Of a stretch of DNA of 64,000 nt, positions 1 to 64,000 are shown piece after piece (positions within the stretch are counted from its first letter, which is position 1; every line of letters starts with the position of its first letter). This stretch comes from Candidatus Hodarchaeota archaeon (lineage in GTDB: Archaea; Asgardarchaeota; Lokiarchaeia; Sigyniarchaeales; SOKP01). The stretch is from assembly GCA_048887225.1 (NCBI GenBank), contig JBHLJY010000005.1, positions 32,001-96,000 of the forward strand, written 5' to 3'. The translations under genes were made by a program, and so were the position numbers. Below the pieces are notes generated by a model, which did no database searches, had not been told where the DNA came from, and was given only the letters and a program-made list of their open reading frames with translations.

Positions 1-216
1 GATATGGACAAAATATTTATTATACCAACAATTAAAGCATCTCAAAAGTATTCAATTCCAATTATATATATTAATCCTCAAAATTATGCTAGTCCTTGGT
101 CAAAAAAAATGAGAGAACATGGAGGGATCGTCTTTCAATTCTGGGATCGTCCCGTAAGCGCGCTTTCAAAGATAATTGAATACGCTGAATATAGACGAAA
201 GCAATCAAAGAATTGA
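1..216 (+). CDS. C-terminal fragment of a gene running in from the left edge, possibly an acyl-CoA synthetase (NDP-forming) alpha-like subunit
   Basis: Frame open from base 1; the C-terminus 'WDRPVSALSKIIEYAEYR' resembles ACD alpha-subunit ends; partial. Confidence 0.4.
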   Translation, partial: DMDKIFIIPTIKASQKYSIPIIYINPQNYASPWSKKMREHGGIVFQFWDRPVSALSKIIEYAEYRRKQSKN

Positions 217-222
217 ACTTCT

Positions 223-450
223 TTATAGTTTTTGAATTTTTAAATAGTAATTTTTACCATCACTATTGAATTTTAAGACTTCTCCACCGTGTTTTTCAAC
301 GTATCGTTTAATATTTTCTCCTGCTTCGCAAAAATCCCCTGAAACTTCAAGAACATCCCCACTATTCATCTTATTCATTTGTTTTTTTGTTTGTGCAACT
401 GGTATTGGACAAACCAAACCCGAACAATCTAATTTATACATCTCTGGCAT
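223..450 (-). CDS. tusA: TusA/SirA-family sulfur carrier
   Basis: LDCSGLVCPIP (CPxP) motif, 75 aa. Confidence 0.9.
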   Translation of the reverse strand: MPEMYKLDCSGLVCPIPVAQTKKQMNKMNSGDVLEVSGDFCEAGENIKRYVEKHGGEVLKFNSDGKNYYLKIQKL

Positions 451-473
451 AAAGTCTTAAATCTCCATAATTT

Positions 474-833
474 TTAACTAAAAATAACATTATCCGCTGT
501 TTCGCACATTTCCAAAAATCCATTCATAGTAGTAATTTCAATACCATCTATTAATTCTTCGGCAGCTACACCTCGAGCTTTAGTGCATACCCCACAAGCT
601 TTAACATTCGCACCTTCTTCAATAACATCCTTCATCCATTTGCCAACATTATCATAACTAGAGGGATCTTGGTTTTTCTTCCCTACAAAAACGCCATCCT
701 CAACTAAGAATAAATTTATCTCGCAACCTCCTAAAAGAGCTGTATAGGCAAATCTAAGCATCGTAAAAGGTCTTTCCTTCGTATAAGGTGCATCAGCAAT
801 AATAATTGTAAAAATTTTCTTCTTTCCTGACAT
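474..833 (-). CDS. DsrE/TusD-family sulfur relay protein
   Basis: APY, 'LFLVEDGV' and 'ACGVCTKARG' motifs; directly upstream of tusA. Confidence 0.88.
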   Translation of the reverse strand: MSGKKKIFTIIIADAPYTKERPFTMLRFAYTALLGGCEINLFLVEDGVFVGKKNQDPSSYDNVGKWMKDVIEEGANVKACGVCTKARGVAAEELIDGIEITTMNGFLEMCETADNVIFS

Positions 834-1011
834 TTTACTTCTGCTTCAGTTTTAAAATATCTAATGTAGGGAAGGTTTTTTGATTTATTAATTTTTCGCA
901 TAATTATTATCAATTTTTTGCATAAATTCTAATATATTATCCTAATAAAAAACCAGAATATAAGCATTGATAATCAAATTATTTAAATATTTGACCATTA
1001 TTTATGCGTAT

Positions 1012-2157
1012 ATGATATATACTAAATTTCAAAAATTAATAGGAACGAAGTATCCAATAATTCAAGCCGGAATGGGCCCGTATAGTACAACTGACCTCTG
1101 CATTGCGGTAGCTAAAGTAGGAGGATTAGGATTGATCTCAACCATTGGAATGGGCACAGGTCTAAGTTTGGCTACACCTGAAGCTGCAGAAAAGATTTTT
1201 GGGAAAGGAAGGCCCAAAGAAATTGTAAAAAAAGTCATACAATATGTTTACGATAAATTAGAGGATTATCCGGACGCCAAATTTGGCGTTAATGTACCTG
1301 TTGCGGCAGATTTTGATTATGTCGCAAAACGCTTAGTTCAAGGAATTATTGAAATTTTAAATAATAAACCAGAAATTAAAAAAAAATTAGTAGTTTTAGT
1401 AACCTCAGCAGGAGACCCCTTACCTTGGGCAGTTAACGCTAAGAACAAAGGTGCTAAAAAGGAAAGAATCCCCGTTAAAGAAGAAATACAACATATAATT
1501 TGGTGCCATGTCTGCCCTAGCGTGCGAACTGCAAAACGTGCCGAAAAAGCTGATGTCGATATCGTCATTGCCTCAGGCAGAGAAGGCGGAGCCCATTGTG
1601 CGTGGAGGGATGTTTCATCAATGGTATTATTACCTGAAGTCGTGAAAAATGTTAATAAACCTGTTGTTGGTGCTGGAGGATTTTCAGACGGAGCTTCTTT
1701 AGCAGCAGCTTTAGCGTTAGGTGCCATAGGAGTTCAAATGGGAACCCGTTTTATTGCTACGAAGGAAGCTGATTTTCAGCAAATGTGGAAAGAAGCAATC
1801 GTTAAAAGAGCTGAAACGGATACGCTTATTGCACGAGGATTCTTTGGTCCTATGAGATTTCTTAGGAATCAAATGTCTTTAAAAGTAGTGGATGAAACAA
1901 TTTCAGGTGCATCTGACCTGTTTCGCGGAATTCCATGCCCATCAAACGACTCTATAATGAATATTGAACTGGAGGGCCTGAAAAAGCTTTATGATGAAAT
2001 CGAAGAAGAGTCCATAATACTGGGCGGTTCGGTTACAGGTCGCATTCATTCGATTCCAACGGTGAAAGAATTGCTTGAAAGTATAATAACTGAAGCTGAA
2101 AAAATTATCTCAGAATTACCTTCTTACATTAGAAAAGAAAAATTAATAGAGATTTAG
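1012..2157 (+). CDS. Nitronate monooxygenase/FabK-like FMN oxidoreductase
   Basis: YPIIQAGMG, GREGGAH, AGGFSDG, GVQMGTRF motifs; ATG at 1012 preferred over TTG at 967. Confidence 0.88.
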   Translation: MIYTKFQKLIGTKYPIIQAGMGPYSTTDLCIAVAKVGGLGLISTIGMGTGLSLATPEAAEKIFGKGRPKEIVKKVIQYVYDKLEDYPDAKFGVNVPVAADFDYVAKRLVQGIIEILNNKPEIKKKLVVLVTSAGDPLPWAVNAKNKGAKKERIPVKEEIQHIIWCHVCPSVRTAKRAEKADVDIVIASGREGGAHCAWRDVSSMVLLPEVVKNVNKPVVGAGGFSDGASLAAALALGAIGVQMGTRFIATKEADFQQMWKEAIVKRAETDTLIARGFFGPMRFLRNQMSLKVVDETISGASDLFRGIPCPSNDSIMNIELEGLKKLYDEIEEESIILGGSVTGRIHSIPTVKELLESIITEAEKIISELPSYIRKEKLIEI

Positions 2158-2205
2158 AGTTATATAACTTGAAAAAAAGGTAAAAAAAATTAAATCGAAA
2201 AAAAA

Positions 2206-3399
2206 TTATCGCTTTAAATTCGCAGAAGCCCAGTCGTAATAACCCTTATCTTCCATGACTTTTGGAATTTCAGCAAAGAATTGAGCTGTTATGTCTTTCA
2301 AATGTTTAGCTGCAACTGGATGAAACATCATTGCGAGATCTAATCCTACTAAAGTCAATGTAAGAGCGTTAATTACTTCCCATATCGGTCCTCTATATTG
2401 TCTTAGACCCCATTCAGGCGCTTGCTTTTCGCTCATCCACGCTTCACGAGCACCCCAAGCGTTAGTAGTACCACCACTGATCGGATAAGCTAAATCTTTT
2501 TCGCCTAAAAGCCCAGCAATACGCATTCTTTGGTAAATGCTAAAAGAATATTCCATCCCATAGCCTAAAGTAGCGCACGTAGGGTCCATCACTATTCTAT
2601 TGCGTGGTAGACCTAATTCTATTGCGTCTTTATTCATTTTTATTTGATTATTGAGGTCTAAACTTGTCCATAAGAGACAATTATGATCATGTTTCACGGC
2701 AAGCGGAATAACATCCTCCCATGTTGCCTTATCTGCGGCTGAGAGCATTAATACTTCGCTTTCTGTAGCCGCTGCGGTGGCTTTAAACATTTCAACGTCT
2801 TTTTCCTTGTTTCCCGAACATCCTATTATTACAGGAACGTCAACAGCTTGAAGTATTTCTTCTAAAAATTTTACGGACTGCGAGACTGGTGCATCGCCCA
2901 TAGCCGGGTCGATTTCTAACGAATGAAATGTAATCGACTCAGCCCCAAACTTATTAACAGCAAATTTTGCCCATTCAGCGGGATCTCCTAAGACATCTCC
3001 ATATTCTTGTTTGATTGGTTTTGGAAGCATCATTTTTGCACCCATATCAAACACATCATACGTAACGAGGGGTGGATTAGGATTTCTTTTTTCAAGTCCT
3101 AAGAAGTTATAAAATGGAGGTACTTTTTCACCACCTATAGTGCAAGTTTTCCCGTTCGACCGGATGAATTGGATAGTTTCAATTTCTCCAGGGAATTCTA
3201 TATCGAGTGAAAATTTAGTTGGCGTCCATTCGGCTTTTCCAAGTACTGGAATTCCAACGGCCTGAGCTGCTGTAGCTATTACGCTTGGCAGTACTTGGAA
3301 TTCTAGATATTCAGCCATTAAATCTACATCAACAAGTTCTAATTCATCAATATCTTTCATTAATTCAGCTAATTTTTTACTAATTTCGTCGAAAGAAAT
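2206..3399 (-). CDS. cdhD: Corrinoid iron-sulfur protein small subunit (ACDS delta / AcsD)
   Basis: DPAEWAK, MDPTCATLGYGMEYS, NAWGAREAW motifs. The ORF track starts at ATG 3360, but the frame is open to 3405 and an ATT at 3399 lies 6 nt after GTGA. Confidence 0.92.
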   Translation of the reverse strand: MSFDEISKKLAELMKDIDELELVDVDLMAEYLEFQVLPSVIATAAQAVGIPVLGKAEWTPTKFSLDIEFPGEIETIQFIRSNGKTCTIGGEKVPPFYNFLGLEKRNPNPPLVTYDVFDMGAKMMLPKPIKQEYGDVLGDPAEWAKFAVNKFGAESITFHSLEIDPAMGDAPVSQSVKFLEEILQAVDVPVIIGCSGNKEKDVEMFKATAAATESEVLMLSAADKATWEDVIPLAVKHDHNCLLWTSLDLNNQIKMNKDAIELGLPRNRIVMDPTCATLGYGMEYSFSIYQRMRIAGLLGEKDLAYPISGGTTNAWGAREAWMSEKQAPEWGLRQYRGPIWEVINALTLTLVGLDLAMMFHPVAAKHLKDITAQFFAEIPKVMEDKGYYDWASANLKR

Positions 3400-3591
3400 T
3401 TTACATCACGTTATATTTCGTTTTTTAGTATTTTGATTGATAAAAATATAAAACTAATTATTGAAATTAACAATGATTTAAATACATAGTGAGACGAAAT
3501 TCGTCATTTATTTTCGAAATATGTTAAAGAATTTAAGAGAAAATTTTATCAATTTGATCACCAATCAAAGAAATCCTTCCAATTTTAATTT

Positions 3592-4092
3592 TTAGCCTTT
3601 TTTTAGAATTTTATTTCTAGCAAAATTTACTAAGCCTTCGGCGGATATTATTTCTTGTATAAAGGAGGGCATTCTTTTAATTTTGAACTCATTATTAGTT
3701 GTTATATTTCTTATTATTCCTTTTTCAGAATGAACATCTAATTCATCCCCAGTATTTATTTCATCAATATTAGAAAATTCGATTATAGGCAAACCTATGT
3801 TTATCGCATTTCTAAAAAATATTCTTGCATAATATGATGCAATAATGCATTTAATACCTGCGGCCTTTATAGCAATCGGTGCTTGTTCCCTACTTGAACC
3901 ACATCCAAAATTAGCACCAGCAACTAATATTATAGCGCCTGTTTCTTTTATTTTTTGATTAAATTCGGGATCTAAATCTTCCATACAATGCTCAGCTAAG
4001 TAAAGAGAATCTGACTTAATCAAGTATCTTGCTGGAATGATTAAATCTGTGTTGATGTTTTTTTTATCGTACTTTATTACTTTTCCTCTCAA
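3592..4092 (-). CDS. leuD: 3-isopropylmalate dehydratase small subunit
   Basis: NINTDLIIPARYL, NFGCGSSREQA, ARIFFRNAINIG; TTG start 6 nt after GTGA. Confidence 0.9.
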   Translation of the reverse strand: MRGKVIKYDKKNINTDLIIPARYLIKSDSLYLAEHCMEDLDPEFNQKIKETGAIILVAGANFGCGSSREQAPIAIKAAGIKCIIASYYARIFFRNAINIGLPIIEFSNIDEINTGDELDVHSEKGIIRNITTNNEFKIKRMPSFIQEIISAEGLVNFARNKILKKG

Positions 4093-4123
4093 ATTTTATC
4101 ACGATTGATATTATTGTAGATAA

Positions 4124-5386
4124 TCAGGGTGCTGTGATATAACCTTTAATTGCGGAGGCTGCTGCAACAGCTGGACTTGATAGATAGACTTCACTTTCTA
4201 CATGACCCATTCTTCCAATAAAATTACGGCTAGTAGTGGAAATTGCTCTCTCACCTGCAGCAAGTATACCCATATAACCACCTAAACATGGTCCGCAAGT
4301 GGGAGGTGATACGATTGCCCCCGCATCTAGAAAAATTTCTATCAATCCTTCATTTAGAGCATCTAGATAAATATTTTGAGTACCAGGAATAACAATACAT
4401 CTGATATTTGATTTTATTTTATGATTTTTAAGAATCTTAGCGGCAATTCTTAAATCTTCTAAACGACCATTTGTACAAGAGCCGATTAAGACTTGATCTA
4501 TTTCGACTTTCATAGCATCGACTATAGAAATTGGCTTAGAATTCTCCGGTAAGTGAGGAAATGCCACTTGAGGTTCAATACTATTGCAATCGAACTCTAT
4601 TACGTCAAAATATTCAGCGTCTTTATCGCTTTCATATATTTTATAATTTTTATTTCCTATATCTTCTAAGTAGGATACCGTGACTTTATCTGGGGCAATT
4701 ATTCCGTTTTTTCCACCTGCTTCTATTGCCATATTACAGATTGTAAATCTATTAGACATAGATAAATTTTTAATAGTTTCACCTGTAAATTCCATGGCTT
4801 TATACGTAGCACCATCTACTCCGATTTGACCAATTGTGTATAAAATCAAATCTTTTCCCGAAACCCACTCGTTTAATTTGCCAGTATAGATGAATTTAAT
4901 CGATTCTGGGATTTTAAACCAGCACTCTCCTAAAGCCATTGCTACGCCTAGGTCTGTTGATCCTACACCTGTAGAAAAAGCACCAAGAGCGCCGTAAGTA
5001 CATGTATGAGAGTCAGCTCCAATAAAAATATCTCCAGGAGAGACTAATCCTTGTTCTGGAATAAGGCAGTGTTCAATTCCAACCCGTCCAATTTCGAAAT
5101 AGTTGATAATTTTATTTTTATGAGCAAAATCTCTGAGTATTTTACATTGTTCAGCTGAGGCTATGTCCTTATTGGGCGTAAAATGATCAGGAGTCAAAAT
5201 TACACTTTTTTTATCAAATACACTTCTTTCAGTTCCTTCAACAATTTTCTCAAATACTTGAATAGCAATTGGTGCTGTGATATCATTTGCAAGGCATTTA
5301 TCAATATTAGCTAAAATAAAATCTCCTGCAGAAACATTATCATCGCAATGGTCTCTTAAAATCTTTTCAGTTATAGTGAATCCCAT
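4124..5386 (-). CDS. leuC: 3-isopropylmalate dehydratase large subunit
   Basis: [27 protein letters not shown] aconitase-family motifs. Confidence 0.92.
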
Positions 5387-5527
5387 AACATTGTAGCCTA
5401 TTTAAAATTTGTCAAGGTATTCAAATATTTAAATTTGAAAATAAATCATATTATAAATTTTTATTCGTTTCTAATAATATCGTCAAAAAAATTAATCGAA
5501 GAATTTTTAAAAATTTAAGTAAAAAAA

Positions 5528-6670
5528 ATGCCATCTATAGCACATTTAGTTTTAGGCGGAGTAATAGCATTATGTTTTTATTATATAAGTAATGGAAAAT
5601 TTACAAAAACTCATGCATTTATCTTTTTTTTATGTAATTATTTAGGACCAGATGTTGGATGGATCTTGGGTATTGGGCGGTTCACTCATTCTTTATTATT
5701 TTGGCCTTTATTTGCTGTTATTTTAGCATTTTTATATCATTATTTCACAAGATTTGCGATCAGGATTGATAGCATTAAAAACGTAGAGATCATAGATTTA
5801 GAAGGATATAAATTACATTATTTTAACACATATTTATTGGTTTTAGCAGCAGGTATTTTACACCTTTACTTAGACGGAATAATGAATAAAGAGGGTGAAT
5901 TTCGAATAATTCCTCAACTTCCTTTAAATTACAAAGGATTATATTGGACTTTAAATGACTTTTTTATCTTCGGAGAAGAAGGAGTTCTCCAAATTCATTT
6001 TCTTATCTCAATATTTATTGGAGTTACATTAATTTTTGGATTTGTATTCATATTTGTCTGGTTTTTAAAGAAAAATACAAAAAAAAACGCTATAATTGTT
6101 TTTATTTATATCGTTGCGTTTGTCATTTTCTTTTATTTAGCCGGCTCCATAATTACAACGTTCCATCCTGATGGAGGTGCCATTATTTATATTAGTATTT
6201 TTTGGGCATTACCATTAGTTTTTTGTGTTCTTTCCACAAGAGAGTTTAGATTTATAAAAAGAGATGAAAACGGATTAATAAAATGTAAGAAATATGCTTA
6301 TAAAAGATTTGGAAAATTGTTTTTTATAATTGCGTGGTTGTTTATAATAGGATTATTACTACTAATAACATCAATATTAGGTTTTATGCATAACGATGCT
6401 ATATTGAAGCATATTTTTTCTAATTATGGAGATAGAATCTCGCCGTATTTTAGTCAGAGCGAATTCTTAATATTACTTTTAACGATAGAAACGATTCATT
6501 TAGTAATGTCATTGATTAATTTTTTTTGTGTTATTGGACTATTATTTAAGAATAAACATGCATGGAAATTTGCTGTTTATTACAACCTTATATTATCATG
6601 GACTATAATTGGTCTAACAATTGCTTGTGCCTTAAATGAAAAATCTGTGAAAAAAATATTTAAATTTTAA
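5528..6670 (+). CDS. Polytopic membrane protein with an N-terminal YdjM-like metal-dependent hydrolase domain
   Basis: N-terminal His, GPD, RFTHSL and HLYLD motifs; many hydrophobic helices. Confidence 0.6.
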   Translation: MPSIAHLVLGGVIALCFYYISNGKFTKTHAFIFFLCNYLGPDVGWILGIGRFTHSLLFWPLFAVILAFLYHYFTRFAIRIDSIKNVEIIDLEGYKLHYFNTYLLVLAAGILHLYLDGIMNKEGEFRIIPQLPLNYKGLYWTLNDFFIFGEEGVLQIHFLISIFIGVTLIFGFVFIFVWFLKKNTKKNAIIVFIYIVAFVIFFYLAGSIITTFHPDGGAIIYISIFWALPLVFCVLSTREFRFIKRDENGLIKCKKYAYKRFGKLFFIIAWLFIIGLLLLITSILGFMHNDAILKHIFSNYGDRISPYFSQSEFLILLLTIETIHLVMSLINFFCVIGLLFKNKHAWKFAVYYNLILSWTIIGLTIACALNEKSVKKIFKF

Positions 6671-6749
6671 TTTTATTTTATTTTTCGTAATTTTTTTCAG
6701 TTATCTCCTATTATTCTTATTATTAATGATCCTTTAGGCTGATTATTTG

Positions 6750-7634
6750 ATGGACAATCTAATATTAGAAAATCTAGAGTTTGAGAAATACCATGGTTTA
6801 GGAAATGACTATATTATAATTAACGATATTCAATGGAAAATTCCCGATGGAAAAAAGGCAGGATTAGCAAAAAAAATATGTAAAAGACATTTATCTATAG
6901 GAGCAAACGGTTTAATTTTCGTGGTCAATTCAGATAAAGCAGATATTAGAATGCGTATTTTCAATGCCGATGGTTCGGAAGCGGAAATGTGTGGAAATGG
7001 GATTAGATGCTTTTCTAAATATGTGTACGAAAAAAATATAATAAATAAAGACGAAATAGAAATCGAAACTCTAAAGGGAATAATAGTTGCGAAACTTAAG
7101 GTTGTTGATAATGAAGTTAAAAGCGTTAAAATTGACATGGGAGCACCTATATTAGATTGTGAAAAAATCCCTGTAATTTCAATTAAAAATGAGAGCAGTT
7201 GTTTAAGCGAACCACTTGAGATATTAGATAGAAAATTTACTTTTTCAGCCGTTTCAATGGGAAATCCACACGCCGTTATTTTTATTGACGAACAATTAAA
7301 TAATGACGACTTGGAAAAATATGGCGGTGCCATTGAACCACACGACCGTTTTCCAAATAAAACAAATGTAGAATTTGTTAAAATTTTGTCTGAAACTGAG
7401 GGTGTTTTAAGAGTTTACGAGAGGGGAGTAGGTATAACTACCTCTTGCGGTACAGGAACATGTGCGGCGGTAGTGGCTGGAACTAAACTAGGAAAATTTA
7501 GAAAAAATACACCCATTATTATACATAATGATGGGGGAGACTTGATAATATCTTATTTAGTCGGTGAAACGGTTCTGATGGAAGGTCCGGTTCAAAGAGT
7601 TTTTAAAGGTGTAATTGAGTATTTAGAAGTTTGA
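6750..7634 (+). CDS. dapF: Diaminopimelate epimerase
   Basis: KYHGLGNDY, NADGSEAEMCGNG, MGNPHAV, ERGVGITTSCGTG. Confidence 0.96.
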   Translation: MDNLILENLEFEKYHGLGNDYIIINDIQWKIPDGKKAGLAKKICKRHLSIGANGLIFVVNSDKADIRMRIFNADGSEAEMCGNGIRCFSKYVYEKNIINKDEIEIETLKGIIVAKLKVVDNEVKSVKIDMGAPILDCEKIPVISIKNESSCLSEPLEILDRKFTFSAVSMGNPHAVIFIDEQLNNDDLEKYGGAIEPHDRFPNKTNVEFVKILSETEGVLRVYERGVGITTSCGTGTCAAVVAGTKLGKFRKNTPIIIHNDGGDLIISYLVGETVLMEGPVQRVFKGVIEYLEV

Positions 7635-7688
7635 CAAATTAAATAAGTTATATTAGAAATAATTAAATTGCTGAATTTATTACCTATT

Positions 7689-9005
7689 ATGATGGATTAC
7701 GAAAAATGGTTAAAATTTAAAGACTTAGAATATCGTGAAGGAATTCTATATATGGCAGATGTCAATACTGTAGATATAGCTAAAACATATGGCACACCAA
7801 TTTATGTTATTAACGAGGATTTGATTAGAAAAAGATATAAAACATTAAAGAAGGTTCTCAACTCAGTTTATAAAAACAACCAAGTTCATTTTGCGATGAA
7901 AGCTAATTCAAGTTTATCTATTCTGAAAATACTTAAATCCGAAGGTGCTTATTTTGATTGTACTTCCACAGGAGAAATTTATACATGTTTTAAAGCAGGA
8001 ATATCATCTGAAAAAATAATATATACAGGAAACATGTTTACTAACGAGGATTTTAAATTCGCTGTAGAGAATGATATATTGGTCAATTTAGATAGTATCA
8101 GCCAAATAAAGAGACTTGCGAAGGTATACGATGATTTAAGAAAAGAAAAAAACTTAATTTCTTTTAGAATAAATCCAGAATTTGGAGCCGGACACCATTC
8201 ACACGCGATAACGGCAGGAAAAGACATAAAATTTGGTATTTTAGAAGATCAAGTAATGGAGGCTTATTCAAAAGCTAAAGAATATGGATTTAAAAAATTT
8301 GGTACACATATTCATGTAGGTTCTGGTATTCTCGATCCTAATGATTTTGATAAAGCAAGTGAAAAATATCTAGCGATTATCACGAAATTAGCAGATACAC
8401 TTGATATTCAGTTTGATTTTGTGGATTTTGGAGGAGGATTAGGCATTCCATATCGTCCAGAAGAGGATCCTTTGGATTTAGAAGTATACAAGGAGGTTAT
8501 TATAAAAAAGTTTAAGGAATTAATTGAAAAAGGAGATATGAATCAAGCAAATTTTAAAATTGAACCAGGTCGTTTTCTGACAGCTGAAGCGAGTATAATT
8601 TTAACACAAATTAATACCATTAAAGACAACGGATATAAATTATTTGCAGGAGTAAATGCTGGATTTAATACTTTAATGAGACCTATACTTTATAACAGTT
8701 ATCACCATATAATATTATGTAATGAAAATGAAAGAAAAAAACGAGTAAGATATGATGTTGTTGGACCAATTTGTGAATCCGGTGATGTTTTGGGAAAAGG
8801 AAGGCTCTTACCAGAGTTAAGGGAAGGAGATTTTTTAGCTATACTCGATACGGGGGCGTATGGGTATACAATGAGTAGTCCATATAATTCAAGACCTAGA
8901 CCTGCGGAAGTTTTAATCAATGATGGAAAATCTTATTTAATAAGAAATGCAGAAAATTATGATGACCTTCTAGACCAACAGATTATTCCTAAGCATTTAA
9001 AATAA
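7689..9005 (+). CDS. lysA: Diaminopimelate decarboxylase
   Basis: FAMKAN (PLP Lys), HVGSG, DFGGGLG, EPGR, GPICESGD, GAYG. Confidence 0.95.
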   Translation: MMDYEKWLKFKDLEYREGILYMADVNTVDIAKTYGTPIYVINEDLIRKRYKTLKKVLNSVYKNNQVHFAMKANSSLSILKILKSEGAYFDCTSTGEIYTCFKAGISSEKIIYTGNMFTNEDFKFAVENDILVNLDSISQIKRLAKVYDDLRKEKNLISFRINPEFGAGHHSHAITAGKDIKFGILEDQVMEAYSKAKEYGFKKFGTHIHVGSGILDPNDFDKASEKYLAIITKLADTLDIQFDFVDFGGGLGIPYRPEEDPLDLEVYKEVIIKKFKELIEKGDMNQANFKIEPGRFLTAEASIILTQINTIKDNGYKLFAGVNAGFNTLMRPILYNSYHHIILCNENERKKRVRYDVVGPICESGDVLGKGRLLPELREGDFLAILDTGAYGYTMSSPYNSRPRPAEVLINDGKSYLIRNAENYDDLLDQQIIPKHLK

Positions 9006-9130
9006 TTTTCAAGATTAAATTTCTAATTTTTTAATCAAAATAAATAAATATTTTATTCATCTTTTTTATATTAAGATAAAATTATAAAAACGAGAACGAT
9101 TAAGGCTTGGATACCCTTTAATCCTTCTTT

Positions 9131-9193
9131 ATGAAGATTAGGCGCAACGAAATCTGCTTAAAACAGATTAATGAGAATACTGATCTGTCCTGA
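9131..9193 (+). ncRNA. Box C/D guide sRNA (core; true ends uncertain, possibly ~9095-9200)
   Basis: C box ATGAAGA 9131-37; D' ACGA 9147-50; stem AATCTG/CAGATT 9151-56/9164-69; 3-nt bulge and C' ATGAGAA 9171-77; D box CTGA 9190-93; D-guide complementary to the conserved SSU h34 sequence; GC-richer island followed by a T-tract. Confidence 0.75.
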
Positions 9194-9252
9194 TTATTTT
9201 TTATAATTTTATCTTATTTTCTTTTTTGAAAAAAAGTAAAATAGTTGTAGAT

Positions 9253-10074
9253 TTATAAATTTAAGACTTCACGTGTATTATATATCTTATTTTCTCTAGC
9301 TTTAGATATAAATTTTATAGCGGTTATTGACCCATTGGCAAAACACATTCTACTATGAGCTTGATGTTTTAATTCGATTCGTTCACCAGGACCAGCGTAT
9401 AAAACAGTATGATCACCAACTATATCACCTGCGCGGATAGAATGAACGCCTATTTCGTTTTTAGCGCCAATTAACCTTTGATTAGGTCCTAAGTTGCGAC
9501 CAAATTTTGCTATATCGTTAAATTCACTCCCAATTGTATCACCTATAATTTTTCCAATGGTTAATGCCGTCCCAGAAGGTGAATCTCGCTTCCTATGATG
9601 ATGGGCTTCGATTATTTCTATGTCCCAATCTTCTAAATAATTTGTCAAAATAGACACCATTTTGAAAAAAATATTTACGCCTGTAGCCATATTTGACGAA
9701 ACAACAGCTGGCGCTTCATTTTCTTTCACTAATTTCTCAAATTCTTTAAAGAATTTTTCAGAAAGTCCAGTAGTTCCAATTACACAACGGATTCCATTCT
9801 TAACACAGATCTTACAATTATTCTCTGTTGCTTTTGCGATTGAGAAATCCACAGCAACATCTGGATTTGTATTAACTATAATCTCTTGAAGATTTTCAAC
9901 ATTACTAATTATTAATTTATTAGGATCTTTAGTGCCAGCTATATTGCCTAACATATCACCAATATTACTTACATCACAAGCAGCAACAACTTCAATCTCA
10001 TTATCTTCTAAAGCTAACTTGCTAATTAATCTACCCATTGAGCCATTTGCGCCTAAAATTATTAATTTAATCAA
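9253..10074 (-). CDS. dapB: 4-hydroxy-tetrahydrodipicolinate reductase
   Basis: GANGSMG, GTTG, EAHHHRKRDSPSGTA, RAGDIVGDH; TTG at 10074 after the GGTGG SD preferred. Confidence 0.95.
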   Translation of the reverse strand: MIKLIILGANGSMGRLISKLALEDNEIEVVAACDVSNIGDMLGNIAGTKDPNKLIISNVENLQEIIVNTNPDVAVDFSIAKATENNCKICVKNGIRCVIGTTGLSEKFFKEFEKLVKENEAPAVVSSNMATGVNIFFKMVSILTNYLEDWDIEIIEAHHHRKRDSPSGTALTIGKIIGDTIGSEFNDIAKFGRNLGPNQRLIGAKNEIGVHSIRAGDIVGDHTVLYAGPGERIELKHQAHSRMCFANGSITAIKFISKARENKIYNTREVLNL

Positions 10075-10089
10075 ATAAAACACCACCTT

Positions 10090-10998
10090 TTAAATTAAAT
10101 TCAATCTCTTTAATACAGTTTTAATTTTTTCACAATTCGCATCTAATGGTGGTGTAAGAGGTAATCTCATCCTTTTATTCATTATACCCATTATTTCAGC
10201 GGCATATTTCACAGGTCCGGGATTAGTCTCAATGAATAACACTTTAAATAGGTCGTATAATTCAAGTTGCATTTTCCTAGCTTTTTCCCAATCGCCGGCA
10301 TTCATTGTTTTTGTGAATTCAAATATTTTAGCAGGGATTATATTTGATGCTACGCTTATAACTCCTACACCCCCTAAAGCCATAAGGTGATATGTCATAC
10401 CATCATCTCCACTTAGAACTATGAAATCATCTGGCGTCATTTTAATGATTTTTGTTATCTGATCTATGTTTCCACTTGCGCATTTAATCCCTACAATATT
10501 ATCTTTTTTCCTTGCTAATGTAGCAACGGTTTCTGGATCTAAATTTCGCACTGTACGACTTGGTACATTATATAAGATAATCGGTAGGCTAATAGAATCA
10601 GCAATAGCGGAATAGTGATCAATTAATGAATGCTGAACTGGTTTATTATAATAAGGCACAACAATTAAGCATCCATCCGCTCCTGCTTTTTCTGCATATT
10701 GACTTAACGATATTGCCTCATGTGTTGCGTTGCTACCAGTTCCGGCCAAAACAAATGGATTCTTACCAGTTTTTTTTGCCTCATCTACACAAATATTTAT
10801 TGCTCTATGATGTTCTTCATGAGTAAGAGTCGCACTTTCACCAGTTGTTCCCATTGTTAATGGCTGACAACCATTATCAATTTGAAATCTAATAAATTTT
10901 CTATATTTTTCTTCATCAATAGAAAAATCTTCATTAAACGGCGTGATCATGGCCGTTATGACATTTTTTAACTTATCTAATTTTTTAAATTGAGACAT
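10090..10998 (-). CDS. dapA: 4-hydroxy-tetrahydrodipicolinate synthase
   Basis: GTTGES, PYYNKP, LYNVPSRT, GIK, SGDD, ETNPGPVK. Confidence 0.96.
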   Translation of the reverse strand: MSQFKKLDKLKNVITAMITPFNEDFSIDEEKYRKFIRFQIDNGCQPLTMGTTGESATLTHEEHHRAINICVDEAKKTGKNPFVLAGTGSNATHEAISLSQYAEKAGADGCLIVVPYYNKPVQHSLIDHYSAIADSISLPIILYNVPSRTVRNLDPETVATLARKKDNIVGIKCASGNIDQITKIIKMTPDDFIVLSGDDGMTYHLMALGGVGVISVASNIIPAKIFEFTKTMNAGDWEKARKMQLELYDLFKVLFIETNPGPVKYAAEIMGIMNKRMRLPLTPPLDANCEKIKTVLKRLNLI

Positions 10999-11112
10999 AA
11001 CAATTTTACCTCTTCAAATTAAACTTTTAATTAAAGTATTAATTGGAAGGAATCCTTTATAAGCCTTATCAATAGTTTTATTAATTATTTGTAAGGAAGA
11101 TATAGAGAGTAT

Positions 11113-12360
11113 TTATTTTTTATTTTCCTTTAATTTCTTTTTTATTAAAAAGCCCATTTTACTTTGCATACCCCATAGGGGAATAAATCCGTAGCTTAAT
11201 CTTTGATTAAATGTACTTTCAGTATCGTAAGTAGCCAAATTTAAATCGTATAACCCATAAGGAGATTCTCGAGCTACAACTTCGGCACTTCCTTTAAATA
11301 ATTTAACTTTGACACTACCCGTAACTTTTACATTAACTTCGTTTATGAAAGCTTCTAAAGCGTCTTTTAAAGGATCGACCCACAATCCTTCGTAAGCTAA
11401 TTCAGTCCATCTTTGATCGACTATGGTTTTAAACGAATTTTCGTGCTTAGTACATACGTATTTTTCGAGATCTTTATGTGCTTTAATTAAAATTAATGCT
11501 GCTGGAGTTTCATATGTTTCACGAGATTTTAATCCGATAGCTCGATCTTCCATATGTTCTATTCTTCCTACTCCATGCTTGCATCCTAAATCATGTAATT
11601 TCTTGATTAGATTAACATTATTTATTTTTTCACCATTCAAACCAACAGGTATTCCTTCTTCAAAGTTGATGGTAATGTATTCAACCTTATCAGGAGCTTC
11701 TTCAGGAGCAGTAGTCCATTCTTTAGAATCTTCTGGCGGTTCAATTTCAGGATGTTCTAATATATCACACTCAGCGCTTCTCCCAAAAAGATTTTCGTCA
11801 ATACTATATTTCTTAGCCTGATCTGATATTGGGATTCCATATTGTTGAGCGTATCTAATTTCTTCGTCTCTACCCATATTCCATTCTATTAAGGGTTGCA
11901 ATACCTCAATTTCAGGAGCGTACGCATTTACAGTAATATTAATTCTAATTTGATCATTTCCTTTTCCTGTACACCCATGTGCAACTGTAGAAATCCCTTC
12001 ATTTTTTGCAATCTTAACAGCTTCAATCGCTATCAATGGTCTTCCTACAGCGGTACTTAATGGATAAACTCCTTGATATAATCCATTTGCCTTAATTGTT
12101 GGAAAAATATATTCCTTTACAAATTTCTCTTTTAAATCAACCTTAAAATGTTTAAAAGCGCCTAATTTATACGCTTTTTCTTCAATTTCTTTAAATCTGT
12201 TAGGATTGGCAAATTCTTGTCCTAAATCAGCAGTAAATGTATAGATTTTGGCACCGTAAGTTTCCTGAAGCCATTTTATCATGCAAGAAGTATCTAAACC
12301 TCCCGAATACATTAACAGGATCTTATCGTACTTGTCCTTTTTGGGTCCTAATTGATTCAT
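11113..12360 (-). CDS. argG: Argininosuccinate synthase
   Basis: YSGGLDTS, HGCTGKGNDQ, SIDENLFGR, KSRETYE. Confidence 0.97.
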   Translation of the reverse strand: MNQLGPKKDKYDKILLMYSGGLDTSCMIKWLQETYGAKIYTFTADLGQEFANPNRFKEIEEKAYKLGAFKHFKVDLKEKFVKEYIFPTIKANGLYQGVYPLSTAVGRPLIAIEAVKIAKNEGISTVAHGCTGKGNDQIRINITVNAYAPEIEVLQPLIEWNMGRDEEIRYAQQYGIPISDQAKKYSIDENLFGRSAECDILEHPEIEPPEDSKEWTTAPEEAPDKVEYITINFEEGIPVGLNGEKINNVNLIKKLHDLGCKHGVGRIEHMEDRAIGLKSRETYETPAALILIKAHKDLEKYVCTKHENSFKTIVDQRWTELAYEGLWVDPLKDALEAFINEVNVKVTGSVKVKLFKGSAEVVARESPYGLYDLNLATYDTESTFNQRLSYGFIPLWGMQSKMGFLIKKKLKENKK

Positions 12361-12611
12361 ATTCCATCATCTCAAAATGATAAACATATAAAGATTCGAT
12401 AGAATTTATTTTTTCTTGTTGAATTCAATTTAAAATTTATAGAATAAAAAAAAGAAATAATAGAATCTAAAATAAAAACACTAATATCCGAAATAATTAA
12501 GGTTTTAAAACTTCCTAATTTCCCAACATAATTCAAGATATTAAAAAAGGTTAAAAGATTTAAAAATATTTAATTTACAAAATTAAACCCTCTCTATCAT
12601 CTCAAAATAAA

Positions 12612-13607
12612 TTGAATTATTTAGACAAATTCCAAGGCTGTTTATTAGGCGTAGCAATAGGGGATACTTTAGGACATCCTTTTGAAGGAAAATTAAGAGC
12701 TGAAATATATTCACATTTTAAAAATTTTGAAGATTTTATATACAATAACAGAAGATTATTTAATACATATACTGATGACACACAGCTCACATTACACACT
12801 GCTGAAGCGTTAATTCGAGGAAATGGATTCAACCTTAATAATTTTATCAGTGAATACATTAAATGGTTGGATGATCCTCCAATTGGTCCTGGATATGGTT
12901 GTATTTCTTCAATCAGAAGATTAAAATATGGTATAATTAGGGAAGAAGCTGCTTCTAATTCTGGTGGCAATGGAACAGCCATGCGAATTGCGCCAGTTGG
13001 ACTATTTTATTGTAAAGATTTAATAGGTTTAAAAACAGTAGCAATCAAATCGAGTAAAATTACACACTCTCATCCTGCCGCTTCTGCTGGAGCAGTCGTT
13101 ATTGCAAGAGCTATTGCTTATTTAATTGAAAAAAATCCAAAAACAAAATTTTCGGTTGACGAATTTTTTGATACTATAATATCTTCTATCTCTGGCTCTC
13201 AGCACGAGATTTGGGAAGAATTTATCAAGATCTTACATAAATTAAAATCGAATCTCGATTTATCAATAGAGGCAGCTTTAATAAAATTCTCACAAGCGGG
13301 CGTAAAATCACCTTATTTTATAGAACAATTCTTAGGACAAGCTTTTGTACATCCTTACACTTTAAGTACAGTAGCGTGCGCAATTTTTATCTTTTTAAAA
13401 AGGTTAGATTCATTTAAAGAATGTATCTTTGAACTTTCTACTGCTGGAGGAGATAGTGACACAACCGGAGCAATTGGAGGCAGTCTAGCCGGAGCGTATT
13501 TTGGTCTAAAGAATATTCCAAATAATTTGATAAAATTAGTTAAAAATTATAATAAAATTTTGAAAATTTCCGAAACTCTTTACAATAAATTTGAGGAGCT
13601 TTATTAA
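12612..13607 (+). CDS. ADP-ribosylglycohydrolase (DraG/ARH family)
   Basis: AIGDTLG, YTDDTQ, GNGTAMRIAP, THSH, GGDSDTTGAIGG. Confidence 0.92.
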   Translation: MNYLDKFQGCLLGVAIGDTLGHPFEGKLRAEIYSHFKNFEDFIYNNRRLFNTYTDDTQLTLHTAEALIRGNGFNLNNFISEYIKWLDDPPIGPGYGCISSIRRLKYGIIREEAASNSGGNGTAMRIAPVGLFYCKDLIGLKTVAIKSSKITHSHPAASAGAVVIARAIAYLIEKNPKTKFSVDEFFDTIISSISGSQHEIWEEFIKILHKLKSNLDLSIEAALIKFSQAGVKSPYFIEQFLGQAFVHPYTLSTVACAIFIFLKRLDSFKECIFELSTAGGDSDTTGAIGGSLAGAYFGLKNIPNNLIKLVKNYNKILKISETLYNKFEELY

Positions 13608-13658
13608 ATAAGTCATTTTGTTTTAAAATAAGGAAGAAATCTCTTATTACAAATTATT

Positions 13659-14231
13659 TTAATTTGAAAAGACCTTATTCATTTTTTTTGAGCAAGATTG
13701 GCAATATTCAGCGGGTTTTTCGTCTGTATCCGCTAAACAATTTGAAAATTGCATTACACAGTTATTATTGCAATGTTCTAAACCAAAAGTATGTCCGAGC
13801 TCGTGAACAGCTTCTTTTAAACCTCTTAATTCAAATAAAGCTTCATTTTTAGGTCTTCTGTAAAAGCTTTCTCTAAGGCGTGCAATTGAAATTAATGCTG
13901 CTCCAGGACCTTTTAAAAAATATTTTTTAGGAATTATCGCAACACCAAAAACGAAATTCAGAAATCTTGAAAAAATGTCTTTATCAATTATTCCTAACGT
14001 ACGAAAATATTGTTTTTTATTTATATGCTCAATAAGCTTTCTTAAAAGTAAAGATGCGTTATATTGTCTTCTTGAAGCGTTGTACTCAGAATCAGTTAAA
14101 GGGATTGACTCTGACAAGATTTTCACAGAATCTATAAAATCTTTTAGCGCCCATTTTAAATTTTTTTTTAATTTTATTAAAATTCCTGGCTCTAAATCTC
14201 CAATCTTTTGAATGTAAATGATTTTTTTCAA
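13659..14231 (-). CDS. amzA: Archaemetzincin (peptidase M54)
   Basis: HELGHTFGLEHC, CVMQFS, terminal CxxC. Confidence 0.92.
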   Translation of the reverse strand: MKKIIYIQKIGDLEPGILIKLKKNLKWALKDFIDSVKILSESIPLTDSEYNASRRQYNASLLLRKLIEHINKKQYFRTLGIIDKDIFSRFLNFVFGVAIIPKKYFLKGPGAALISIARLRESFYRRPKNEALFELRGLKEAVHELGHTFGLEHCNNNCVMQFSNCLADTDEKPAEYCQSCSKKMNKVFSN

Positions 14232-14417
14232 CGAGAATCCTTTAAATATTTAAAATTCTTATTTTCAATTCTATCTAGTAAAATATCAACTAAGAAATAT
14301 TGTTTCTTAATTGTCTTTAAAAAAAGAAAAATTGAAAAAATAATATTACCTTTTATAGAAATAAGCTTAACCTTAAATATACTTTTTATTGGACCTATAG
14401 TTTTTCTCAAAAACTAT

Positions 14418-14523
14418 GGGAGGGTGGTCTAGCTTGGTATGATACTGTAAAGAACATTAATCTTTACGGCTTGAATCTTGGTTTGGGACCAAGGGGTCGG
14501 GGGTTCAAATCCCCCCTCTCCCA
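14418..14523 (+). tRNA. tRNA-Pro(UGG) with a ~32-nt intron at about position 25/26 (intron ~14444-14475)
   Basis: Acceptor GGGAGGG/CTCTCCC; D arm GTCT..TGAT; anticodon arm CTTGG-TTTGGGA-CCAAG (TGG 14484-86); T arm GGGGG-TTCAAAT-CCCCC; extra hairpin insert between the D and anticodon arms. Confidence 0.93.
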
Positions 14524-14579
14524 TTTCAGTTAATCTAATCAATGGATTCTTCGATATTAAAATATAATAAATTTTAGTT

Positions 14580-15113
14580 TTAAGATTTGATCAAAAGAGT
14601 GATAGCAGCCACAATTGCCCAGCCAATACAGATAAACAATAAAATCATCTTCACGAGAGCGAAACTGCTATGTATTAATGCCCATATATCAGGAAAGCCT
14701 GTTGGATCTGTAAGCATTAATAAAATGAATATATTTTCTGTCGCGTCACAACATGCAGCAATAACACCTAAGAGGGCAATTATATGACCCGAATTATTCC
14801 AAAATGAGCCCACTTCAAATTTTCGAGATATTATCAAAGCTAAACTAAAAGCAAAAGTTCCATAACCAACCATATATGCGTAATCTAGAGTTTCTACTAT
14901 TCTATAGTATTTTACGTCAGTAATACTATAATATTCTTTCATTTTGGACCCGCTGAAGGATAATTGGCTCTCAGTGAAGCTTACGGGAAATCCTGATAAT
15001 AAGAAGAAGTATGCCATAATTAGAAAGATTAATATTGAGAGTATAATACCCAGAATTACTAGATACTTAGTAATTTTAGGAGATGGCCAATCATTTAATT
15101 TTTCTAAAACCAT
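14580..15113 (-). CDS. Hypothetical 4-TM membrane protein
   Basis: Four hydrophobic helices; LDYAY and DATEN segments. Confidence 0.7.
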   Translation of the reverse strand: MVLEKLNDWPSPKITKYLVILGIILSILIFLIMAYFFLLSGFPVSFTESQLSFSGSKMKEYYSITDVKYYRIVETLDYAYMVGYGTFAFSLALIISRKFEVGSFWNNSGHIIALLGVIAACCDATENIFILLMLTDPTGFPDIWALIHSSFALVKMILLFICIGWAIVAAITLLIKS

Positions 15114-15160
15114 TTTTTGAAACCTCTTAAAAAAATTAATGAATTAAAATATGAGGTTCT

Positions 15161-16231
15161 CTAATTTAAATGCTTTCTTAATTCTTTTGAGATTTTGTCA
15201 ACTTTTTTGTCTTTTATCCAGTATCGAATCTTCTTTGACCTAAGTAAAGTTTGAATTTTTTCATTCAACTCATTCATTTTCCTTCTATCTTTTTCAGATA
15301 ACTGAGGGACTTTTTCTAAAATCTTTTCCTTGACTTTCTCAACTTCTTTTTCTATAATTGGAATACTAATCTGCTCCTTTCCTTCGATAAGCCTTTTTCT
15401 CAAAATCTCTTTAATACTTTTTACCCATCCTTTAACCCATGGATAATGCCCTTTTTTTACAGGATCTTTTATGATAATATTTTTTCTATCAACAATGATT
15501 AAATCATCAGGGCATGAATTCTCGCAGGCACCACAATAAAAACATTCTTCCTCGTTACACGCAATTTTTCCGTATTTTATAACTTCTTCTGCACTTTCAG
15601 GAATAAAAAAAGATTCTACAGGGCATATATTAACGCACGCTTTACAACCTTGGGGATCACACTTCCATAACATATTTTTTTTGATGATTACCTCTCCTTC
15701 TATTGGAGAATCTATATGAAAGCATTGCGTTGGACATTCTTTTTTGATTTTATAATAATCTTTTATATTATTTCGATCTAACACCTTCAAACATAATCGA
15801 CAAACTTCATTATTAGGATCTTCAATACATTTATTTTCATCAATTTTGTAAAACTTGCCCATCGTTGGAAATTCTTCAAGGTCTATTTGCCCTTCAGGTT
15901 CAAGAATTTCGTGAAAAGCGTCGTTTGGGCAAACTATAACGCATAACATACAGTAGCAGCATTTTTCATGGTCAATTAAAAGTTTAGGATTAGAATCGTC
16001 TAAAATGTTTTGAGCAATTTCTGGAATTGGACCAAGTTCAATTGCATCAACGGGACATACCAACTTGCATAAACTACACCCAATACATTTATTAATATCG
16101 TATGTAAGGTTTTTATTAACATCTTTATATTTCCAATTGAGAATGAACTGTTCTGGACCAATTTCCAGCTTTTTTTCAATTGCTTCTTCCGCTTCAGTTG
16201 GATAATTATCATCCTGAGTTATTGGAGAAAT
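15161..16231 (-). CDS. Polyferredoxin (FwdF-like 4Fe-4S protein)
   Basis: Multiple CxxCxxCxxxCP motifs. The first motif (CIGCSLCKLVCP) begins upstream of the tracked TTG 16063; frame open to 16246; probable ATT start at 16231. Confidence 0.85.
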   Translation of the reverse strand: MSPITQDDNYPTEAEEAIEKKLEIGPEQFILNWKYKDVNKNLTYDINKCIGCSLCKLVCPVDAIELGPIPEIAQNILDDSNPKLLIDHEKCCYCMLCVIVCPNDAFHEILEPEGQIDLEEFPTMGKFYKIDENKCIEDPNNEVCRLCLKVLDRNNIKDYYKIKKECPTQCFHIDSPIEGEVIIKKNMLWKCDPQGCKACVNICPVESFFIPESAEEVIKYGKIACNEEECFYCGACENSCPDDLIIVDRKNIIIKDPVKKGHYPWVKGWVKSIKEILRKRLIEGKEQISIPIIEKEVEKVKEKILEKVPQLSEKDRRKMNELNEKIQTLLRSKKIRYWIKDKKVDKISKELRKHLN

Positions 16232-16391
16232 TATTAATCGACCACACTATAAATTCGCTTTTTCCTAATTAATCTAAATTGTTCTATATAATTAATTTTA
16301 ATGCCTTAGAAAAATAAAAAATTAACTCGCACTAATTTTGTGAAATAAAATTTTACTATAATAAAATTAAGAAAAATGCTAGTGGTATTCT

Positions 16392-16892
16392 CTATGAATA
16401 GTAGGAATAGCTTTCTCTATCAAAACCATATATATATTCTATTGAAATTCCATCTGGACGATATTCAGGAGGAGCATAGATAAGATTTAGATTTGGGAAA
16501 TAAGTTCCTATTCCATTTTTTGCAAGAACTATCGCAGGATGATCTGCATCTTTAAAAATTTCTTCGCTAATTCTAAGGGTTGTCGCTCGACACATTCTTT
16601 CATCCCAGATGCCAAGGGAATGAACGTATTCATGTAAAAAAATATGATATGTGTAAGACCAGACAATCTGATAAGGTTGTTCTTCGAGAATTATTTTTAA
16701 AGGTGTTTTATTCATAACTATATCCGTACCTGGAGGAAAATGCATTCCACCAATAAATCCCCCTCTATAAATGCCTAATTCTGCTAATCCTAAACTCAAA
16801 CCAGCCCGATGGCGTCCAAGGATTTTTTTTACATCTTTTTTTACCCGTTCGAAGATATTAGGCATTAAATTCTTAAATTCTTTAAGATTCAT
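16392..16892 (-). CDS. Conserved archaeal protein with an HExxH (zincin-like) motif
   Basis: HEYVHSLG; last gene of the hsp20-cdc48-regulator run. Confidence 0.65.
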   Translation of the reverse strand: MNLKEFKNLMPNIFERVKKDVKKILGRHRAGLSLGLAELGIYRGGFIGGMHFPPGTDIVMNKTPLKIILEEQPYQIVWSYTYHIFLHEYVHSLGIWDERMCRATTLRISEEIFKDADHPAIVLAKNGIGTYFPNLNLIYAPPEYRPDGISIEYIYGFDRESYSYYS

Positions 16893-16938
16893 AACAATAT
16901 TTTTTCCTTTTTAATTCTCTTAAAATTTATTTTTTAAT

Positions 16939-17760
16939 TTAAAAATCAAAAAACCAATCATCGTCTTCTTCATGGAAAAAATCCATCAAGTTAGATAAGT
17001 CTTTTAGCAAGGGTTTAATGGATATTCGGCTTTGGGCCCGTTCTATTGAATCCATTTCAGAATGGAATAAATCATCTATTAAGCTATCTATATTTATTCT
17101 CTTATAGTATTTATCTGGATTAAAAAAGAAAGTATAAAATATTTCTTCAATTAAATTTAAACTTTCTTGTATATTCTTTGCTTTAAATTGCCGCTCTTTA
17201 ATATTCTTTTCGAGCTCTTTTTTATATTGGCTTTCCATAAGTTTTTTGAGTTCTACAATAAAGCATTGCTTATTTTGTAATAATTCACTTCTATTTCTTT
17301 CCAAATTTCTAATATTATCTTCTATTTCTTTAATTCTTTCACCCAAAAATCGAATTTTTTCATTTGGTGATTTTTTTCTCTGAAAATCTGTTAAAAATCC
17401 AGTATCTTTTAGTTGAATCGCTTTAAAATCATCATCAACTTTAGTTGTACGAAATTTTATCCCATAATAATCAGGTGATATATCTATTCTAAGAGAAATA
17501 TCACTTTTTATTCTATACTCAATTCCTCGTTTTTCAGTGCCAATTTCTTCAATTATCTCATTGTCGTTAAGAATTTTCAATTGACTATGTACAGCTTGTC
17601 TTGATATTCCTAATTCGTTTGCTAATTCCGAAGTGGAGTGTGGAACTTTAGCTAATTTTGCCAAAATTGCTCTTCTTGTTGGGTTTCCCAATATTTCCAA
17701 TAAATTGTCTAAACTAATAAAACTAGTTATTTTATCTCGCTCCTCAAGTTCCATTTTCAA
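16939..17760 (-). CDS. ArsR-type wHTH/coiled-coil regulator (Phr/HSR1-like heat-shock repressor)
   Basis: LGNPTRRAIL..ELANELGISRQAVHSQL HTH followed by a coiled coil; adjacent to cdc48 and hsp20. Confidence 0.8.
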   Translation of the reverse strand: MKMELEERDKITSFISLDNLLEILGNPTRRAILAKLAKVPHSTSELANELGISRQAVHSQLKILNDNEIIEEIGTEKRGIEYRIKSDISLRIDISPDYYGIKFRTTKVDDDFKAIQLKDTGFLTDFQRKKSPNEKIRFLGERIKEIEDNIRNLERNRSELLQNKQCFIVELKKLMESQYKKELEKNIKERQFKAKNIQESLNLIEEIFYTFFFNPDKYYKRINIDSLIDDLFHSEMDSIERAQSRISIKPLLKDLSNLMDFFHEEDDDWFFDF

Positions 17761-17805
17761 TCATAATCTCTTTTTAACAATTTTAAAAAAAATTAAATAA
17801 ATTAA

Positions 17806-20028
17806 TTATCTATACATTTCTTCTGGTTCTTTAGCATATCTGTCTTGAGCTACTTTAGCACGATCTGCTGATTTTAATACTTTTTCCATAGATTCATCGA
17901 ATTCTTTGTTTGAAATTTTTACCTTCTTCACTGATTCTGAATCTTTTGTATTAATACTAGAATCGGCTAGAGCTTTACGGATTGTTAACAATGTTGCTTC
18001 TTCGCAAATTCCTTGAATATCAGCCCCAGTGTATCCTTCTAAACTTTCAACCATTTTGTCAATATCAACATCTTTAGCTAGGGGTTTATTTTTAAGATGA
18101 ATATCAAATATTTCTTTGCGTGCTTTTTTATCTGGTAGTGGTATTTCAATATGTCTACCGAATCTTCCAGAACGCAACATTGCTGGATCTAGCATATCTG
18201 GTCTATTGGTCGCAGCCAATAAAATCACACCTTTTAATCCTTCTAGTCCGTCCATTTCAGTTAGTAATTGTGATATAACTGATTCAGTTACGTGAGATCC
18301 AGCATATCTTCCCCGTAATCCTGCTATAGCATCAATTTCATCGAAAAAAATAATACAGGGCGCTGCCGACCTTGCTTTTCGAAAAGTCTCTCTAACTGCT
18401 TTTTCACTTTCGCCAACCCATTTGGATAAAAATTCGGGACCTTTTACTGATATAAAATTCACTTCGCTCTCGTGAGCTAATGCTCTTGCTAATAATGTTT
18501 TCCCGGTTCCAGGAGGACCAAATAATAAAATTCCATTTGGAGGTTTTGAATTCAAATGACTATATAATTCAGGATACTTTAAAGGCCACTCTATTACTTC
18601 TTTTAATTGTAATATTGCATCTTCTAAACCACCAACATCCTCCCAAGTTTCGGTAGGCTGTGTTATTAAAACTTCCCTTAATGCCGAAGGTTCAATACTG
18701 TTTAAGGCATGTTCAAAGTTGGTCATTTTAATTTGAAGATTGCTTAACACTTCTGGAGGAATGGGTTTATCTAAATCAATTTTTGGCAGGATTTCCCTTA
18801 TTGCTAACATTGCCGCTTCTTTTGCTAATGCTTCAACATCTGCTCCAACAAATCCGTGAGTCTTTTCAGCCATAAATCGTAAATCAACGTCTTTATATAA
18901 TGGCATTCCACGCGTGTGAATTAATAATATTTCATATCGTCCATCAGTGTCGGGAACTCCAATTTCAATTTCACGATCAAAACGTCCAGGTCTTCTAAGT
19001 GCCGGATCGATGTCATTAACTCTGTTAGTTGCGCCAATTACAATTGTTTCGCCTCTCCCCTCTAAACCATCTAATAACGATAGAAGTTGAGCAACAACTC
19101 TCCTTTCTACTTCTCCTGTTACTTCACCCCTCTTAGGGGCTATTGAATCTAATTCATCGATGAAAATTATTGAAGGCGCATTGTCTTTTGCATCGTCGAA
19201 AATTTTACGGAGGTTTTCTTCACTTTGTCCATAGAATTTGCTCATAATTTCAGGTCCACTAATCGTTATAAAATGAGCATCAGTCTCATAAGCTACCGCT
19301 CTTGCTAACAATGTTTTCCCAGTGCCAGGAGGTCCATGAAGTAATACACCTTTAGGAGGATCTATTCCAATTCTTTTAAATAATTCTGGATGTCTTATCG
19401 GTAATTCAATCATTTCACGGATCTTCTGAATTTCTTCTTCTAAACCGCCGATATCTTCATATGTAACTCTTGCTCTCTCTAATTCTATAAGCTCTCTGTG
19501 ACTTTTTTCGCTAAAAACAATCTTACTATCTAAATGGATTCTAACAGCATCAGATTTAGGGCTATAATCTATAACCACGAGATCTACTCTGCGGCCGTAA
19601 GCGTAAAAGCTTAAGATATCATCTTTTGTAATTACTCGATTCTCTAATTTTCTCGCTAATTGCTGAGAATTTTTTAGTATTATCGCTTCTTTTAAACCAG
19701 CAAAGGTTATTTTATCTGCTAAGGCAGCTTCTATTTTACGAATTTCTACTATATCGTCTAAAGAAGCCCCTAAATTTCTTCTTAAAGATTGGTCGATCCG
19801 AATTATCCCAGTTTCTTTGTCTTCCGTTCTTCCAGGCCACAGTAATGCCGCAGTTTTTAAATTTGTTGTAGGATGTGCTATTTCTATTACATCACCAGTT
19901 TTCAGATTTAATTCTGAAGTTAAATCAGGATCTATTCTTACAATACCCCTGCCGGCATCTTCCTTAAAAGCATCCTTTACTCTTAACTTGTTTCCTTTTC
20001 CTTCATATCCACTTGTAAAACCACTCAT
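17806..20028 (-). CDS. cdc48: CDC48/VAT AAA+ ATPase
   Basis: N domain plus two AAA modules (GPPGTGKT x2, [20 protein letters not shown]); C-terminal MYR HbYX-like tail. Confidence 0.97.
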
Positions 20029-20102
20029 CTTCTTGCTAAAATCTAAATTTTTTTTTCAATTATTGTAATAATTTTTAATAATTAAGATTTAATTCTGATT
20101 TT

Positions 20103-20702
20103 TTATTGTCTTTGAAATTTTAAGGTTGCAATTCCATTATTTACTTCTAAACTATAATCTTCCATAGAAGTATTGAGAGGTAAATAAATATGTTTGAGAT
20201 AATGGCGAAATTTATTTCGAGCAGAAAATGTTATTTTTCTCTCATCATTATTAAAGCTTAAAATAACATCATCTTTTTGTATTCCTGGAACCTCCAAAAT
20301 AATTTCAGTAGAATCGTGAAAACTGTTAATTTCTGTGTGAGGTTCTATAACATGCGTTTTTTCTTTGTTTTTATTTGGTTCCAAAGAGAGCTCCTTTGCA
20401 TCAATTACTCCCTTAGATTTTAAATCAAATATCTTCTTATATCGAGAATCTGATTCTATATTGTGCTTTTTTAAATATTCAAGAAGCTTTTTTTCATCAA
20501 TATCTCCTTCAATTTTTATTTCTGGTTCATTCATTCCTGATTCGAAATGATACGAAATTTTAAATCCACTTGTATTTTTTTTATTAAAATCTAAATCTTT
20601 ATCTAATTCTGGAAAAATGAAGAAGTCCGCATCAAATAAGTTTGAATTAAATTTGAAAAATTTTCTTATCTCATCAAAAACATCATTAAAATCTTCCGAC
20701 AC
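20103..20702 (-). CDS. Small heat-shock protein (Hsp20)
   Basis: EPHTE..LEVPGIQKDDV..VNNGIATL alpha-crystallin domain; GTG at 20702 after the GGTGA SD preferred (the tracked GTG 20711 is part of the SD). Confidence 0.85.
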   Translation of the reverse strand: MSEDFNDVFDEIRKFFKFNSNLFDADFFIFPELDKDLDFNKKNTSGFKISYHFESGMNEPEIKIEGDIDEKKLLEYLKKHNIESDSRYKKIFDLKSKGVIDAKELSLEPNKNKEKTHVIEPHTEINSFHDSTEIILEVPGIQKDDVILSFNNDERKITFSARNKFRHYLKHIYLPLNTSMEDYSLEVNNGIATLKFQRQ

Positions 20703-20725
20703 ATTTCTCACCTTTTTTTGTTATT

Positions 20726-20782
20726 TTGTCAACTTTTTCTTTACAATTAAATAATGACATTTCAAATATTAAAATTTATCGG
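20726..20782 (-). promoter_or_regulatory. hsp20 operon promoter (CCGA/BRE, TATA) with a downstream inverted repeat TTGTCAA-N7-TTTACAA
   Basis: Minus strand reads CCGATAAATTTTAATA...TTGTAAA-gaaaaag-TTGACAA...GGTGA-GTG. Confidence 0.5.
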
Positions 20783-20850
20783 TAATATAAAGAAAAAAAA
20801 TGAAACTAATTTCGATAAAATAAAAACAAAAAAGAACTGGCGAATATTTC

Positions 20851-21909
20851 TTATATTTCTTTTTTAACCTTCTCTATGACTTTATAAGTTCGATTGAGTA
20901 ACTCATAAGCTATTTGAGGAAGCTGCCATCCTCCTAGCCCACAATCAGGACCTATATATTTCAATCGATCGTCATATATTTCCATTGCAGTTAATAAATT
21001 TTTCTTAATTTTTTCTTTAGAATCAATCAAGTTTAATTTGCCAGATAGAGTGTTTATTTCATCCATAGAAATTCCTGAATCTAGTTTCTCAGCAATTATA
21101 TTATCAATATTGGTTCTTGTGATACCTACTCGTATAAATTTATCGTATTGTTCTAAATCTTTTTTTGGAATTTTGTTGGTCGGATCAGATGCGTATTCAC
21201 AAGTTAAAACATCAAAGTTTTTCGTTTGCATAGCGAGAGTTGCTTTATTTAAAGTATGGAGGTGAATTTGATTCGTGGCGTTAATTCCCTCTATTGATTT
21301 GTCAAAGATTTGGATAATTTCATCGTTGTTGACATTAAATATGTCAATATACCCAAATGATGGCTCATCAATGGAAATTATTGAAGTTTCCATATATTTT
21401 TCGTTTACAATTGAATTTTTTATAAATGAATTAACTGATTTAGCGAAATTTAAAGCTAAATCTGAATAAATTGTAAAACCTTGTTGTTTAATATATAACT
21501 CAATGGGCCCTGTTACGCAAATCTTAACTTTTAGAGAATTTCCCGTTTTTTCGTAATATTTTTTTGCATAATTATCGATCACATACATCTCAGGAATATA
21601 CGCTTTTTCTGGATCTATTAAACCAGGCTCTTTTTCGTAATCTGAAAGAGGTATTAAGAATTGATTATACATGTCCATGTGCTGTGGATAATTGACAATT
21701 TCAACCCCCGCTTTCAATTTTAATTGAAATGATTGAAGTATTGGGTGAATAAAGTAATTATTTATTCCGCTATGCTCTAAAATATCTTGGTAATTTTTAT
21801 TTCCAAGTGCCTTATATGTAATCCAATAAAAATGTTTAAACCGATCTAGATCTATATGTTCAGGCAACGGGAAACTACCAATATCGTCAAATATCGGGAA
21901 TTCTTTCAT
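20851..21909 (-). CDS. Core (MetE C-terminal-like) methionine synthase / methylcobamide:homocysteine methyltransferase
   Basis: DIGSFP, TGP, IDEPS, HLH, GPDCGL; single TIM-barrel size (352 aa). Confidence 0.75.
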   Translation of the reverse strand: MKEFPIFDDIGSFPLPEHIDLDRFKHFYWITYKALGNKNYQDILEHSGINNYFIHPILQSFQLKLKAGVEIVNYPQHMDMYNQFLIPLSDYEKEPGLIDPEKAYIPEMYVIDNYAKKYYEKTGNSLKVKICVTGPIELYIKQQGFTIYSDLALNFAKSVNSFIKNSIVNEKYMETSIISIDEPSFGYIDIFNVNNDEIIQIFDKSIEGINATNQIHLHTLNKATLAMQTKNFDVLTCEYASDPTNKIPKKDLEQYDKFIRVGITRTNIDNIIAEKLDSGISMDEINTLSGKLNLIDSKEKIKKNLLTAMEIYDDRLKYIGPDCGLGGWQLPQIAYELLNRTYKVIEKVKKEI

Positions 21910-22066
21910 ACAAATTTCATAATGTTTAATGTTAAAAAAATTTTTATGAAAAAACCTTTAATTATATATAAGAACGAGTACTATAAACGAGTCAATTAAA
22001 CTTTTTTTATAAAAGACTTATTCAAAAATATGATAATTTTTAAAATAATTTTAATCTCTTATAATT

Positions 22067-23125
22067 ATGAAAAAGACTTTAACACCTAAAGAAATCAAGC
22101 AATATAAAAGACGCCAAATTGGCAGATTAGCAATTGCTGCGAAACAAGCCAAGGAAAGTGGAGGGAAACCATTTATTTTTCATTTTCTTACAACTCTAAA
22201 ATGCAATTGTAATTGCGAAAGTTGTTTTTGGAAAGATAATGCTGTTAAAAATGAGTTAACCTTAGACGAAATTAAACGAATTTATTTAGAAGCTAAAGAT
22301 TCTGGGTTTTTACTCTCTATATTATGGGGCGGAGAGCCTACGCTACGTAAAGATATTACAGAAATTATAAAATTTGCGAAAAGAGAGGCGAATTTCGCGT
22401 TTATTGGGATGGTTACAAATGGATATTTACTTCCTAAGAGAATTCACGAGTTTGGAGATGATTTAGATCTGATTTTATTATCTCTTGATTCTCCAAGAAG
22501 AGAAGAGCATGACGAAATTAGGGTTTTACCAGGTCTCTACGATAAAATCATGGAAGCTGTAGATATCATTAAGGATGAGTTTCCTTTTATATCGTTACAG
22601 TTTAGTTTCTCTATTAGCAAGTATAATATTTATCGAGTAGAAGAAATGATTGCCTTAGGTGATAAGTTGGACGTTCCTATAGCTTTCAACGTAATTAATA
22701 TTATGCGCCATTATTCTATAGGTGTTGTTGATGAAAAAGAAGTACTTGCTGCAGGTAGCGATGAAATTAGTAATTCATTTTCAAAAATTTTGGAGGCTAA
22801 AAGAAATGGTTCAAGGATTTTATGTTCAGAAATGTATTTAAAACACTTCATCGGAGGTAAAAAGCCTTATCGATGCCATGCTAAAAAGGTGTTCATGTTT
22901 GTCAACTCTAATGGAGATATTGAAAACTGCCTCCAATTAGACAAACCAATTGCAAACTTAAGAGAAATTTCTGTTAAGGAAGTTCTCGAATTACCACGAT
23001 TTAAAAAATTCATTAAGGATACTGAAAACTGTTGTACTTGCAATTCTCCCACCATGATTGATACAAGTTATATTTGGGAAGATTTTACTCTGTTGTCTAA
23101 AGCGGGAGGAATTTCTTTTGGTTAA
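22067..23125 (+). CDS. Radical SAM protein with a C-terminal SPASM/twitch-like Cys cluster
   Basis: CNCNCESC, GGEP, TNG; C-terminal CHA..GDIENC..CCTC. Confidence 0.9.
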   Translation: MKKTLTPKEIKQYKRRQIGRLAIAAKQAKESGGKPFIFHFLTTLKCNCNCESCFWKDNAVKNELTLDEIKRIYLEAKDSGFLLSILWGGEPTLRKDITEIIKFAKREANFAFIGMVTNGYLLPKRIHEFGDDLDLILLSLDSPRREEHDEIRVLPGLYDKIMEAVDIIKDEFPFISLQFSFSISKYNIYRVEEMIALGDKLDVPIAFNVINIMRHYSIGVVDEKEVLAAGSDEISNSFSKILEAKRNGSRILCSEMYLKHFIGGKKPYRCHAKKVFMFVNSNGDIENCLQLDKPIANLREISVKEVLELPRFKKFIKDTENCCTCNSPTMIDTSYIWEDFTLLSKAGGISFG

Positions 23126-23371
23126 GATTTAATAAGTAAGTAAAAAAGAATGAAAAATATAAAAAAAATAAAAGTAAAGTGCCTAAATCGTCGAATTGAA
23201 GAATTTATTTCATCAAAATTGATAATTTTTTGAAATAAAAAGATTTTAGAAGGTGAATATCCAATTGAGAATTATAAATATTAATAAATTCTAAACAATT
23301 GTTTATCTATATTATTTTAATAGAATTCAATACACAGTATTGTATAACCATAACTTAAAAAATTGAAAAAA

Positions 23372-24499
23372 ATGATGAAAATAGAAAAATTGCCCAAAGA
23401 ATGCGAAGAATACATGACTCCTAAGGAAAGAATCTTAGGTCTAATAATGCGGAAAAAACTGGATAGGATACCGGTTTTTCCATTTGTTTCTGCCGCTGCA
23501 GCACAATTACTTAACCTTAATTATGGAGAATATGCACAAAAGCCGGATTTGTTTTTACGTGCTCAAATTGAAGCTCAAAAATTATTTGGTTATGATGCGA
23601 TTACTGCGATGCCAGATTTATGCGTTGAAGCACAAGGTTTTGGAGCGAAAATAATTTACCCTACTAACAACGCAGCATATCCAGATCCATATCATCCTGT
23701 TATTAAGTCTGCTGAAGAATATAAGAATATTGATAAATTGTTTGATTGGTCTCACGCAGATAGAATGAAAAATCAACTAAAGGTTGTAAGTACTATAAAT
23801 GAACAATTACCCGATATGATGATAGGTGGAATGTCTATAGGTCCACTAGGACTTATTTCTAGATTAAGAAATATTAATGATTTTGTGCGTGATTTTATTC
23901 ATCATCCTGATAAAATTCATGAGGCTGCAGAAAAAGTAACTGATATTCAAATTGAATATATAGAGAAACAAATTGAGGCAGGAGCCAAGACAATAATGCT
24001 ACCAGTTGTTTTAGCTGAGAGAGAACTGATGAGTAAAGAAATGTGGTTAGAATTAGATATGCCTTACCAACAGAGGATTGCTAAATTTATCAAGAGAAAA
24101 AGGGCTCTATATTGTATACATACATGTGGTCGTGGTCCTTATTTCGATCTTTTAATTGAACACCTTAAACCTGTTCTTATCCAGAATGCTTTTTTACCAG
24201 ATGGTGTTAAAACCGAAGAGGAAATGATTGAAAAATACGGTAAAAAGTTAGTATTCTTAGGCTTTCTAAGTGTTGCATTGCTTGCTTGGTCAACTCCGAT
24301 GGAAGTAATAGCAGAATGTAAAAGAGAACTTGAAGTTTTTGGGAAATCTCCCGCAGGATATTTACTTGGAGCATCGTGTGAATATCCTCCATACGCTCCT
24401 TTATACAACGCACTGGCGGTGGTAAAGGCTGCTAGAATGTACGGTGCTAATTTTAAAACTGGAGAAGGACCGAATTACATAGAGGAGGGTGCAACCTAA
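23372..24499 (+). CDS. UroD-fold methyltransferase (MtaA/CmuA/MtsA family)
   Basis: MTPKERI, DRIPVFP, DLCVEAQGFG, HTCG and GASCE Zn-ligand motifs. Confidence 0.85.
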   Translation: MMKIEKLPKECEEYMTPKERILGLIMRKKLDRIPVFPFVSAAAAQLLNLNYGEYAQKPDLFLRAQIEAQKLFGYDAITAMPDLCVEAQGFGAKIIYPTNNAAYPDPYHPVIKSAEEYKNIDKLFDWSHADRMKNQLKVVSTINEQLPDMMIGGMSIGPLGLISRLRNINDFVRDFIHHPDKIHEAAEKVTDIQIEYIEKQIEAGAKTIMLPVVLAERELMSKEMWLELDMPYQQRIAKFIKRKRALYCIHTCGRGPYFDLLIEHLKPVLIQNAFLPDGVKTEEEMIEKYGKKLVFLGFLSVALLAWSTPMEVIAECKRELEVFGKSPAGYLLGASCEYPPYAPLYNALAVVKAARMYGANFKTGEGPNYIEEGAT

Positions 24500-24501
24500 A
24501 A

Positions 24502-25140
24502 ATGTCAAGAGAAGAAATTTTGGAAAAACTAAAGAATAGTGTTATAGATTGCGATGAAGAGATGGCAAAGGAAGCTGCCAAAGAAGCGTTAGAGGCAGGA
24601 ATAGACCCGATGAATGCTTTAAAAAAGGGGCTTTATATAGGTTTGAAAGAAGTTTGCAAGCAATATGAAGAAACTGTCTATATAACAGAAATGATATTTG
24701 CCACAGATACATTTTATGCGGGCGCTAACATATTAAAATCAAGTATAGATCCTGAAAAATTAAAAAAACATAGAAAAGGTATTGCTGTAATTGGTGTTGT
24801 TGAAGGAGATATTCACGATCTTGGTAAAAATATGGTAAAGTATCTAATGGAAGCAGAAGGTTTTGAAATTCATGATTTAGGATTTGACGTAAAAGCAGAG
24901 AGATTTATAGAAGAGGCAGAAAGATATAATGCAGATCTGATTTTAATCTCATTGATGTTAAGTTCAATGTATCCACAAATAAGTAAAATCGTCGAATTAG
25001 CAAAAGAAAAAGGTTTGAAAGCAAAAATAATGGCTGGTGGAGGACCAGTTTCAGAGGGAATCGCTCAAAAATATGGCGCAGACGGATGGGCTCTGACTGG
25101 CCCCTTAGCTGTTGAAAAAGCTTTAGACTTACTTAAATAG
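24502..25140 (+). CDS. Corrinoid (B12-binding) methyl-carrier protein, MtaC/MtbC-like
   Basis: EGDIHDLGKN (DxHxxG), SLML, GGGPVS, GADGW; 2 bp after the methyltransferase. Confidence 0.93.
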   Translation: MSREEILEKLKNSVIDCDEEMAKEAAKEALEAGIDPMNALKKGLYIGLKEVCKQYEETVYITEMIFATDTFYAGANILKSSIDPEKLKKHRKGIAVIGVVEGDIHDLGKNMVKYLMEAEGFEIHDLGFDVKAERFIEEAERYNADLILISLMLSSMYPQISKIVELAKEKGLKAKIMAGGGPVSEGIAQKYGADGWALTGPLAVEKALDLLK

Positions 25141-25181
25141 ATTTAACTTTATAGATTTTTTAATATTATTTTTATAATAAA

Positions 25182-26609
25182 ATGCTTATAACACCCACTA
25201 AAATTTATGAAGATTTTAGGAATAATATTTTAGATAAACATTCCGCTGTTGATATTTTAATCTCATTAATAGAAAATAGTAAAAATAATATCATAAGAAC
25301 TGAAAGCATTGGAATTATTGATGAAATTGGATATAGACACGATAAAATCTTTAAACTTTTTGAAAACTTATTAATATCAGATTCGAATAAAGGAGTTAGA
25401 ATTGCTGCTGCTAATGCAATTTATAAAAATTTTTTAGGTAAAGCATTAAGTCCAATGATGTGGACAATTCTTAATGAAACATCATTAGAATGTTTAAATA
25501 TAGTTAAAAATTCTTTAACCAATATAATAAAAACATTGTTAGAAAGAGATGATAGCTTCTCTAAAGCAATCCTAATTAAAGAAATAAAGAAGATATCTAA
25601 TCAAAAATTTAACGATAACTTATACGATCTGATTAATGACGGGCAAATTAAAGAATTTTCAAGCAAAGAATTAGCTCAAGTGTTAATTGATTACATTACA
25701 ATTTCATTTTTAAAAAAACAATTCCAAAGATTAAATTTTGAGTTAGAAAATGGAATAGTTAAAAAATTAGATTTAAGATTTAGATATTATAACAAATCCT
25801 CAGAGTTAATATCACCTTCTTCTCCTTTAATAATTCCGATTATAAAAACCAATGAATTAGATACTCAAGCAGGATCAATTATTCCTCTTTCTTCTTGTAA
25901 AGAACTACATTTAAGTTATAATTCTTTAAAAGAATTTCCTAATTGGATAAAATCCCTTTCTTCTCTTGAATCTATATTTTTACATGGAAATAGATTAACT
26001 GAACTTCCAGATTGGATTGGTTCTCTCAGTTCACTTAAAAAAATAGGATTATCTGGAAATAATTTATCATCGCTCCCTAAATCTTTATTAGATCTTAGCT
26101 CACTTAGATATTTGGGGGTGAGTGATAATCATCTTAAATATGTACCCGAATGGTTAGGATCGCTTACTTCGCTTGAAAGATTATGGTTAGATAATAATCA
26201 TATTTTATCTCTTCCTGAGTCGCTTAAATCGCTTTCTTCGCTTAAATCTCTCTATTTAGGAAATAATAATTTAAAGATCCTTCCTGAAATTTTTGAGTCA
26301 TTTAATTCTCTTAAGGCTCTATGGCTGGAAGGGAATAAGATAGAAAAACTCCCTGAATCAATAGGTTCTCTTTCTTCCCTTGAATATCTGTATTTAAATG
26401 ATAATAAGATAAATGTCCTTCCAAAGTCAATAAGTAAGCTTTCTTCGTTGAAATTTTTACATCTTAATAATAATATGCTGATGAAAATTCCAGAATCGTT
26501 AGAACATCTCTCCTCTCTTAAAGAGATATGGTTAAAAGGTAATAATTTAAAGGAAATTCCTGATTCTGTAAAAGAATTGAAAGAAAGGGGGATTTCAGTT
26601 TATATATAA
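25182..26609 (+). CDS. Leucine-rich repeat protein with a HEAT-like N-terminus
   Basis: About ten 23-aa repeats LxxLxLxxNxLxxLPxxI/L; VRIAAANA HEAT-like segment. Confidence 0.9.
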   Translation: MLITPTKIYEDFRNNILDKHSAVDILISLIENSKNNIIRTESIGIIDEIGYRHDKIFKLFENLLISDSNKGVRIAAANAIYKNFLGKALSPMMWTILNETSLECLNIVKNSLTNIIKTLLERDDSFSKAILIKEIKKISNQKFNDNLYDLINDGQIKEFSSKELAQVLIDYITISFLKKQFQRLNFELENGIVKKLDLRFRYYNKSSELISPSSPLIIPIIKTNELDTQAGSIIPLSSCKELHLSYNSLKEFPNWIKSLSSLESIFLHGNRLTELPDWIGSLSSLKKIGLSGNNLSSLPKSLLDLSSLRYLGVSDNHLKYVPEWLGSLTSLERLWLDNNHILSLPESLKSLSSLKSLYLGNNNLKILPEIFESFNSLKALWLEGNKIEKLPESIGSLSSLEYLYLNDNKINVLPKSISKLSSLKFLHLNNNMLMKIPESLEHLSSLKEIWLKGNNLKEIPDSVKELKERGISVYI

Positions 26610-28565
26610 TTAAAAAAAATAATATTTGTTAAGTAGATAATTGATTTCCTCTATATTTAGTTTAAATAATTGGAAAAATAATTCATCAATAATTTTTTGA
26701 ATAAAATCTTCATCATTATATTTTAGAGCTACCTTAATATCTGCCATTAAATCTATTTGGTTAAAAATTGAAAAGTATCGTAAATTTTTTAATTTTAAAG
26801 AAAAGTTATTTAAATTGTGCTTTTTAGAGGAACAATGAAGTTCAATTAACCAAGAGATAAGGAATCTAATTAAAGATATAATAGCTAAATCTTCCGCAGA
26901 CTGAAATTTTTCCAAATTTGGTATAGGTAATCCATATTCAAGTTTTGTTTTACTTCTTTTAATTTGAATATTTTTTGCCTTAAATAGAAAATGAACAAGT
27001 CTGGAATTTAAATAGGCCAGAATAAATCTATAGTTTATTTTCTCTTCCGAAAATCTTGGCCACAGAAAATATGTATCTGAGGTCGCAAAATAAGGAGAAT
27101 CTGAATATCCAAATATGTTTTTAGTTGAAATATATTTTAAAAAGATTTTTTTACTATTCTCATATAAAGGTTCGAGATCTATTAATTTATCTTTAAAAGC
27201 TTTTTCAAACATTCTAATAGAAGTACCTCTTCTTGGAAAATAAAAGTCATTAGGATTTTCTTTTGCGATTATCAATATTTCTCGCAATTCTTTTTCAAAT
27301 TGTTTTAAATATGCAGTTAGAACAGGATATTTTTTATCGTATAATTGATTCCGTTTGTTTACTTCGTAGAAAGGGAATTCATTTTTATTGAAATATATCG
27401 CATATCCTTCATTATCATTATGAATATATCCATAATGCCTTATAGATTTACTCTTGTATATTTTTTTAAGCCTATCTTTTTCAACCTCAGAAAGTTTTAA
27501 AAATTGATTATTTACCTTAACAAAATATTCATTATGTTTAATTTTTAAGTTATCGCCCTCATTTAAAATAAAAATATTGTCTTTAATGAAGATTAATCCA
27601 TTGCGAATTATAAAATAATCTCTCAAAAAAGAAATATCGCTGTTAATGGAACAGAAATTTTCGATTTTATCGACAATCTCTTTAACTTCTTGAGGATAGA
27701 TCAGATTCCAGCTGCCTTCTCTTTTCAATTTTCTATTATTTAAAGCAGATTCATATCTCAATATATCATTTGAATCAGCGTTCTTGATTAAATTCTTAAA
27801 GATATTTTTATTAAACAATTTATCTGATATATTACAATCCTTTTTCTTACGAACTTGAATAATTTCTATAGGTTTATCAATGCTTTGTACTTTTTCTTGC
27901 TCATTTTTCTTTTGTATTACAAATACACAGTTATGCTGTCCTTCAGCTCCCTTAAATAATTTTAAACGCGACAAATCAACATATTGAAGTAGAAAACACT
28001 CGTCTAGTATATGAGGTTTAAGTAATTTTATTCCAGTTTTTTCAGATTTCGTAATCCAATAATTTGTTGTAATAAACGAAAGAATCCCTCCAGGATTTAA
28101 TTTTAATATTCCTAAATGAATAAAAAAATAAAATAAATCCATATTGCCAACGAAAAACTTCTTACAAATTGGAAATTTATGCACATATTCTTGGAAAATC
28201 TCAGCGTTATAGTTCTGTCCTAAATATGGTGGATTTCCAATTATTAAATCATACTTATCGTTAATTTTTGAACCTAAGACGTTTTTAAATTTGAATTTTA
28301 CCCCTGGATAAGCATCTAAGAGATAATCCTTCAAATTTTTATCTATTTCATAAGCAGTAATATCAGAAAAATTATTCTGAATTAAATATTTCAAAAAAAT
28401 TCCTTTTCCAACGGATGTTTCTAAAACTTTTATATCGCGAGGATTTTTTTTGAGATTTCCTATGAATTTTAATACATTATTAACCATGAATTTTGCGATA
28501 TATCTTGGAGTAAATATTTGGCCTATTGACTCGCTTCCATTATAATTTCTCTTATTTAAAACCAT
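26610..28565 (-). CDS. N6-adenine DNA methyltransferase (gamma class, TaqI/Eco57I-like) with a target-recognition domain
   Basis: GQIFTP, ETSVGKGIF (motif I), YEID, IIGNPPY (motif IV), LAYLNSRL. Confidence 0.88.
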   Translation of the reverse strand: MVLNKRNYNGSESIGQIFTPRYIAKFMVNNVLKFIGNLKKNPRDIKVLETSVGKGIFLKYLIQNNFSDITAYEIDKNLKDYLLDAYPGVKFKFKNVLGSKINDKYDLIIGNPPYLGQNYNAEIFQEYVHKFPICKKFFVGNMDLFYFFIHLGILKLNPGGILSFITTNYWITKSEKTGIKLLKPHILDECFLLQYVDLSRLKLFKGAEGQHNCVFVIQKKNEQEKVQSIDKPIEIIQVRKKKDCNISDKLFNKNIFKNLIKNADSNDILRYESALNNRKLKREGSWNLIYPQEVKEIVDKIENFCSINSDISFLRDYFIIRNGLIFIKDNIFILNEGDNLKIKHNEYFVKVNNQFLKLSEVEKDRLKKIYKSKSIRHYGYIHNDNEGYAIYFNKNEFPFYEVNKRNQLYDKKYPVLTAYLKQFEKELREILIIAKENPNDFYFPRRGTSIRMFEKAFKDKLIDLEPLYENSKKIFLKYISTKNIFGYSDSPYFATSDTYFLWPRFSEEKINYRFILAYLNSRLVHFLFKAKNIQIKRSKTKLEYGLPIPNLEKFQSAEDLAIISLIRFLISWLIELHCSSKKHNLNNFSLKLKNLRYFSIFNQIDLMADIKVALKYNDEDFIQKIIDELFFQLFKLNIEEINYLLNKYYFF

Positions 28566-28702
28566 CTAATTTAAATAATAGGTTGTAAAATCTAAATAAT
28601 TGTTGGTTTATTCATTTGATATTAAATTTAAAAACTAATAATTAGGGATTAATTAGAGTGATTTTTAATCCCCCAGTACCCATAGAATAAATTTATTTAA
28701 TA

Positions 28703-30223
28703 TTAAGGACTATGAGGATGTTGTTCCATTTTTATATTTACTGGCCTCAAAGATCCAATTGCCCAGCCCGTTAATTCATTGAGAGACGGATGAATTATCA
28801 TAGAATGGTAAATCGGCATAAATGATCCCCCTTCTGGACAAGCTCGAGCTATTTTAGGAAGATCTCTTTCCTCAGAATATTCGGGCAAAACGCATGAAAA
28901 ACCAGCGTTCATTAAATAAACGAAAGGTTGAACTAAAATCGCAGCATGGGGGCCTACAACATGAGCGCCTAAAATTCTATATGATTTATCAACGATTAAC
29001 TTTACAAAACCATCGTCCTCCTTGTTTTCTTCAAAACCCATTGCGAAACCTTTAGCAACAGAAGAATAATGGTTTATGGCAACAAATATTTCATGCCCTT
29101 TATCAATTGCTTCTTCTTGAGTCATGCCAACATGTCCAATTTGTGGATAGGTAAAAATCGCCCAAGGAACGGAGGAATAATCCACTGATTTGCGTTGTTC
29201 TTCCGGACCAAATATATTATTAGTGCATATTTCTGCCTCGTAATTTGCCTTATGACGAAATTGATAAAGTCCATTAGCATCGCCTAAACACCAAATATTT
29301 TTTTTGTTAGTTTCCAAATAGTTATCAGCTTTAATCCACCCTCGTTTATCAGTTTCAACACCTGTTTTTTCTGGTTTTAACCAATCGGTGTTTGAACGAC
29401 GTCCTGTTGCCACCAGAATCTCTTCAGCGTTAATCTCTTTTTTTTCACCAGTTTTTGTATTTTCAATCGTTACAACTTTTAAATTTCCTTTCTTACTTGC
29501 TTTGATCGCTTTATAATTAACTAGGACCGTCATAAATTTTTTAAAATTATTTTCGAGAAAAGCGCTTATTTCAGGCTCCTCAGTAACAACTAATCTAGGT
29601 AGCATTTCTACTATTGTAACTTCAGTTCCAAAGGCAGAAAAAATATGTGCAAATTCGGCAGCAATAACACCTCCACCAATTATTATAAGGCTTTTCCAAG
29701 GTTTCTTTGGAAAGTTTTCTCCAAAAAAGCTCTCGTTAGTAATATAGCCAACTTTTTCTAAGCCCTCTATTGGAGGAACAAATGAACGAGCACCAGATGC
29801 AATGATAAATATTTTTCCTTTAAACGGTTCAGAATAACCAGATCCGTCGTTTAACTTGATTTTCATTTCATATTCTCCAGTAAATTCTCCAATTCCTCTA
29901 TACATCGTTAGGTTAGGAACGGTAGATAACTCTTCTTCCATTTTTTTACTTTCGTCAATATGCTCCCACATTCTTTTTGAAATTAAATCCCATTCAATTT
30001 TCTTTAAATCAAATTGAATTCCAACATTACTCGCGTGCTGAGCTTCCCTAATCATATCGGCAGGATAAACTAAAATTTTCGAAGGGATACATCCTCGTGT
30101 TAAACATGTAGCTCCAATTTTGTAATCTTCTATAAGAGCACATTTCAATCCCTTTCGGAGCCCAGTATTTAAAACGCTTAATCCAGCGCCACTCCCAATA
30201 ACTACTAAATCGTAACTTTCCAT
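28703..30223 (-). CDS. Class I pyridine nucleotide-disulfide oxidoreductase (dihydrolipoamide dehydrogenase/mycothione reductase-like)
   Basis: GSGAG, TCLTRGCIPSK, GGGVIAAE, HPSLNE. Confidence 0.9.
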   Translation of the reverse strand: MESYDLVVIGSGAGLSVLNTGLRKGLKCALIEDYKIGATCLTRGCIPSKILVYPADMIREAQHASNVGIQFDLKKIEWDLISKRMWEHIDESKKMEEELSTVPNLTMYRGIGEFTGEYEMKIKLNDGSGYSEPFKGKIFIIASGARSFVPPIEGLEKVGYITNESFFGENFPKKPWKSLIIIGGGVIAAEFAHIFSAFGTEVTIVEMLPRLVVTEEPEISAFLENNFKKFMTVLVNYKAIKASKKGNLKVVTIENTKTGEKKEINAEEILVATGRRSNTDWLKPEKTGVETDKRGWIKADNYLETNKKNIWCLGDANGLYQFRHKANYEAEICTNNIFGPEEQRKSVDYSSVPWAIFTYPQIGHVGMTQEEAIDKGHEIFVAINHYSSVAKGFAMGFEENKEDDGFVKLIVDKSYRILGAHVVGPHAAILVQPFVYLMNAGFSCVLPEYSEERDLPKIARACPEGGSFMPIYHSMIIHPSLNELTGWAIGSLRPVNIKMEQHPHSP

Positions 30224-30331
30224 AATTTCAATTTATCTATATCCCTTTTAAAGTTTATATTAATGCTTTAAAAATTTTTTATGAAAAAATTTTTAATGGA
30301 AGAAGAAAATAACAAAAAAAGAGAGTAAACA

Positions 30332-31261
30332 TTAACCTTTAATTACTTCAACTAGTTTTGGAAAAATTCTAGTGTAATGTACAGCCATACAATGGACACC
30401 AGCTAGTAAATTTTTCGCTTTTAGCTCAGATATGATTGGTTTAAAAAATTCATAATTTAATTGGTCGTACATACGCTTTTGTTCAGCTTTATCAGGCATA
30501 TCATTCTTAACGCTTTTCCATTTAGCAAGAATTTCTTTTGGCACGTCAACACCAGGAACAAACATATCAAATCCTTTCGCAATACCATAACTTTTCATTG
30601 GAAAGATCCCTAAAAACAGAGGAACATTATATTTTTTAATTGCTTCTAAAAATTCTATTGTCATATCAATATCGTAAACAACTTGAGTTTGTATGAATTC
30701 TGCTCCCGCTTCAGCTTTTCTTCCTATTTTTAAGATTTCTGCTTCCATTGGATCTGCGTTTGGATTAGCCGCAGCACCAACATGCATGGTAGGCGGATGT
30801 TCAATTTCATTAGCGTTAATTTTTCCAGTATCTACCATTTCTCTTACGAGCTTGACCAACGTTGCGGAATCAAGATCAAAAACAGGTTTTGTTTCGGGCA
30901 TATCCCCCATATTTGGATGGTCGCCCGTAAGAGATAATATATTACGCAAGCCTAAAGCATGAGCGCCCATAATCTGCCCAGCTAAACCTAGTTTATTACA
31001 ATCTCTAACGGTTAATTGCCATACGCATTCTAGTCCAGTTTCTCTCTGAATTATATGGGACGCTGCCATGGAATTAATTGTAACGATTCCGAGTGGACTG
31101 TCAGTCACATTAGCAGCTACTACGTATGGAGCCATTTCTTTCGCTTCTTGAATAGTGTGAGAAAGATCGCAAGTCTTTTCAGGTTCTAATTCTCCAGTTA
31201 AAACGAATTCTCCTTTAGCAATCTTCTCTCCCAGTTTTGAATATATCTTTTTCTCCGCCAT
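30332..31261 (-). CDS. metF: Methylenetetrahydrofolate reductase (copy 1)
   Basis: GELEP, NVTD, TVRDCN, LTGDHP, DLDS, GAEFIQTQ. Confidence 0.88.
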   Translation of the reverse strand: MAEKKIYSKLGEKIAKGEFVLTGELEPEKTCDLSHTIQEAKEMAPYVVAANVTDSPLGIVTINSMAASHIIQRETGLECVWQLTVRDCNKLGLAGQIMGAHALGLRNILSLTGDHPNMGDMPETKPVFDLDSATLVKLVREMVDTGKINANEIEHPPTMHVGAAANPNADPMEAEILKIGRKAEAGAEFIQTQVVYDIDMTIEFLEAIKKYNVPLFLGIFPMKSYGIAKGFDMFVPGVDVPKEILAKWKSVKNDMPDKAEQKRMYDQLNYEFFKPIISELKAKNLLAGVHCMAVHYTRIFPKLVEVIKG

Positions 31262-31278
31262 TTATTAATCTACTCCAC

Positions 31279-31950
31279 CTATCTAAATAATACTTCTCTC
31301 TGATGTCCAGAATCGGTCCAGTTCCTGGGAACCCTAAGTTTACTAAATAAGTCTAACCTTCCCAATTCCTTTAATCGATTAAAAATCAAAATCCACCCAC
31401 AATCCCTTTCATAATTTCCAACTTCACATTTGCCAGCGACCATCCCTCCGCAAGGTCCATTCATTAATGCTTTAGCGCAAGTTGTTATGGGGCATATTCC
31501 TCCAGTTTCATTTAAGAGACAATCTCCACAACCTAAACAGCGCATTCGAAACCTACCGATTCTTTCCGTCATTCCCATAAATTGTGTATTATTGGTTACA
31601 AAGACTTTTTTATTTGGATGTTTTTTACTAAGTACTTGAACTATTGATTGAACCCCAAGACCGCAACTTAATGTTAGAATCGCATCTGCTTTTTTCACCG
31701 ATTCGTCAATTTTTCTTAAATCCTTCATCATAACCCTGTTATCACATACATCTTCTGAAACTACACCTTCTATAATCTCAAAACTTTCATTCTCTAATAT
31801 CTGAGTCCATTCTTTTAAGCCTTCAGTTCCACCCGTCTGACAAAGGGCAGCACATGATCCACAAGAAACAATAACGAGTTTATTAATCCCGTTTTCGTTT
31901 AACACGTTAATAACATCCTCAACCGGCTTTTTGGTTGTTATTACTACCAT
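31279..31950 (-). CDS. metV: MTHFR Fe-S/Zn subunit MetV (copy 1)
   Basis: CGSCAALCQTGG, SCGLG, CLGCGDC, CPITTCAKALMNGPCGG, CEV, CGW. Confidence 0.88.
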   Translation of the reverse strand: MVVITTKKPVEDVINVLNENGINKLVIVSCGSCAALCQTGGTEGLKEWTQILENESFEIIEGVVSEDVCDNRVMMKDLRKIDESVKKADAILTLSCGLGVQSIVQVLSKKHPNKKVFVTNNTQFMGMTERIGRFRMRCLGCGDCLLNETGGICPITTCAKALMNGPCGGMVAGKCEVGNYERDCGWILIFNRLKELGRLDLFSKLRVPRNWTDSGHQREVLFR

Positions 31951-32167
31951 TTTATACTCAATAATTTCATTTAAATATAAAATTTATAAACCTAGAATGA
32001 AGAAATTTTCAAATAATTAAAAATTTATGATTAATTTTGAAAATTTTTAGACTAAAAAAAATAATAGATTTATCAGAATTAGAAACTAATTTTTTTGTTT
32101 TTAGTAATTTATAAAACTAAAAAAAATAAATGTTATCTCATAAATAAAATAAAAAAAAAGAGAGAAA

Positions 32168-33646
32168 TTAGATTAGTCCCCCGCCCATAAGAGCTCTTGA
32201 GATTGGAGTTGCTATACCCCCAAGTATAGATCCAATCGAGGTTAATTTCTTTAACTGACTTTTTAAATCTTTAGAAACTTTTACTGATCGTGTTTTACCT
32301 TCAATTATTGTTCCATCTGCAGTTTCTAAGAAGATTTGGATTGTCTGCTCTCCTATTTCTCTAGGTTCTAATGTAAGCCATGTGGTATCTCCATTCTCTA
32401 ACATTATTGATAATGTTCCAACAATATCATCTCCAGAAGAAAATAAAGGTATTCGCTTTTCTGGTATCCTATAAGTCCCTCTCCCCTCGACTTCAATGTC
32501 AAGCACAATTTTTTTTGGATCAAAGCCAGGTGCAATTATTTTAATACGATATTCTTTAGATTCTTCTGCATTATTATAAAGATAGACCATAACATTAAGT
32601 TCACTGTTTTTAAACACAACTTCTTGAGATGATGAATCCATGTATATAGGATCTTTTGACACACGTTCGATGTTGTCAGTCAATTCTAATTGTAACCTAT
32701 CAATTATACTGAAAAAGCCAGCATTAAACCTTTTAATAAAGTTAAACAATTTGTTGATATCTTTTCTTGAGAAATACCACCTGCCTTCTATTAATGCCCC
32801 TTTCTCAACATTAAAATTTGCTGAATCCAAATTTATTACTTCTCTTAATTCTCCAAGAAATTGTTCGTATGTTAGGACTTCTTGGTATCTTAAATAATAT
32901 AAGAAAAGTATTTTTTCAATAGCAAAGGTTATGGGAAGCTCTTCTGCTTCTCTTACTCTTACAATTTCTACGAAATTAGGATTTAAAATTTTGTTAAGAA
33001 CTGCCAAATACTCGTCCCATTTAAGAAATGTCACTGGATCTAAATGATTAGATAAGACATCTGAGAAAAAATTGTCTAAAAATATTTGATGTGTATTAGG
33101 TTTGTAAAAATCTTGTAAGCCATTTACATCATGAATATTAAGCTTTAAACTTCGAATTAATAGAGCTAAGCCGAAGCCAAATAGTGCAAAACCAATTGCG
33201 GCATAACCTAATTCAAGAAGACCAAGAATTAACATAGTAACAAATAGACCTAAGGATACTAAGCATAAGAGTGCTATTATAAAAAGTAGGTTTATTACTT
33301 TTTTAACATTATTATCAAGTAAATCAAAACCATCTAAACTATCTATTGGTCTCCCTCTTTTTCGCTCAAATTTCAGCCGATTTTTGAGTGCTTTTTGTGT
33401 ATAGAATGCCCCTAATAATAATAAAAGTGAATTTAAACCGTAAACACCCAAAATTACGTAGAAACTAACATTTAAAGTAAGATCTGAGAATATGTCTAAG
33501 ATTATGAGAAGGGATAATCCTACTAGCACAATAGGTAAGATAAAAAGAAATAATTTTCCTATTTTGCTTATATAGCCTATTAAAAATGCTTGTTTTCCTT
33601 CTAATCTTTTTATTTTTTTTAAAGCCCTTTCAAATCTGTTTTCCAT
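32168..33646 (-). CDS. Hypothetical membrane protein (about 4 N-terminal TMs, C-terminal beta-rich domain)
   Basis: 492-aa ORF with clear hydrophobic helices; no recognised motif. Confidence 0.75.
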   Translation of the reverse strand: MENRFERALKKIKRLEGKQAFLIGYISKIGKLFLFILPIVLVGLSLLIILDIFSDLTLNVSFYVILGVYGLNSLLLLLGAFYTQKALKNRLKFERKRGRPIDSLDGFDLLDNNVKKVINLLFIIALLCLVSLGLFVTMLILGLLELGYAAIGFALFGFGLALLIRSLKLNIHDVNGLQDFYKPNTHQIFLDNFFSDVLSNHLDPVTFLKWDEYLAVLNKILNPNFVEIVRVREAEELPITFAIEKILFLYYLRYQEVLTYEQFLGELREVINLDSANFNVEKGALIEGRWYFSRKDINKLFNFIKRFNAGFFSIIDRLQLELTDNIERVSKDPIYMDSSSQEVVFKNSELNVMVYLYNNAEESKEYRIKIIAPGFDPKKIVLDIEVEGRGTYRIPEKRIPLFSSGDDIVGTLSIMLENGDTTWLTLEPREIGEQTIQIFLETADGTIIEGKTRSVKVSKDLKSQLKKLTSIGSILGGIATPISRALMGGGLI

Positions 33647-34233
33647 TGGTGTATCATCTTTTTTTTTGTTAGAAAATTTTTTGTAAATATTATATAAATC
33701 ATATATTTTTAATTTTTATTGTAAAAATCTAATTTTAATTTATGTCAAATTTTCTTTATAATCCTACAAATTTTTTATTTTTCTAGTAAAAGACTATCTA
33801 AAGACTAGTTAGAAACGGCATTTTGATCATGATCAGTAATATTTCAAAGACAGATTTTAGAAAATGATCATAAAACAACGAGTTTTTTATTTTTTTTGCG
33901 AAGTTTTTTTTGAGTATTTTATGACTAAATAAGTACTTATTTCTATATAATGTAAGGATTCCGTCATAAGAATTAATTTTTTTGTCAAGATCATATTATT
34001 TATTTTTTTAAGATTTTTTCAAATCGGAAAAAATAACGCATAAAACTATCGTTTTTCGTCATTGACATTTTTCGTAATAAGAACAGCAGAAAAAATCAAA
34101 TCTTAAAATATTTTACCGAATCAGTAAAACGCGATAAGGATTTTAACCAGATACCTTTATATATTAAAAAATTCTTACTTAAAATGGGAATAAAACTAAA
34201 AAAAATTAAAAAAAAAATAGATGTGATAAAAAA

Positions 34234-34569
34234 ATGGAAATAATAGAAAAAATTAAACAGGAAGGAATATCTGATGAACAACGAAAGCAAATATATTCTT
34301 TTTCGAGTCATATAAGTCAGGAAACTCGGGACGAGGTTTGCCCCGCGCTTCTAAAAATTTTATTGAACACCGAAAGAGGAGCATTAAAAAACGAATTAGG
34401 TCGAGTTATATTCCATTTGCAGAAAAATAATCGTCTCAACACTATAATAGGGCTTGAAAAATTAATAGACGCATCCTTAATGGTCGCACCCGAGAAATTG
34501 TTTAATATTCTCGAGTCTTCTGAAGAAGACGCCAAAGAATTAGCGAAACAAATTAAATCAGTTTTATAA
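34234..34569 (+). CDS. Hypothetical helical protein
   Basis: ATG preceded by a GTGA SD-like element; typical composition. Confidence 0.75.
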   Translation: MEIIEKIKQEGISDEQRKQIYSFSSHISQETRDEVCPALLKILLNTERGALKNELGRVIFHLQKNNRLNTIIGLEKLIDASLMVAPEKLFNILESSEEDAKELAKQIKSVL

Positions 34570-34610
34570 AGAAAAAATTTTTTTTATTAACTTTTTTTAT
34601 TTATTTTATA

Positions 34611-34916
34611 GTGTCAAATTCAGATGAAGATTTAGACAAGGCTTGGTGTTATTATAAACGAGTAAAAAACGCGCTTACTGGTTTATTTGAAATTTTGACT
34701 ATGAAGCTTGATGAAAACGATATTTTTTATCAATGTGCTGTTGATAATTTAATACAATTAAAAAAGACTATTGTAGATCTATTGAAACATGATTATGAAG
34801 CCGATGAAATTAAAAGAAAATTAAGATTTTTGGAATTTGATATGAAAAAATGCCTTTTCTTTACGCGCGATGACGAAACATCCAAAGATAAAAAAAATGG
34901 AAATGAAGATGGATAA
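34611..34916 (+). CDS. Hypothetical acidic helical protein
   Basis: 101-aa ORF, GTG start, co-oriented with neighbours. Confidence 0.7.
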   Translation: MSNSDEDLDKAWCYYKRVKNALTGLFEILTMKLDENDIFYQCAVDNLIQLKKTIVDLLKHDYEADEIKRKLRFLEFDMKKCLFFTRDDETSKDKKNGNEDG

Positions 34917-35005
34917 CCTATTAAAAATTTTTTATTAAATAAAAAGGGAAAATACAAATTAATTCCTTTTTTTTTATAACTAACTAAAATTATTTGGGTT
35001 AAATT

Positions 35006-36025
35006 TTGCCGAGATTTAAATCGGAATTCAGTCAAATAGAAGGGATTTATCGTTTTAAGATCGATGTGCCTTTCGATGTCAAGTTTGTGTGCATATATTT
35101 ATTCAGAATCGATGATAAAAACATTCTCTACGATGCCGGATTAAATATGGGTAATTGGGACAAATTATTTTATTCTTCACTTCAAGAGATAAATATACCT
35201 ATTGAAGATATCGATTATTGCATCGTTTCACATCATCATTTGGACCATATAGGTTTAACTAAGAAATTTAAACGGAAGAATCCAAATATTCAGATTATGA
35301 TGTCAGAAATGACTCATGAAACGCTTAAATGGGAGACCGACCCAAACAATCTTGAAGAATTAGAAAAGGATGCTAAGGAAATCGCCAAGATGATGCTTAA
35401 ATTCGGGATTAGTGAAGCTCAAGGAAAACGGCTGGTTCAATGGTTTACTATGTGGTCCAAATTTAGAAGATATCAGAAGCCAGACAAATTGTTACAAGAC
35501 GGCGATGAAATTTCTTTTGATACGAATAAATTAGAAATTATATGGACTCCCGGGCACTCTATCGGCCATATATGTGTCTACGATCAAAAAAACCAATATT
35601 TATATTCTGGAGATCACATTCTTTCGAGAATTACACCACATATTGGAAATTTTCTGGTAATTCCAAAATATAGGAACTACGATTTTGAAAATATACTGGA
35701 CCATTATTTAAAATCATTAGACAGGATAGATGAATTAAATCCAAAGATAATCTTTCCAGCTCATCAAGAAGTCATTTATAATCCTCATAAGCGTATAATA
35801 GAAATTAAAGAACATCATAAGAATAGACTTCATGAAATTTCAAGTTTAATTGAATTCAATCCAATGACTCCTGTAAGAATATCTCAAATGCACTTTGGAG
35901 ATGATTTAGACGAAATTAACAGTTATTTAGCGCTAAGCGAAGTTTTAGCACATCTGATTTATCTAGAAAATCAAGAGAGAGTTAAAAGAATTGAGAAAAA
36001 TGGAAAAATCCTATTTGTGTGTTGA
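35006..36025 (+). CDS. MBL-fold metallo-hydrolase with a C-terminal wHTH
   Basis: SHHHLDHIG, TPGHSIGH, SGDH, PAH. Confidence 0.9.
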   Translation: MPRFKSEFSQIEGIYRFKIDVPFDVKFVCIYLFRIDDKNILYDAGLNMGNWDKLFYSSLQEINIPIEDIDYCIVSHHHLDHIGLTKKFKRKNPNIQIMMSEMTHETLKWETDPNNLEELEKDAKEIAKMMLKFGISEAQGKRLVQWFTMWSKFRRYQKPDKLLQDGDEISFDTNKLEIIWTPGHSIGHICVYDQKNQYLYSGDHILSRITPHIGNFLVIPKYRNYDFENILDHYLKSLDRIDELNPKIIFPAHQEVIYNPHKRIIEIKEHHKNRLHEISSLIEFNPMTPVRISQMHFGDDLDEINSYLALSEVLAHLIYLENQERVKRIEKNGKILFVC

Positions 36026-36076
36026 AGAACAAGCCCTTTTACAAGAAAATTATAATATGTTCTTTTTTTAGATTTA

Positions 36077-36535
36077 TTAAGGCACACTACCATTTTGTGA
36101 GACTGTTTTTATTGGTTTTAAAACTACGCAAACTCTTTCAACACTTTCAATGTCAGTTCTGGCGCGAAACGCTTCTATTAAAGCGTCCAACTCATTAGTG
36201 TCAGGTACATTTACTTTTATTAATACACCGCACCTCCCATCGAGCTTATATACTTCTTCACATTGCGGAAGTATTATAGTTTCTCTCAATAATTCCTTTA
36301 TTTGAGATTCGTTTTTTGGAATAAGAGTAATAAAAGCATAAATACATCTTTCATCTTCACGACAAATTTTAATTGTAAATTTCTCAATTATTCCTCCTTC
36401 TTGTAAGCGAACTACCCTCTTTCTCACTGTTGATTCAGATAACCCTATTTCATCGGCAATCTCACGATATGGCCTTCTTGCATCCTCCAGAAGCATTTCA
36501 ATAATTTTCTTGTCTTTATCGTCTAGGTTTTTCAT
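36077..36535 (-). CDS. Lrp/AsnC transcriptional regulator
   Basis: LDDKDKKII..DARRPYREIA..GLSESTVRKRV. Confidence 0.92.
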   Translation of the reverse strand: MKNLDDKDKKIIEMLLEDARRPYREIADEIGLSESTVRKRVVRLQEGGIIEKFTIKICREDERCIYAFITLIPKNESQIKELLRETIILPQCEEVYKLDGRCGVLIKVNVPDTNELDALIEAFRARTDIESVERVCVVLKPIKTVSQNGSVP

Positions 36536-36599
36536 TCTTTTTTTTCTATTCGGATTTTATTATTTTCATAAATTAAAAAAAAAAATATGTTTTATTACA

Positions 36600-37538
36600 T
36601 TAAAAATCTTTTAATAGAGGTCCAAAAAGTCTTTCATAATGGACAGCCATACAATGGATTCCAGCTGCTTTAGTGGTTTTCCTTATTTCGTTTATAAACG
36701 GCAGAAAGAAATCTATGTTAATTTGATCAATCTTGGCATTTCGCTCTTTTTTGTTCTCAATTTTTTTTGCGGATTTTAATTTTTCCAAAAGATCCTTTGG
36801 AACACTCACACCAGGTATGTATTTATCAAAGTACCAAGCAATACCATAATTTTTCAAAGGAAATAAGCCTAATAACACAGCAACATCATATCTTTCTAGC
36901 TCTTTTAAGAATTCTTTTGCTTCATCGATATTAAATGCCGTTTGCGTTTGAATAAAATCGACGCCCGCTTCAACTTTTCTTCCTACTTTAAGGATCTCGG
37001 GCTCAAGGTATGGTGGGCGTGCATTTGGATTTGCAGCACATCCAATATTCATTTTAATTTTATCACCTTCGATTTCTTTGCCTTCCAAGTCAGTACCCTC
37101 ATCGACTATTTTTGACACCAATTCAATGAACTGTGTACTATCCAAATCATAAACGGGTCTAGCGTTTTTATTATCCCCTAACGCCGTATGATCACCAGTT
37201 AAAGTGAGGATATTCTTAAGTCCAAGGATTGCACCTCCAACAACATCGCCAAATAAGGCAATTCTATTCCTATCTCTCACAGTCATCTGCCAAATTGCTT
37301 CTAACCCTACTTTTTCTTGAACCAAGTAACTTGGTACCATTGAGCAAGTATATGCATCTCCTTGTGGACCGTCAGTTACATTTGCAGCTACAATCTTTCC
37401 AGTTTTTTTCATTTCTTCAGCGGAATGTAAAACTGAACTGATATCGTACATCTTTGTGGGTTCTAATTCTCCAGAAAAGACAAATTTTCCAGCTTTTATC
37501 TCTTTCATCAAATTGCTATATGCAGGTCTCTTTACCAT
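36600..37538 (-). CDS. metF: Methylenetetrahydrofolate reductase (copy 2, in the hdr operon)
   Basis: GELEP, NVTD, TVRDRN, LTGDH, DLDS, GVDFIQTQ; ATG overlaps the metV stop (TAATG). Confidence 0.88.
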   Translation of the reverse strand: MVKRPAYSNLMKEIKAGKFVFSGELEPTKMYDISSVLHSAEEMKKTGKIVAANVTDGPQGDAYTCSMVPSYLVQEKVGLEAIWQMTVRDRNRIALFGDVVGGAILGLKNILTLTGDHTALGDNKNARPVYDLDSTQFIELVSKIVDEGTDLEGKEIEGDKIKMNIGCAANPNARPPYLEPEILKVGRKVEAGVDFIQTQTAFNIDEAKEFLKELERYDVAVLLGLFPLKNYGIAWYFDKYIPGVSVPKDLLEKLKSAKKIENKKERNAKIDQINIDFFLPFINEIRKTTKAAGIHCMAVHYERLFGPLLKDF

Positions 37539-38236
37539 TATTTTTTCTCCTCATTTTTTTCTTCTTCTTCGTTAGTATACGGTTTATTAATCACATAGTA
37601 TGCTGGACTCGTAGCAGGTCTATAATTTCTTGGTGGCCGGTATTTATTAAAGAGATCCAATCTATTAAATTTCTTTAATCTCTCATAAATTCCAATCCAA
37701 GCACAAGGACGAGTATATCCTCCAACCTCGCACATTCCATCAACAGTACCTCCGCAAGGTCCGTTATTTAAATGCTTAGCGCACCCTGCAATAGGACAAA
37801 CGCCTCCTGTTTCTCCTAATAGACAACTCCCACATGTTTCACAGTATTGAATGAAATAGTTTTCTCCTGCGTTTTGAACACCACCACACATGCTATTTTG
37901 GGCTGGGTATGTTATAATGTTTTCAGCTACTTTATTTAGCATCACAATACCTAATCCACACGCTAACGATACAATTGCGTCGTACTCTTCTATAAATGGT
38001 CGTATCGTGGTAGCAGCAATTCTATCGTCGCATTGCCTTAAAATAGTGATTGCTCTCCATTTTAGCTTCTTTCCTTCGGTTTTTGCTTTTAGTTCCAATA
38101 ATTGTCCAAGTACTTTTGCTTCATTAATCGATCGCGGAGGCTGACAACAGTCATCACAGCCGGTTATTAAGATTTTTGAATATGGTCTTACCATATTGTA
38201 TATTTCATCAATATCTTTTAATTCTGTAATAATCAA
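37538..38236 (-). CDS. metV: MTHFR subunit MetV (copy 2)
   Basis: GCDDCCQP, RQCD, ACGLG, CETCGSC, CPIAGCAKHLNNGPCGG; TTG at 38236 or GTG at 38248 as start. Confidence 0.87.
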   Translation of the reverse strand: MIITELKDIDEIYNMVRPYSKILITGCDDCCQPPRSINEAKVLGQLLELKAKTEGKKLKWRAITILRQCDDRIAATTIRPFIEEYDAIVSLACGLGIVMLNKVAENIITYPAQNSMCGGVQNAGENYFIQYCETCGSCLLGETGGVCPIAGCAKHLNNGPCGGTVDGMCEVGGYTRPCAWIGIYERLKKFNRLDLFNKYRPPRNYRPATSPAYYVINKPYTNEEEEKNEEKK

Positions 38237-38301
38237 CTTTATGCACACTTTTTTCTTTAAATTTTTGAGTTTTATTTTATGTTTTTAAGAAAAGATTATT
38301 A

Positions 38302-39189
38302 TTATGTTTTTATATTCAGTTTTTCCAATAGTTTTGTAGGTTTCACACTTCTATTTGATAAACCTAAAATTCCGACATCGATACCAAAAGCTAATGCTAT
38401 TAATTCAGGTAAGTAAAGTATAGGGATATCAAGCTCTTTATCAATTTTTCTTGAAATCAATTTTTCCTTTCTGTCATACTGACTCACGCATGCTGGACAG
38501 ACAGCAACCATAACATCTACTTCTTTTTCAAGTTCTTTCAAGTCAGTCATTTTTTCTTCAACTAATTTAAATCCAATATCTTCATTTAATCTAGCACAAT
38601 ATCCACAACATTCTAATTTAGCTGCAAAGGCAACAGTCGTAGCTCCTAAAGTTTCTAAGATCAGATCCATTGTTTCTGGTCGTTCAGGGTGGTCAAATCT
38701 CAGAATTTTACTTGGTCTTATTAAATGGCATCCATAATGTGCAGCAACATTAATATCATCTAATGGGTGCATAATAGCCACTTTAATTTTATCAAGCATA
38801 TCTGGTCTACTAAATAATTCAACAAAATGCGTAACTGTTGATGTTCCTTTATATTCATATCCAATTTTCTTTAAAACAGAATTGACTTTATCAAATGCAG
38901 CTTTATCTTCTTTTAGAAGGATATGGGAAGTTTTAAGTGTTTCAAAGCATCCTGAACAAATTGTCAAGACATCCAAACCCATTCTTTCAGCTATTGATAA
39001 ATTTCTCGCAGCGATGGTTAACCAAGTATCAACGCTTAATGATTGGGTTGCTACAGGGTCAGGGCAACAGCTAGCACCGTGCATCTCTTTTAAGTTAATA
39101 TCTAAAATACTAGCAATCTCCCTGAATGCTTTTTCAAAATGCGGAAACCGAAGTGGGATTGTACATCCTAAAAATAATGCGAATTCCAT
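38302..39189 (-). CDS. hdrB: Heterodisulfide reductase subunit B
   Basis: FLGC, SCCP, CSGC, HYGCH, ECCG, CPAC (two CCG domains). Confidence 0.93.
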   Translation of the reverse strand: MEFALFLGCTIPLRFPHFEKAFREIASILDINLKEMHGASCCPDPVATQSLSVDTWLTIAARNLSIAERMGLDVLTICSGCFETLKTSHILLKEDKAAFDKVNSVLKKIGYEYKGTSTVTHFVELFSRPDMLDKIKVAIMHPLDDINVAAHYGCHLIRPSKILRFDHPERPETMDLILETLGATTVAFAAKLECCGYCARLNEDIGFKLVEEKMTDLKELEKEVDVMVAVCPACVSQYDRKEKLISRKIDKELDIPILYLPELIALAFGIDVGILGLSNRSVKPTKLLEKLNIKT

Positions 39190-39725
39190 TATTTTTCATC
39201 CTCCATTTCTTTTTTTATTATATTTTCAAGTCCAGTTTCTTTTATTATGAAAGTGATATCATCAAGATTTGGTGGTTCTACAATAGGTAAGCCAAATTTT
39301 TCTCTTCTTCGATCAATGGTTTTCTTTAATCCCCCGTGATATGGGACAACAAATCCATTGTCGTTAATTACTTTAATCGTATCACTGTATTCTGATGGAA
39401 TATTTCCTTCTTTGACAGCTAAATTCCTTATTAAAGCTAAAATAAAAGAATAATCTACGCCTTTTGGACATCTTTCAGTACATCTATGACAAAGAGAACA
39501 AGTCCAGATTGCGTTACTTGATAAAATAACATCCTTTAGACCTAACAAGAGTGAAGCAACGACTCTATGAGGTTGCAAATCTATAAATTCTGATACTGTA
39601 CATCCAGAGCTACACACACCGCACTGAATACATTTCAATAAAGATTTTGCACCAACTTTATTGCTAATTTCATATCTCAAATCATGGTCTAATTCTTTTG
39701 AACTCATAGTTTTTTCTTCATTCAT
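39189..39725 (-). CDS. hdrC: Heterodisulfide reductase subunit C
   Basis: CIQCGVCSSGC, IWTCSLCHRCTERCP; stop overlaps the hdrB ATG. Confidence 0.92.
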   Translation of the reverse strand: MNEEKTMSSKELDHDLRYEISNKVGAKSLLKCIQCGVCSSGCTVSEFIDLQPHRVVASLLLGLKDVILSSNAIWTCSLCHRCTERCPKGVDYSFILALIRNLAVKEGNIPSEYSDTIKVINDNGFVVPYHGGLKKTIDRRREKFGLPIVEPPNLDDITFIIKETGLENIIKKEMEDEK

Positions 39726-39727
39726 TT

Positions 39728-42700
39728 TTAAGCTCCCTCCTTAGCTTCTTCTTTTTTTTCAATTTTATCACCCCTTTCGGCAATTGGCCCTAATTCTTTC
39801 ACCTTGCCAATAAAATCGGTAATAACTTCAGAAAATCGCTTTCCTTCGCTGGCTGAGACCCATTCAAGACGATATCTCTCGGGATTAATTCCAACTTTTT
39901 CAAGGATTTCTTGAATTTCATTATATCGTCGTAACATATCGTAGTTACCTTCCAAATAATGGCAATCTCCAATATGACAGCCTCCAACAAATACTCCGTC
40001 AGCACCTTCTAGAAATGCTCGCAATATAAAACTTTTTGGAATTCTTCCAGTACACATTACTCTTATAGGCCGAATATTTGTTGGATATTGAAATCGACTT
40101 ACACCACACGTGTCTGCTCCAGCGTAACTACACCAATTACAAAGGAAAGCAACAATTCGTGGTCTTTCATCAATAAATTCTCCTTTTAATGCTTCAGAAA
40201 TCATTGGTGTCAATTGATCATCTGCGAAATGACTCATAGTAATCGCCCCTGCTGGACATGCCGCAGAACAGTCACCACATCCTTTACACAATAGTGGGTT
40301 TGATTCAGAAACTAATTTTTCGTTATCAAAATTGACGCCTATAGCTCCAAAATTACAAACCTCTTCACATTTTTGACAAGCAATACATAATGAGGGATTA
40401 ACAACAGAAACTAGCGGTTCATTTTCGACTATACCTGAAATTAATGGTATTAAAGCGTGAGCGGCAGCACCCCTTGCCTGAGATATCGAGTCTGCGATAC
40501 CTTTTGGGCCATGAGCAGTCCCAGCAAGATAGATCCCATCTGTTGCAAAATCAACTGGTCGTAATTTAACATGAGCTTCCAGAAAGAATCCATTTTGATC
40601 ACGTGGTACTTTGAGTAACTCTGAGAGTAATTTGTTATCATATGGTTTCAATGGTGTTGATAATACAACTCGATCAGCATCAATATTAAGTGTAACTTGG
40701 GTCAAAATATCCTTTACTTTAACATTGATTTTTCCATTAGTAAGTTCTACTTCAGGGTATTCATTAAATCTTATATAATTGATATTTTCTCTAGCTTGCC
40801 AATAATAAGGTTCTTCATCAGTCCCAACACGAATATCTCTGTAAAGTACATAAACATTAGATGTTGGATAATTTTCTCTCACATATAACGCGTGTCTAAT
40901 AGATTCAGAACAACAGATTAGAGAGCAATATGTACATCCATTGACTCCTTCTGGTTGTCTCGAACCGACGCAATGAATAAATACTATTTCCTCCCCACCT
41001 TTTAATTCATTATCCTTTAATTTCTCAGATAATTCTAATTGCGTCATTATACGAGGATCTTCACCATAATGATACCAACCTACTGGTTTATATTCATAAG
41101 CACCTGTCGCAACGACAATTACACCAACATTTAAATCTGCAATTTTGTTATTAACATTATTTTTAACTTTAATATTGAAATTACCTATTGAACCTTTAAC
41201 ATCTGAAACTTCAGAATTTAAATAAGTTGAGATATTTTTTATTTGATTATACTCATTAAGTTTTACATCTAAATATTCTTTGGAATCTATCCGATCAAAA
41301 TTAATCATATAGATAAGGTTTAGTTGACCACCTAATTTATCATCTTTTTCAATTAAATGAACCTTATATCCTTTATTCGCAATTTCCATGGCTGCCGTCA
41401 ATCCAGCAATACCACCGCCAATAACTAATGCTTCAGGGACTACATCTCCTTTTATTTTTAATTCAGGTCTTAAAAATCTTGTACGTGCAACGCCCATTCG
41501 AATTAGATCTTTTGCCTTATCGGTTGCTTTTTTGTGTTCATTCATATGTACCCATGAATCTAACTCTCGAATACTTACAAAATTAAAAAGATATTCGTTC
41601 AAACCTGCCTCTCGTATAGTTTTTTGAAATAATGGCTCGTGTGTTCTTGGAGTGCACGCAGCAACTACTATTCGATTTAAATCCAACTCTTCAATCTTTT
41701 CCTTTATAATATCTTGAGTCAAACTCGAACAACTATATTTATTGTGCATAGCAAACATTACATCAGGAAGAGTTTTTGTATATTCTACTATTTCTGGAAC
41801 GTCCATATATCCACCAATATTTACACCACATTCGCAAATAAATACACCAATTCTTGGTTTATCACTTTCATTGACTATTTTCAATGGAGGCAATTCAACT
41901 CTTTGTTCTTCTTCGCTTAATGGTTCCGCGTGAAGGGCTGCTAATGCAGCAGCTCCACTGGCTTTAGCTACTGAATTAGCTATATCGTCAGGGGATTGAC
42001 AGCATCCAGTTACGTAAATACCTTCTTGAGTAGATTGTAAATCTTCAAGGGAATTTTTTGTTTTAAAAAATCCTAACTCGTTTGTTTCTATTCCTAAGAT
42101 TTTTGCTAATTGCTCGCTATCTCTTCGAGGAATTACGGCACTTCCCAACACTACTAAATCAAATCTGCTTGTTTCTACTTCACCAGTGTCTAAATTTGCG
42201 TGCTTAACTAATAGATCGCGAGTTTCTGGATCTTCTCGTACATCACCAGGAATCCCGTGATAATATTTTAACTCATACTCATCTTTCGCTCTTTCAATAA
42301 ATTCTTCTTGATTTTTTCCAATTACTCTAGTATCGTTGAAAAAAATCGTAACGTTCGTATCTGGAGAATGTTCACGTGTTACAACTCCCTCCTTCGCCAT
42401 ATACATACAACAAAACTTTGAACAATATGAACATAGTGATTCATTTCGGGATCCGACGCATCCAATAAATGCAATTTCGTGTGCATGTTTTTGATCCGAT
42501 GGTCGCAAGAGTTCACCTTCCGTTGGACCAGAAGCGCTCAATAGCCTTTCGTATTGCATTGATGTGATAACATTAGGATATTCATCATAATGGTAACGAG
42601 TCAAAACACTAGGATCTAAAATGTCAATTCCTGTAGCGATAATAATAGAGGCAACATTATATTCTACAACCTCATCTTTCATGTCCCATACTATAGCACC

Positions 42701-43213
42701 AGCCTCGCATTCTTTTTCACAGAGCTGACAGGCATTTTTTGTTAAATATAAGCATTTTTCTGGATCTATAGTAGCTTTACGTGGGACGGCTTGTGGAAAT
42801 GGTATGTAGATTGCTTTACGGTTACCCATCCCTTCTTCAAATTCCGAAGGAATTTTTTTCATAGGACATTTTTCTACACATGCACCGCAGCCTGTACATT
42901 TTTCAATGTCTACATATCTAGATTTCTTTAAGATCTTCACGTTAAAATTACCAGCTTCCCCTGTTACTTCTTGGACTTCCGAATAAGTCAAGAGTTCTAT
43001 ATTAGGATGACGAGCGACCTCAACCATTTTGGGAGCCAAAATGCAAATGCTACAGTCTAAAGTGGGAAATGTCTTATCTAATTGTGCCATTCGCCCACCA
43101 ACACTTGGAGTTTTCTCAACTAATATAACTCGATATCCTTGTTCACCTAAAGACAGAGCTGCTTCGATACCACTGATACCTCCGCCAATAATTAAAATAT
43201 TACTATTAGTCAT
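39728..43213 (-). CDS. hdrA: Tandem HdrA-HdrA-ferredoxin-MvhD fusion flavoprotein
   Basis: GGGISG and GGGIAG FAD motifs, LDKTFPTLDCSIC, CVGSR x2, ACTPRTHE; C-terminal MvhD (FLCNWCSYAGAD, MCTGR, GCHIGDCHY, WVSASEG). Confidence 0.94.
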   Translation of the reverse strand: MTNSNILIIGGGISGIEAALSLGEQGYRVILVEKTPSVGGRMAQLDKTFPTLDCSICILAPKMVEVARHPNIELLTYSEVQEVTGEAGNFNVKILKKSRYVDIEKCTGCGACVEKCPMKKIPSEFEEGMGNRKAIYIPFPQAVPRKATIDPEKCLYLTKNACQLCEKECEAGAIVWDMKDEVVEYNVASIIIATGIDILDPSVLTRYHYDEYPNVITSMQYERLLSASGPTEGELLRPSDQKHAHEIAFIGCVGSRNESLCSYCSKFCCMYMAKEGVVTREHSPDTNVTIFFNDTRVIGKNQEEFIERAKDEYELKYYHGIPGDVREDPETRDLLVKHANLDTGEVETSRFDLVVLGSAVIPRRDSEQLAKILGIETNELGFFKTKNSLEDLQSTQEGIYVTGCCQSPDDIANSVAKASGAAALAALHAEPLSEEEQRVELPPLKIVNESDKPRIGVFICECGVNIGGYMDVPEIVEYTKTLPDVMFAMHNKYSCSSLTQDIIKEKIEELDLNRIVVAACTPRTHEPLFQKTIREAGLNEYLFNFVSIRELDSWVHMNEHKKATDKAKDLIRMGVARTRFLRPELKIKGDVVPEALVIGGGIAGLTAAMEIANKGYKVHLIEKDDKLGGQLNLIYMINFDRIDSKEYLDVKLNEYNQIKNISTYLNSEVSDVKGSIGNFNIKVKNNVNNKIADLNVGVIVVATGAYEYKPVGWYHYGEDPRIMTQLELSEKLKDNELKGGEEIVFIHCVGSRQPEGVNGCTYCSLICCSESIRHALYVRENYPTSNVYVLYRDIRVGTDEEPYYWQARENINYIRFNEYPEVELTNGKINVKVKDILTQVTLNIDADRVVLSTPLKPYDNKLLSELLKVPRDQNGFFLEAHVKLRPVDFATDGIYLAGTAHGPKGIADSISQARGAAAHALIPLISGIVENEPLVSVVNPSLCIACQKCEEVCNFGAIGVNFDNEKLVSESNPLLCKGCGDCSAACPAGAITMSHFADDQLTPMISEALKGEFIDERPRIVAFLCNWCSYAGADTCGVSRFQYPTNIRPIRVMCTGRIPKSFILRAFLEGADGVFVGGCHIGDCHYLEGNYDMLRRYNEIQEILEKVGINPERYRLEWVSASEGKRFSEVITDFIGKVKELGPIAERGDKIEKKEEAKEGA

Positions 43214-43678
43214 TATTCTTCAATTTTCAATTTTTGAAATAATTCTCTTATAATTTGATTGATATTGATACTATTTTCTCAAATTAATAATCATTTTTGA
43301 AAATTCTTATTAAGTTTAAAAACATATAAATTTTTATTATCTAATTATTACCAAATCATTTAAATATTTTACTAAAAATGACTGAAAACGGAAGATTATA
43401 TGAATTTCAAATCAGAAGAAGTAGATTTTCGATCAAGTATTTTTAAAAGAATTAGTAAAAATAACAAATTATTATCTTTAATTGTTAATATATGAAAATG
43501 ACAAAAAAATTACTGTTTGGTTCATTTTTTAAGAAAATTCTCTTTTTAAAATTAATTTTTTGTTAAAAAACCGATATTAATAATAAAGAAAGATTATAAA
43601 CTATTAATTTTAATAATATATTTAACAAGAAAAAACAAAATTTTTATTGAGCTATATATAGATTTTTGGTGATTTGGA

Positions 43679-44335
43679 ATAAAGATTGTAGTAACGGGAG
43701 CGTCACAATGCGGAAAATCAAGTTACTTAAATTATTTTGATAAAAACTCTTTGAATGTACAAGTAGGAGGGAAAACTATTGCGATGGACGTAGCTAGCAT
43801 AAATTTCAATGGATTTCAAATAACATTGTTCGGCACGCCTGGTCTCGCACGATTTAAAGTAATGAGAAAGATTATTTCAAATGGAGCTGATGGAATCGTT
43901 TTTATTTTTGATGCTACAAATCCCGACTCCGATAATGATGCTATATCAATATTGAGAGAAATAATAAACCCAAAAGCTCCAAAAGTTTATTTAGCTAATA
44001 AGCAAGATTTGATGGGAGCACGCTCACCCGCAGTGTTGCAAGCTCAAAATAAATTACCTAAAGATTGTAAAATTTTCCCCTCAAGTATAAAAACTGGACT
44101 TAATATAAAAGAATCTTTAAAATATTTAGTGGGTGAAATATTTAAAAAATACAAAAAACTTATACAAATTCTCTGCAATTATGAAACTAACATTAGAGGA
44201 CTAGCAGAAAAATTAGGTAAAAACAAAAGTCAGATGCGTGACTTTTTATATTATTTGGAAATTAGACGATTTATTATAATTGACCGAGTTAATAAGGTAT
44301 ATAGAGTTAATAAAGCCTTAAAAAATATAGTTTAA
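43679..44335 (+). CDS. Small GTPase (MglA/ATP_bind-like) with a C-terminal wHTH-like domain
   Basis: The P-loop KIVVTGASQCGKS lies upstream of the tracked TTG 43751 in the same frame; FGTPGL, NKQD; probable ATA start at 43679. Confidence 0.85.
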   Translation: MKIVVTGASQCGKSSYLNYFDKNSLNVQVGGKTIAMDVASINFNGFQITLFGTPGLARFKVMRKIISNGADGIVFIFDATNPDSDNDAISILREIINPKAPKVYLANKQDLMGARSPAVLQAQNKLPKDCKIFPSSIKTGLNIKESLKYLVGEIFKKYKKLIQILCNYETNIRGLAEKLGKNKSQMRDFLYYLEIRRFIIIDRVNKVYRVNKALKNIV

Positions 44336-45774
44336 TTATATCTTTTATTTAATGGTATTTTATGAAGGATATTCTCATCTAATTCAATTTTTCTAAGAAA
44401 TATTAGCCCAATCAAGAAAAAGATGCCCATTGAGGACATAGCAATCGTAATAATTATTGGATTTTCCTCATTAGGACCAAAGAGAATAAAACCTATCATA
44501 ATGGATGCAATAGCGCGAGAAATAAACAACAAAAAAGATTGCAATCCATTGTAAGCTCCTGAAATTTCAGAGATGGCTTTATCTGTTATCTCAACTCCAT
44601 TTTTAGCTGCAGCTTCATAAATTAATGCAGCAGTTATTGGTCCAACAAATAATCCAAATCCATAAATAGATCCTAAAATTGTACCAACGGTAATTATAAA
44701 GATTAGAATCTTAAGCTCAAAAGAAAAGATCTCAATTAAAAAAAAAAGCTCTAAAAATGATGCAATAACTGTTAATGTAATGCATATATAATATGACTTT
44801 ATAAGAGCATATTTTTTAAGAATTATTCTCCAAATATAGAACCATCCAAACTTGCATGAAAATGAAATAATAACATAAAGCAAAAAGTCAATACCTCTAA
44901 ACTTGAGCGAATAAGTTAGAAAAGGTATAACTAGAATACCCAACATATGGGTGGATATAGTGGTGAAAAATCCGACAAAGACAAACTTTCTATACTTTTT
45001 ATCCTTAGCTGGTACAATCATTTGTTGAAAAGTAGCTCGGACTGATTTTTTCTTCATTTCAGATTCAGGAGAGATTTTATGAAAGCTCTCATCTACCGAA
45101 AAGAAGGTTAATATTATTGATATAAATCCAAAAATGGCGAATAAACCACCTATTATAGGAATATAAGTAAGTATTACTTTTCCTGATGGTTCCCACCATT
45201 TAACATTTTCTGGATCTTTGAGAAGACTTTGAACAAATAAAGGCAACATTAGAGCCAAAATTGATGCAATAATTGATAGAAATGTCCCTACAGCTGCCAC
45301 TTTCTTTCTGTTTTCGTTAGTTTGAGATTGTTCCGGTCCCATTGAAGCATATGAAGTTAAAATTGACATTGCCGATATAGCATTTAAAATAAATATAATC
45401 CATAAATAGATAGCCGTTGGCCAAAACATAGAATTTGTTTTGGGACATTTCCATGGTGGAAGCCATATTAGAATATTTGTTAAAAACCAAATGGGTAACC
45501 CATAAATTAAAAACAAACGACGTTTTCCGAGTTTGCTTGGCTTTTTATTGTCTGCTAAAACACCAAAAATGATAGAAAAAATTGCCGAAATAATTAGTTG
45601 CATAGCCATTCCTATTGTAACGAGAATTGAATTCAAATTAATTGTATAAACGTAAAATTGAAAAATGAATACACTTCTAAAAATGTCCGTTAAAAGTACT
45701 CCAAAAAATCCTATAGTGAATCCAATTATTCGTTTTCCATGTAATTCGCGTGGGACTTTTATTGTCTCACTCAT
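44332..45774 (-). CDS. MFS transporter (GPH/MelB-like), paralog 1
   Basis: GVLADNKK..GKRR loop, PEQSQT..RK motif, about 12 TMs. Confidence 0.88.
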   Translation of the reverse strand: MSETIKVPRELHGKRIIGFTIGFFGVLLTDIFRSVFIFQFYVYTINLNSILVTIGMAMQLIISAIFSIIFGVLADNKKPSKLGKRRLFLIYGLPIWFLTNILIWLPPWKCPKTNSMFWPTAIYLWIIFILNAISAMSILTSYASMGPEQSQTNENRKKVAAVGTFLSIIASILALMLPLFVQSLLKDPENVKWWEPSGKVILTYIPIIGGLFAIFGFISIILTFFSVDESFHKISPESEMKKKSVRATFQQMIVPAKDKKYRKFVFVGFFTTISTHMLGILVIPFLTYSLKFRGIDFLLYVIISFSCKFGWFYIWRIILKKYALIKSYYICITLTVIASFLELFFLIEIFSFELKILIFIITVGTILGSIYGFGLFVGPITAALIYEAAAKNGVEITDKAISEISGAYNGLQSFLLFISRAIASIMIGFILFGPNEENPIIITIAMSSMGIFFLIGLIFLRKIELDENILHKIPLNKRYN

Positions 45775-45810
45775 GTTTCGTGAAATACAGAATTAAATAT
45801 TATCTTTATG
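45775..45810 (-). promoter_or_regulatory. Duplicated leaderless promoter of MFS paralog 1 with a TTTC-NN-GAAA site
   Basis: 34/36 identical to 47334-47369; minus strand AAAGATAATATTTAA BRE/TATA-like element close upstream of the ATG. Confidence 0.65.
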
Positions 45811-45863
45811 ATTTTAAACAAGAAAAATATTATAGTATTAAAAAAGAGAGGGATTTAATCTGT

Positions 45864-47333
45864 TTATGGTTGTATAACTGTTCTCGAAGTCTCTTTACTT
45901 TCATTAGTAGTATTAATGTCAGAGATACTTCTTTCTAATTTAATTTTTCCAAGAATTAATATACTAATTAAGAAAAATATGCCCATGGAACACAGACATA
46001 GCGTAATAATTATAGGATTCTCTGAATTTGGTCCCATAAGAATAATCCCTACCATAACGGTAGCTGAGGCTTGACCAACAGACATCATAAAAGTCTGTAA
46101 TCCGAAATAAGCTCCCGAAAGTTCAGAGACTGCTTTATCCTTATCATTATTTTCAACTTTTTCTGCTGCTTCGTAAACTAAGACACCTGCTAATGGCGTT
46201 GCAAACAATCGAAATGAATAAATAGCTCCCAATATTGTACCTATAGTTATAACAAATAGAATAATCTTAAACTCAAAAGAAAGCATATTAATTAAAAAGA
46301 AAACCTCTAAAAATGAAGCAATAACAGAGCTAGCGACACATAGAGAATACGTCTTGATAAGCGATTGTTTTTCTTTTTCAAGAATTTTTTTCCAAATAAA
46401 GAACCATCCAAACTTACAGAAAATTGAAACAACAACATAAATATAAAAGTCGTTTCCCTTAAATTTAAGCACAAAAGCAAGAAAAGGTATAACTAAAATA
46501 CCTAAAATTCTGCTTCCATAACTATTAAAATATCTTACAGCCAGATACTTTCTATACTTTTTATCCTTGGCAGGAATTACCATTTGTTGAAAAGTAGCCA
46601 AAATTGATTTCTTTTTCATTTCAGTGGTTTGAGAGATATTATGAAAGCTCTCATCTACAGAAAAAAAAGTTAAAATTAATGAAATTAATCCAAAAAGAAC
46701 AAATGCGATTCCTATCAATGGCATAAAAAAAAGGATTACTTTTCCGGAAGGCTCCCACCATTTAACAGATGTTGGATCTTCAAGTATGCTCTGAATCATC
46801 AATGGGAGTAATAGAGCCAAAATTGAAGCAATAATGGTGAAAAATGTATTCATTGATGCTACACTTTTTCGGTTATTATGGGTTTGAGACTGTTCAGGCA
46901 GCATTGATATGTGTGCCGTCAAGATTGAAGTTCCTGATATTGAATTTAAAATAATTACAATCCAAAAATAAATCGTGGTAGGTAAAAAAATTGAATTATT
47001 CTTTGGACAATACCAAGGAGGGATCCATATTAAGATACTAGTTAAAACCCAAATAGGTAATCCATAGATTAAAAAGGGTCGCCGTTTTCCGAAACGCCCC
47101 GGCTTTTTATTATCTGTCATCACCCCGAATACAATAGAAAACACAGCCGCAAGAATTAAGCGGATAGCAATTCCGACAGACACAATTAAAGAATTTAAAT
47201 TAATTGTGTAAACATAGAATTGAAAGGCAAATACGGAAATTAAGAGATTAGTTAAAAATAGTCCAAAAAATCCTACAGAATATCCAAATAATTTTGGTCC
47301 ATGTAATTCTCGAGGTTTTATTGTCTCACTCAT
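45864..47333 (-). CDS. MFS transporter (GPH/MelB-like), paralog 2
   Basis: GVMTDNKKPGRFGKRRPF, PEQSQT; clear paralog of the adjacent gene. Confidence 0.88.
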   Translation of the reverse strand: MSETIKPRELHGPKLFGYSVGFFGLFLTNLLISVFAFQFYVYTINLNSLIVSVGIAIRLILAAVFSIVFGVMTDNKKPGRFGKRRPFLIYGLPIWVLTSILIWIPPWYCPKNNSIFLPTTIYFWIVIILNSISGTSILTAHISMLPEQSQTHNNRKSVASMNTFFTIIASILALLLPLMIQSILEDPTSVKWWEPSGKVILFFMPLIGIAFVLFGLISLILTFFSVDESFHNISQTTEMKKKSILATFQQMVIPAKDKKYRKYLAVRYFNSYGSRILGILVIPFLAFVLKFKGNDFYIYVVVSIFCKFGWFFIWKKILEKEKQSLIKTYSLCVASSVIASFLEVFFLINMLSFEFKIILFVITIGTILGAIYSFRLFATPLAGVLVYEAAEKVENNDKDKAVSELSGAYFGLQTFMMSVGQASATVMVGIILMGPNSENPIIITLCLCSMGIFFLISILILGKIKLERSISDINTTNESKETSRTVIQP

Positions 47334-47369
47334 GTTTCAAGAAATACAGAATTAAATATTATCTTTATG
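47334..47369 (-). promoter_or_regulatory. Duplicated leaderless promoter of MFS paralog 2 with a TTTC-NN-GAAA site
   Basis: 34/36 identical to 45775-45810. Confidence 0.65.
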
Positions 47370-47503
47370 GTTCTGAAATAGGAAAAAGTTTGTAATACGT
47401 AAAATTGATAGATATAATCTCCATCCTAAAAAATTTAAATAGATTAAGATTGATTAAACATATCATAATAAAAAAGGATTAAAAATTAAAATTAGTTAAT
47501 TTT

Positions 47504-47830
47504 TTATAGAAAACCATTTAATTCTTCTCTTAATATATTTCTATATTCAATATCTTCATCTATTAACTCAAATTCGTCCTCATAGCCTGAGTAAATGTCA
47601 AACAGCGTGTCTTTTTTAAAGACCGTTAAAAATAATATTATTAAATTAGATATATTAATAAAGCAATCTCGGCAGTTTTCATACTTAAACAAATTATGAA
47701 CAAGCTCAGAAATTAATTTGAATTCGCATTTCTGAATCTTTTTAATATCGAACTTATATAATTCATGAAATTTAAGAGTCTTTTCCAATCTTTTTAATTA
47801 TTTGTTCTCATTAAAGATCTTCCATTTCAT
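47504..47830 (-). pseudogene. Small hypothetical gene interrupted by an in-frame TAA at codon 11 (or restarting at TTG 47788)
   Basis: GTGA-N6-ATG at 47830 is in frame with the tracked ORF; TAA at 47800-47798. Confidence 0.45.
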
Positions 47831-47848
47831 AAAAAATCACTGTGGCAT

Positions 47849-48040
47849 TTAATGTGATTTTTTATTTTTATGATCCACGAATTTTAGACGATACCTAGTA
47901 ATTATTTTTGAGAGTTGCCAAATAGATTGAACATTATTTGATGCCACAGCTTTATTTAAATCGTTATAATATTTCGTCAAGCTCTTATTATTATAGTCCG
48001 AGAACTTAATTTCTTTTTGAGCTTCATCCTTTATAGTCAT
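47849..48040 (-). CDS. Small hypothetical protein (~63 aa)
   Basis: ATG at 48040; composition typical of coding sequence. Confidence 0.5.
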   Translation of the reverse strand: MTIKDEAQKEIKFSDYNNKSLTKYYNDLNKAVASNNVQSIWQLSKIITRYRLKFVDHKNKKSH

Positions 48041-48217
48041 AAATTTAAAAGGATAAAAGTAATTTAAAAAAAAGTATAATATCAATATATTATACTGGAT
48101 TGTTAAAATGCCTCCTTAAAAAGAACTAAAATTAATTAACTTTTTTGGAATATAATTATTTATTAAAAATAGATAATAATTACAGTAAGAATTTGATTAT
48201 TAAAGGAATAATCTAAT

Positions 48218-49378
48218 ATGGCAAAAACTAGGTCAGAAGACACATTAATACTTAATGTTTTTACGCCGGGTATTACTTTTATGAAACTCGTTTATAATGC
48301 CGTAGAACATTTTTGCGAGATAAAGAAAAAGATTGACGAAAGTAGCAGGTTTAATATTATTTTATTTCAAGAAGATGGTCCAAATTATCTTGAAAACTTC
48401 ACATTAAATCCTAAAAATATTCTAATTGCGCTAAAGTCATTAGAACCAGTGATTATAAGAGGAAATATAGGTGGGGGTATATTTGTTGCAATTTCATTTA
48501 TTATTGATGTTTTTAAAAAAATTTCAGAAAAGACATTTCGTTTAATTATTTTAACTGACTCTGGATCTCCTAGAATATCTAAATTATATATGCCAATATT
48601 AGAAAATTTAATTGCTCAAGTTAAAGATATGCCTTTTTTTATAGATATAATCAGACTTAATGTAGATGATTATGAAGAAGATGCAAAATTAATGAATTTA
48701 GTGAGAATATGTAATGGAGGCATCCACGAAATAAATAGTATAAATTTATTAGCTGACATATTAGAATTACTGGCATTAAAACGAGAAATAGAAGTGAGTT
48801 CCTTAATCGAAGGTAAGGATTATATTATTCCACCTGAGAATCAACCCTTTTATATAAATTTGGCAGAAATTCCTATAGAAATAGAAGAACCAGAAGTTTG
48901 TTCAATATGTTTTCAAAAGGATGATAGATCTATTGTGAAGTGCCCCAATTGTGATATTATAGCCCATAAGGCCTGTTGGGCTCTGTGGACCACGAAATCG
49001 TCAATTGGAATATCTCACGTATTTAGATGTCATAACTGCTATAACTTGATCAAACTTGACAAAGATTTTGTACAAAGAATGAAATTAGCAAAAAAAGTTG
49101 AATTAGCACAGATTTTGCCAGAAAAAAATCTGGAGGATATTCACGATTATCTAATAAGTTTAGAAGCTGGAGAGGTACCAAAAATTGTTTCTGCTGAAAC
49201 TCCTATGGCAAATCCAAAAACTTTTGAAAGTATTGGAAATTTAGATGATGAATCAGAAGAAGTTCCCATCCCTGAATTTGGTGATGATGAATGGAAATTT
49301 ATGTTATGCCCCTATTGCCATAAAATGATTACGTCTGGTCATAAAAGATGCCCAAATTGCCATCGTACATTTAAATAG
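48218..49378 (+). CDS. vWA-like domain + C4HC3 (PHD/RING-like) finger + C-terminal zinc ribbon protein
   Basis: RFNIILF..RLIILTDSG vWA-like strands; CSIC-x10-CPNC-x4-HKAC-x17-CHNC; CPYC..CPNC. Confidence 0.75.
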   Translation: MAKTRSEDTLILNVFTPGITFMKLVYNAVEHFCEIKKKIDESSRFNIILFQEDGPNYLENFTLNPKNILIALKSLEPVIIRGNIGGGIFVAISFIIDVFKKISEKTFRLIILTDSGSPRISKLYMPILENLIAQVKDMPFFIDIIRLNVDDYEEDAKLMNLVRICNGGIHEINSINLLADILELLALKREIEVSSLIEGKDYIIPPENQPFYINLAEIPIEIEEPEVCSICFQKDDRSIVKCPNCDIIAHKACWALWTTKSSIGISHVFRCHNCYNLIKLDKDFVQRMKLAKKVELAQILPEKNLEDIHDYLISLEAGEVPKIVSAETPMANPKTFESIGNLDDESEEVPIPEFGDDEWKFMLCPYCHKMITSGHKRCPNCHRTFK

Positions 49379-49451
49379 TAGTTAAATTACTTTTTTTCCC
49401 TAACCAGAAGTTTATAAGAATTATTATTCAAAAAAAAGTAAAGAAGTTTTT

Positions 49452-51365
49452 TTATAAGAATTCAAAGGGAGAAATTATTTCTTTTCTGTATTTTTTTTTA
49501 AGAACTAAAAGCTTGTCTCGTTCATCATAAAGAATTTTCCAGAAAAAGTCGGGAACATTCTTTTCTTTCTTATACATTGTCTCTATTCGTTCCCACTTTT
49601 CTAATAGTTTAGCGACTCTGATTTCAAACTGCTCTTCGTATTCTTTTTTGGAATAATCTTTCTCTAAGTATCTATTGAACAATTCTTTCAAATCCTCATA
49701 TTTTGGAATATACCCTACTGGTGTCTGAATTGCCTCAAAATCTCCATAAGAACGGCCTTCTGCCCAAATAACCCAACATAATTTATCTAGCATGCCATTT
49801 AAATACTTACCCTCCTGATCTTTAAGAAAATAATTCGTCGCAAATACTTTAGGAGGGTGTTCTAAACTATTTCCAAACTTTTTATGGTTCTCCAAATACT
49901 TGCCAAGTGGGACTACAACAAAATCCAAGTTAGCCATTGGTTGTTGGGTTCTTACTCCTTCTTGACCAAGTGTTGCGGAGGTTGTTTCAGATTCTATCGA
50001 GGCACCAAGAAAAACACCATGCTCCCAATTGAGACTCTCAAGTACTGGAGGCATTGTATCAGAATCCCTTCCGCCGTAAAAGATTCCATGTATTGGTACT
50101 CCATCTGGGTTATGTAAATTTTCATCAGCATTTTTTAATTCTTCAATTCGAACAGTGTATCTAGCGTTTGGATGAGCATGGGGAATATCCCTGTTATCTT
50201 TATCTTTCTTCTCCTTATACCATTCTCCTGAGAAGTTCGTACCGTTCTCAGGGATTTCTCTTCCATCTCCTATCCAATAAGGAGTTCCTTCTTTAATAAG
50301 CACGTTAGAAAAAATCGTTTCTCGGGGAGTCGTAATTGCATCCCAAATGAATGGGTCATCCTCAGGATTTACATCCTTAATAATACCAAAAAGTCCTTGT
50401 TCAATATTGACTACATGAGCATAACCATCATTCCATGGCCTAAGGTATACGATATCGTCACCCATAACAGTATGTCCTGGAAGCATTGCCGTACTTGTTT
50501 TACCGCATGCACTTGGGTATGCGCCGCAAAAGTATGAAACTCGATCTTTTTCCTTAGGATGTACTCCAAGAATGAAATAATGTTCTGCTAACCAATCCTC
50601 TTTATTTGATTGATTTATTGCCAATCTAAGAGCGAGTTTTTTCAGTCCTAGGGAGTTTCCCGCGTATTGATTATTCACGGATAAAACACGATTTTCTTGT
50701 AAATCCACATAAATCCTTCTTTTATAAAGATTTTTTGAAACTGGGGGATTTCCTTCGAGTTCTCCGGCAGAATGAATGAAATAATAGAAATCACTAGACC
50801 CATTTAATTTTTTGAATTCTTCGTATCCTTTCCTGTAAAGGATATCCTCACTATGACATACATATAGTGAATCAGTTAGTTGTAATGCTAGGATTGAAAA
50901 CTTCGAATTAATTGGACCTAAACAAAAGAATCGAACTATACATTCATTTCCTTTCATGCACCCATCCATAATTTCCAAAATTTCTTTCAAACCCTCATTT
51001 CTATCAATTGTATTAATCCATGGACTTGCATAATCACATTTAGGGACCAATACTTTAGTATTTATTTTATCTCTTGCTTGGTCGTGATAACTCATAGTGG
51101 AAAACGCATCGTAATGGATTGTATGGCCCTCTATTGATAATTTAGATTCTTCTCCAATATCGATAGCTTTTTGCCTAACATAATCTATATCTTCTTGTGA
51201 ATCAGTAATTACTGTCACTTTATTTGGCTTGCATAGCGAGACGAATTTCTTAACGATTTTTAAAACATGCTCGTTATTTAAAGCAAAAAGTTTATCGATG
51301 TTTTCTTGGTCAATAACATCAGAACCAAATGCTTTTGAATTTATTGACGAGTCCATATTAATCAT
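49452..51365 (-). CDS. pckG: Phosphoenolpyruvate carboxykinase (GTP)
   Basis: YAGNSLGLKKLALR, WLAEH, PSACGKTS, GDDI, HPNARY, YGGRD. Confidence 0.95.
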   Translation of the reverse strand: MINMDSSINSKAFGSDVIDQENIDKLFALNNEHVLKIVKKFVSLCKPNKVTVITDSQEDIDYVRQKAIDIGEESKLSIEGHTIHYDAFSTMSYHDQARDKINTKVLVPKCDYASPWINTIDRNEGLKEILEIMDGCMKGNECIVRFFCLGPINSKFSILALQLTDSLYVCHSEDILYRKGYEEFKKLNGSSDFYYFIHSAGELEGNPPVSKNLYKRRIYVDLQENRVLSVNNQYAGNSLGLKKLALRLAINQSNKEDWLAEHYFILGVHPKEKDRVSYFCGAYPSACGKTSTAMLPGHTVMGDDIVYLRPWNDGYAHVVNIEQGLFGIIKDVNPEDDPFIWDAITTPRETIFSNVLIKEGTPYWIGDGREIPENGTNFSGEWYKEKKDKDNRDIPHAHPNARYTVRIEELKNADENLHNPDGVPIHGIFYGGRDSDTMPPVLESLNWEHGVFLGASIESETTSATLGQEGVRTQQPMANLDFVVVPLGKYLENHKKFGNSLEHPPKVFATNYFLKDQEGKYLNGMLDKLCWVIWAEGRSYGDFEAIQTPVGYIPKYEDLKELFNRYLEKDYSKKEYEEQFEIRVAKLLEKWERIETMYKKEKNVPDFFWKILYDERDKLLVLKKKYRKEIISPFEFL

Positions 51366-51561
51366 ATTTTATTGTTAGCTTTGAAAGATCTTATAAACTT
51401 TTAAATAAAATATGGAATGAACACATAAAAATTTTTCTAAAGTTTAAAAGAATTATATCTTTTTTAAAAGATCTTATATTTTTGTTCATTATTAAAGCAT
51501 AAACTTTAATAAAAGAAAAAAAGGCATTAAAAAGTTTTCAACAAACTACTTTAAGATTTAG

Positions 51562-52884
51562 TTATTTAAATTTTGGTAAGTAATCTCTCTGAAGTTCAAT
51601 CAATTCGTTATAAATATTTTCGGCCATCTCAAAGCTTCCAACCTTTGGATCAATAGCTAAGCAAGCAATAGCTAAATCTTTTGAACGTGTTAAAATTGCC
51701 TCGACACATAAATCTTGAATTGATGCTTCAATTCTTAGTAAAGCAGCGATACTTTTTGGCAAGGTTCCAAGCCTTAGACCATGAATGCCATCTTTATTAA
51801 CTATAACAGGTCCCTCTAAAATTAAATCTTGAGGTAAATTATCTACAATTCCTTTATTTGGAACATTTACAGAGCTCTCATATGAATTTCTATTGGTTAA
51901 AATCGCTTCTATTATTGGTATGGCTCGCTCTCCAGATGGGAATTTTAAAAACATCCCTGCTTTAGGATATTTTCTTTTTTTCAATCGTTTATAAGTATTA
52001 TAGATTTTATAGTTGATTGCGTTTCCCTGCTGTTCCATAAGATCAATCCAATCAACCAAATCTTGAATTTTCGTATATTCATCACCAAATTGCATGTATT
52101 CAACTATATGATTATCTCCTGCATGAGGGAAATATCCAAATCTTTTGTAAACTTCAAAAGTTAAATCTGCAAACTCAAATCTATCCCATTTGTCCTTGAA
52201 ATATTCTAAACATTTTAAATGAAATTCGGGCATTAGATCTTTTCCAGTCTTAAATTCTTCTAAACCGATTAGGAAACCAAAATGATTTAAACCTATTACT
52301 GTCATTTTTAAATCTTGTAATGGCTTATTAAGCATTTTTGGAAAATGCTTGTTGAAGAATTCTATTTGATGACAGAGACCTATGAATTTTAGATTTTCAG
52401 TTGTTCTTTTAATTGCTAAACAAACTCTTGCTACTGGATTTGAATAGTTTATAAATAAAGCGTTTGGACAAATTTTCTCAGCATCCTGTATGATTTTAAC
52501 AACTTCAGGGATGATTCGTGCAGAATGAAAAAATCCACCAGGACCTCCACATTCACCCATCCTTGTTCTTGCACCATGTTTAAGTGGGATTTTATGATCT
52601 TGCCAGCGCAACTCAAATCTATTCCCTACTTCAATTGAACTTACTATAAAATCAGCATTTTTAAAAGCAGTAGGTCTATTTGTTGTCCTTTCAATACTAA
52701 ATCTATTTTCTCTTCTCTCATTTTCAGCAATCATTAATTCATAGATAATTTCTAATTTTTTTTTGTCAATATCGTGTAAAACTATCGTAGCCCCCATCAA
52801 AACATTACTTAAAAAAATATCGGACAGCATTGTGGGTCCAAATACTGCACTTCCTGCACCTACTAAAACAATTTTTTTTTCCAT
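51562..52884 (-). CDS. Glycoside hydrolase family 4 (NAD+/Mn2+-dependent, MelA-like)
   Basis: GAGS, GECGGPGG, NYSNP, GLCH, GLNH; ATG at 52884 preferred. Confidence 0.9.
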   Translation of the reverse strand: MEKKIVLVGAGSAVFGPTMLSDIFLSNVLMGATIVLHDIDKKKLEIIYELMIAENERRENRFSIERTTNRPTAFKNADFIVSSIEVGNRFELRWQDHKIPLKHGARTRMGECGGPGGFFHSARIIPEVVKIIQDAEKICPNALFINYSNPVARVCLAIKRTTENLKFIGLCHQIEFFNKHFPKMLNKPLQDLKMTVIGLNHFGFLIGLEEFKTGKDLMPEFHLKCLEYFKDKWDRFEFADLTFEVYKRFGYFPHAGDNHIVEYMQFGDEYTKIQDLVDWIDLMEQQGNAINYKIYNTYKRLKKRKYPKAGMFLKFPSGERAIPIIEAILTNRNSYESSVNVPNKGIVDNLPQDLILEGPVIVNKDGIHGLRLGTLPKSIAALLRIEASIQDLCVEAILTRSKDLAIACLAIDPKVGSFEMAENIYNELIELQRDYLPKFK

Positions 52885-52920
52885 ATGATAATTCAAAAAA
52901 TTTTTAAAAAAAATAGAATT

Positions 52921-53937
52921 TTATGGTTCTACAAGAATTTTGATTTCTCTTGTGTCAGGATCAATAGCGCACTCAAATCCTTCTTCAACAATATCATCCA
53001 ATGGAATTATTTTTGTTATAATAGGATTTGGATTAATTAGTTTCTGGGCAACTAAATCCACAGCAAATTCAAAATTTTCGCGTAAATAACCCATTATTCC
53101 TTGAATACGATTTTGATTCATCACTAGTTTAAGAAGGTTAATTGAGACTGGTTTATCCCAAAGTCCGATTTGTACAATAATACCACCTTTGCGTATTACA
53201 TCAAGCGCAGCATTTACTAATAAAGGGACACCCGAACATTCAAATACGTAGTCTACTCCTGATACCTTACGCTTATTGGATCTTTTGATCTTCGGTAATG
53301 AAAGCTTTGTTAAAGCGATATCTGGATTGAATTTTTTTGCAATTTCAAGCCTATATGGATTTTTTTCGACGACTACAATGGTACGAGCTCCTGTGAGTTT
53401 TAAACATTGTAACATAAACTGACCCATTGTTCCTAGGCCTAACACAACCGCAGAATTACCAGCTATAAAGTTTGATTCTCTTAGAGCAAGTAGCGCTGTT
53501 CCAATTTGGTCAAAAACGGTACCATGCTTATCTGGAATAGTCTCTGGAAGAGAAACGAGACAATGTTCCGGACAAAGCATATATTCCTCAAAACCTCCGT
53601 TATGCCCCAAACCTATCGCATCTCCACCAGTACATAAATTTGTAAGTCCACTCAGACAATAAAAACATTTTCCGCAATTCAAGGTAGGATCGATAGATAC
53701 TCGATCACCTTCTTTCCATCTCTTAGAAACTTCAGGGCCCTTTTCTGCTATTGTTCCCGTTATCTCATGTCCCAATATCCCCTTATCTGGCCACAATCCA
53801 GTTTTATAAAATTCTAAGTCTGATCCACAGATTCCGGCATATTTCACCTTTATTAATAAATCTTGCTTTTGGGGGATAGGTTTTGGGATATCTACAATGC
53901 GGATTTTTTGTTTACCCTCATATAATGCGGCTTTCAT
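52921..53937 (-). CDS. Zn-dependent medium-chain alcohol/polyol dehydrogenase
   Basis: GICGSD, GHE, CGKCFYC..C, GLGTMG. Confidence 0.92.
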   Translation of the reverse strand: MKAALYEGKQKIRIVDIPKPIPQKQDLLIKVKYAGICGSDLEFYKTGLWPDKGILGHEITGTIAEKGPEVSKRWKEGDRVSIDPTLNCGKCFYCLSGLTNLCTGGDAIGLGHNGGFEEYMLCPEHCLVSLPETIPDKHGTVFDQIGTALLALRESNFIAGNSAVVLGLGTMGQFMLQCLKLTGARTIVVVEKNPYRLEIAKKFNPDIALTKLSLPKIKRSNKRKVSGVDYVFECSGVPLLVNAALDVIRKGGIIVQIGLWDKPVSINLLKLVMNQNRIQGIMGYLRENFEFAVDLVAQKLINPNPIITKIIPLDDIVEEGFECAIDPDTREIKILVEP

Positions 53938-53950
53938 TATATCTTACCTT

Positions 53951-55741
53951 TCATTTTCTAACGGCAACTAACTCAACAACTTCTTCTTTTTTCTCCACTT
54001 CGCGTTTCCAAGATCCCGGATTATAAGCTTCTTTTGCTAGGTAATCCATTACTGTATTTACTTTAGGATTTACTCGCACATCTATAATCGCAGGAAGGCC
54101 AGAATCAAAAGCACGTTTTAAGGCAGGGCGAATTTCGTTTGGATCTGCTACTAATTCTCCATAACAATTGAAAGCTTCGGCATATTTATCATATCTCGTT
54201 TCATCGCTTAGAGATGAACCTAGACCAAAAAATTTTTTTCCATGTACCAATTTTTGGCCTCTAGCGACCATTCCCCAAAGTCTATCATTACATATGACAA
54301 CTACAAATGGAAGATCGTGCCTGCGGGCTGTATCAATTTCCTTTCCATTGAATAAAAATGAACCGTCACCAGTTAATACTAATACCTTCCTATTAGGATG
54401 AGCATATTTGGTAGCAATAGCTATAGGGACACCCCCACCAAGATGTTGAATTCCCAAACCTCCAGAAAAATACAAGGACTTAGGAAAATGGGATTTTAAG
54501 CCGGTAAGGCCCCAAACTGTAGTATCTCCACCATCTAGAATAATAAACGAATCTTCAGGCAAAAAATCACCAATCTCCTTAACTAAGCGCTGCGGGTGGA
54601 TGGGAATTTTATCGGTAGAACCATCTCTTTCAATTCGATCGTAGAATTTTTTTACTTCAGCTTGTACAGTTTTAATCCATTTAGTTTCAGATCTAGATGA
54701 ACTGATTTTTTTTTTTGTTATATTAATCATTTGGGTCAGTACCCCTTTTACATCTCCAACTATTGGTACATCGATGCCTCGATTTCTCCCAATTTCTTCA
54801 GCCTTAATATCTACTTGTATGAGTTTCGCATCATCACCGAAACATGGCATATAACCAAACATCATCATTCCAGTAATCCTGGCCCCTAATATGAGTAATA
54901 CATCAGCTCTTTGAAGCAATGTAGTACCAGGTCCATCTAAAGGGCTTGCCAATCCAAAATATAACGGATGATCAGGAGGAATTGATCCAAGACCCCAACC
55001 CCACATTCCTACGGGGATTTGAGCTAATTCTGCAAATTCTATAAGCTCTTTGGAAGCCCCTGAAAAGTTCGTTCCCGTACCTGCCATGATCAAAGGACGC
55101 TCAGCATTTAATAATAAATCGACTGCTTTGGATACAATTTTTTCATTTCCGTATGGACCGTGAAAAACACGAAGTTTTTCAACAGACTGGAAAGCTTGTT
55201 GTATAATATTTAAATTATCATCACATTCCTTCACTAGCACATCAAACGGAACAAGCAAGAGAACAGGCCCAGGACGTCCAGTTGAAGCTATTCTAAAGGC
55301 CATATTTACATATTCAGGTAATCGAGCCGTTTCGTGGCAATATCCTGCCCATTTTGTTACTGGACGAAATGAAGGCACTATATCGATCTCATTTGCAGCC
55401 AATTTCTCAAATTCCATCAACGGTGTCGCTGTACATATTGCGACCAAAGGTATTGAAGAATCCCAAGCTATAGGAATTGAAGGAAACAAATCAGTAATTC
55501 CAGGACCTGATTGGACTGAACATACTCCAATTTCGCCTGTAGCTAAATAATAGCCAATAGCGGCATGCCCCGTTGCTTGTTCATGACGAAAATCAATAAT
55601 ATCTATCCCCGTTTCTGTACATGATTTGTCTTGGCAGTAATTATAGATTAAATCATTATCTCCACAAAGCGTCCAAATAACTTTTACTCCTTGATTACTT
55701 AACGCGCGTACAATTAATTGCGCTCCATTAACCTTAACCAT
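53951..55741 (-). CDS. ThDP-dependent enzyme (acetolactate synthase/2-hydroxyacyl-CoA lyase-like)
   Basis: RHEQ, SGPG, GRPGPV, DGGD, GDGSF..ND..WGMV. Confidence 0.9.
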   Translation of the reverse strand: MVKVNGAQLIVRALSNQGVKVIWTLCGDNDLIYNYCQDKSCTETGIDIIDFRHEQATGHAAIGYYLATGEIGVCSVQSGPGITDLFPSIPIAWDSSIPLVAICTATPLMEFEKLAANEIDIVPSFRPVTKWAGYCHETARLPEYVNMAFRIASTGRPGPVLLLVPFDVLVKECDDNLNIIQQAFQSVEKLRVFHGPYGNEKIVSKAVDLLLNAERPLIMAGTGTNFSGASKELIEFAELAQIPVGMWGWGLGSIPPDHPLYFGLASPLDGPGTTLLQRADVLLILGARITGMMMFGYMPCFGDDAKLIQVDIKAEEIGRNRGIDVPIVGDVKGVLTQMINITKKKISSSRSETKWIKTVQAEVKKFYDRIERDGSTDKIPIHPQRLVKEIGDFLPEDSFIILDGGDTTVWGLTGLKSHFPKSLYFSGGLGIQHLGGGVPIAIATKYAHPNRKVLVLTGDGSFLFNGKEIDTARRHDLPFVVVICNDRLWGMVARGQKLVHGKKFFGLGSSLSDETRYDKYAEAFNCYGELVADPNEIRPALKRAFDSGLPAIIDVRVNPKVNTVMDYLAKEAYNPGSWKREVEKKEEVVELVAVRK

Positions 55742-55949
55742 TTAATTTACCTCCAAATCTTTTCGTATTAATTGTTTTTGTTATATTTATAAATAGATTC
55801 TTAAATATTTAAAGCTTGAATTTGCCTTCATAAAACTGTTTACTCTTGACTTTAGGATGAAAATTAATAAGAAAAAACAAATTTGAATATCTTTACAAAT
55901 AAAAAAATTAAAATTTAAAAAAGAGAGAGAAAAAACTTATAAAAAAATT

Positions 55950-57545
55950 CTAAGGCTGAAATCCTTTTTTTGCTGCGCTGCTTGCTTTAATGATTCTATC
56001 AACCCTTAAAACTAAATTTGCCAATTCGCTTCCAGACTTTAATAAATGAGTTATCAATGCAGCTGGTTCAATGATACCTTTATTAAAATTGTTTCCTATG
56101 GTATTCGTAATAGTGTCAATTCCAATCCATTTATCAGCGTTGGTTTTATGTGCAGCTCTTAATTCTGTCAATCTTTCAATTTCATCCAAACCAGCATTAC
56201 TAATTAAGGTTTTAGGAATTTCTTCGAGCGCAAGGGCAAAGGCAGTTACAGCAATTTGTTCTTTGCCACCAATTTTATTAGCGTAATCTTTTATTCTTTT
56301 AGCGAGCTCAAGATAAATTGCTCCACCACCAGCGACTACCATTTGAGTGTCAATTATTTTGGCAATTACGGATAAAACATCGTTTAAAGTAATTTCCGCA
56401 GAGTTTAATACTTTGTCGAGGCCCCCTTTAAGTAAAATCGACACAGATTTAGGATTTTTACATCCAGTAAACATTGCGTATTCGTCATTGCCAATTTTTT
56501 CAAATTTAACTATTTCGGCATAGCCTAAATCGGTTTCGGTTAATGAAGTTAAATCATCAATTTGATTTGCCTCAACGGCTTTTAAAACCGCTTTCATATC
56601 GCTTTCGCCTAAATTTTTTATTGCTGCAATTCCTTCTCTGGCTAAATATGCACTAAACTTATCGGAAATGTCTTTATTGTTTACAATCATTTTTACTCCT
56701 AATTCCTTGAAGATCTTTAGATAATCTTGAAGAATTTTTTCTTCTTGATCCAAAAATCCTTGCATATCAGCAGGGCTAAAGATTTGGATTTGAGCATCAA
56801 ACTCTGTTTTTACAACATCTAATTTCTTTCGTAAAACAGCAATCTTCACATTTTTCAACATATCTGACATAGCAGGATTAACTTTTTCTTTTTGAATGTA
56901 AACACCGTTAATTAATTCAGAATCCTTAAGAGATTTTCCAGGAGCTTTGATAAATTTTATGTTTCCAACTTTATCAAACGTATTTTTCTCGTCAGCTATC
57001 TGCTTTACTGCTTTTAAAGCTAAATCTGCAAAAAAATCTTTTAATGGAGCAATATCTTTCGCGTTCATTGCTGTCATTGCAGCATTCTTAAGAACATCGT
57101 CGTCATCTTTTGAAATTTTAGTGGCAATTTTATTTACAATTTCAATTGCTTTATTTGCGGCTATTTTATAACCAGTGGTGATATGCTTAGGATGAAGGTC
57201 TTGCTCAATCAATTCTAAAGCGTTTTTTAGTAAAGCTGCCGAAAAAATTACCGCAGAAGTAGTTCCATCACCTATATCAGTGTCGATCGCCTTAGCTATA
57301 TTTACCATCATGATAGCAGCTACATTTTCAAGGTCTAATGCTTTAAGGATTTCTGCTCCATCATTAGTGATAGTCGTATCACCTAAAGAGTCTACTAGCA
57401 TCTTAGCCATTCCTTTAGGACCTAATGTTGTCCGTACAGTCTCAGCTATAGCCATCATAGCATTAATATTTTGTTGCCGAGCTTCTTTTTCACTAGTCTC
57501 TTCGGTTCCTTCTTTCAAAATAATGATTGGTACGCCAAATGACAT
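55950..57545 (-). CDS. Group II chaperonin (thermosome) subunit
   Basis: TTLGPKGM, ITNDGAEIL, GDGTTS, GGGA. Confidence 0.95.
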   Translation of the reverse strand: MSFGVPIIILKEGTEETSEKEARQQNINAMMAIAETVRTTLGPKGMAKMLVDSLGDTTITNDGAEILKALDLENVAAIMMVNIAKAIDTDIGDGTTSAVIFSAALLKNALELIEQDLHPKHITTGYKIAANKAIEIVNKIATKISKDDDDVLKNAAMTAMNAKDIAPLKDFFADLALKAVKQIADEKNTFDKVGNIKFIKAPGKSLKDSELINGVYIQKEKVNPAMSDMLKNVKIAVLRKKLDVVKTEFDAQIQIFSPADMQGFLDQEEKILQDYLKIFKELGVKMIVNNKDISDKFSAYLAREGIAAIKNLGESDMKAVLKAVEANQIDDLTSLTETDLGYAEIVKFEKIGNDEYAMFTGCKNPKSVSILLKGGLDKVLNSAEITLNDVLSVIAKIIDTQMVVAGGGAIYLELAKRIKDYANKIGGKEQIAVTAFALALEEIPKTLISNAGLDEIERLTELRAAHKTNADKWIGIDTITNTIGNNFNKGIIEPAALITHLLKSGSELANLVLRVDRIIKASSAAKKGFQP

Positions 57546-57655
57546 GTTTAATCTTCCTATTAATTATTTTTAAATCCGAATTCTTAATCAATTAAAGTCA
57601 GAATATTTTTTTAATTTTATGATTTAGGGTTCTTTAAATATTATCAAAAAAGAAG

Positions 57656-58111
57656 TTAAATTTCTATATAAGAAGAATTTTTATATTCCTTTAGAACCAT
57701 ATTGGAATTCGTCCGTAAAACATATTCTTTTTCATTTAATTCTCTAATGAATCTGTGAACTTCTTCTGATTCTTTAAATCTACATATTAGGGCTGCTGAT
57801 TGCTCTCCTGTGGTATGAAATACAGAGCAAACCTCTGGCTTTTTTGTTACCTCATCTAATATTTCAGAAGTATGCTTCCCGTCAATTTGTATGCGGATTA
57901 AGAATGTTAATTTGTATCCTAGTTTAATATTGTTTAATTTTAAAGTGTAGCCTTCTATAATTTGGTTTTTTTTTAATTTTGATATGCGATTGTGAATTGT
58001 ACCAATTGAAATCCCCAGCTGATCTTGAATTTCTCTGTACGACTTACGGGCGTCCTCTTGTAATATTCTCAATATATTTCTGTCAATATCGTCAAGTTGT
58101 TCTTTTTTCAT
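57656..58111 (-). CDS. Lrp/AsnC transcriptional regulator
   Basis: LDDIDRNIL..DARKSYREI..GISIGTIHNRI. Confidence 0.92.
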   Translation of the reverse strand: MKKEQLDDIDRNILRILQEDARKSYREIQDQLGISIGTIHNRISKLKKNQIIEGYTLKLNNIKLGYKLTFLIRIQIDGKHTSEILDEVTKKPEVCSVFHTTGEQSAALICRFKESEEVHRFIRELNEKEYVLRTNSNMVLKEYKNSSYIEI

Positions 58112-58275
58112 GAGAAATAACCAGCAAGAAAAAATATGATTTTATTTAAAACCATTATAATTTATTTTCAAAAATATATAAAACTTGTTCAATTTTTTAA
58201 AATTCAATTAAACGATCATTTAATTAAAACTAAATTAAGTTAAAAGTTTATAAAAAAAATTCATATGTATATAAA

Positions 58276-58689
58276 CTATTTCTTATAAACCTCATCTGGG
58301 TTAAATACTTTTTTTCCTATTATCTTAAATTCCCCATCTTTAAATTCATTATAAAAACACGTGTCATACCCTTTATGACAAGCAGCCCCAATTTGTTTTA
58401 CTTTAAATAAAATTGAATCCTTATCGCAATCTGTTATAACATTTTGAATTTCTTGGACATGCCCAGATGTTTCCCCTTTTTTCCATAAAGCCTTTCGCGA
58501 TCTTGAATAGTAGTGTGAGAAACCTGTTTCCAGAGTCTTTCTAATGGCATTCTCATTTGCAAATGCTAACATTAAAACCTCACTTGTTCTATAATCTTGT
58601 GTGATTATTGGTATGATTCCGTCTTTAACTTTTGAGAAATCAAGTAATTTAATAAATTTATCAATTTCTTCAGAAGAATATTTTATCAT
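58276..58689 (-). CDS. hisI: Phosphoribosyl-AMP cyclohydrolase
   Basis: YYSRSR, WKKGETSGH, DCDKD, ACHKG..CF; ATG at 58689 preferred. Confidence 0.95.
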   Translation of the reverse strand: MIKYSSEEIDKFIKLLDFSKVKDGIIPIITQDYRTSEVLMLAFANENAIRKTLETGFSHYYSRSRKALWKKGETSGHVQEIQNVITDCDKDSILFKVKQIGAACHKGYDTCFYNEFKDGEFKIIGKKVFNPDEVYKK

Positions 58690-58756
58690 ACTTATCAAAA
58701 TTTTTATTTTGTATATATTTTTTAATATTATCAAACCAAACTAAATAAAAATTATT

Positions 58757-59887
58757 ATGTCTGACGAGTTTAAAATCGATCCGTGGTCGAGCACGAATAT
58801 CTTGGAAGAAGATTACGTACGATTAATAGAAGAATTTGGTATCGAGGAAATCAGCGATGTTATGCGCTTAAAAATAGATAATCGATTTATCAGACGCAAG
58901 ATTATATTTGGGCATCGTTCTTTAGAAGATATTGTTAAAGCAGTTGAAAAAAACAAACCTTGGGCAGTTATAAGTGGTATCAAACCGTCAGGACCTTTCC
59001 ATTTAGGCACATTAACTACGGCATTAGAAATCGTAGAGTTCCAGAAAATGGGAGCAAAAGCATATTATTGTATTGCTGACATTGAAAGTTGGGAGGATAA
59101 TGGGATTACTTATGAAGAAGCTGAAAAAGACTCAATAGATAATCTTGCTGACATTTTGGCACTTGGGCTAGATCCTTCTCCTGATAAGTGTTATGTTTGG
59201 AGACAATCAAAAGAACCTATTGTAATGGATGTGGCATTTAAGGTTGGTCGTTTATTAACACAGAATATGATTAACGCAATCTACGGTGAAAAACCTTTTG
59301 GTCTTTATTTAGCCGCACTTATTCAAGTAGGAGATATTGTTTTACCGCAAGTAATGGATGGACCCCAACCAACTGTAGTTCCGGTAGGAATTGACCAAGA
59401 TCCTCATATTCGCCTTACCAGAGATTTATCACGTAGATATTACAAAAAGAAACAAGTTGATGGAAAGGTTATTCAAGAAGCTTTTTTTTTACCTGGAGCC
59501 ACTTATCATAAATTATTACCTGGTATAGATGGGTCAGAAAAGATGGCAAAAAGAAACCCCAACAGCTATTTTACATTTAACGAGCCATTACAATCAATTA
59601 AAAAGAAAATAAAGGGTGCTTTAACAGGAGGTAGACGCAATAAGAAAGAGCAACAAGAACTTGGAGGAGAACCACAGAAATGCATGATCTATAAAATTTT
59701 AATGTATCATTTTGAAGCAGACGATGAAAAACTAACAAAAGATTTTGAAGAATGCATTAAAGGAGAACTAATGTGTGGTGAACACAAGAGAGAATGCATT
59801 GAAAAAGTTATTAAATTTGTTGAGGAACATCGGAAGAAAAAGGATAAATTAATTGATAAAAGCAGAGAGTTGTTAAATATCGATTAG
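58757..59887 (+). CDS. trpS: Tryptophanyl-tRNA synthetase (archaeal type)
   Basis: IDPW, GIKPSGPFHLG, QVGDI, PVGIDQDPH, KMAKR, TGGR, MCGEHK. Confidence 0.92.
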   Translation: MSDEFKIDPWSSTNILEEDYVRLIEEFGIEEISDVMRLKIDNRFIRRKIIFGHRSLEDIVKAVEKNKPWAVISGIKPSGPFHLGTLTTALEIVEFQKMGAKAYYCIADIESWEDNGITYEEAEKDSIDNLADILALGLDPSPDKCYVWRQSKEPIVMDVAFKVGRLLTQNMINAIYGEKPFGLYLAALIQVGDIVLPQVMDGPQPTVVPVGIDQDPHIRLTRDLSRRYYKKKQVDGKVIQEAFFLPGATYHKLLPGIDGSEKMAKRNPNSYFTFNEPLQSIKKKIKGALTGGRRNKKEQQELGGEPQKCMIYKILMYHFEADDEKLTKDFEECIKGELMCGEHKRECIEKVIKFVEEHRKKKDKLIDKSRELLNID

Positions 59888-59913
59888 ATATAATAAAAGG
59901 AAAAAAAAGGTAT

Positions 59914-60843
59914 TTAAGCAAATAAAGAATCGAATATATTAAATATTTCATCGACTAAATTTGGAAATTTTTCCAACAATGTTTCTTTCTTATTTTCCTC
60001 AATTATAACCGAAATATAGTAATTATATTTTTTATATATTATTCTATGCAAATACGATAAGAAGTTATCTTCTATAGTAAAGAAATTATGCTCAGTTTTT
60101 TCCTCTTCTAACATCCTTTTTAATAAGAACAGATGTTCTTTAATATTTTCTAAGAGTATTATATAATGGTCCGAATCTATTAGCTCGCTATAAAATTCAC
60201 TTATAATTATTCCATTTTGATCAAATAGAATGAGTGAAGAACATTCAAACTCTTCTAAATAATCCTCTAAAAGGATTGACAGCTCAAAAAACGCTTTATC
60301 AAAAACAGAGAGTCCGTAAGAAACCAATTGAACAATTGAAATAATGTCATAAATTGAAGTCTGTTGAAATAAAATCTTGAATTTAGGATTTTCTTTTAAG
60401 ATTTTTTCTCTTAAATCATTAATATTATAAAGTATCTCCTCACTGTCTCTTAATTGTGGATCAAATTTATGAAAGCTTATGATAAGAGGTACATTTTCCA
60501 TTTCATTATTTTGAAAATATTTTAAGATTGTATTAAGATATTCTAAACTTAAGTCAAATCTAGATTTGTCTTGGATATCAATTATATAAACGAGTAAATC
60601 GGTGCCAGCAAAATACATATCTTTATTTTTTTCGTAGAGTTCTCTGTATTGTTTTTGTCCACCCATATCCCAGTAATAAACCCTATTACCTAAAAAATTC
60701 GAAGCACTATACTCAACTTTGACAGTCGGTTTCAATTGCATTATTTCTTTTTCAAAATCAAATTTTTTATCTAAAGCTGTTAATATAGAAGTCTTACCAG
60801 CGTTGTCTAAACCACTAATAATAATTTTTATAGCATTTTCCAA
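59914..60843 (-). CDS. Arf/Rag-like small GTPase with a C-terminal roadblock/longin-like domain
   Basis: GLDNAGKT, PT, WDMGGQ, HKFD, TSI; C-terminal 'ILFDQNGIIISE' segment. Confidence 0.88.
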   Translation of the reverse strand: MENAIKIIISGLDNAGKTSILTALDKKFDFEKEIMQLKPTVKVEYSASNFLGNRVYYWDMGGQKQYRELYEKNKDMYFAGTDLLVYIIDIQDKSRFDLSLEYLNTILKYFQNNEMENVPLIISFHKFDPQLRDSEEILYNINDLREKILKENPKFKILFQQTSIYDIISIVQLVSYGLSVFDKAFFELSILLEDYLEEFECSSLILFDQNGIIISEFYSELIDSDHYIILLENIKEHLFLLKRMLEEEKTEHNFFTIEDNFLSYLHRIIYKKYNYYISVIIEENKKETLLEKFPNLVDEIFNIFDSLFA

Positions 60844-61039
60844 TTAAATCACTAAAAATTTAACTTAACTTAATATAATTATTAATTAAACTTTCTTAAT
60901 TTAATATTTTCTTAATAAATCATTATCAATTTGATTGGGGGTTTTTATATTATTTCTGTAATATAAACATCATATTCGTATTTTTTACAGAGCTTTTTCA
61001 ATTAATCTTCATTTTAATAAATCTAATTTGTTGTATTAA

Positions 61040-61291
61040 TTGATTGAGAACGCAGCAAAATTTGAAAAAGAAAATAATTTTTTAGTAAATTTACAGCACC
61101 AAATTATTCGAAAATATTATAGGTTTTACAAAAAAATTCCAGAATATCACGATAAATTAGATAATTTAAATTTCAAATTAAAACTAAAAGAATCAATACA
61201 GAAGATAAGAAGAAAATTCGAAATGACGCAAAAAAGAAAAAATTATGCTGCTGTAGTAAGTGAATTTGAAGATTTATTACAAAATCATTGA
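61040..61291 (+). CDS. Small hypothetical protein
   Basis: 83-aa ORF filling an intergenic gap; start uncertain. Confidence 0.45.
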   Translation: MIENAAKFEKENNFLVNLQHQIIRKYYRFYKKIPEYHDKLDNLNFKLKLKESIQKIRRKFEMTQKRKNYAAVVSEFEDLLQNH

Positions 61292-61337
61292 TATTTATGG
61301 AAAATAATCTTTTTCATTCATTATTAAAATTTTTATG

Positions 61338-61760
61338 CTATTCTCCAATAATTTGAACATAGATAGTTCTAGAGCGTGGTTTTTCATCACATTCAATAAA
61401 AATAATTTGCTGCCAGGTCCCTAATATTAGCCTCGCATTTTGGAAAGGAAATGTTTGAGAAGTTTTAATCAAGAAACTTCTTAAGTGCCCGGCTCCGTTA
61501 TAATCATGCCATGTTTTATGATGTGCGTAATTTTTTTTATAAGGAAGAATTTTTTCGAGAAAATCTTTTATATCGTGCTTAACTAATCCAGGTTCATATT
61601 CTGTAGTTGAGATTGCTCCCGTAGAACCAGCAATATGGACATTTACTAACCCATCTTTGATGCTACTTTTATTTATAGCGTCTTGAACTTGATGAGTTAT
61701 ATCAATGACATCGCAATATGCATTTGTTTTAATTTGAAATGATTTCAATATAACTGTCAT
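61338..61760 (-). CDS. YjbQ/UPF0047 family protein
   Basis: IDIT, GSTGAI, NGAGHLRS, LGTWQQIIFIECD; ATG at 61760. Confidence 0.92.
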   Translation of the reverse strand: MTVILKSFQIKTNAYCDVIDITHQVQDAINKSSIKDGLVNVHIAGSTGAISTTEYEPGLVKHDIKDFLEKILPYKKNYAHHKTWHDYNGAGHLRSFLIKTSQTFPFQNARLILGTWQQIIFIECDEKPRSRTIYVQIIGE

Positions 61761-61891
61761 AAAACAACACAAAAATTCAAGCGCTATATCTTTATAGTTT
61801 AAAGAATTTATAATAAATGATATAATTAATAAATTTATTTATGATTTTAATTTAATTATTTTATATTACACTACTTCATTAAGAATAAAAA

Positions 61892-62317
61892 ATGAAAAAT
61901 GAACGGTTAAAAGAATTCTTGAAAAAGATTCATAATCCTAAGAACAAAATTCCAGAATACTTAACTATTACAATTCGCCCTGGAAAAAACATAATGGATT
62001 TTAAAATTAAAAAGGAAAAATCTAATATGTTGAAAGTAATTGCCCACCAAGAAGATAGAAAGGGCTGGTTCCTTCATTCGTACCATATACCTATAAAGAA
62101 TTTAGGTCTTCGAAATGACTCTAAAAATAAAGAAATTCTACCTTATCTCAACGATCCTCGCATGATCACGGGCGATAAAGCTACTAGAGACTTAGTAGAG
62201 GAAATTTTAAGAAAATATATTGAAGTTCTCTCAGAAAGAAAAAATCATTTTTTTAGAACTGAAAGGTTCAAAAAGAAAAAGGAGTTAAGAGTTGGAACTC
62301 AATTGAAAGGATTTTAA
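61892..62317 (+). CDS. Hypothetical basic protein
   Basis: 141-aa ORF with an ATG start. Confidence 0.7.
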   Translation: MKNERLKEFLKKIHNPKNKIPEYLTITIRPGKNIMDFKIKKEKSNMLKVIAHQEDRKGWFLHSYHIPIKNLGLRNDSKNKEILPYLNDPRMITGDKATRDLVEEILRKYIEVLSERKNHFFRTERFKKKKELRVGTQLKGF

Positions 62318-62334
62318 TTTCATTTTATTACTGA

Positions 62335-63201
62335 CTAATCTGTTAAGGGCATCCCATTAAGATCAACAATTTCTCTTTTTTTGGGCTTTCTAGCTTGATA
62401 AGGATTTTCAATATCTTTTATTTTTCGACCAAATGTTAAGTACCCTGAATGTCCTATCATTCTAACTTCTGGCCGAGTTGCGCTTTTTTTAACCTGGATT
62501 TTTCTTTTAAGTAATTCATAGCTATTAATCTCAAAAAAATCGTTATTCCTCATAGCAAATGTGGTCTTTTTGACTTGTTCAATTGTAGGTGAAAATGATA
62601 CTAAAACACCACTTAATTTTAGGTATTCTTTTACTTTTTCAATCGCCTTCCATGGTTGAGCCATATCCAAAACAACAGAATCTACATTTTTATGCTTTAA
62701 ATCATCTTCTATAATATTACCATGTTGGATGGAAACCACTCCTTCCAAATTAGCTTTTACTACGTTTTTTTTTGCTCTAGCTAGAAATTTTTCATTTACA
62801 TCGTATGAATAAATATGTCCATTTGGTCTCACAGAATTTCCTAAAATACAAGTTAAAGCTCCAGAACCACAACCGGCCTCAATAACTACGCTACCCGGTC
62901 CTATTCCCGAATAAATTAAAATCAAACCAGCATCTTCGGGATAGATTATCTGAGTTTTCCGACCCATATGAAGAATATAATCAGAAGGTAAAGGTTTAAG
63001 TACAAAAAATTTGTATCCTTGGCTTTCATATGGTTTTGAAAAAACACATGAACCAAAAGGTTTCTCTATTATATCATCAAATTCAATAATTCCTCGATGT
63101 GTATGAAATGATTCACCCTTCTTTACTTTTACTAACCATCTTCTTCTCTCGTCAAGAATTAAAAATACTAAATCATTTTCTTTGATTTTTCCAGCATCCA
63201 T
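62335..63201 (-). CDS. trmI: tRNA (adenine-57/58-N1)-methyltransferase
   Basis: FHTHRG, RKTQIIYPED, EAGCGSGALT, LDMAQPW, FSPTIEQV, HSGYL. Confidence 0.93.
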   Translation of the reverse strand: MDAGKIKENDLVFLILDERRRWLVKVKKGESFHTHRGIIEFDDIIEKPFGSCVFSKPYESQGYKFFVLKPLPSDYILHMGRKTQIIYPEDAGLILIYSGIGPGSVVIEAGCGSGALTCILGNSVRPNGHIYSYDVNEKFLARAKKNVVKANLEGVVSIQHGNIIEDDLKHKNVDSVVLDMAQPWKAIEKVKEYLKLSGVLVSFSPTIEQVKKTTFAMRNNDFFEINSYELLKRKIQVKKSATRPEVRMIGHSGYLTFGRKIKDIENPYQARKPKKREIVDLNGMPLTD

Positions 63202-63332
63202 TTCTCTAGCTTATTTTTCGTTAAATTTTTCAATTATTTCTATTATGCGTAAATATCTTAAATTTTTTAATATAAGTTGTATATTGCAACTTATAAAACC
63301 TTGTTTATAAATACTCTTTAATGAACAAATCA

Positions 63333-64000
63333 ATGAGTAAAGATAAAACATTTCAAATTTCTCAACTTTCTTTTAAGGAACTTCAAAATAAAATAGAAGA
63401 TTTTAAAAAAAAGAGGGATGACTTAAATCAAAAGACAAAAGAATATATTAATCGATTGCAGGAAATAGAATTTGAAATTATTGAGTCACTAAAAACTGCC
63501 AGAGATGTATACAAACCGAAGCGAGATCATTGGAATAAAAAAGTCAAACAATTAAAAAATAAAAAAATTGAGTATAAAAAGCTCTTAGATACTCTCATTG
63601 ATGAAAAAAAAAAACATCAAAAACAAAACGGCAACGGTCAAATCTCTGAACATTTCACTTCTGTTAAACAGCTAGAGCGTAAAATTGATAATTTAGAGAG
63701 AGTAATTGAGACTGAAAATTTGGATATTAATAAAGAAAATGAAATTGTAGATAAAATCAGAGATTTAGAAAGAAAAAAGCAAAAACTTGTGGCAGAACAA
63801 CAAAATAATGGTATTTATAAAATTGGGCGTAAAATTGAAATTGTTAAAATTAATCTAAATAAAATTTACGAACAATTGGCTAAATGGTCTGGTAAATCTC
63901 AGAAATTTCACATGAAAATGCTTGAACTATATCAAGAAGCTAATCAATTAAAAGAAAATAAGAAAAAAATTGAAGAAGAATTAATAGAAAACAAAAAGGC
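63333..64000 (+). CDS. Archaeal coiled-coil protein (partial, runs off the window)
   Basis: Open from ATG 63333 (or 63321) to the end; heptad-rich; 'IETENLDINKENEIVDKI' and 'SQKFHMKM' segments; absent from the ORF track because no stop is in the window. Confidence 0.8.
   Translation, partial: MSKDKTFQISQLSFKELQNKIEDFKKKRDDLNQKTKEYINRLQEIEFEIIESLKTARDVYKPKRDHWNKKVKQLKNKKIEYKKLLDTLIDEKKKHQKQNGNGQISEHFTSVKQLERKIDNLERVIETENLDINKENEIVDKIRDLERKKQKLVAEQQNNGIYKIGRKIEIVKINLNKIYEQLAKWSGKSQKFHMKMLELYQEANQLKENKKKIEEELIENKK

Follow-up and report, generated by a model that had tools for sequence, protein, structure and literature searches.

The gap between a lysA-type gene (Orn/DAP decarboxylase, 7668-9005, + strand) and dapB (9253-10086, - strand) very probably holds a real and conserved box C/D guide RNA. 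The two flanking genes, assigned with Pfam, form a convergent pair within the 64,000-nucleotide stretch of DNA that was analysed here, called the window throughout. The locus appears to encode a + strand RNA of about 145 nt, located at roughly 9071-9218 and built around a box C/D core at 9131-9193. We consider it likely that this RNA is a working methylation guide, aimed at the 3' strand of 16S rRNA helix 34. No ORF of at least 40 aa was found in the gap. A cmscan of positions 8950-9300 against Rfam, at E values up to 10, returned no family and a single spurious lncRNA match, and no family was matched at gathering score anywhere in the window; Rfam-based pipelines miss the RNA gene at this locus. 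What is new is the conserved elaboration of the RNA, that is, two outer helices (P1 and P2) and a C'/D' motif closed by a stem, together with the breadth of its guide across Asgard lineages; the RNA gene is present in over 100 Promethearchaeota genomes.

An earlier note on this DNA had proposed an unannotated box C/D guide RNA at 9131-9193 in the lysA/dapB gap. Its placement of the gene and the absence of annotation were both borne out, and the boxes, stem, bulge and guide that it listed are all present exactly where it put them. The 63 nt that it described form the box C/D core of the RNA; the full extent, at about 145 nt, is greater, with two more conserved helices outside that core.

Box motifs and conservation across relatives

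The core was compared across 39 aligned sequences. Box C reads AUGAAGA (ATGAAGA in the DNA; 9131-9137, + strand), of which A, U, G, A, G and A were unchanged in 39/39 sequences, while position 5 was A in 36, U in two and G in one. The consensus for box C is RUGAUGA, from which the window departs at this same position (U5 to A). A D' spacer of 9 nt, TTAGGCGCA / UUAGGCGCA, follows at 9138-9146, and then box D' (ACGA, 9147-9150), which is AUGA in 37/39 relatives. The G and A of box D' never changed; its second position was U in 38 of the aligned sequences and C in the window, where it would pair with G9175. The P3 hairpin (AAUCUG/CAGAUU with loop CUUAAAA, 9151-9169) closes the predicted C'/D' kink-turn, its strand AATCTG at 9151-9156 pairing with CAGATT at 9164-9169 over 6 bp. 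In the alignment, 96% of P3 cells were paired and three pairs showed compensatory changes, in agreement with the earlier description of a stem-closed C'/D' motif. A 3-nt bulge, AAU (9170-9172), overlaps box C' (AUGAGAA, 9171-9177), in which AUGA was unchanged and the following position was U in 29 sequences, A in seven and G in three. The C'/D' pairs read from the sequence are G9173.A9150, A9174.G9149 and G9175-C9148. The D guide, TACTGATCTGTC / UACUGAUCUGUC, occupies the 12 nt at 9178-9189, with C9185 as the N+5 nucleotide, and ends directly at box D (CUGA, 9190-9193), which was identical in 38/39 sequences.

The pattern of variation within the boxes fits a predicted pair of kink-turns. No variation was observed in the GA dinucleotides of any of the four boxes, and the D-box spacing was exact, in all 39 sequences. 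The box positions that do vary are exactly the 3b.3n positions of the kink-turns, which face each other beside the G.A pairs. At C'/D' this pair was U.U in most sequences, G.U in one relative (G009) and G-C in the window; at C/D it was A-U, U.U or G.U. Both C/D and C'/D' thus carry the kink-turn signature at the sequence level, each with a constant 3-nt bulge beside a covarying helix (P2 and P3, respectively). Judged by sequence, the RNA would qualify as a box C/D guide, the one trait that it lacks being a second working guide.

The relatives used for comparison were metagenome-assembled genomes of Promethearchaeota (Asgard). In a BLAST search of 40 relatives, the gap was found at 72-86% identity in 16 genomes from the same genus and family; the amino acid identity of the flanking proteins in those relatives (59-84%) is no higher than this. 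A covariance model (R1) built from 17 sequences found the full-length RNA in 106/131 family genomes, as well as divergent copies in two sister families (f2 and f3); two single-contig f2 genomes were also searched and yielded no copy. Across family relatives the position between lysA and dapB was kept, with a single copy per genome at the syntenic site. The conservation of boxes and guide in relatives, which the earlier note had named as a check on its proposal, was therefore found. Sequencing runs that share part of this DNA are mostly sediment metagenomes, and among the runs on record holding positions 8700-9600 of the window, none is listed as RNA.

Extra copies of the RNA were observed in some genomes of two sister genera, 0.3-1.5 kb from the main gene (L059:1133-1240 and L059:1501-1645 in G058; L058:27-137; L046:1925-2058; L050:2971-3104). 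Most are remnants of the 3' half, in which the guide is kept and P2 and box C are missing. The main copy in G058 has its D box mutated to CUAA; the functional copy in that genome may instead be an upstream paralogue, in which a canonical GAUGAUGA and the P2 loop are present.

Outer helices, proposed junction topology and candidate transcription signals

Alignment and RNAalifold revealed two helices beyond the core. P1 is a terminal stem of 17 bp, in which AAGAUAAAAUUAUAAAA (9073-9089, + strand) pairs with the U-rich strand UUUUAUAAUUUUAUCUU (9199-9215). Across the aligned sequences 95% of its cells were paired, and eight of the 17 pairs showed compensatory changes. When read on the + strand, the wobbles in P1 comprised 32 G.U and two A.C in the 39 sequences, a bias indicating a helix formed by RNA of the + strand and not a palindrome of the DNA. 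In a single-sequence fold of the locus, P1 came out at 19 bp (z = -5.1). P2 is a hairpin with a 14-bp stem (9092-9105 with 9116-9129) that includes one C.C mismatch, a CUU bulge at 9106-9108 and the invariant tip GGAUACC at 9109-9115. Both sides had changed in 10 of the 14 stem pairs (RNAalifold and pair counts), GGATACCC was invariant, and the P2 loop was kept in the f2 and f3 homologues. For P1, P2 and P3 taken together, 91.6% of cells were paired, as compared to 40-56% when the partners were slid by one to three columns; 21 of the 39 proposed pairs were compensatory, with both sides changed, and none of 500 shuffles reached the observed values.

The arrangement of these helices around boxes C and D suggests an unusual topology. 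The kink-turn bulge, UAU (U9130-A9131-U9132), lies between the last pair of P2, G9092.U9129, and the predicted tandem pairs G9133.A9193 and A9134.G9192, and the distance from P2 to the GA of box C was a constant three columns in both alignments (A1 and A2). Since the last P2 pair adjoins the 3-nt bulge, P2 would act as C helix to the kink-turn of boxes C and D. The non-bulged strand, that of box D, would then carry P1 as an inserted third helix, an arrangement that would correspond to the definition of a k-junction (PMC4005666, PMC10573300). The C/D kink-turn would in this way become a three-way k-junction, a topology that we infer from the covariation-supported secondary structure. Three other readings of these helices were considered and set aside. 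The tip of P2 is not a k-loop, given that it has no G.A/A.G signature, and P1 is not a bulge-helix-bulge splice motif, its stem being unbroken. The P2 loop GGAUACC can be set against GGUAUCC of 16S rRNA (about E. coli 1081-1087), a 7-mer match of the kind that chance would give, which also occurs in 23S rRNA and is not evidence of pairing.

Candidate promoter elements were sought by column counts over 38 homologous loci, numbered relative to the model start at 9071. An A-rich, TATA-like block, AAATAAATAAATA (9038-9050, + strand), is a candidate BRE/TATA element with a predicted start at about 9071, the foot of P1; A was present in 33-36 of the 38 loci at -33 to -30, T in 33 at -26, and the columns from -25 to -21 were A-rich. 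A T-rich, TATA-like block, ATCTTTTTTATA (9059-9070, + strand), is an alternative TATA with a predicted start at about 9092, the foot of P2; here T was present in 31-34 of the 38 loci at -9, -7 and -4, and A in 29 at -3. The first block is favoured because the G.U pattern of P1 is one-sided. The 5' strand of P1 was also considered as a promoter and rejected, as the start would then lie within the covarying P2. Archaeal terminators are U-rich, and the 3' strand of P1 with the sequence following it, itself U-rich, may serve as a termination signal. Upstream of the promoter-like block and after the lysA stop codon (9003-9005), a run of six Ts was observed in AATTTTTTAA (9027-9033). This run may terminate lysA transcription, in keeping with a separate transcription unit for the RNA.

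The predicted helix 34 target and alternative explanations

The 16S and 23S rRNAs were not found in the assembly of this genome, so those of relatives were used in the search for a target. The D guide paired at 12 of 12 positions (10 Watson-Crick, two G.U) with GGCAGGUCAGUA in the 3' strand of 16S helix 34, the one zero-mismatch site in the 16S and 23S rRNAs of relatives; the next-best rRNA sites had 1-3 mismatches and more wobbles. Shuffled guides equalled this match in 1.4-1.6% of trials (p ~0.015). The target sequence GGCAGGUCAGUAU was identical in 26 family genomes, two of them of the same genus, and is exactly the sequence that the earlier note had given from rRNA consensus. The N+5 pair is the Watson-Crick pair C9185-G, its partner being the first G of CAGGUC; it was C-G in every sequence, and alignment to E. 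coli rrsH places the partner at E. coli position 1197, in helix 34. Both the pairing with helix 34 and the nucleotide selected by the rule counting five from box D, as proposed in the earlier note, are supported by the rRNA genes of relatives. Among 32 tRNA genes predicted by ARAGORN, the best match to the guide had one mismatch. A second exact copy of the guide word (contig C8:4878) was rejected, as it has no boxes.

Nine of the 12 guide positions never varied among the 39 sequences. Directly before box D the window has GUC and relatives have GCU, with pairing to GG kept in either case. The G.U wobble at guide position 6, beside the N+5 pair, is kept across the family; in one relative (G013) a C replaces the U and the wobble becomes G-C. 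Four relatives have C or A at guide position 9, and the 16S pieces binned with two of those four keep A at the partner of this position; covariation between guide position 9 and 16S rRNA was not found. This position faces E. coli 1201. It was observed to be C in G003, G007 and G015, whose binned 16S rRNAs keep A, and a 16S piece in G026 (L153, G026:C80:1233-1248) was observed to read GGCAGGTCGGTATGCC, with G and not A at 1201. The 23S genes of G013, G003 and G006 (L033, L034, L035) measured 3352-3517 nt as compared to the 2987 positions of the archaeal model, a difference that points to insertions or introns.

On the D' side, the UUGGC core of the spacer was conserved and the three nucleotides beside D' varied. 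The homologue in f2 has UUGGCGAC as its D' spacer, which pairs over 8 bp with GUCGCCAG of 16S rRNA, on the strand opposite the D target; in the window, 4-5 bp to 16S rRNA remain. A second functional guide with the archaeal spacing of 12 nt was looked for at D' and not found, the spacer being 9 nt. Judging by the pairing in f2, the family's UUGGC is probably what is left of a former second guide, and the D' spacer was probably once antisense to the 5' strand of helix 34 and has since decayed. Eukaryotes commonly have one-sided guides, so lacking a second guide does not exclude the RNA from the box C/D class.

The same guide was found well beyond the family. A pattern of C'-like ATGA, guide and box D, scanned across the phylum with the reversed pattern as control, was present in 118/400 genomes as compared to one match for the control. 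Outside the family it was found in 6/6 genomes of family f21, with a perfect ACUGACCUGC and with the target sequence carried by a 16S rRNA from f21, and also in members of f3, f15, f17, f19, f25, f29 and f31; the guides outside the family were mostly perfect copies of ACUGACCUGC. The scaffolds around the guide differ between families. Those of f19 (L104, L105, L106) were observed to be compact C/D sRNAs with a terminal stem and a dual guide. The f19 D' guide, ACAUGCACCU, matches AGGUGCAUG in the 5' strand of helix 34; the f19 D guide is the guide to the 3' strand, so that a single sRNA is directed at the two strands of the helix. A D' guide nearly the same as that of f19 is found in Pyrobaculum sR49. 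In f17 (L103) and f21 (L107-L112) the helix 34 guide lies between box C and D', not between C' and D, with a second box pair downstream, such that the halves are swapped relative to the window.

Genes for the protein machinery were found in this genome. Nop5 and fibrillarin are encoded by adjacent genes on contig C13 (PF01798, PF01269), and two genes of the L7Ae family (PF01248) were located on contig C2. A strict dual-guide C/D pattern had no matches over the genome and thus provided no local set of sRNAs for comparison. A looser scan, for boxes with an 11-nt guide, gave 123 matches as compared to 109 with reversed rRNA and so does not discriminate; one of its matches in the window (12772-12806) was dropped because it lies within an ORF. 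Literature searches for surveys of C/D sRNAs in Asgard archaea found none.

The proposed mechanism is as follows: boxes C and D would form one kink-turn, and C' and D' a second, closed by P3. L7Ae would bind the kink-turns, and Nop5 and fibrillarin would assemble there, all three being encoded in the genome. Through its 12-nt guide, upstream of box D, the RNA would pair with GGCAGGUCAGUA, and fibrillarin would methylate the 2'-OH of the G opposite C9185 (E. coli 1197, yeast G1428, human G1490), a decoding-centre nucleotide predicted to sit above the A site. In this species the 9-nt D' side probably does not guide methylation. Transcription of the RNA, its folding into kink-turns and a k-junction, the binding of these proteins, and the methylation itself are all predicted steps.

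Perhaps the most serious alternative is that an RNP of box C/D type attaches to the two strands of nascent helix 34 and serves mainly to chaperone its folding or assembly, with methylation weak or absent. The G.U conserved family-wide beside the N+5 pair and the uncompensated mismatches at guide position 9 would fit such a role, as would the second short antisense element to the opposite strand of helix 34, clearly seen in the dual guide of f19 and in the homologue from f2; for Pyrobaculum, guide-target pairings that are conserved yet lead to no methylation have been discussed (PMC6009581). We nevertheless judge this explanation unlikely. The N+5 pair itself is Watson-Crick C-G throughout, the D-box spacing is exact in 39/39 sequences, the guides of other families are fully Watson-Crick, and eukaryotes methylate exactly this nucleotide, all of which argue for a methylation guide.

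The location of the RNA, directly downstream of lysA on the same strand and in a convergent gap, raises a different possibility: a cis element of the lysine genes (a stabiliser of the lysA 3' UTR, a bidirectional terminator, or a switch controlled by L7Ae) in place of a trans-acting guide. The U-rich hairpin stem of P1 could terminate or protect transcripts, and the link to lysA and dapB is kept across the family. A terminator, however, needs neither invariant C/D boxes nor an equally invariant stretch of 11 nt complementary to 16S rRNA, and a conserved promoter-like block lies upstream of P1. The guide also occurs in other Asgard families, where the flanks seem unrelated (by eye only), and in Pyrobaculum sR32, making a cis role very unlikely. 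Least credible of all is that short motifs came together by chance in AT-rich intergenic DNA, or that the locus is a MITE with P1 as its ends. The genome is 30% G+C, so that ATGA and CTGA words are common, the naive scan for boxes and guides barely separates real from reversed rRNA (123 and 109), and P1 is an inverted repeat. Conservation and covariation already contradict this explanation: the RNA occurs once in each genome, at a syntenic position, covariation is present in each of the three helices, with G.U on one strand only, and the pattern control gave one match against 118. A conserved methylation guide is the reading that we prefer.

Comparison with known guide RNAs and k-junctions

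Canonical archaeal box C/D sRNAs are 50-60 nt long and run from box C through 12 nt to D', a loop of 3-9 nt, C', 12 nt and box D. The RNA described here shares with them the order of the boxes, the 12-nt D spacer, the N+5 rule, the kink-turn signatures and the protein genes. It differs in its length of about 145 nt, its D' spacer of 9 nt, and a C'/D' motif that is closed by a 6-bp stem and not by a k-loop; in addition, on the C side of the predicted terminal kink-turn a long hairpin takes the place of the paired RNA ends, and these ends pair with each other in a 17-bp stem of their own. To our knowledge, known k-junctions occur in riboswitches and do not serve as platforms for L7Ae and Nop5, nor do we know of a box C/D RNP structure that yet shows one. 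A C/D kink-turn whose C helix is a hairpin, with both termini of the RNA paired in a third helix, would be a new L7Ae/Nop5 platform. The best comparison for the proposed junction is with the k-junction of the TPP riboswitch (Wang et al. 2014, PMC4005666; PMC10573300), whose counterparts here would be P2, the UAU bulge, boxes C and D, and P1; the linkers, at 1-3 nt and 3-5 nt, differ from those of known k-junctions.

The closest published guide is that of Pyrobaculum calidifontis sR32 (PCAsR32; Dennis et al. 2015), which carries UACUGACCUGCG followed by an AUGA D box (PMC4644070, Additional file 1) and belongs to a set of archaeal sRNAs based on RNA-seq (PMC4644070). As in the window, its guide lies directly before box D and in the same register as UACUGAUCUGUC, leading to the same predicted G of 16S helix 34. 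Unlike the RNA here, sR32 measures a compact 49 nt, its C'/D' loop spans 3 nt, its guide is Watson-Crick throughout and its D box is AUGA; it comes from a hyperthermophilic crenarchaeon and has no P1, P2 or P3. The likeness described here is that of the guide. Its presence in Pyrobaculum means that the target is not specific to Asgard archaea, and, with a published crenarchaeal sRNA covering the same target, the function is an ordinary one for archaea. The Pyrobaculum guide further suggests that modification of helix 34 is old in archaea.

Eukaryotic snoRNPs use Nop56/Nop58 and Snu13, and U25 carries its guide upstream of D', not D. The position of the target in eukaryotic rRNA can be fixed from primer F-1422 (ATAACAGGTCTGTGATGC), which is numbered on S. 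cerevisiae 18S rRNA, Z75578 (PMC3917833). By that numbering, the first G of CAGGUC is yeast G1428; as a cross-check, primer F-1624 from the same table puts C1639 at the expected Cm1639 (E. coli C1402). Yeast Gm1428 is made by snR56 and is equivalent to human Gm1490, made by U25 (PMC2794176, PMC3511168, PMC4344503), so the mapping proposed in the earlier note was right. Equivalent sites are Arabidopsis Gm1431/1434, Dictyostelium Gm1506 and Plasmodium Gm1674. The RNA in the window is thus predicted to target the nucleotide homologous to that of SNORD25 (U25), snR56 and AtsnoR19 (RF00054, RF01188; clan CL00049). The comparison with Rfam SNORD25 and snR56 that the earlier note had suggested, run by cmscan at E up to 10, found no similarity, whether in sequence or to the covariance models. 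In eukaryotes the target reads CAGGUCUGUG and in archaea CAGGUCAGUA, and any likeness between the guides is forced by the target and provides no evidence of descent.

Asgard archaea are the archaeal group closest to eukaryotes, and the idea of an Asgard counterpart of snR56/U25 has two sides. The same site is predicted to be modified; the guide, as sR32 indicates, is archaeal and not specifically Asgard, and may be either an orthologue or a convergent analogue. We regard it as doubtful that the Asgard RNA and SNORD25/snR56 are orthologues and that the helix 34 Gm guide was inherited unbroken from archaea to eukaryotes. Were that the case, this would be one of very few snoRNA families traceable beyond the last eukaryotic common ancestor, and its form in Asgard archaea, built on a k-junction, would resemble eukaryotic snoRNAs in its long terminal stem, its single working guide and its degenerate C'/D' motif closed by a stem. 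The comparison with known systems leaves a conserved Asgard guide predicted to be aimed at a decoding-centre nucleotide that is methylated in yeast, humans, plants, Dictyostelium and Plasmodium.

Follow-up and report, generated by a model that had tools for sequence, protein, structure and literature searches.

An Asgard (Loki-type) archaeon carries metV and metF, the genes of a two-subunit methylene-pterin reductase, behind an Hdr-like module, which raises the question of whether the two act as one electron-bifurcating enzyme, which pterin it would serve and where it comes from. A first-pass annotation had suggested a bacterial acetogen-type complex reducing methylene-THF. We examined the locus in the window (the whole stretch of 64,000 nucleotides analysed), in the genome to which it belongs and in related genomes.

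Gene content, junctions and cofactor sites

Pfam and NCBIfam searches identified six minus-strand open reading frames at 36077-43213 (hdrA::mvhD, hdrC, hdrB, metV, metF and lrp), bearing out the genes and positions of the first-pass annotation, and all cofactor ligands were intact. The features are as follows.

43214..43750, no strand assigned: upstream region of hdrA, 537 nt, AT-rich, common to hdrA and a divergent small Ras/Arf-like GTPase gene
39728..43213, minus strand: hdrA(double)::mvhD, 1161 aa (NCBIfam HdrA2, 1187 bits; Pfam FlpD, 179 bits)
41924..43213, minus strand: HdrA half 1, aa 1-430 (against 5odc_A residues 145-511, 416 bits)
42689..42916, minus strand: inserted ferredoxin domain of half 1, aa ~100-175 (Pfam Fer4 at 100-173)
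41444..41863, minus strand: HdrA half 2, N-terminal-type FeS domain, aa 451-590 (against 5odc_A 2-160, 184 bits)
40409..41431, minus strand: HdrA half 2, FAD module 2, aa 595-935 (alignment of the halves and column counts)
40235..40405, minus strand: C-terminal ferredoxin domain, aa 937-993, 2 x CxxCxxCxxxC (Pfam Fer4_9/Fer4_21)
39770..40165, minus strand: MvhD/FlpD domain fused to HdrA, aa 1017-1148 (PF02662, 5e-53; PDB MvhD chains, 1e-50)
39189..39725, minus strand: hdrC, 178 aa, two CxxCxxCxxxC (TIGR03290, 91.7 bits, under the curated cut-off of 160)
38302..39189, minus strand: hdrB, 295 aa (PF02754 twice; TIGR03288, 277 bits, under the curated cut-off of 345)
38249..38301, minus strand: AT-rich hdrB-metV spacer; the window copy has just TCTTTTCTT
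37538..38248, minus strand: metV, 236 aa as listed (PF12225 (DUF5981), 6e-28)
36600..37538, minus strand: metF (MetF1), 312 aa, methylene-tetrahydropterin reductase catalytic subunit (PF02219, 2e-29)
36575..36585, minus strand: T11 run, 15 nt past the metF stop, within the 64-nt metF-lrp spacer
36077..36535, minus strand: lrp/asnC-family regulator, 152 aa (PF13404 and PF13412 above cut-offs)

The single polypeptide encoded by the first gene combines two HdrA-type FAD modules with ferredoxin domains and ends in an MvhD domain; its PDB matches were HdrA (8rvu/5odc) in three pieces, plus MvhD. Comparison with 34 MetVF-linked orthologues, 13 of which (those of layout B and from outside the family) are below 60% identity, showed that the FAD motifs are invariant. 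Half 1 comprises a thioredoxin-reductase-like (TrxR-like) FAD module 1 without the N-terminal domain; in the alignment with 5ODC, C57 of its C54/C57 corresponds to Cys197 and E222/K274 to E356/K409, the bifurcating-flavin signature, and its FeS ligands are C252/C264/C268/C269. All these residues are invariant in the orthologues, as are the eight cysteines of the inserted ferredoxin domain (C106, 109, 112, 116, 154, 162, 165 and 169; 34/34), which is predicted to hold two [4Fe-4S] clusters and which in the methanogen enzyme is the exit to ferredoxin (PMC9012536, PMC9430772). The bifurcation-type flavin signature and the ferredoxin-facing inserted domain are thus present and invariant, in support of the bifurcation suggested on first reading.

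Half 2 consists of the N-terminal-type FeS domain, with invariant C460, C462, C495 and C520, and of FAD module 2, with a GGGIAG motif and the FeS ligands C748/C763/C767/C768. The internal alignment of the two halves revealed neither a Cys197 equivalent nor an inserted ferredoxin domain in module 2, and S729/R773 stand at the positions of the E/K signature, where E and K occur in 10-13 of the 34 orthologues. The C-terminal ferredoxin domain aligns to 5odc_A 512-646 with its cysteines invariant, and the five candidate [2Fe-2S] ligands of the MvhD domain (C1025, C1028, C1054, C1079 and C1084) are all invariant as well.

In the smaller Hdr subunits, C32/35/38/42 and C76/79/82/86 of HdrC are invariant in 26 sequences, and the complete CCG motifs of HdrB (C9...C41C42...C78xxC81 and C154...C194C195...C231xxC234) have cysteines invariant in 29. 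MetV, for which a structure search returned no solved homologue, has twelve cysteines invariant in a 41-row alignment (the window and 40 orthologues). Because 35 of these 40 orthologues are gapped at window residue 2 and begin near residue 5, the TTG at 38236 is the likelier metV start and would yield a 232-aa product. MetF1 had 1358 homologues, the best 120 of which are at least 77% identical, the named ones all being Asgard MAGs. Lrp, whose synteny with metF holds at nearly every orthologous locus, scored 24.8 for PF01037 (cut-off 25), and its best NCBIfam match, LysM, was below its cut-off.

The tight coupling described on first reading holds at three junctions: hdrA-hdrC reads TAA, 2 nt, ATG, and hdrC/hdrB and metV/metF overlap as TAATG, with GGAGG-like ribosome-binding sites preceding hdrC, hdrB and metF, each within the preceding gene. 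It does not hold for hdrB-metV (53 nt as listed, 65 nt with the TTG start) or metF-lrp (64 nt). A T5-T8 run lies directly 3' of the hdrB stop in 17/21 orthologues, and the spacer measures 53-117 nt; hdrACB and metVF may therefore be transcribed separately, the spacer possibly combining a terminator or attenuator of archaeal type with an internal promoter behind it. The metF-lrp spacer contains T-runs of at least five in 18/21 orthologues, and the T11 run of the window is likely an archaeal transcription terminator, so that lrp, as a linked regulator, would probably be transcribed from its own promoter. Given these conserved oligo-T runs, a single six-gene operon is too strong a reading, though the co-orientation of the genes stands; up to three transcription units are possible, and the hdrA promoter presumably lies in the intergenic region at 43214..43750.

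In line with the first-pass annotation, the window contains no [NiFe] hydrogenase and no mcr. It also contains a second metV-metF pair 5 kb off, at 30332-31950, unmentioned in the earlier finding. An open reading frame at 20851-21909, adjacent to genes for a URO-D-type methyltransferase, a corrinoid protein and a radical SAM protein, had no Pfam match.

Conservation and ancestry of the linkage

The possibility, raised on first reading, that the linkage is unique to this assembly was ruled out, as it is kept in every orthologous locus examined. MetF1 orthologues (at least 64% identity) were found in 111 of the 135 genomes of the same Asgard family, and the double-HdrA::MvhD gene lies directly upstream of metV-metF in all 30 family loci fetched. 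The adjacency spans at least nine genera of the family and extends to four genomes from other Asgard families (L046, L047, L048 and L050); it is kept where the Hdr genes are rearranged (layouts A and B) and where the gene order is inverted (L050).

In the MetF tree, which does not include Methanosarcina sequences, MetF1 forms a clade of 22 members (support 100), all Hdr-linked, and belongs to an archaeal assemblage that also contains Bathyarchaeia and ANME-like sequences; a MetF2 clade holds MetVF without Hdr. Placing MetF1 within the bacterial Hdr-linked MetF clade was rejected (AU p = 0.002), and its identity to the sampled bacterial MetFs, which do not include those of S. ovata and M. thermoacetica, is 35-40%. 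HdrA residues 5-376, covering the TrxR and inserted-ferredoxin region, are ~60% identical to methanogen HdrA (counted from the 5odc alignment) and only ~40% identical to bacterial MetVF-linked HdrA. The bacterial acetogen-type complex first proposed is thus upheld in architecture, the gene set and domain pattern being of the Hdr type (type IV), and not in ancestry.

Pathway context and electron path

The F420-dependent Mer, usual in archaeal Wood-Ljungdahl pathways according to the first-pass annotation, is missing: the best match to canonical Mer in the window's genome reached 152 bits (cut-off 349), and the profile search found it in 0/135 family genomes, the window's own included. The H4MPT methyl branch nevertheless persists in this Mer-less family, with Mch in 130/135 genomes, and the window's genome encodes Ftr, Mch, Mtd, RFAP synthase and CODH/ACS (CdhC), with no Fhs found. 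Because of this context, the substrate is likely methylene-H4MPT, rather than the methylene-THF assumed before.

The Hdr-linked MetVF is not the sole candidate Mer substitute. Two further MetVF pairs in the window's genome could also do Mer's job, and a strongly diverged Mer could be among its four luciferase-like F420-family paralogues. Within the family, genus g6 (four genomes, 89-100% complete) has neither Mer nor the Hdr-linked cluster, and its sole MetVF is of the MetF2 type without an Hdr neighbour, indicating that the Hdr-linked copy is not required for the Mer gap. Mer and the cluster occur together in some genomes (G128, G129 and G397), which counts against the substitute reading. In favour of a shared pathway context, G397 has two mer genes behind metV-metF-hdrA-hdrC-hdrB in the same orientation, and mer lies 3-4 kb or less from metVF in G002, G004 and G128.

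Taking these observations together, we lean towards reading the cluster as an archaeal Hdr-type MetVF methylene-tetrahydropterin reductase with MetV-MvhD wiring and, most likely, H4MPT as its pterin. From the sequences we infer a physical complex with the following electron path, substrates and direction. The flavoprotein MetF would interconvert methylene- and methyl-pterin, and MetV, a Cys-rich Fe-S/Zn subunit, would connect it to the HdrA-fused MvhD, much as MvhAG is connected in methanogens. The double HdrA would fold as its own asymmetric 'heterodimer', half 1 giving the Cys197-type ligand, the bifurcating FAD (E222/K274) and the inserted ferredoxin domain, and half 2 the N-terminal FeS domain, the C-terminal ferredoxin domain and MvhD, with only one complete bifurcation circuit per double HdrA. 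This circuit would link the methylene/methyl-pterin two-electron couple to ferredoxin, by way of the domain inserted in half 1, and, through HdrC, to a putative disulfide/dithiol couple at HdrB. The potential of methylene/methyl-H4MPT (~-320 mV) is the mean of those of ferredoxin (~-500 mV) and heterodisulfide (~-140 mV), which would make reversible bifurcation feasible. Counting against this reading, no McrA was found in the whole genome, and no Mcr/CoM-CoB system is present to supply HdrB with its disulfide. With or alternating with the plain MetVF paralogues, the enzyme would cover the step of the absent Mer; if so, the missing-Mer gap may be bridged by an enzyme type known from bacteria, here in a conserved archaeal form.

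The same complex could be wired as in Sporomusa, with MetVF behind HdrC/HdrB as the high-potential electron acceptor, HdrB as a relay rather than a disulfide reductase, and the fused MvhD as the docking site of a separate donor (an MvhAG-type hydrogenase or FrhB-type F420H2 dehydrogenase) whose electrons would be bifurcated at FAD-1 to methylene-pterin and ferredoxin. H2, at -414 mV, lies near the mean of ferredoxin and methylene-H4MPT, which fits this arrangement, as do three [NiFe] hydrogenase large subunits (all on other contigs) and eleven MvhD copies elsewhere in the genome. In layout A, metV directly follows hdrB, and Kremp et al. route electrons from HdrA via HdrCB to MetVF, with MetF pulled down by HdrB (PMC9430772). 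We consider this wiring unlikely, however, as no donor gene is linked to the cluster within the window and HdrB strictly conserves its two CCG disulfide-site motifs. Moreover, outside layout A the MvhD domain at the gene end, not HdrB, abuts metV in 28 loci (Asgard, other archaea and bacteria), as would fit MvhD being the contact of MetV, and several lineages retain MetVF with just a ferredoxin-MvhD protein and no HdrBC nearby.

That there is no joint complex, and that a plain type II MetVF, dependent on ferredoxin like that of Clostridium ljungdahlii, is transcribed and used apart from a neighbouring Hdr operon for another reaction, appears improbable. Such a split would suit most orthologues in that T-runs and AT-rich spacers resembling promoters separate hdrB from metV, and MetVF functions without Hdr in other organisms (PMC8515935, PMC9430772) and stands without it in genus g6 and the MetF2 clade; the adjacency that persists across genera and rearrangements, the distinct and wholly Hdr-linked MetF1 clade and the recurrence of the same pairing in bacteria all speak against it.

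Least probable, and in our view very doubtful, is an anabolic folate enzyme making methyl-H4F for methionine or other methylations with low-potential electrons from the Hdr module and amino-acid control by Lrp: the syntenic Lrp/AsnC regulator, the FolD in the genome (which makes folate-bound C1 units possible), the methyltransferase, corrinoid and radical SAM genes 12-15 kb off and the biosynthetic, H4F-based role of Methanosarcinaceae MetF/MetV (PMC9012536) are outweighed by the lack of Fhs in the genome and of a folate gene cluster in the window, by the presence of three MetVF pairs together with an Hdr module fit for bifurcation, more than a biosynthetic trickle would call for, by the grouping of MetF1 with the ANME-1/Bathyarchaeia type, from which PMC9012536 sets the Methanosarcina folate type apart, and by the family-wide absence of Mer alongside a retained H4MPT branch.

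Comparison with known systems

Hdr-type MTHFR is already known from Moorella and Sporomusa, and the idea of MetF replacing Mer from ANME-1 and Syntrophoarchaeum. Pull-downs have shown that the MetVF of Sporomusa ovata interacts with HdrA, HdrB and MvhD (Kremp et al. 2022, PMC9430772), and the HdrCBA-MvhD-MetVF (type IV) of this species shares with the window MetF, MetV, MvhD, HdrB, HdrC and an HdrA with two TrxR-like FAD modules, the HdrA part order (TrxR1(E/K), N-domain, TrxR2, C-terminal ferredoxin; PMC9430772), a bifurcation signature in one FAD module only and no GltD/NAD(P)H insert. In contrast, its mvhD is a separate gene, its gene order is hdrCBA-mvhD-metVF instead of hdrA-C-B-metVF, and the inserted ferredoxin domain kept in half 1 of the window is missing in S. 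ovata and M. thermoacetica according to Kremp et al.; the window comes from an archaeon that has an H4MPT pathway and lacks the cytochrome/quinone context reported for S. ovata (PMC9430772). The complementarity of Cys197 and the N-terminal domain in fused HdrAs has been described (PMC9012536). The HdrA of the Moorella thermoacetica MetFV-HdrABC-MvhD (Mock et al. 2014, summarised in PMC9430772 and PMC9012536) is 1487 aa long and has E/K in each FAD module as well as an NAD(P)H module of the GltD type, whereas the window's HdrA has no GltD-type insert, making NADH an unlikely donor.

MetVF-linked double HdrA clusters of uncultured bacteria were found in Fraserbacteria (L103), Acetothermia (L126) and Thermodesulfatator (L132). 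Their HdrA shows the same Cys and E/K pattern throughout, with the ferredoxin domain likewise inserted in half 1, and MvhD and then metV-metF directly follow HdrA, but MvhD is a separate gene, HdrA identity is the ~40% given above and the MetFs fall inside a strongly supported 12-member bacterial clade, apart from MetF1.

Among archaea, MetF-MetV of the ANME-1/Ca. Syntrophoarchaeum/Bathyarchaeia/Asgard type has been put forward as a replacement for Mer (Chadwick et al. 2022, PMC9012536; PMC10322722), and shares with the window an archaeal MetF plus MetV and an H4MPT methyl branch without Mer. Asgard sequences had already been placed in this MetF group (PMC9012536; PMC10322722), and metFV is clustered with hdrA and mvhD in Syntrophoarchaeum genomes (PMC9012536); ANME-1 metF is reported to be unlinked to hdrA, unlike that of the window. 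In the searchable open literature we found no description of the Asgard layout hdrA::mvhD-hdrC-hdrB-metV-metF-lrp, near-universal in one family; archaeal MetF-for-Mer and MetFV-HdrA-MvhD clusters are already in print (PMC9012536), and the finding is to that extent less new than the first reading implied.

The methanogen MvhADG-HdrABC (PDB 5ODC, 8RVU) shares with the window, besides the conserved HdrA region described above, all cofactor sites of MvhD, HdrB and HdrC. As Mcr is absent from the window's genome, CoM-S-S-CoB has no obvious role here. The window cluster has no MvhAG and carries MetVF genes where the hydrogenase genes stand in methanogens, and its HdrA is a fused asymmetric pseudo-dimer in place of their homodimer.

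Organisation and conservation of the hdrA::mvhD-metVF cluster

Profile searches (Pfam, NCBIfam) of the six co-oriented minus-strand open reading frames, whose coordinates agreed exactly with those of the first-pass annotation, identified HdrA with a C-terminal FlpD/MvhD domain, HdrC, HdrB, MetV, MetF and an AsnC/Lrp protein. The 1161-aa HdrA ending in the FlpD/MvhD domain scored 1187 bits against the NCBIfam HdrA2 model, HdrB comprised two CCG domains, and MetV (DUF5981, PF12225) and MetF (MTHFR, PF02219) were found by the Pfam search to be encoded by adjacent genes. The cluster and two other genes of the window are located as follows:

Window 36077-43213, minus strand: hdrA(double)::mvhD, hdrC, hdrB, metV, metF and lrp
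Window 43751-44335, plus strand: small Ras/Arf-like GTPase, divergent from hdrA
Window 25182-26609, plus strand: leucine-rich-repeat protein, at a greater distance

The last two fall into families of eukaryote-like signature proteins, as is typical of Asgard genomes.

A search with the MetF of the cluster (MetF1) returned 1358 homologues, the best 120 of which were all at least 77% identical; the named homologues among the matches listed came from Asgard MAGs labelled Thor-, Loki-, Hod-, Odin- or Promethearchaeota. Surveying 400 species-level genomes of the phylum, we found MetF1-type orthologues (at least 64% identity) in 114, of which 111 belong to the family of the window genome (111/135 genomes). 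For synteny, 20 kb were fetched around 40 matches. A double-HdrA::MvhD gene was located directly upstream of metV-metF in all family loci fetched (30/30), with lrp downstream of metF in nearly all of them. Two layouts were observed, that of the window (layout A, hdrA::mvhD-hdrC-hdrB-metV-metF-lrp) and layout B, which reads hdrC-hdrB-hdrA(double)-hdrA(double)::mvhD-metV-metF-lrp, its HdrA::MvhD being ~49% identical. The linkage was also present in four genomes of other Asgard families, one of them with the reversed order metV-metF-hdrA::mvhD-hdrC-hdrB. Because it is kept across the family loci and in other Asgard families, the linkage is not unique to this assembly, a finding that the first-pass annotation had named as one that would count against its reading.

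Beyond the Asgard archaea, Hdr-MetVF pairing was found in Bathyarchaeia and, among bacteria, in Fraserbacteria, Acetothermia/Bipolaricaulota, Thermodesulfatator, Anaerolineae and Dehalococcoidia. Scanning species-representative genomes with a 12-sequence MetF alignment gave 79 named loci, none of them from a Moorella or Sporomusa genome. On one contig labelled Pirellulales and binned as planctomycete (L066, CAYTTK010000009.1), two metVF pairs of archaeal type were found together with an HdrA::MvhD-hdrC-hdrB set that shares 51% identity with that of the window; this is probably a mis-binned Bathyarchaeia-like contig.

The tight coupling described earlier was borne out at the nucleotide level: hdrA and hdrC are joined as TAA-AA-ATG, TAATG overlaps occur at hdrC/hdrB and at metV/metF, and a GGAGG-type ribosome-binding site lies inside the upstream gene at each tight junction. 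The gaps between hdrB and metV (53 nt) and between metF and lrp (64 nt, with a T11 run) are both looser. In 17 of the 21 layout-A orthologues, a T5-T8 run directly 3' of the hdrB stop is followed by an A/T-rich stretch, 3' of which GGAG often precedes metV, and 18 of the 21 have a T-run 3' of metF. Oligo-T tracts are archaeal termination signals, and they are also commonplace in a genome of 31% G+C (~31% across the whole window). Given the conserved T-runs after hdrB and metF, the six genes may form up to three transcription units, namely hdrA-C-B, metV-F and lrp. For the type IV enzymes, the Hdr-type MetVF methylene-THF reductases of Moorella and Sporomusa, a single transcription unit is a trait shown for Moorella; here, tight junctions occur within hdrA-C-B and within metV-F, with conserved T-runs 3' of hdrB and of metF. 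A scan for sigma-70 promoters and hairpin terminators gave nothing above shuffled sequences, these being bacterial signal models that are not applicable to archaea. The listed GTG start of metV (38236-38248) is probably four codons early; 35 rows of a 41-row alignment begin at the TTG at 38236.

Pathway context and ancestry of the MetVF pairs

No canonical F420-dependent methylene-H4MPT reductase (Mer) was found in the 98% complete assembly of the window genome, where the best TIGR03555 match, at 152 bits, fell short of the cut-off of 349 and all four matches were luciferase-like paralogues. The genome encodes CdhC, two Ftr, Mch, F420-dependent Mtd, RFAP synthase for methanopterin synthesis and one FolD; a formyl-THF synthetase (Fhs) was not found in it. 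Three [NiFe] hydrogenase large subunits are encoded on two other contigs (C12 and C35) and none on that of the window. The earlier statement that the 64-kb window lacks a hydrogenase was correct, and McrA was not found in the window or in the genome as a whole. Mer was detected in 77 of the 400 phylum genomes. It was missing from all 134 other members of the family and from all 19 genomes of its three sister families in the order, while Mch was retained in 130/135 family genomes. In lineages with both, mer adjoins metVF (3-4 kb off in G002, G004 and G128). At one locus of another Asgard family (L050, G397:C12:53440-62816), two canonical mer genes come after metV-metF-hdrA::mvhD-hdrC-hdrB in the same orientation, so that Mer and Hdr-linked MetVF are co-located and not mutually exclusive. 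The presence of Ftr, Mch, Mtd and RFAP synthase together with the absence of Fhs, the absence of Mer from a family that has Mch, and the adjacency of mer elsewhere favour methylene-/methyl-H4MPT rather than H4F as the predicted substrate.

The window genome contains three MetVF pairs, that of the cluster and two others, and the window also carries a row of possibly C1-related genes:

Window 28703-31950, minus strand: metV2-metF2 followed by an Lpd-like gene (pyridine-nucleotide-disulfide oxidoreductase), MetF2 being 48% identical to MetF1
G000:C12:13314-23423 (locus L002 and surroundings): third metV-metF pair, between two hdr sets, MetF3 being 82% identical to MetF2
Window 22067-25140, plus strand: radical SAM protein, URO-D-family methyltransferase and B12-binding corrinoid protein in a row, with 2 nt between the last two genes

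The MetF3 pair is flanked by an hdrB-hdrA-mvhD set and, on the opposite strand, an hdrC-hdrB-hdrA set, and an Lpd-like gene is located at C12:25070-26413. The row at 22067-25140 may act as a methyl-transfer module that supplies the same pathway with C1 units.

A quick IQ-TREE phylogeny (LG+C20) of 95 MetF sequences, sampled without Moorella and Sporomusa, placed MetF1 in a clade of 22 Asgard sequences (support 100), all 22 of which are Hdr-linked. MetF2 and MetF3 grouped in a separate, exclusively Asgard clade of 17 (support 100), whose members mostly have an Lpd-like flavoprotein gene after them or stand alone; in 9 of the 17 sampled, a same-strand Lpd-like gene lies no more than 7 kb away. 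The metV2-metF2 pair may be a counterpart of the Hdr-linked pair that works with NAD(P). Four genomes of one genus of the family (g6; 89-100% complete) have neither Mer nor the MetF1-Hdr cluster, and their loci L148-L150 (G158, G161 and G159) contain only a MetVF of the MetF2 type, neither Hdr nor Lpd genes being found within ~8 kb. Since this genus lacks both, the Hdr-linked MetVF cannot be the sole or a necessary substitute for Mer; it is more likely a redox-partner-specialised version.

Both Asgard clades fell within an archaeal assemblage, together with Bathyarchaeia and Methanosarcinales/"Methanobacteriota" MAG sequences, and the bacterial Hdr-linked MetFs within a separate 12-member clade (support 100). 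The separation of MetF1 from the bacterial clades is strong, though the deep archaeal assemblage itself has weak support (81-88): constraining MetF1 to group with the 12-member clade was 81 lnL units worse (AU p = 0.0024, for groups named after the tree had been seen). The comparison with bacterial homologues that the first-pass annotation had suggested, carried out here on the bacterial MetFs sampled, put MetF1 outside the bacterial Hdr-linked clade. Its label "bacterial acetogen-type" is apt for the architecture, the set of MetF, MetV, HdrA, MvhD, HdrB and HdrC, and fails for common descent of MetF with the sampled bacterial Hdr-linked clade. The reading that the unit as a whole was recently acquired from bacteria was rejected on the MetF tree, the constraint test and the HdrA comparison. 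The Asgard cluster thus has its architecture in common with the acetogen enzyme, with a recent bacterial origin unsupported by these data.

HdrA fusion and cofactor sites

Solved methanogen HdrA (5ODC, 8RVU) aligned to the window HdrA in pieces, with the canonical order broken. Residues 5-376 correspond to the thioredoxin-reductase/FAD domain with its inserted ferredoxin domain (416 bits; roughly 60% identity, counted from the printed alignment), residues 451-609 to the N-terminal FeS domain, and residues 871-1005 to the end of the FAD domain together with the ferredoxin domain at the C terminus. An internal alignment of the two halves located a second, more divergent FAD module at residues 595-935, and MvhD forms the C-terminal domain (residues 1017-1148; PF02662, 5e-53; PDB MvhD, 1e-50). 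Half 1 has a DCSIC motif (its second Cys corresponding to Cys197), the full set of eight Cys in the inserted ferredoxin domain, the FAD-domain FeS ligands and a Glu/Lys pair, E222/K274, equivalent to E356/K409, by which bifurcating HdrA flavins are recognised (PMC9430772). Half 2 carries the N-terminal domain, has neither a Cys197 equivalent nor an inserted ferredoxin domain, and shows Ser/Arg at the E/K positions. All named HdrA ligands, including E222/K274, were invariant in the MetVF-linked orthologues (34/34). Orthologue alignments showed that HdrB keeps both CX(31-39)CCX(35)CXXC motifs, HdrC two CxxCxxCxxxC motifs for two [4Fe-4S] clusters, and MetV twelve Cys; no MetV homologue was found among solved structures.

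Variation was seen at the second FAD module: in the layout-B HdrA::MvhD proteins encoded next to metVF (~49% identity; for example L017:5333-8791 and L031:5339-8800) it too appears to be E/K-bearing (E in 10 and K in 13 of 34 sequences), as reported for Moorella. Layout-B loci have a further double HdrA with hdrCB upstream, and the window genome contains at least four double-HdrA genes. Four of its eleven MvhD/FlpD paralogues have two in-frame TGA codons each and are candidate selenocysteine-containing MvhD proteins:

G000 C16:30595-30960: TGA-containing MvhD/FlpD
G000 C1:307500-307868: TGA-containing MvhD/FlpD
G000 C8:59816-60184: TGA-containing MvhD/FlpD
G000 C1:229491-229856: TGA-containing MvhD/FlpD

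Possible electron bifurcation and comparison with known systems

We tentatively propose, as a possibility that we rate below even, a flavin-based bifurcating MetVF-HdrA::MvhD-HdrBC complex that would reversibly couple the methyl-branch step to ferredoxin and a putative thiol/disulfide pair; the complex, its substrates, the direction and the identity of the thiols are all part of the proposal. By homology with the methanogen complex, MetF-MetV would take the place of MvhAG and exchange electrons with the fused MvhD domain (PMC9012536). One branch would lead to ferredoxin by way of the N-terminal-domain cluster, which C57 completes, and the inserted ferredoxin domain, and the other via the FAD-domain cluster, HdrC and HdrB to the disulfide. 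The midpoint potential of the H4MPT couple (~-320 mV) balances the mean of ~-500 and ~-140 mV, so that the reaction would be feasible in either direction. The main alternative is a Sporomusa-style wiring, in which MetVF would sit behind HdrCB and MvhD would dock an external donor. Where the gene end adjoining metV is Hdr-related and not hdrB, it is the MvhD end (28 loci in Asgard, other archaea and bacteria); a fold-based interaction prediction of MetV with the MvhD domain (residues 1010-1161; 34-row alignments) gave 0.28/0.21, the mark being 0.32, and was weighed neither way. A methanogen-type CoM-S-S-CoB reductase was rejected, as McrA is absent from the genome and the hydrogenases are on other contigs.

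The basic idea is not new. Hdr-type MTHFRs are established as a bacterial enzyme type and have been characterised in part (PMC9430772, PMC6085437), and MetF in place of Mer has been proposed for ANME-1 and Ca. Syntrophoarchaeum (PMC9012536, PMC10322722). Clusters of metFV-hdrA-mvhD in Syntrophoarchaeum and the placing of Asgard sequences in the same MetF group have likewise been published (PMC9012536). Recent work on Asgard archaea assigns metF to a partial folate branch or lists it just as an expressed MTHFR (PMC12222021, PMC11291895). In the open literature, we found MetV paired with Asgard terms only in PMC9012536 and no description of the Asgard hdrA::mvhD-hdrCB-metVF-lrp cluster, of which an earlier mention is possible. 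Added here are the family-wide pattern of Mer absence with Hdr-linked MetVF, the retained ferredoxin-exit domain, the adjacency of mer in other lineages and the g6 counter-example.

These data bear on the energetic coupling of methylene-pterin reduction in Hdr-type MTHFRs, including what the Moorella and Sporomusa enzymes use as second acceptor, and on how Mer-less Asgard archaea close the H4MPT Wood-Ljungdahl pathway. The Asgard version, which the majority of genomes in a large sediment lineage carry, would be a clean test object, with no NADH module, intact ferredoxin-exit domain and HdrB disulfide sites, and a fused MvhD. Identification of its substrates would sharpen the metabolic models in eukaryogenesis scenarios, where Asgard metF now counts towards an incomplete folate branch (PMC12222021). 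If the bifurcating reading is true, the methyl branch itself would be a site of energy coupling, and Asgard C1 wiring would include an arrangement absent from methanogens and characterised acetogens.

Compared with methanogen MvhADG-HdrABC, which comes with linked MvhA/MvhG and with an Mcr that produces CoM-S-S-CoB, the cluster has no hydrogenase in its window and no McrA in its genome. As for the MetF-MetV of the ANME-1/Bathyarchaeia/Asgard type, the window MetF groups with archaeal MetFs and occurs with an H4MPT branch and CODH/ACS and without canonical Mer. All parts of type IV MetVF (HdrCBA-MvhD-MetVF) were found, namely MetF and MetV, a double-FAD HdrA with the E/K signature, MvhD, HdrB and HdrC. 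The halves of the window HdrA show the complementary pattern of Cys197 and N-terminal domain described for fused HdrAs and for Moorella HdrA (Chadwick et al., PMC9012536). Its order of parts is that of Sporomusa ovata HdrA (Kremp et al., PMC9430772), from which it differs in retaining the inserted ferredoxin domain and in the fusion to MvhD. In contrast to the NADH-oxidising HdrA of Moorella with its GltD-type NAD(P)H insert, the window HdrA has no insert beyond the two FAD folds and, without MvhD, measures ~1010 aa, compared to 1483-1641 aa for the insert-bearing HdrAs of loci L110 and L116. The bacterial double HdrAs found here have the same Cys and E/K pattern and keep the inserted ferredoxin domain, but their MvhD is encoded by a separate gene.
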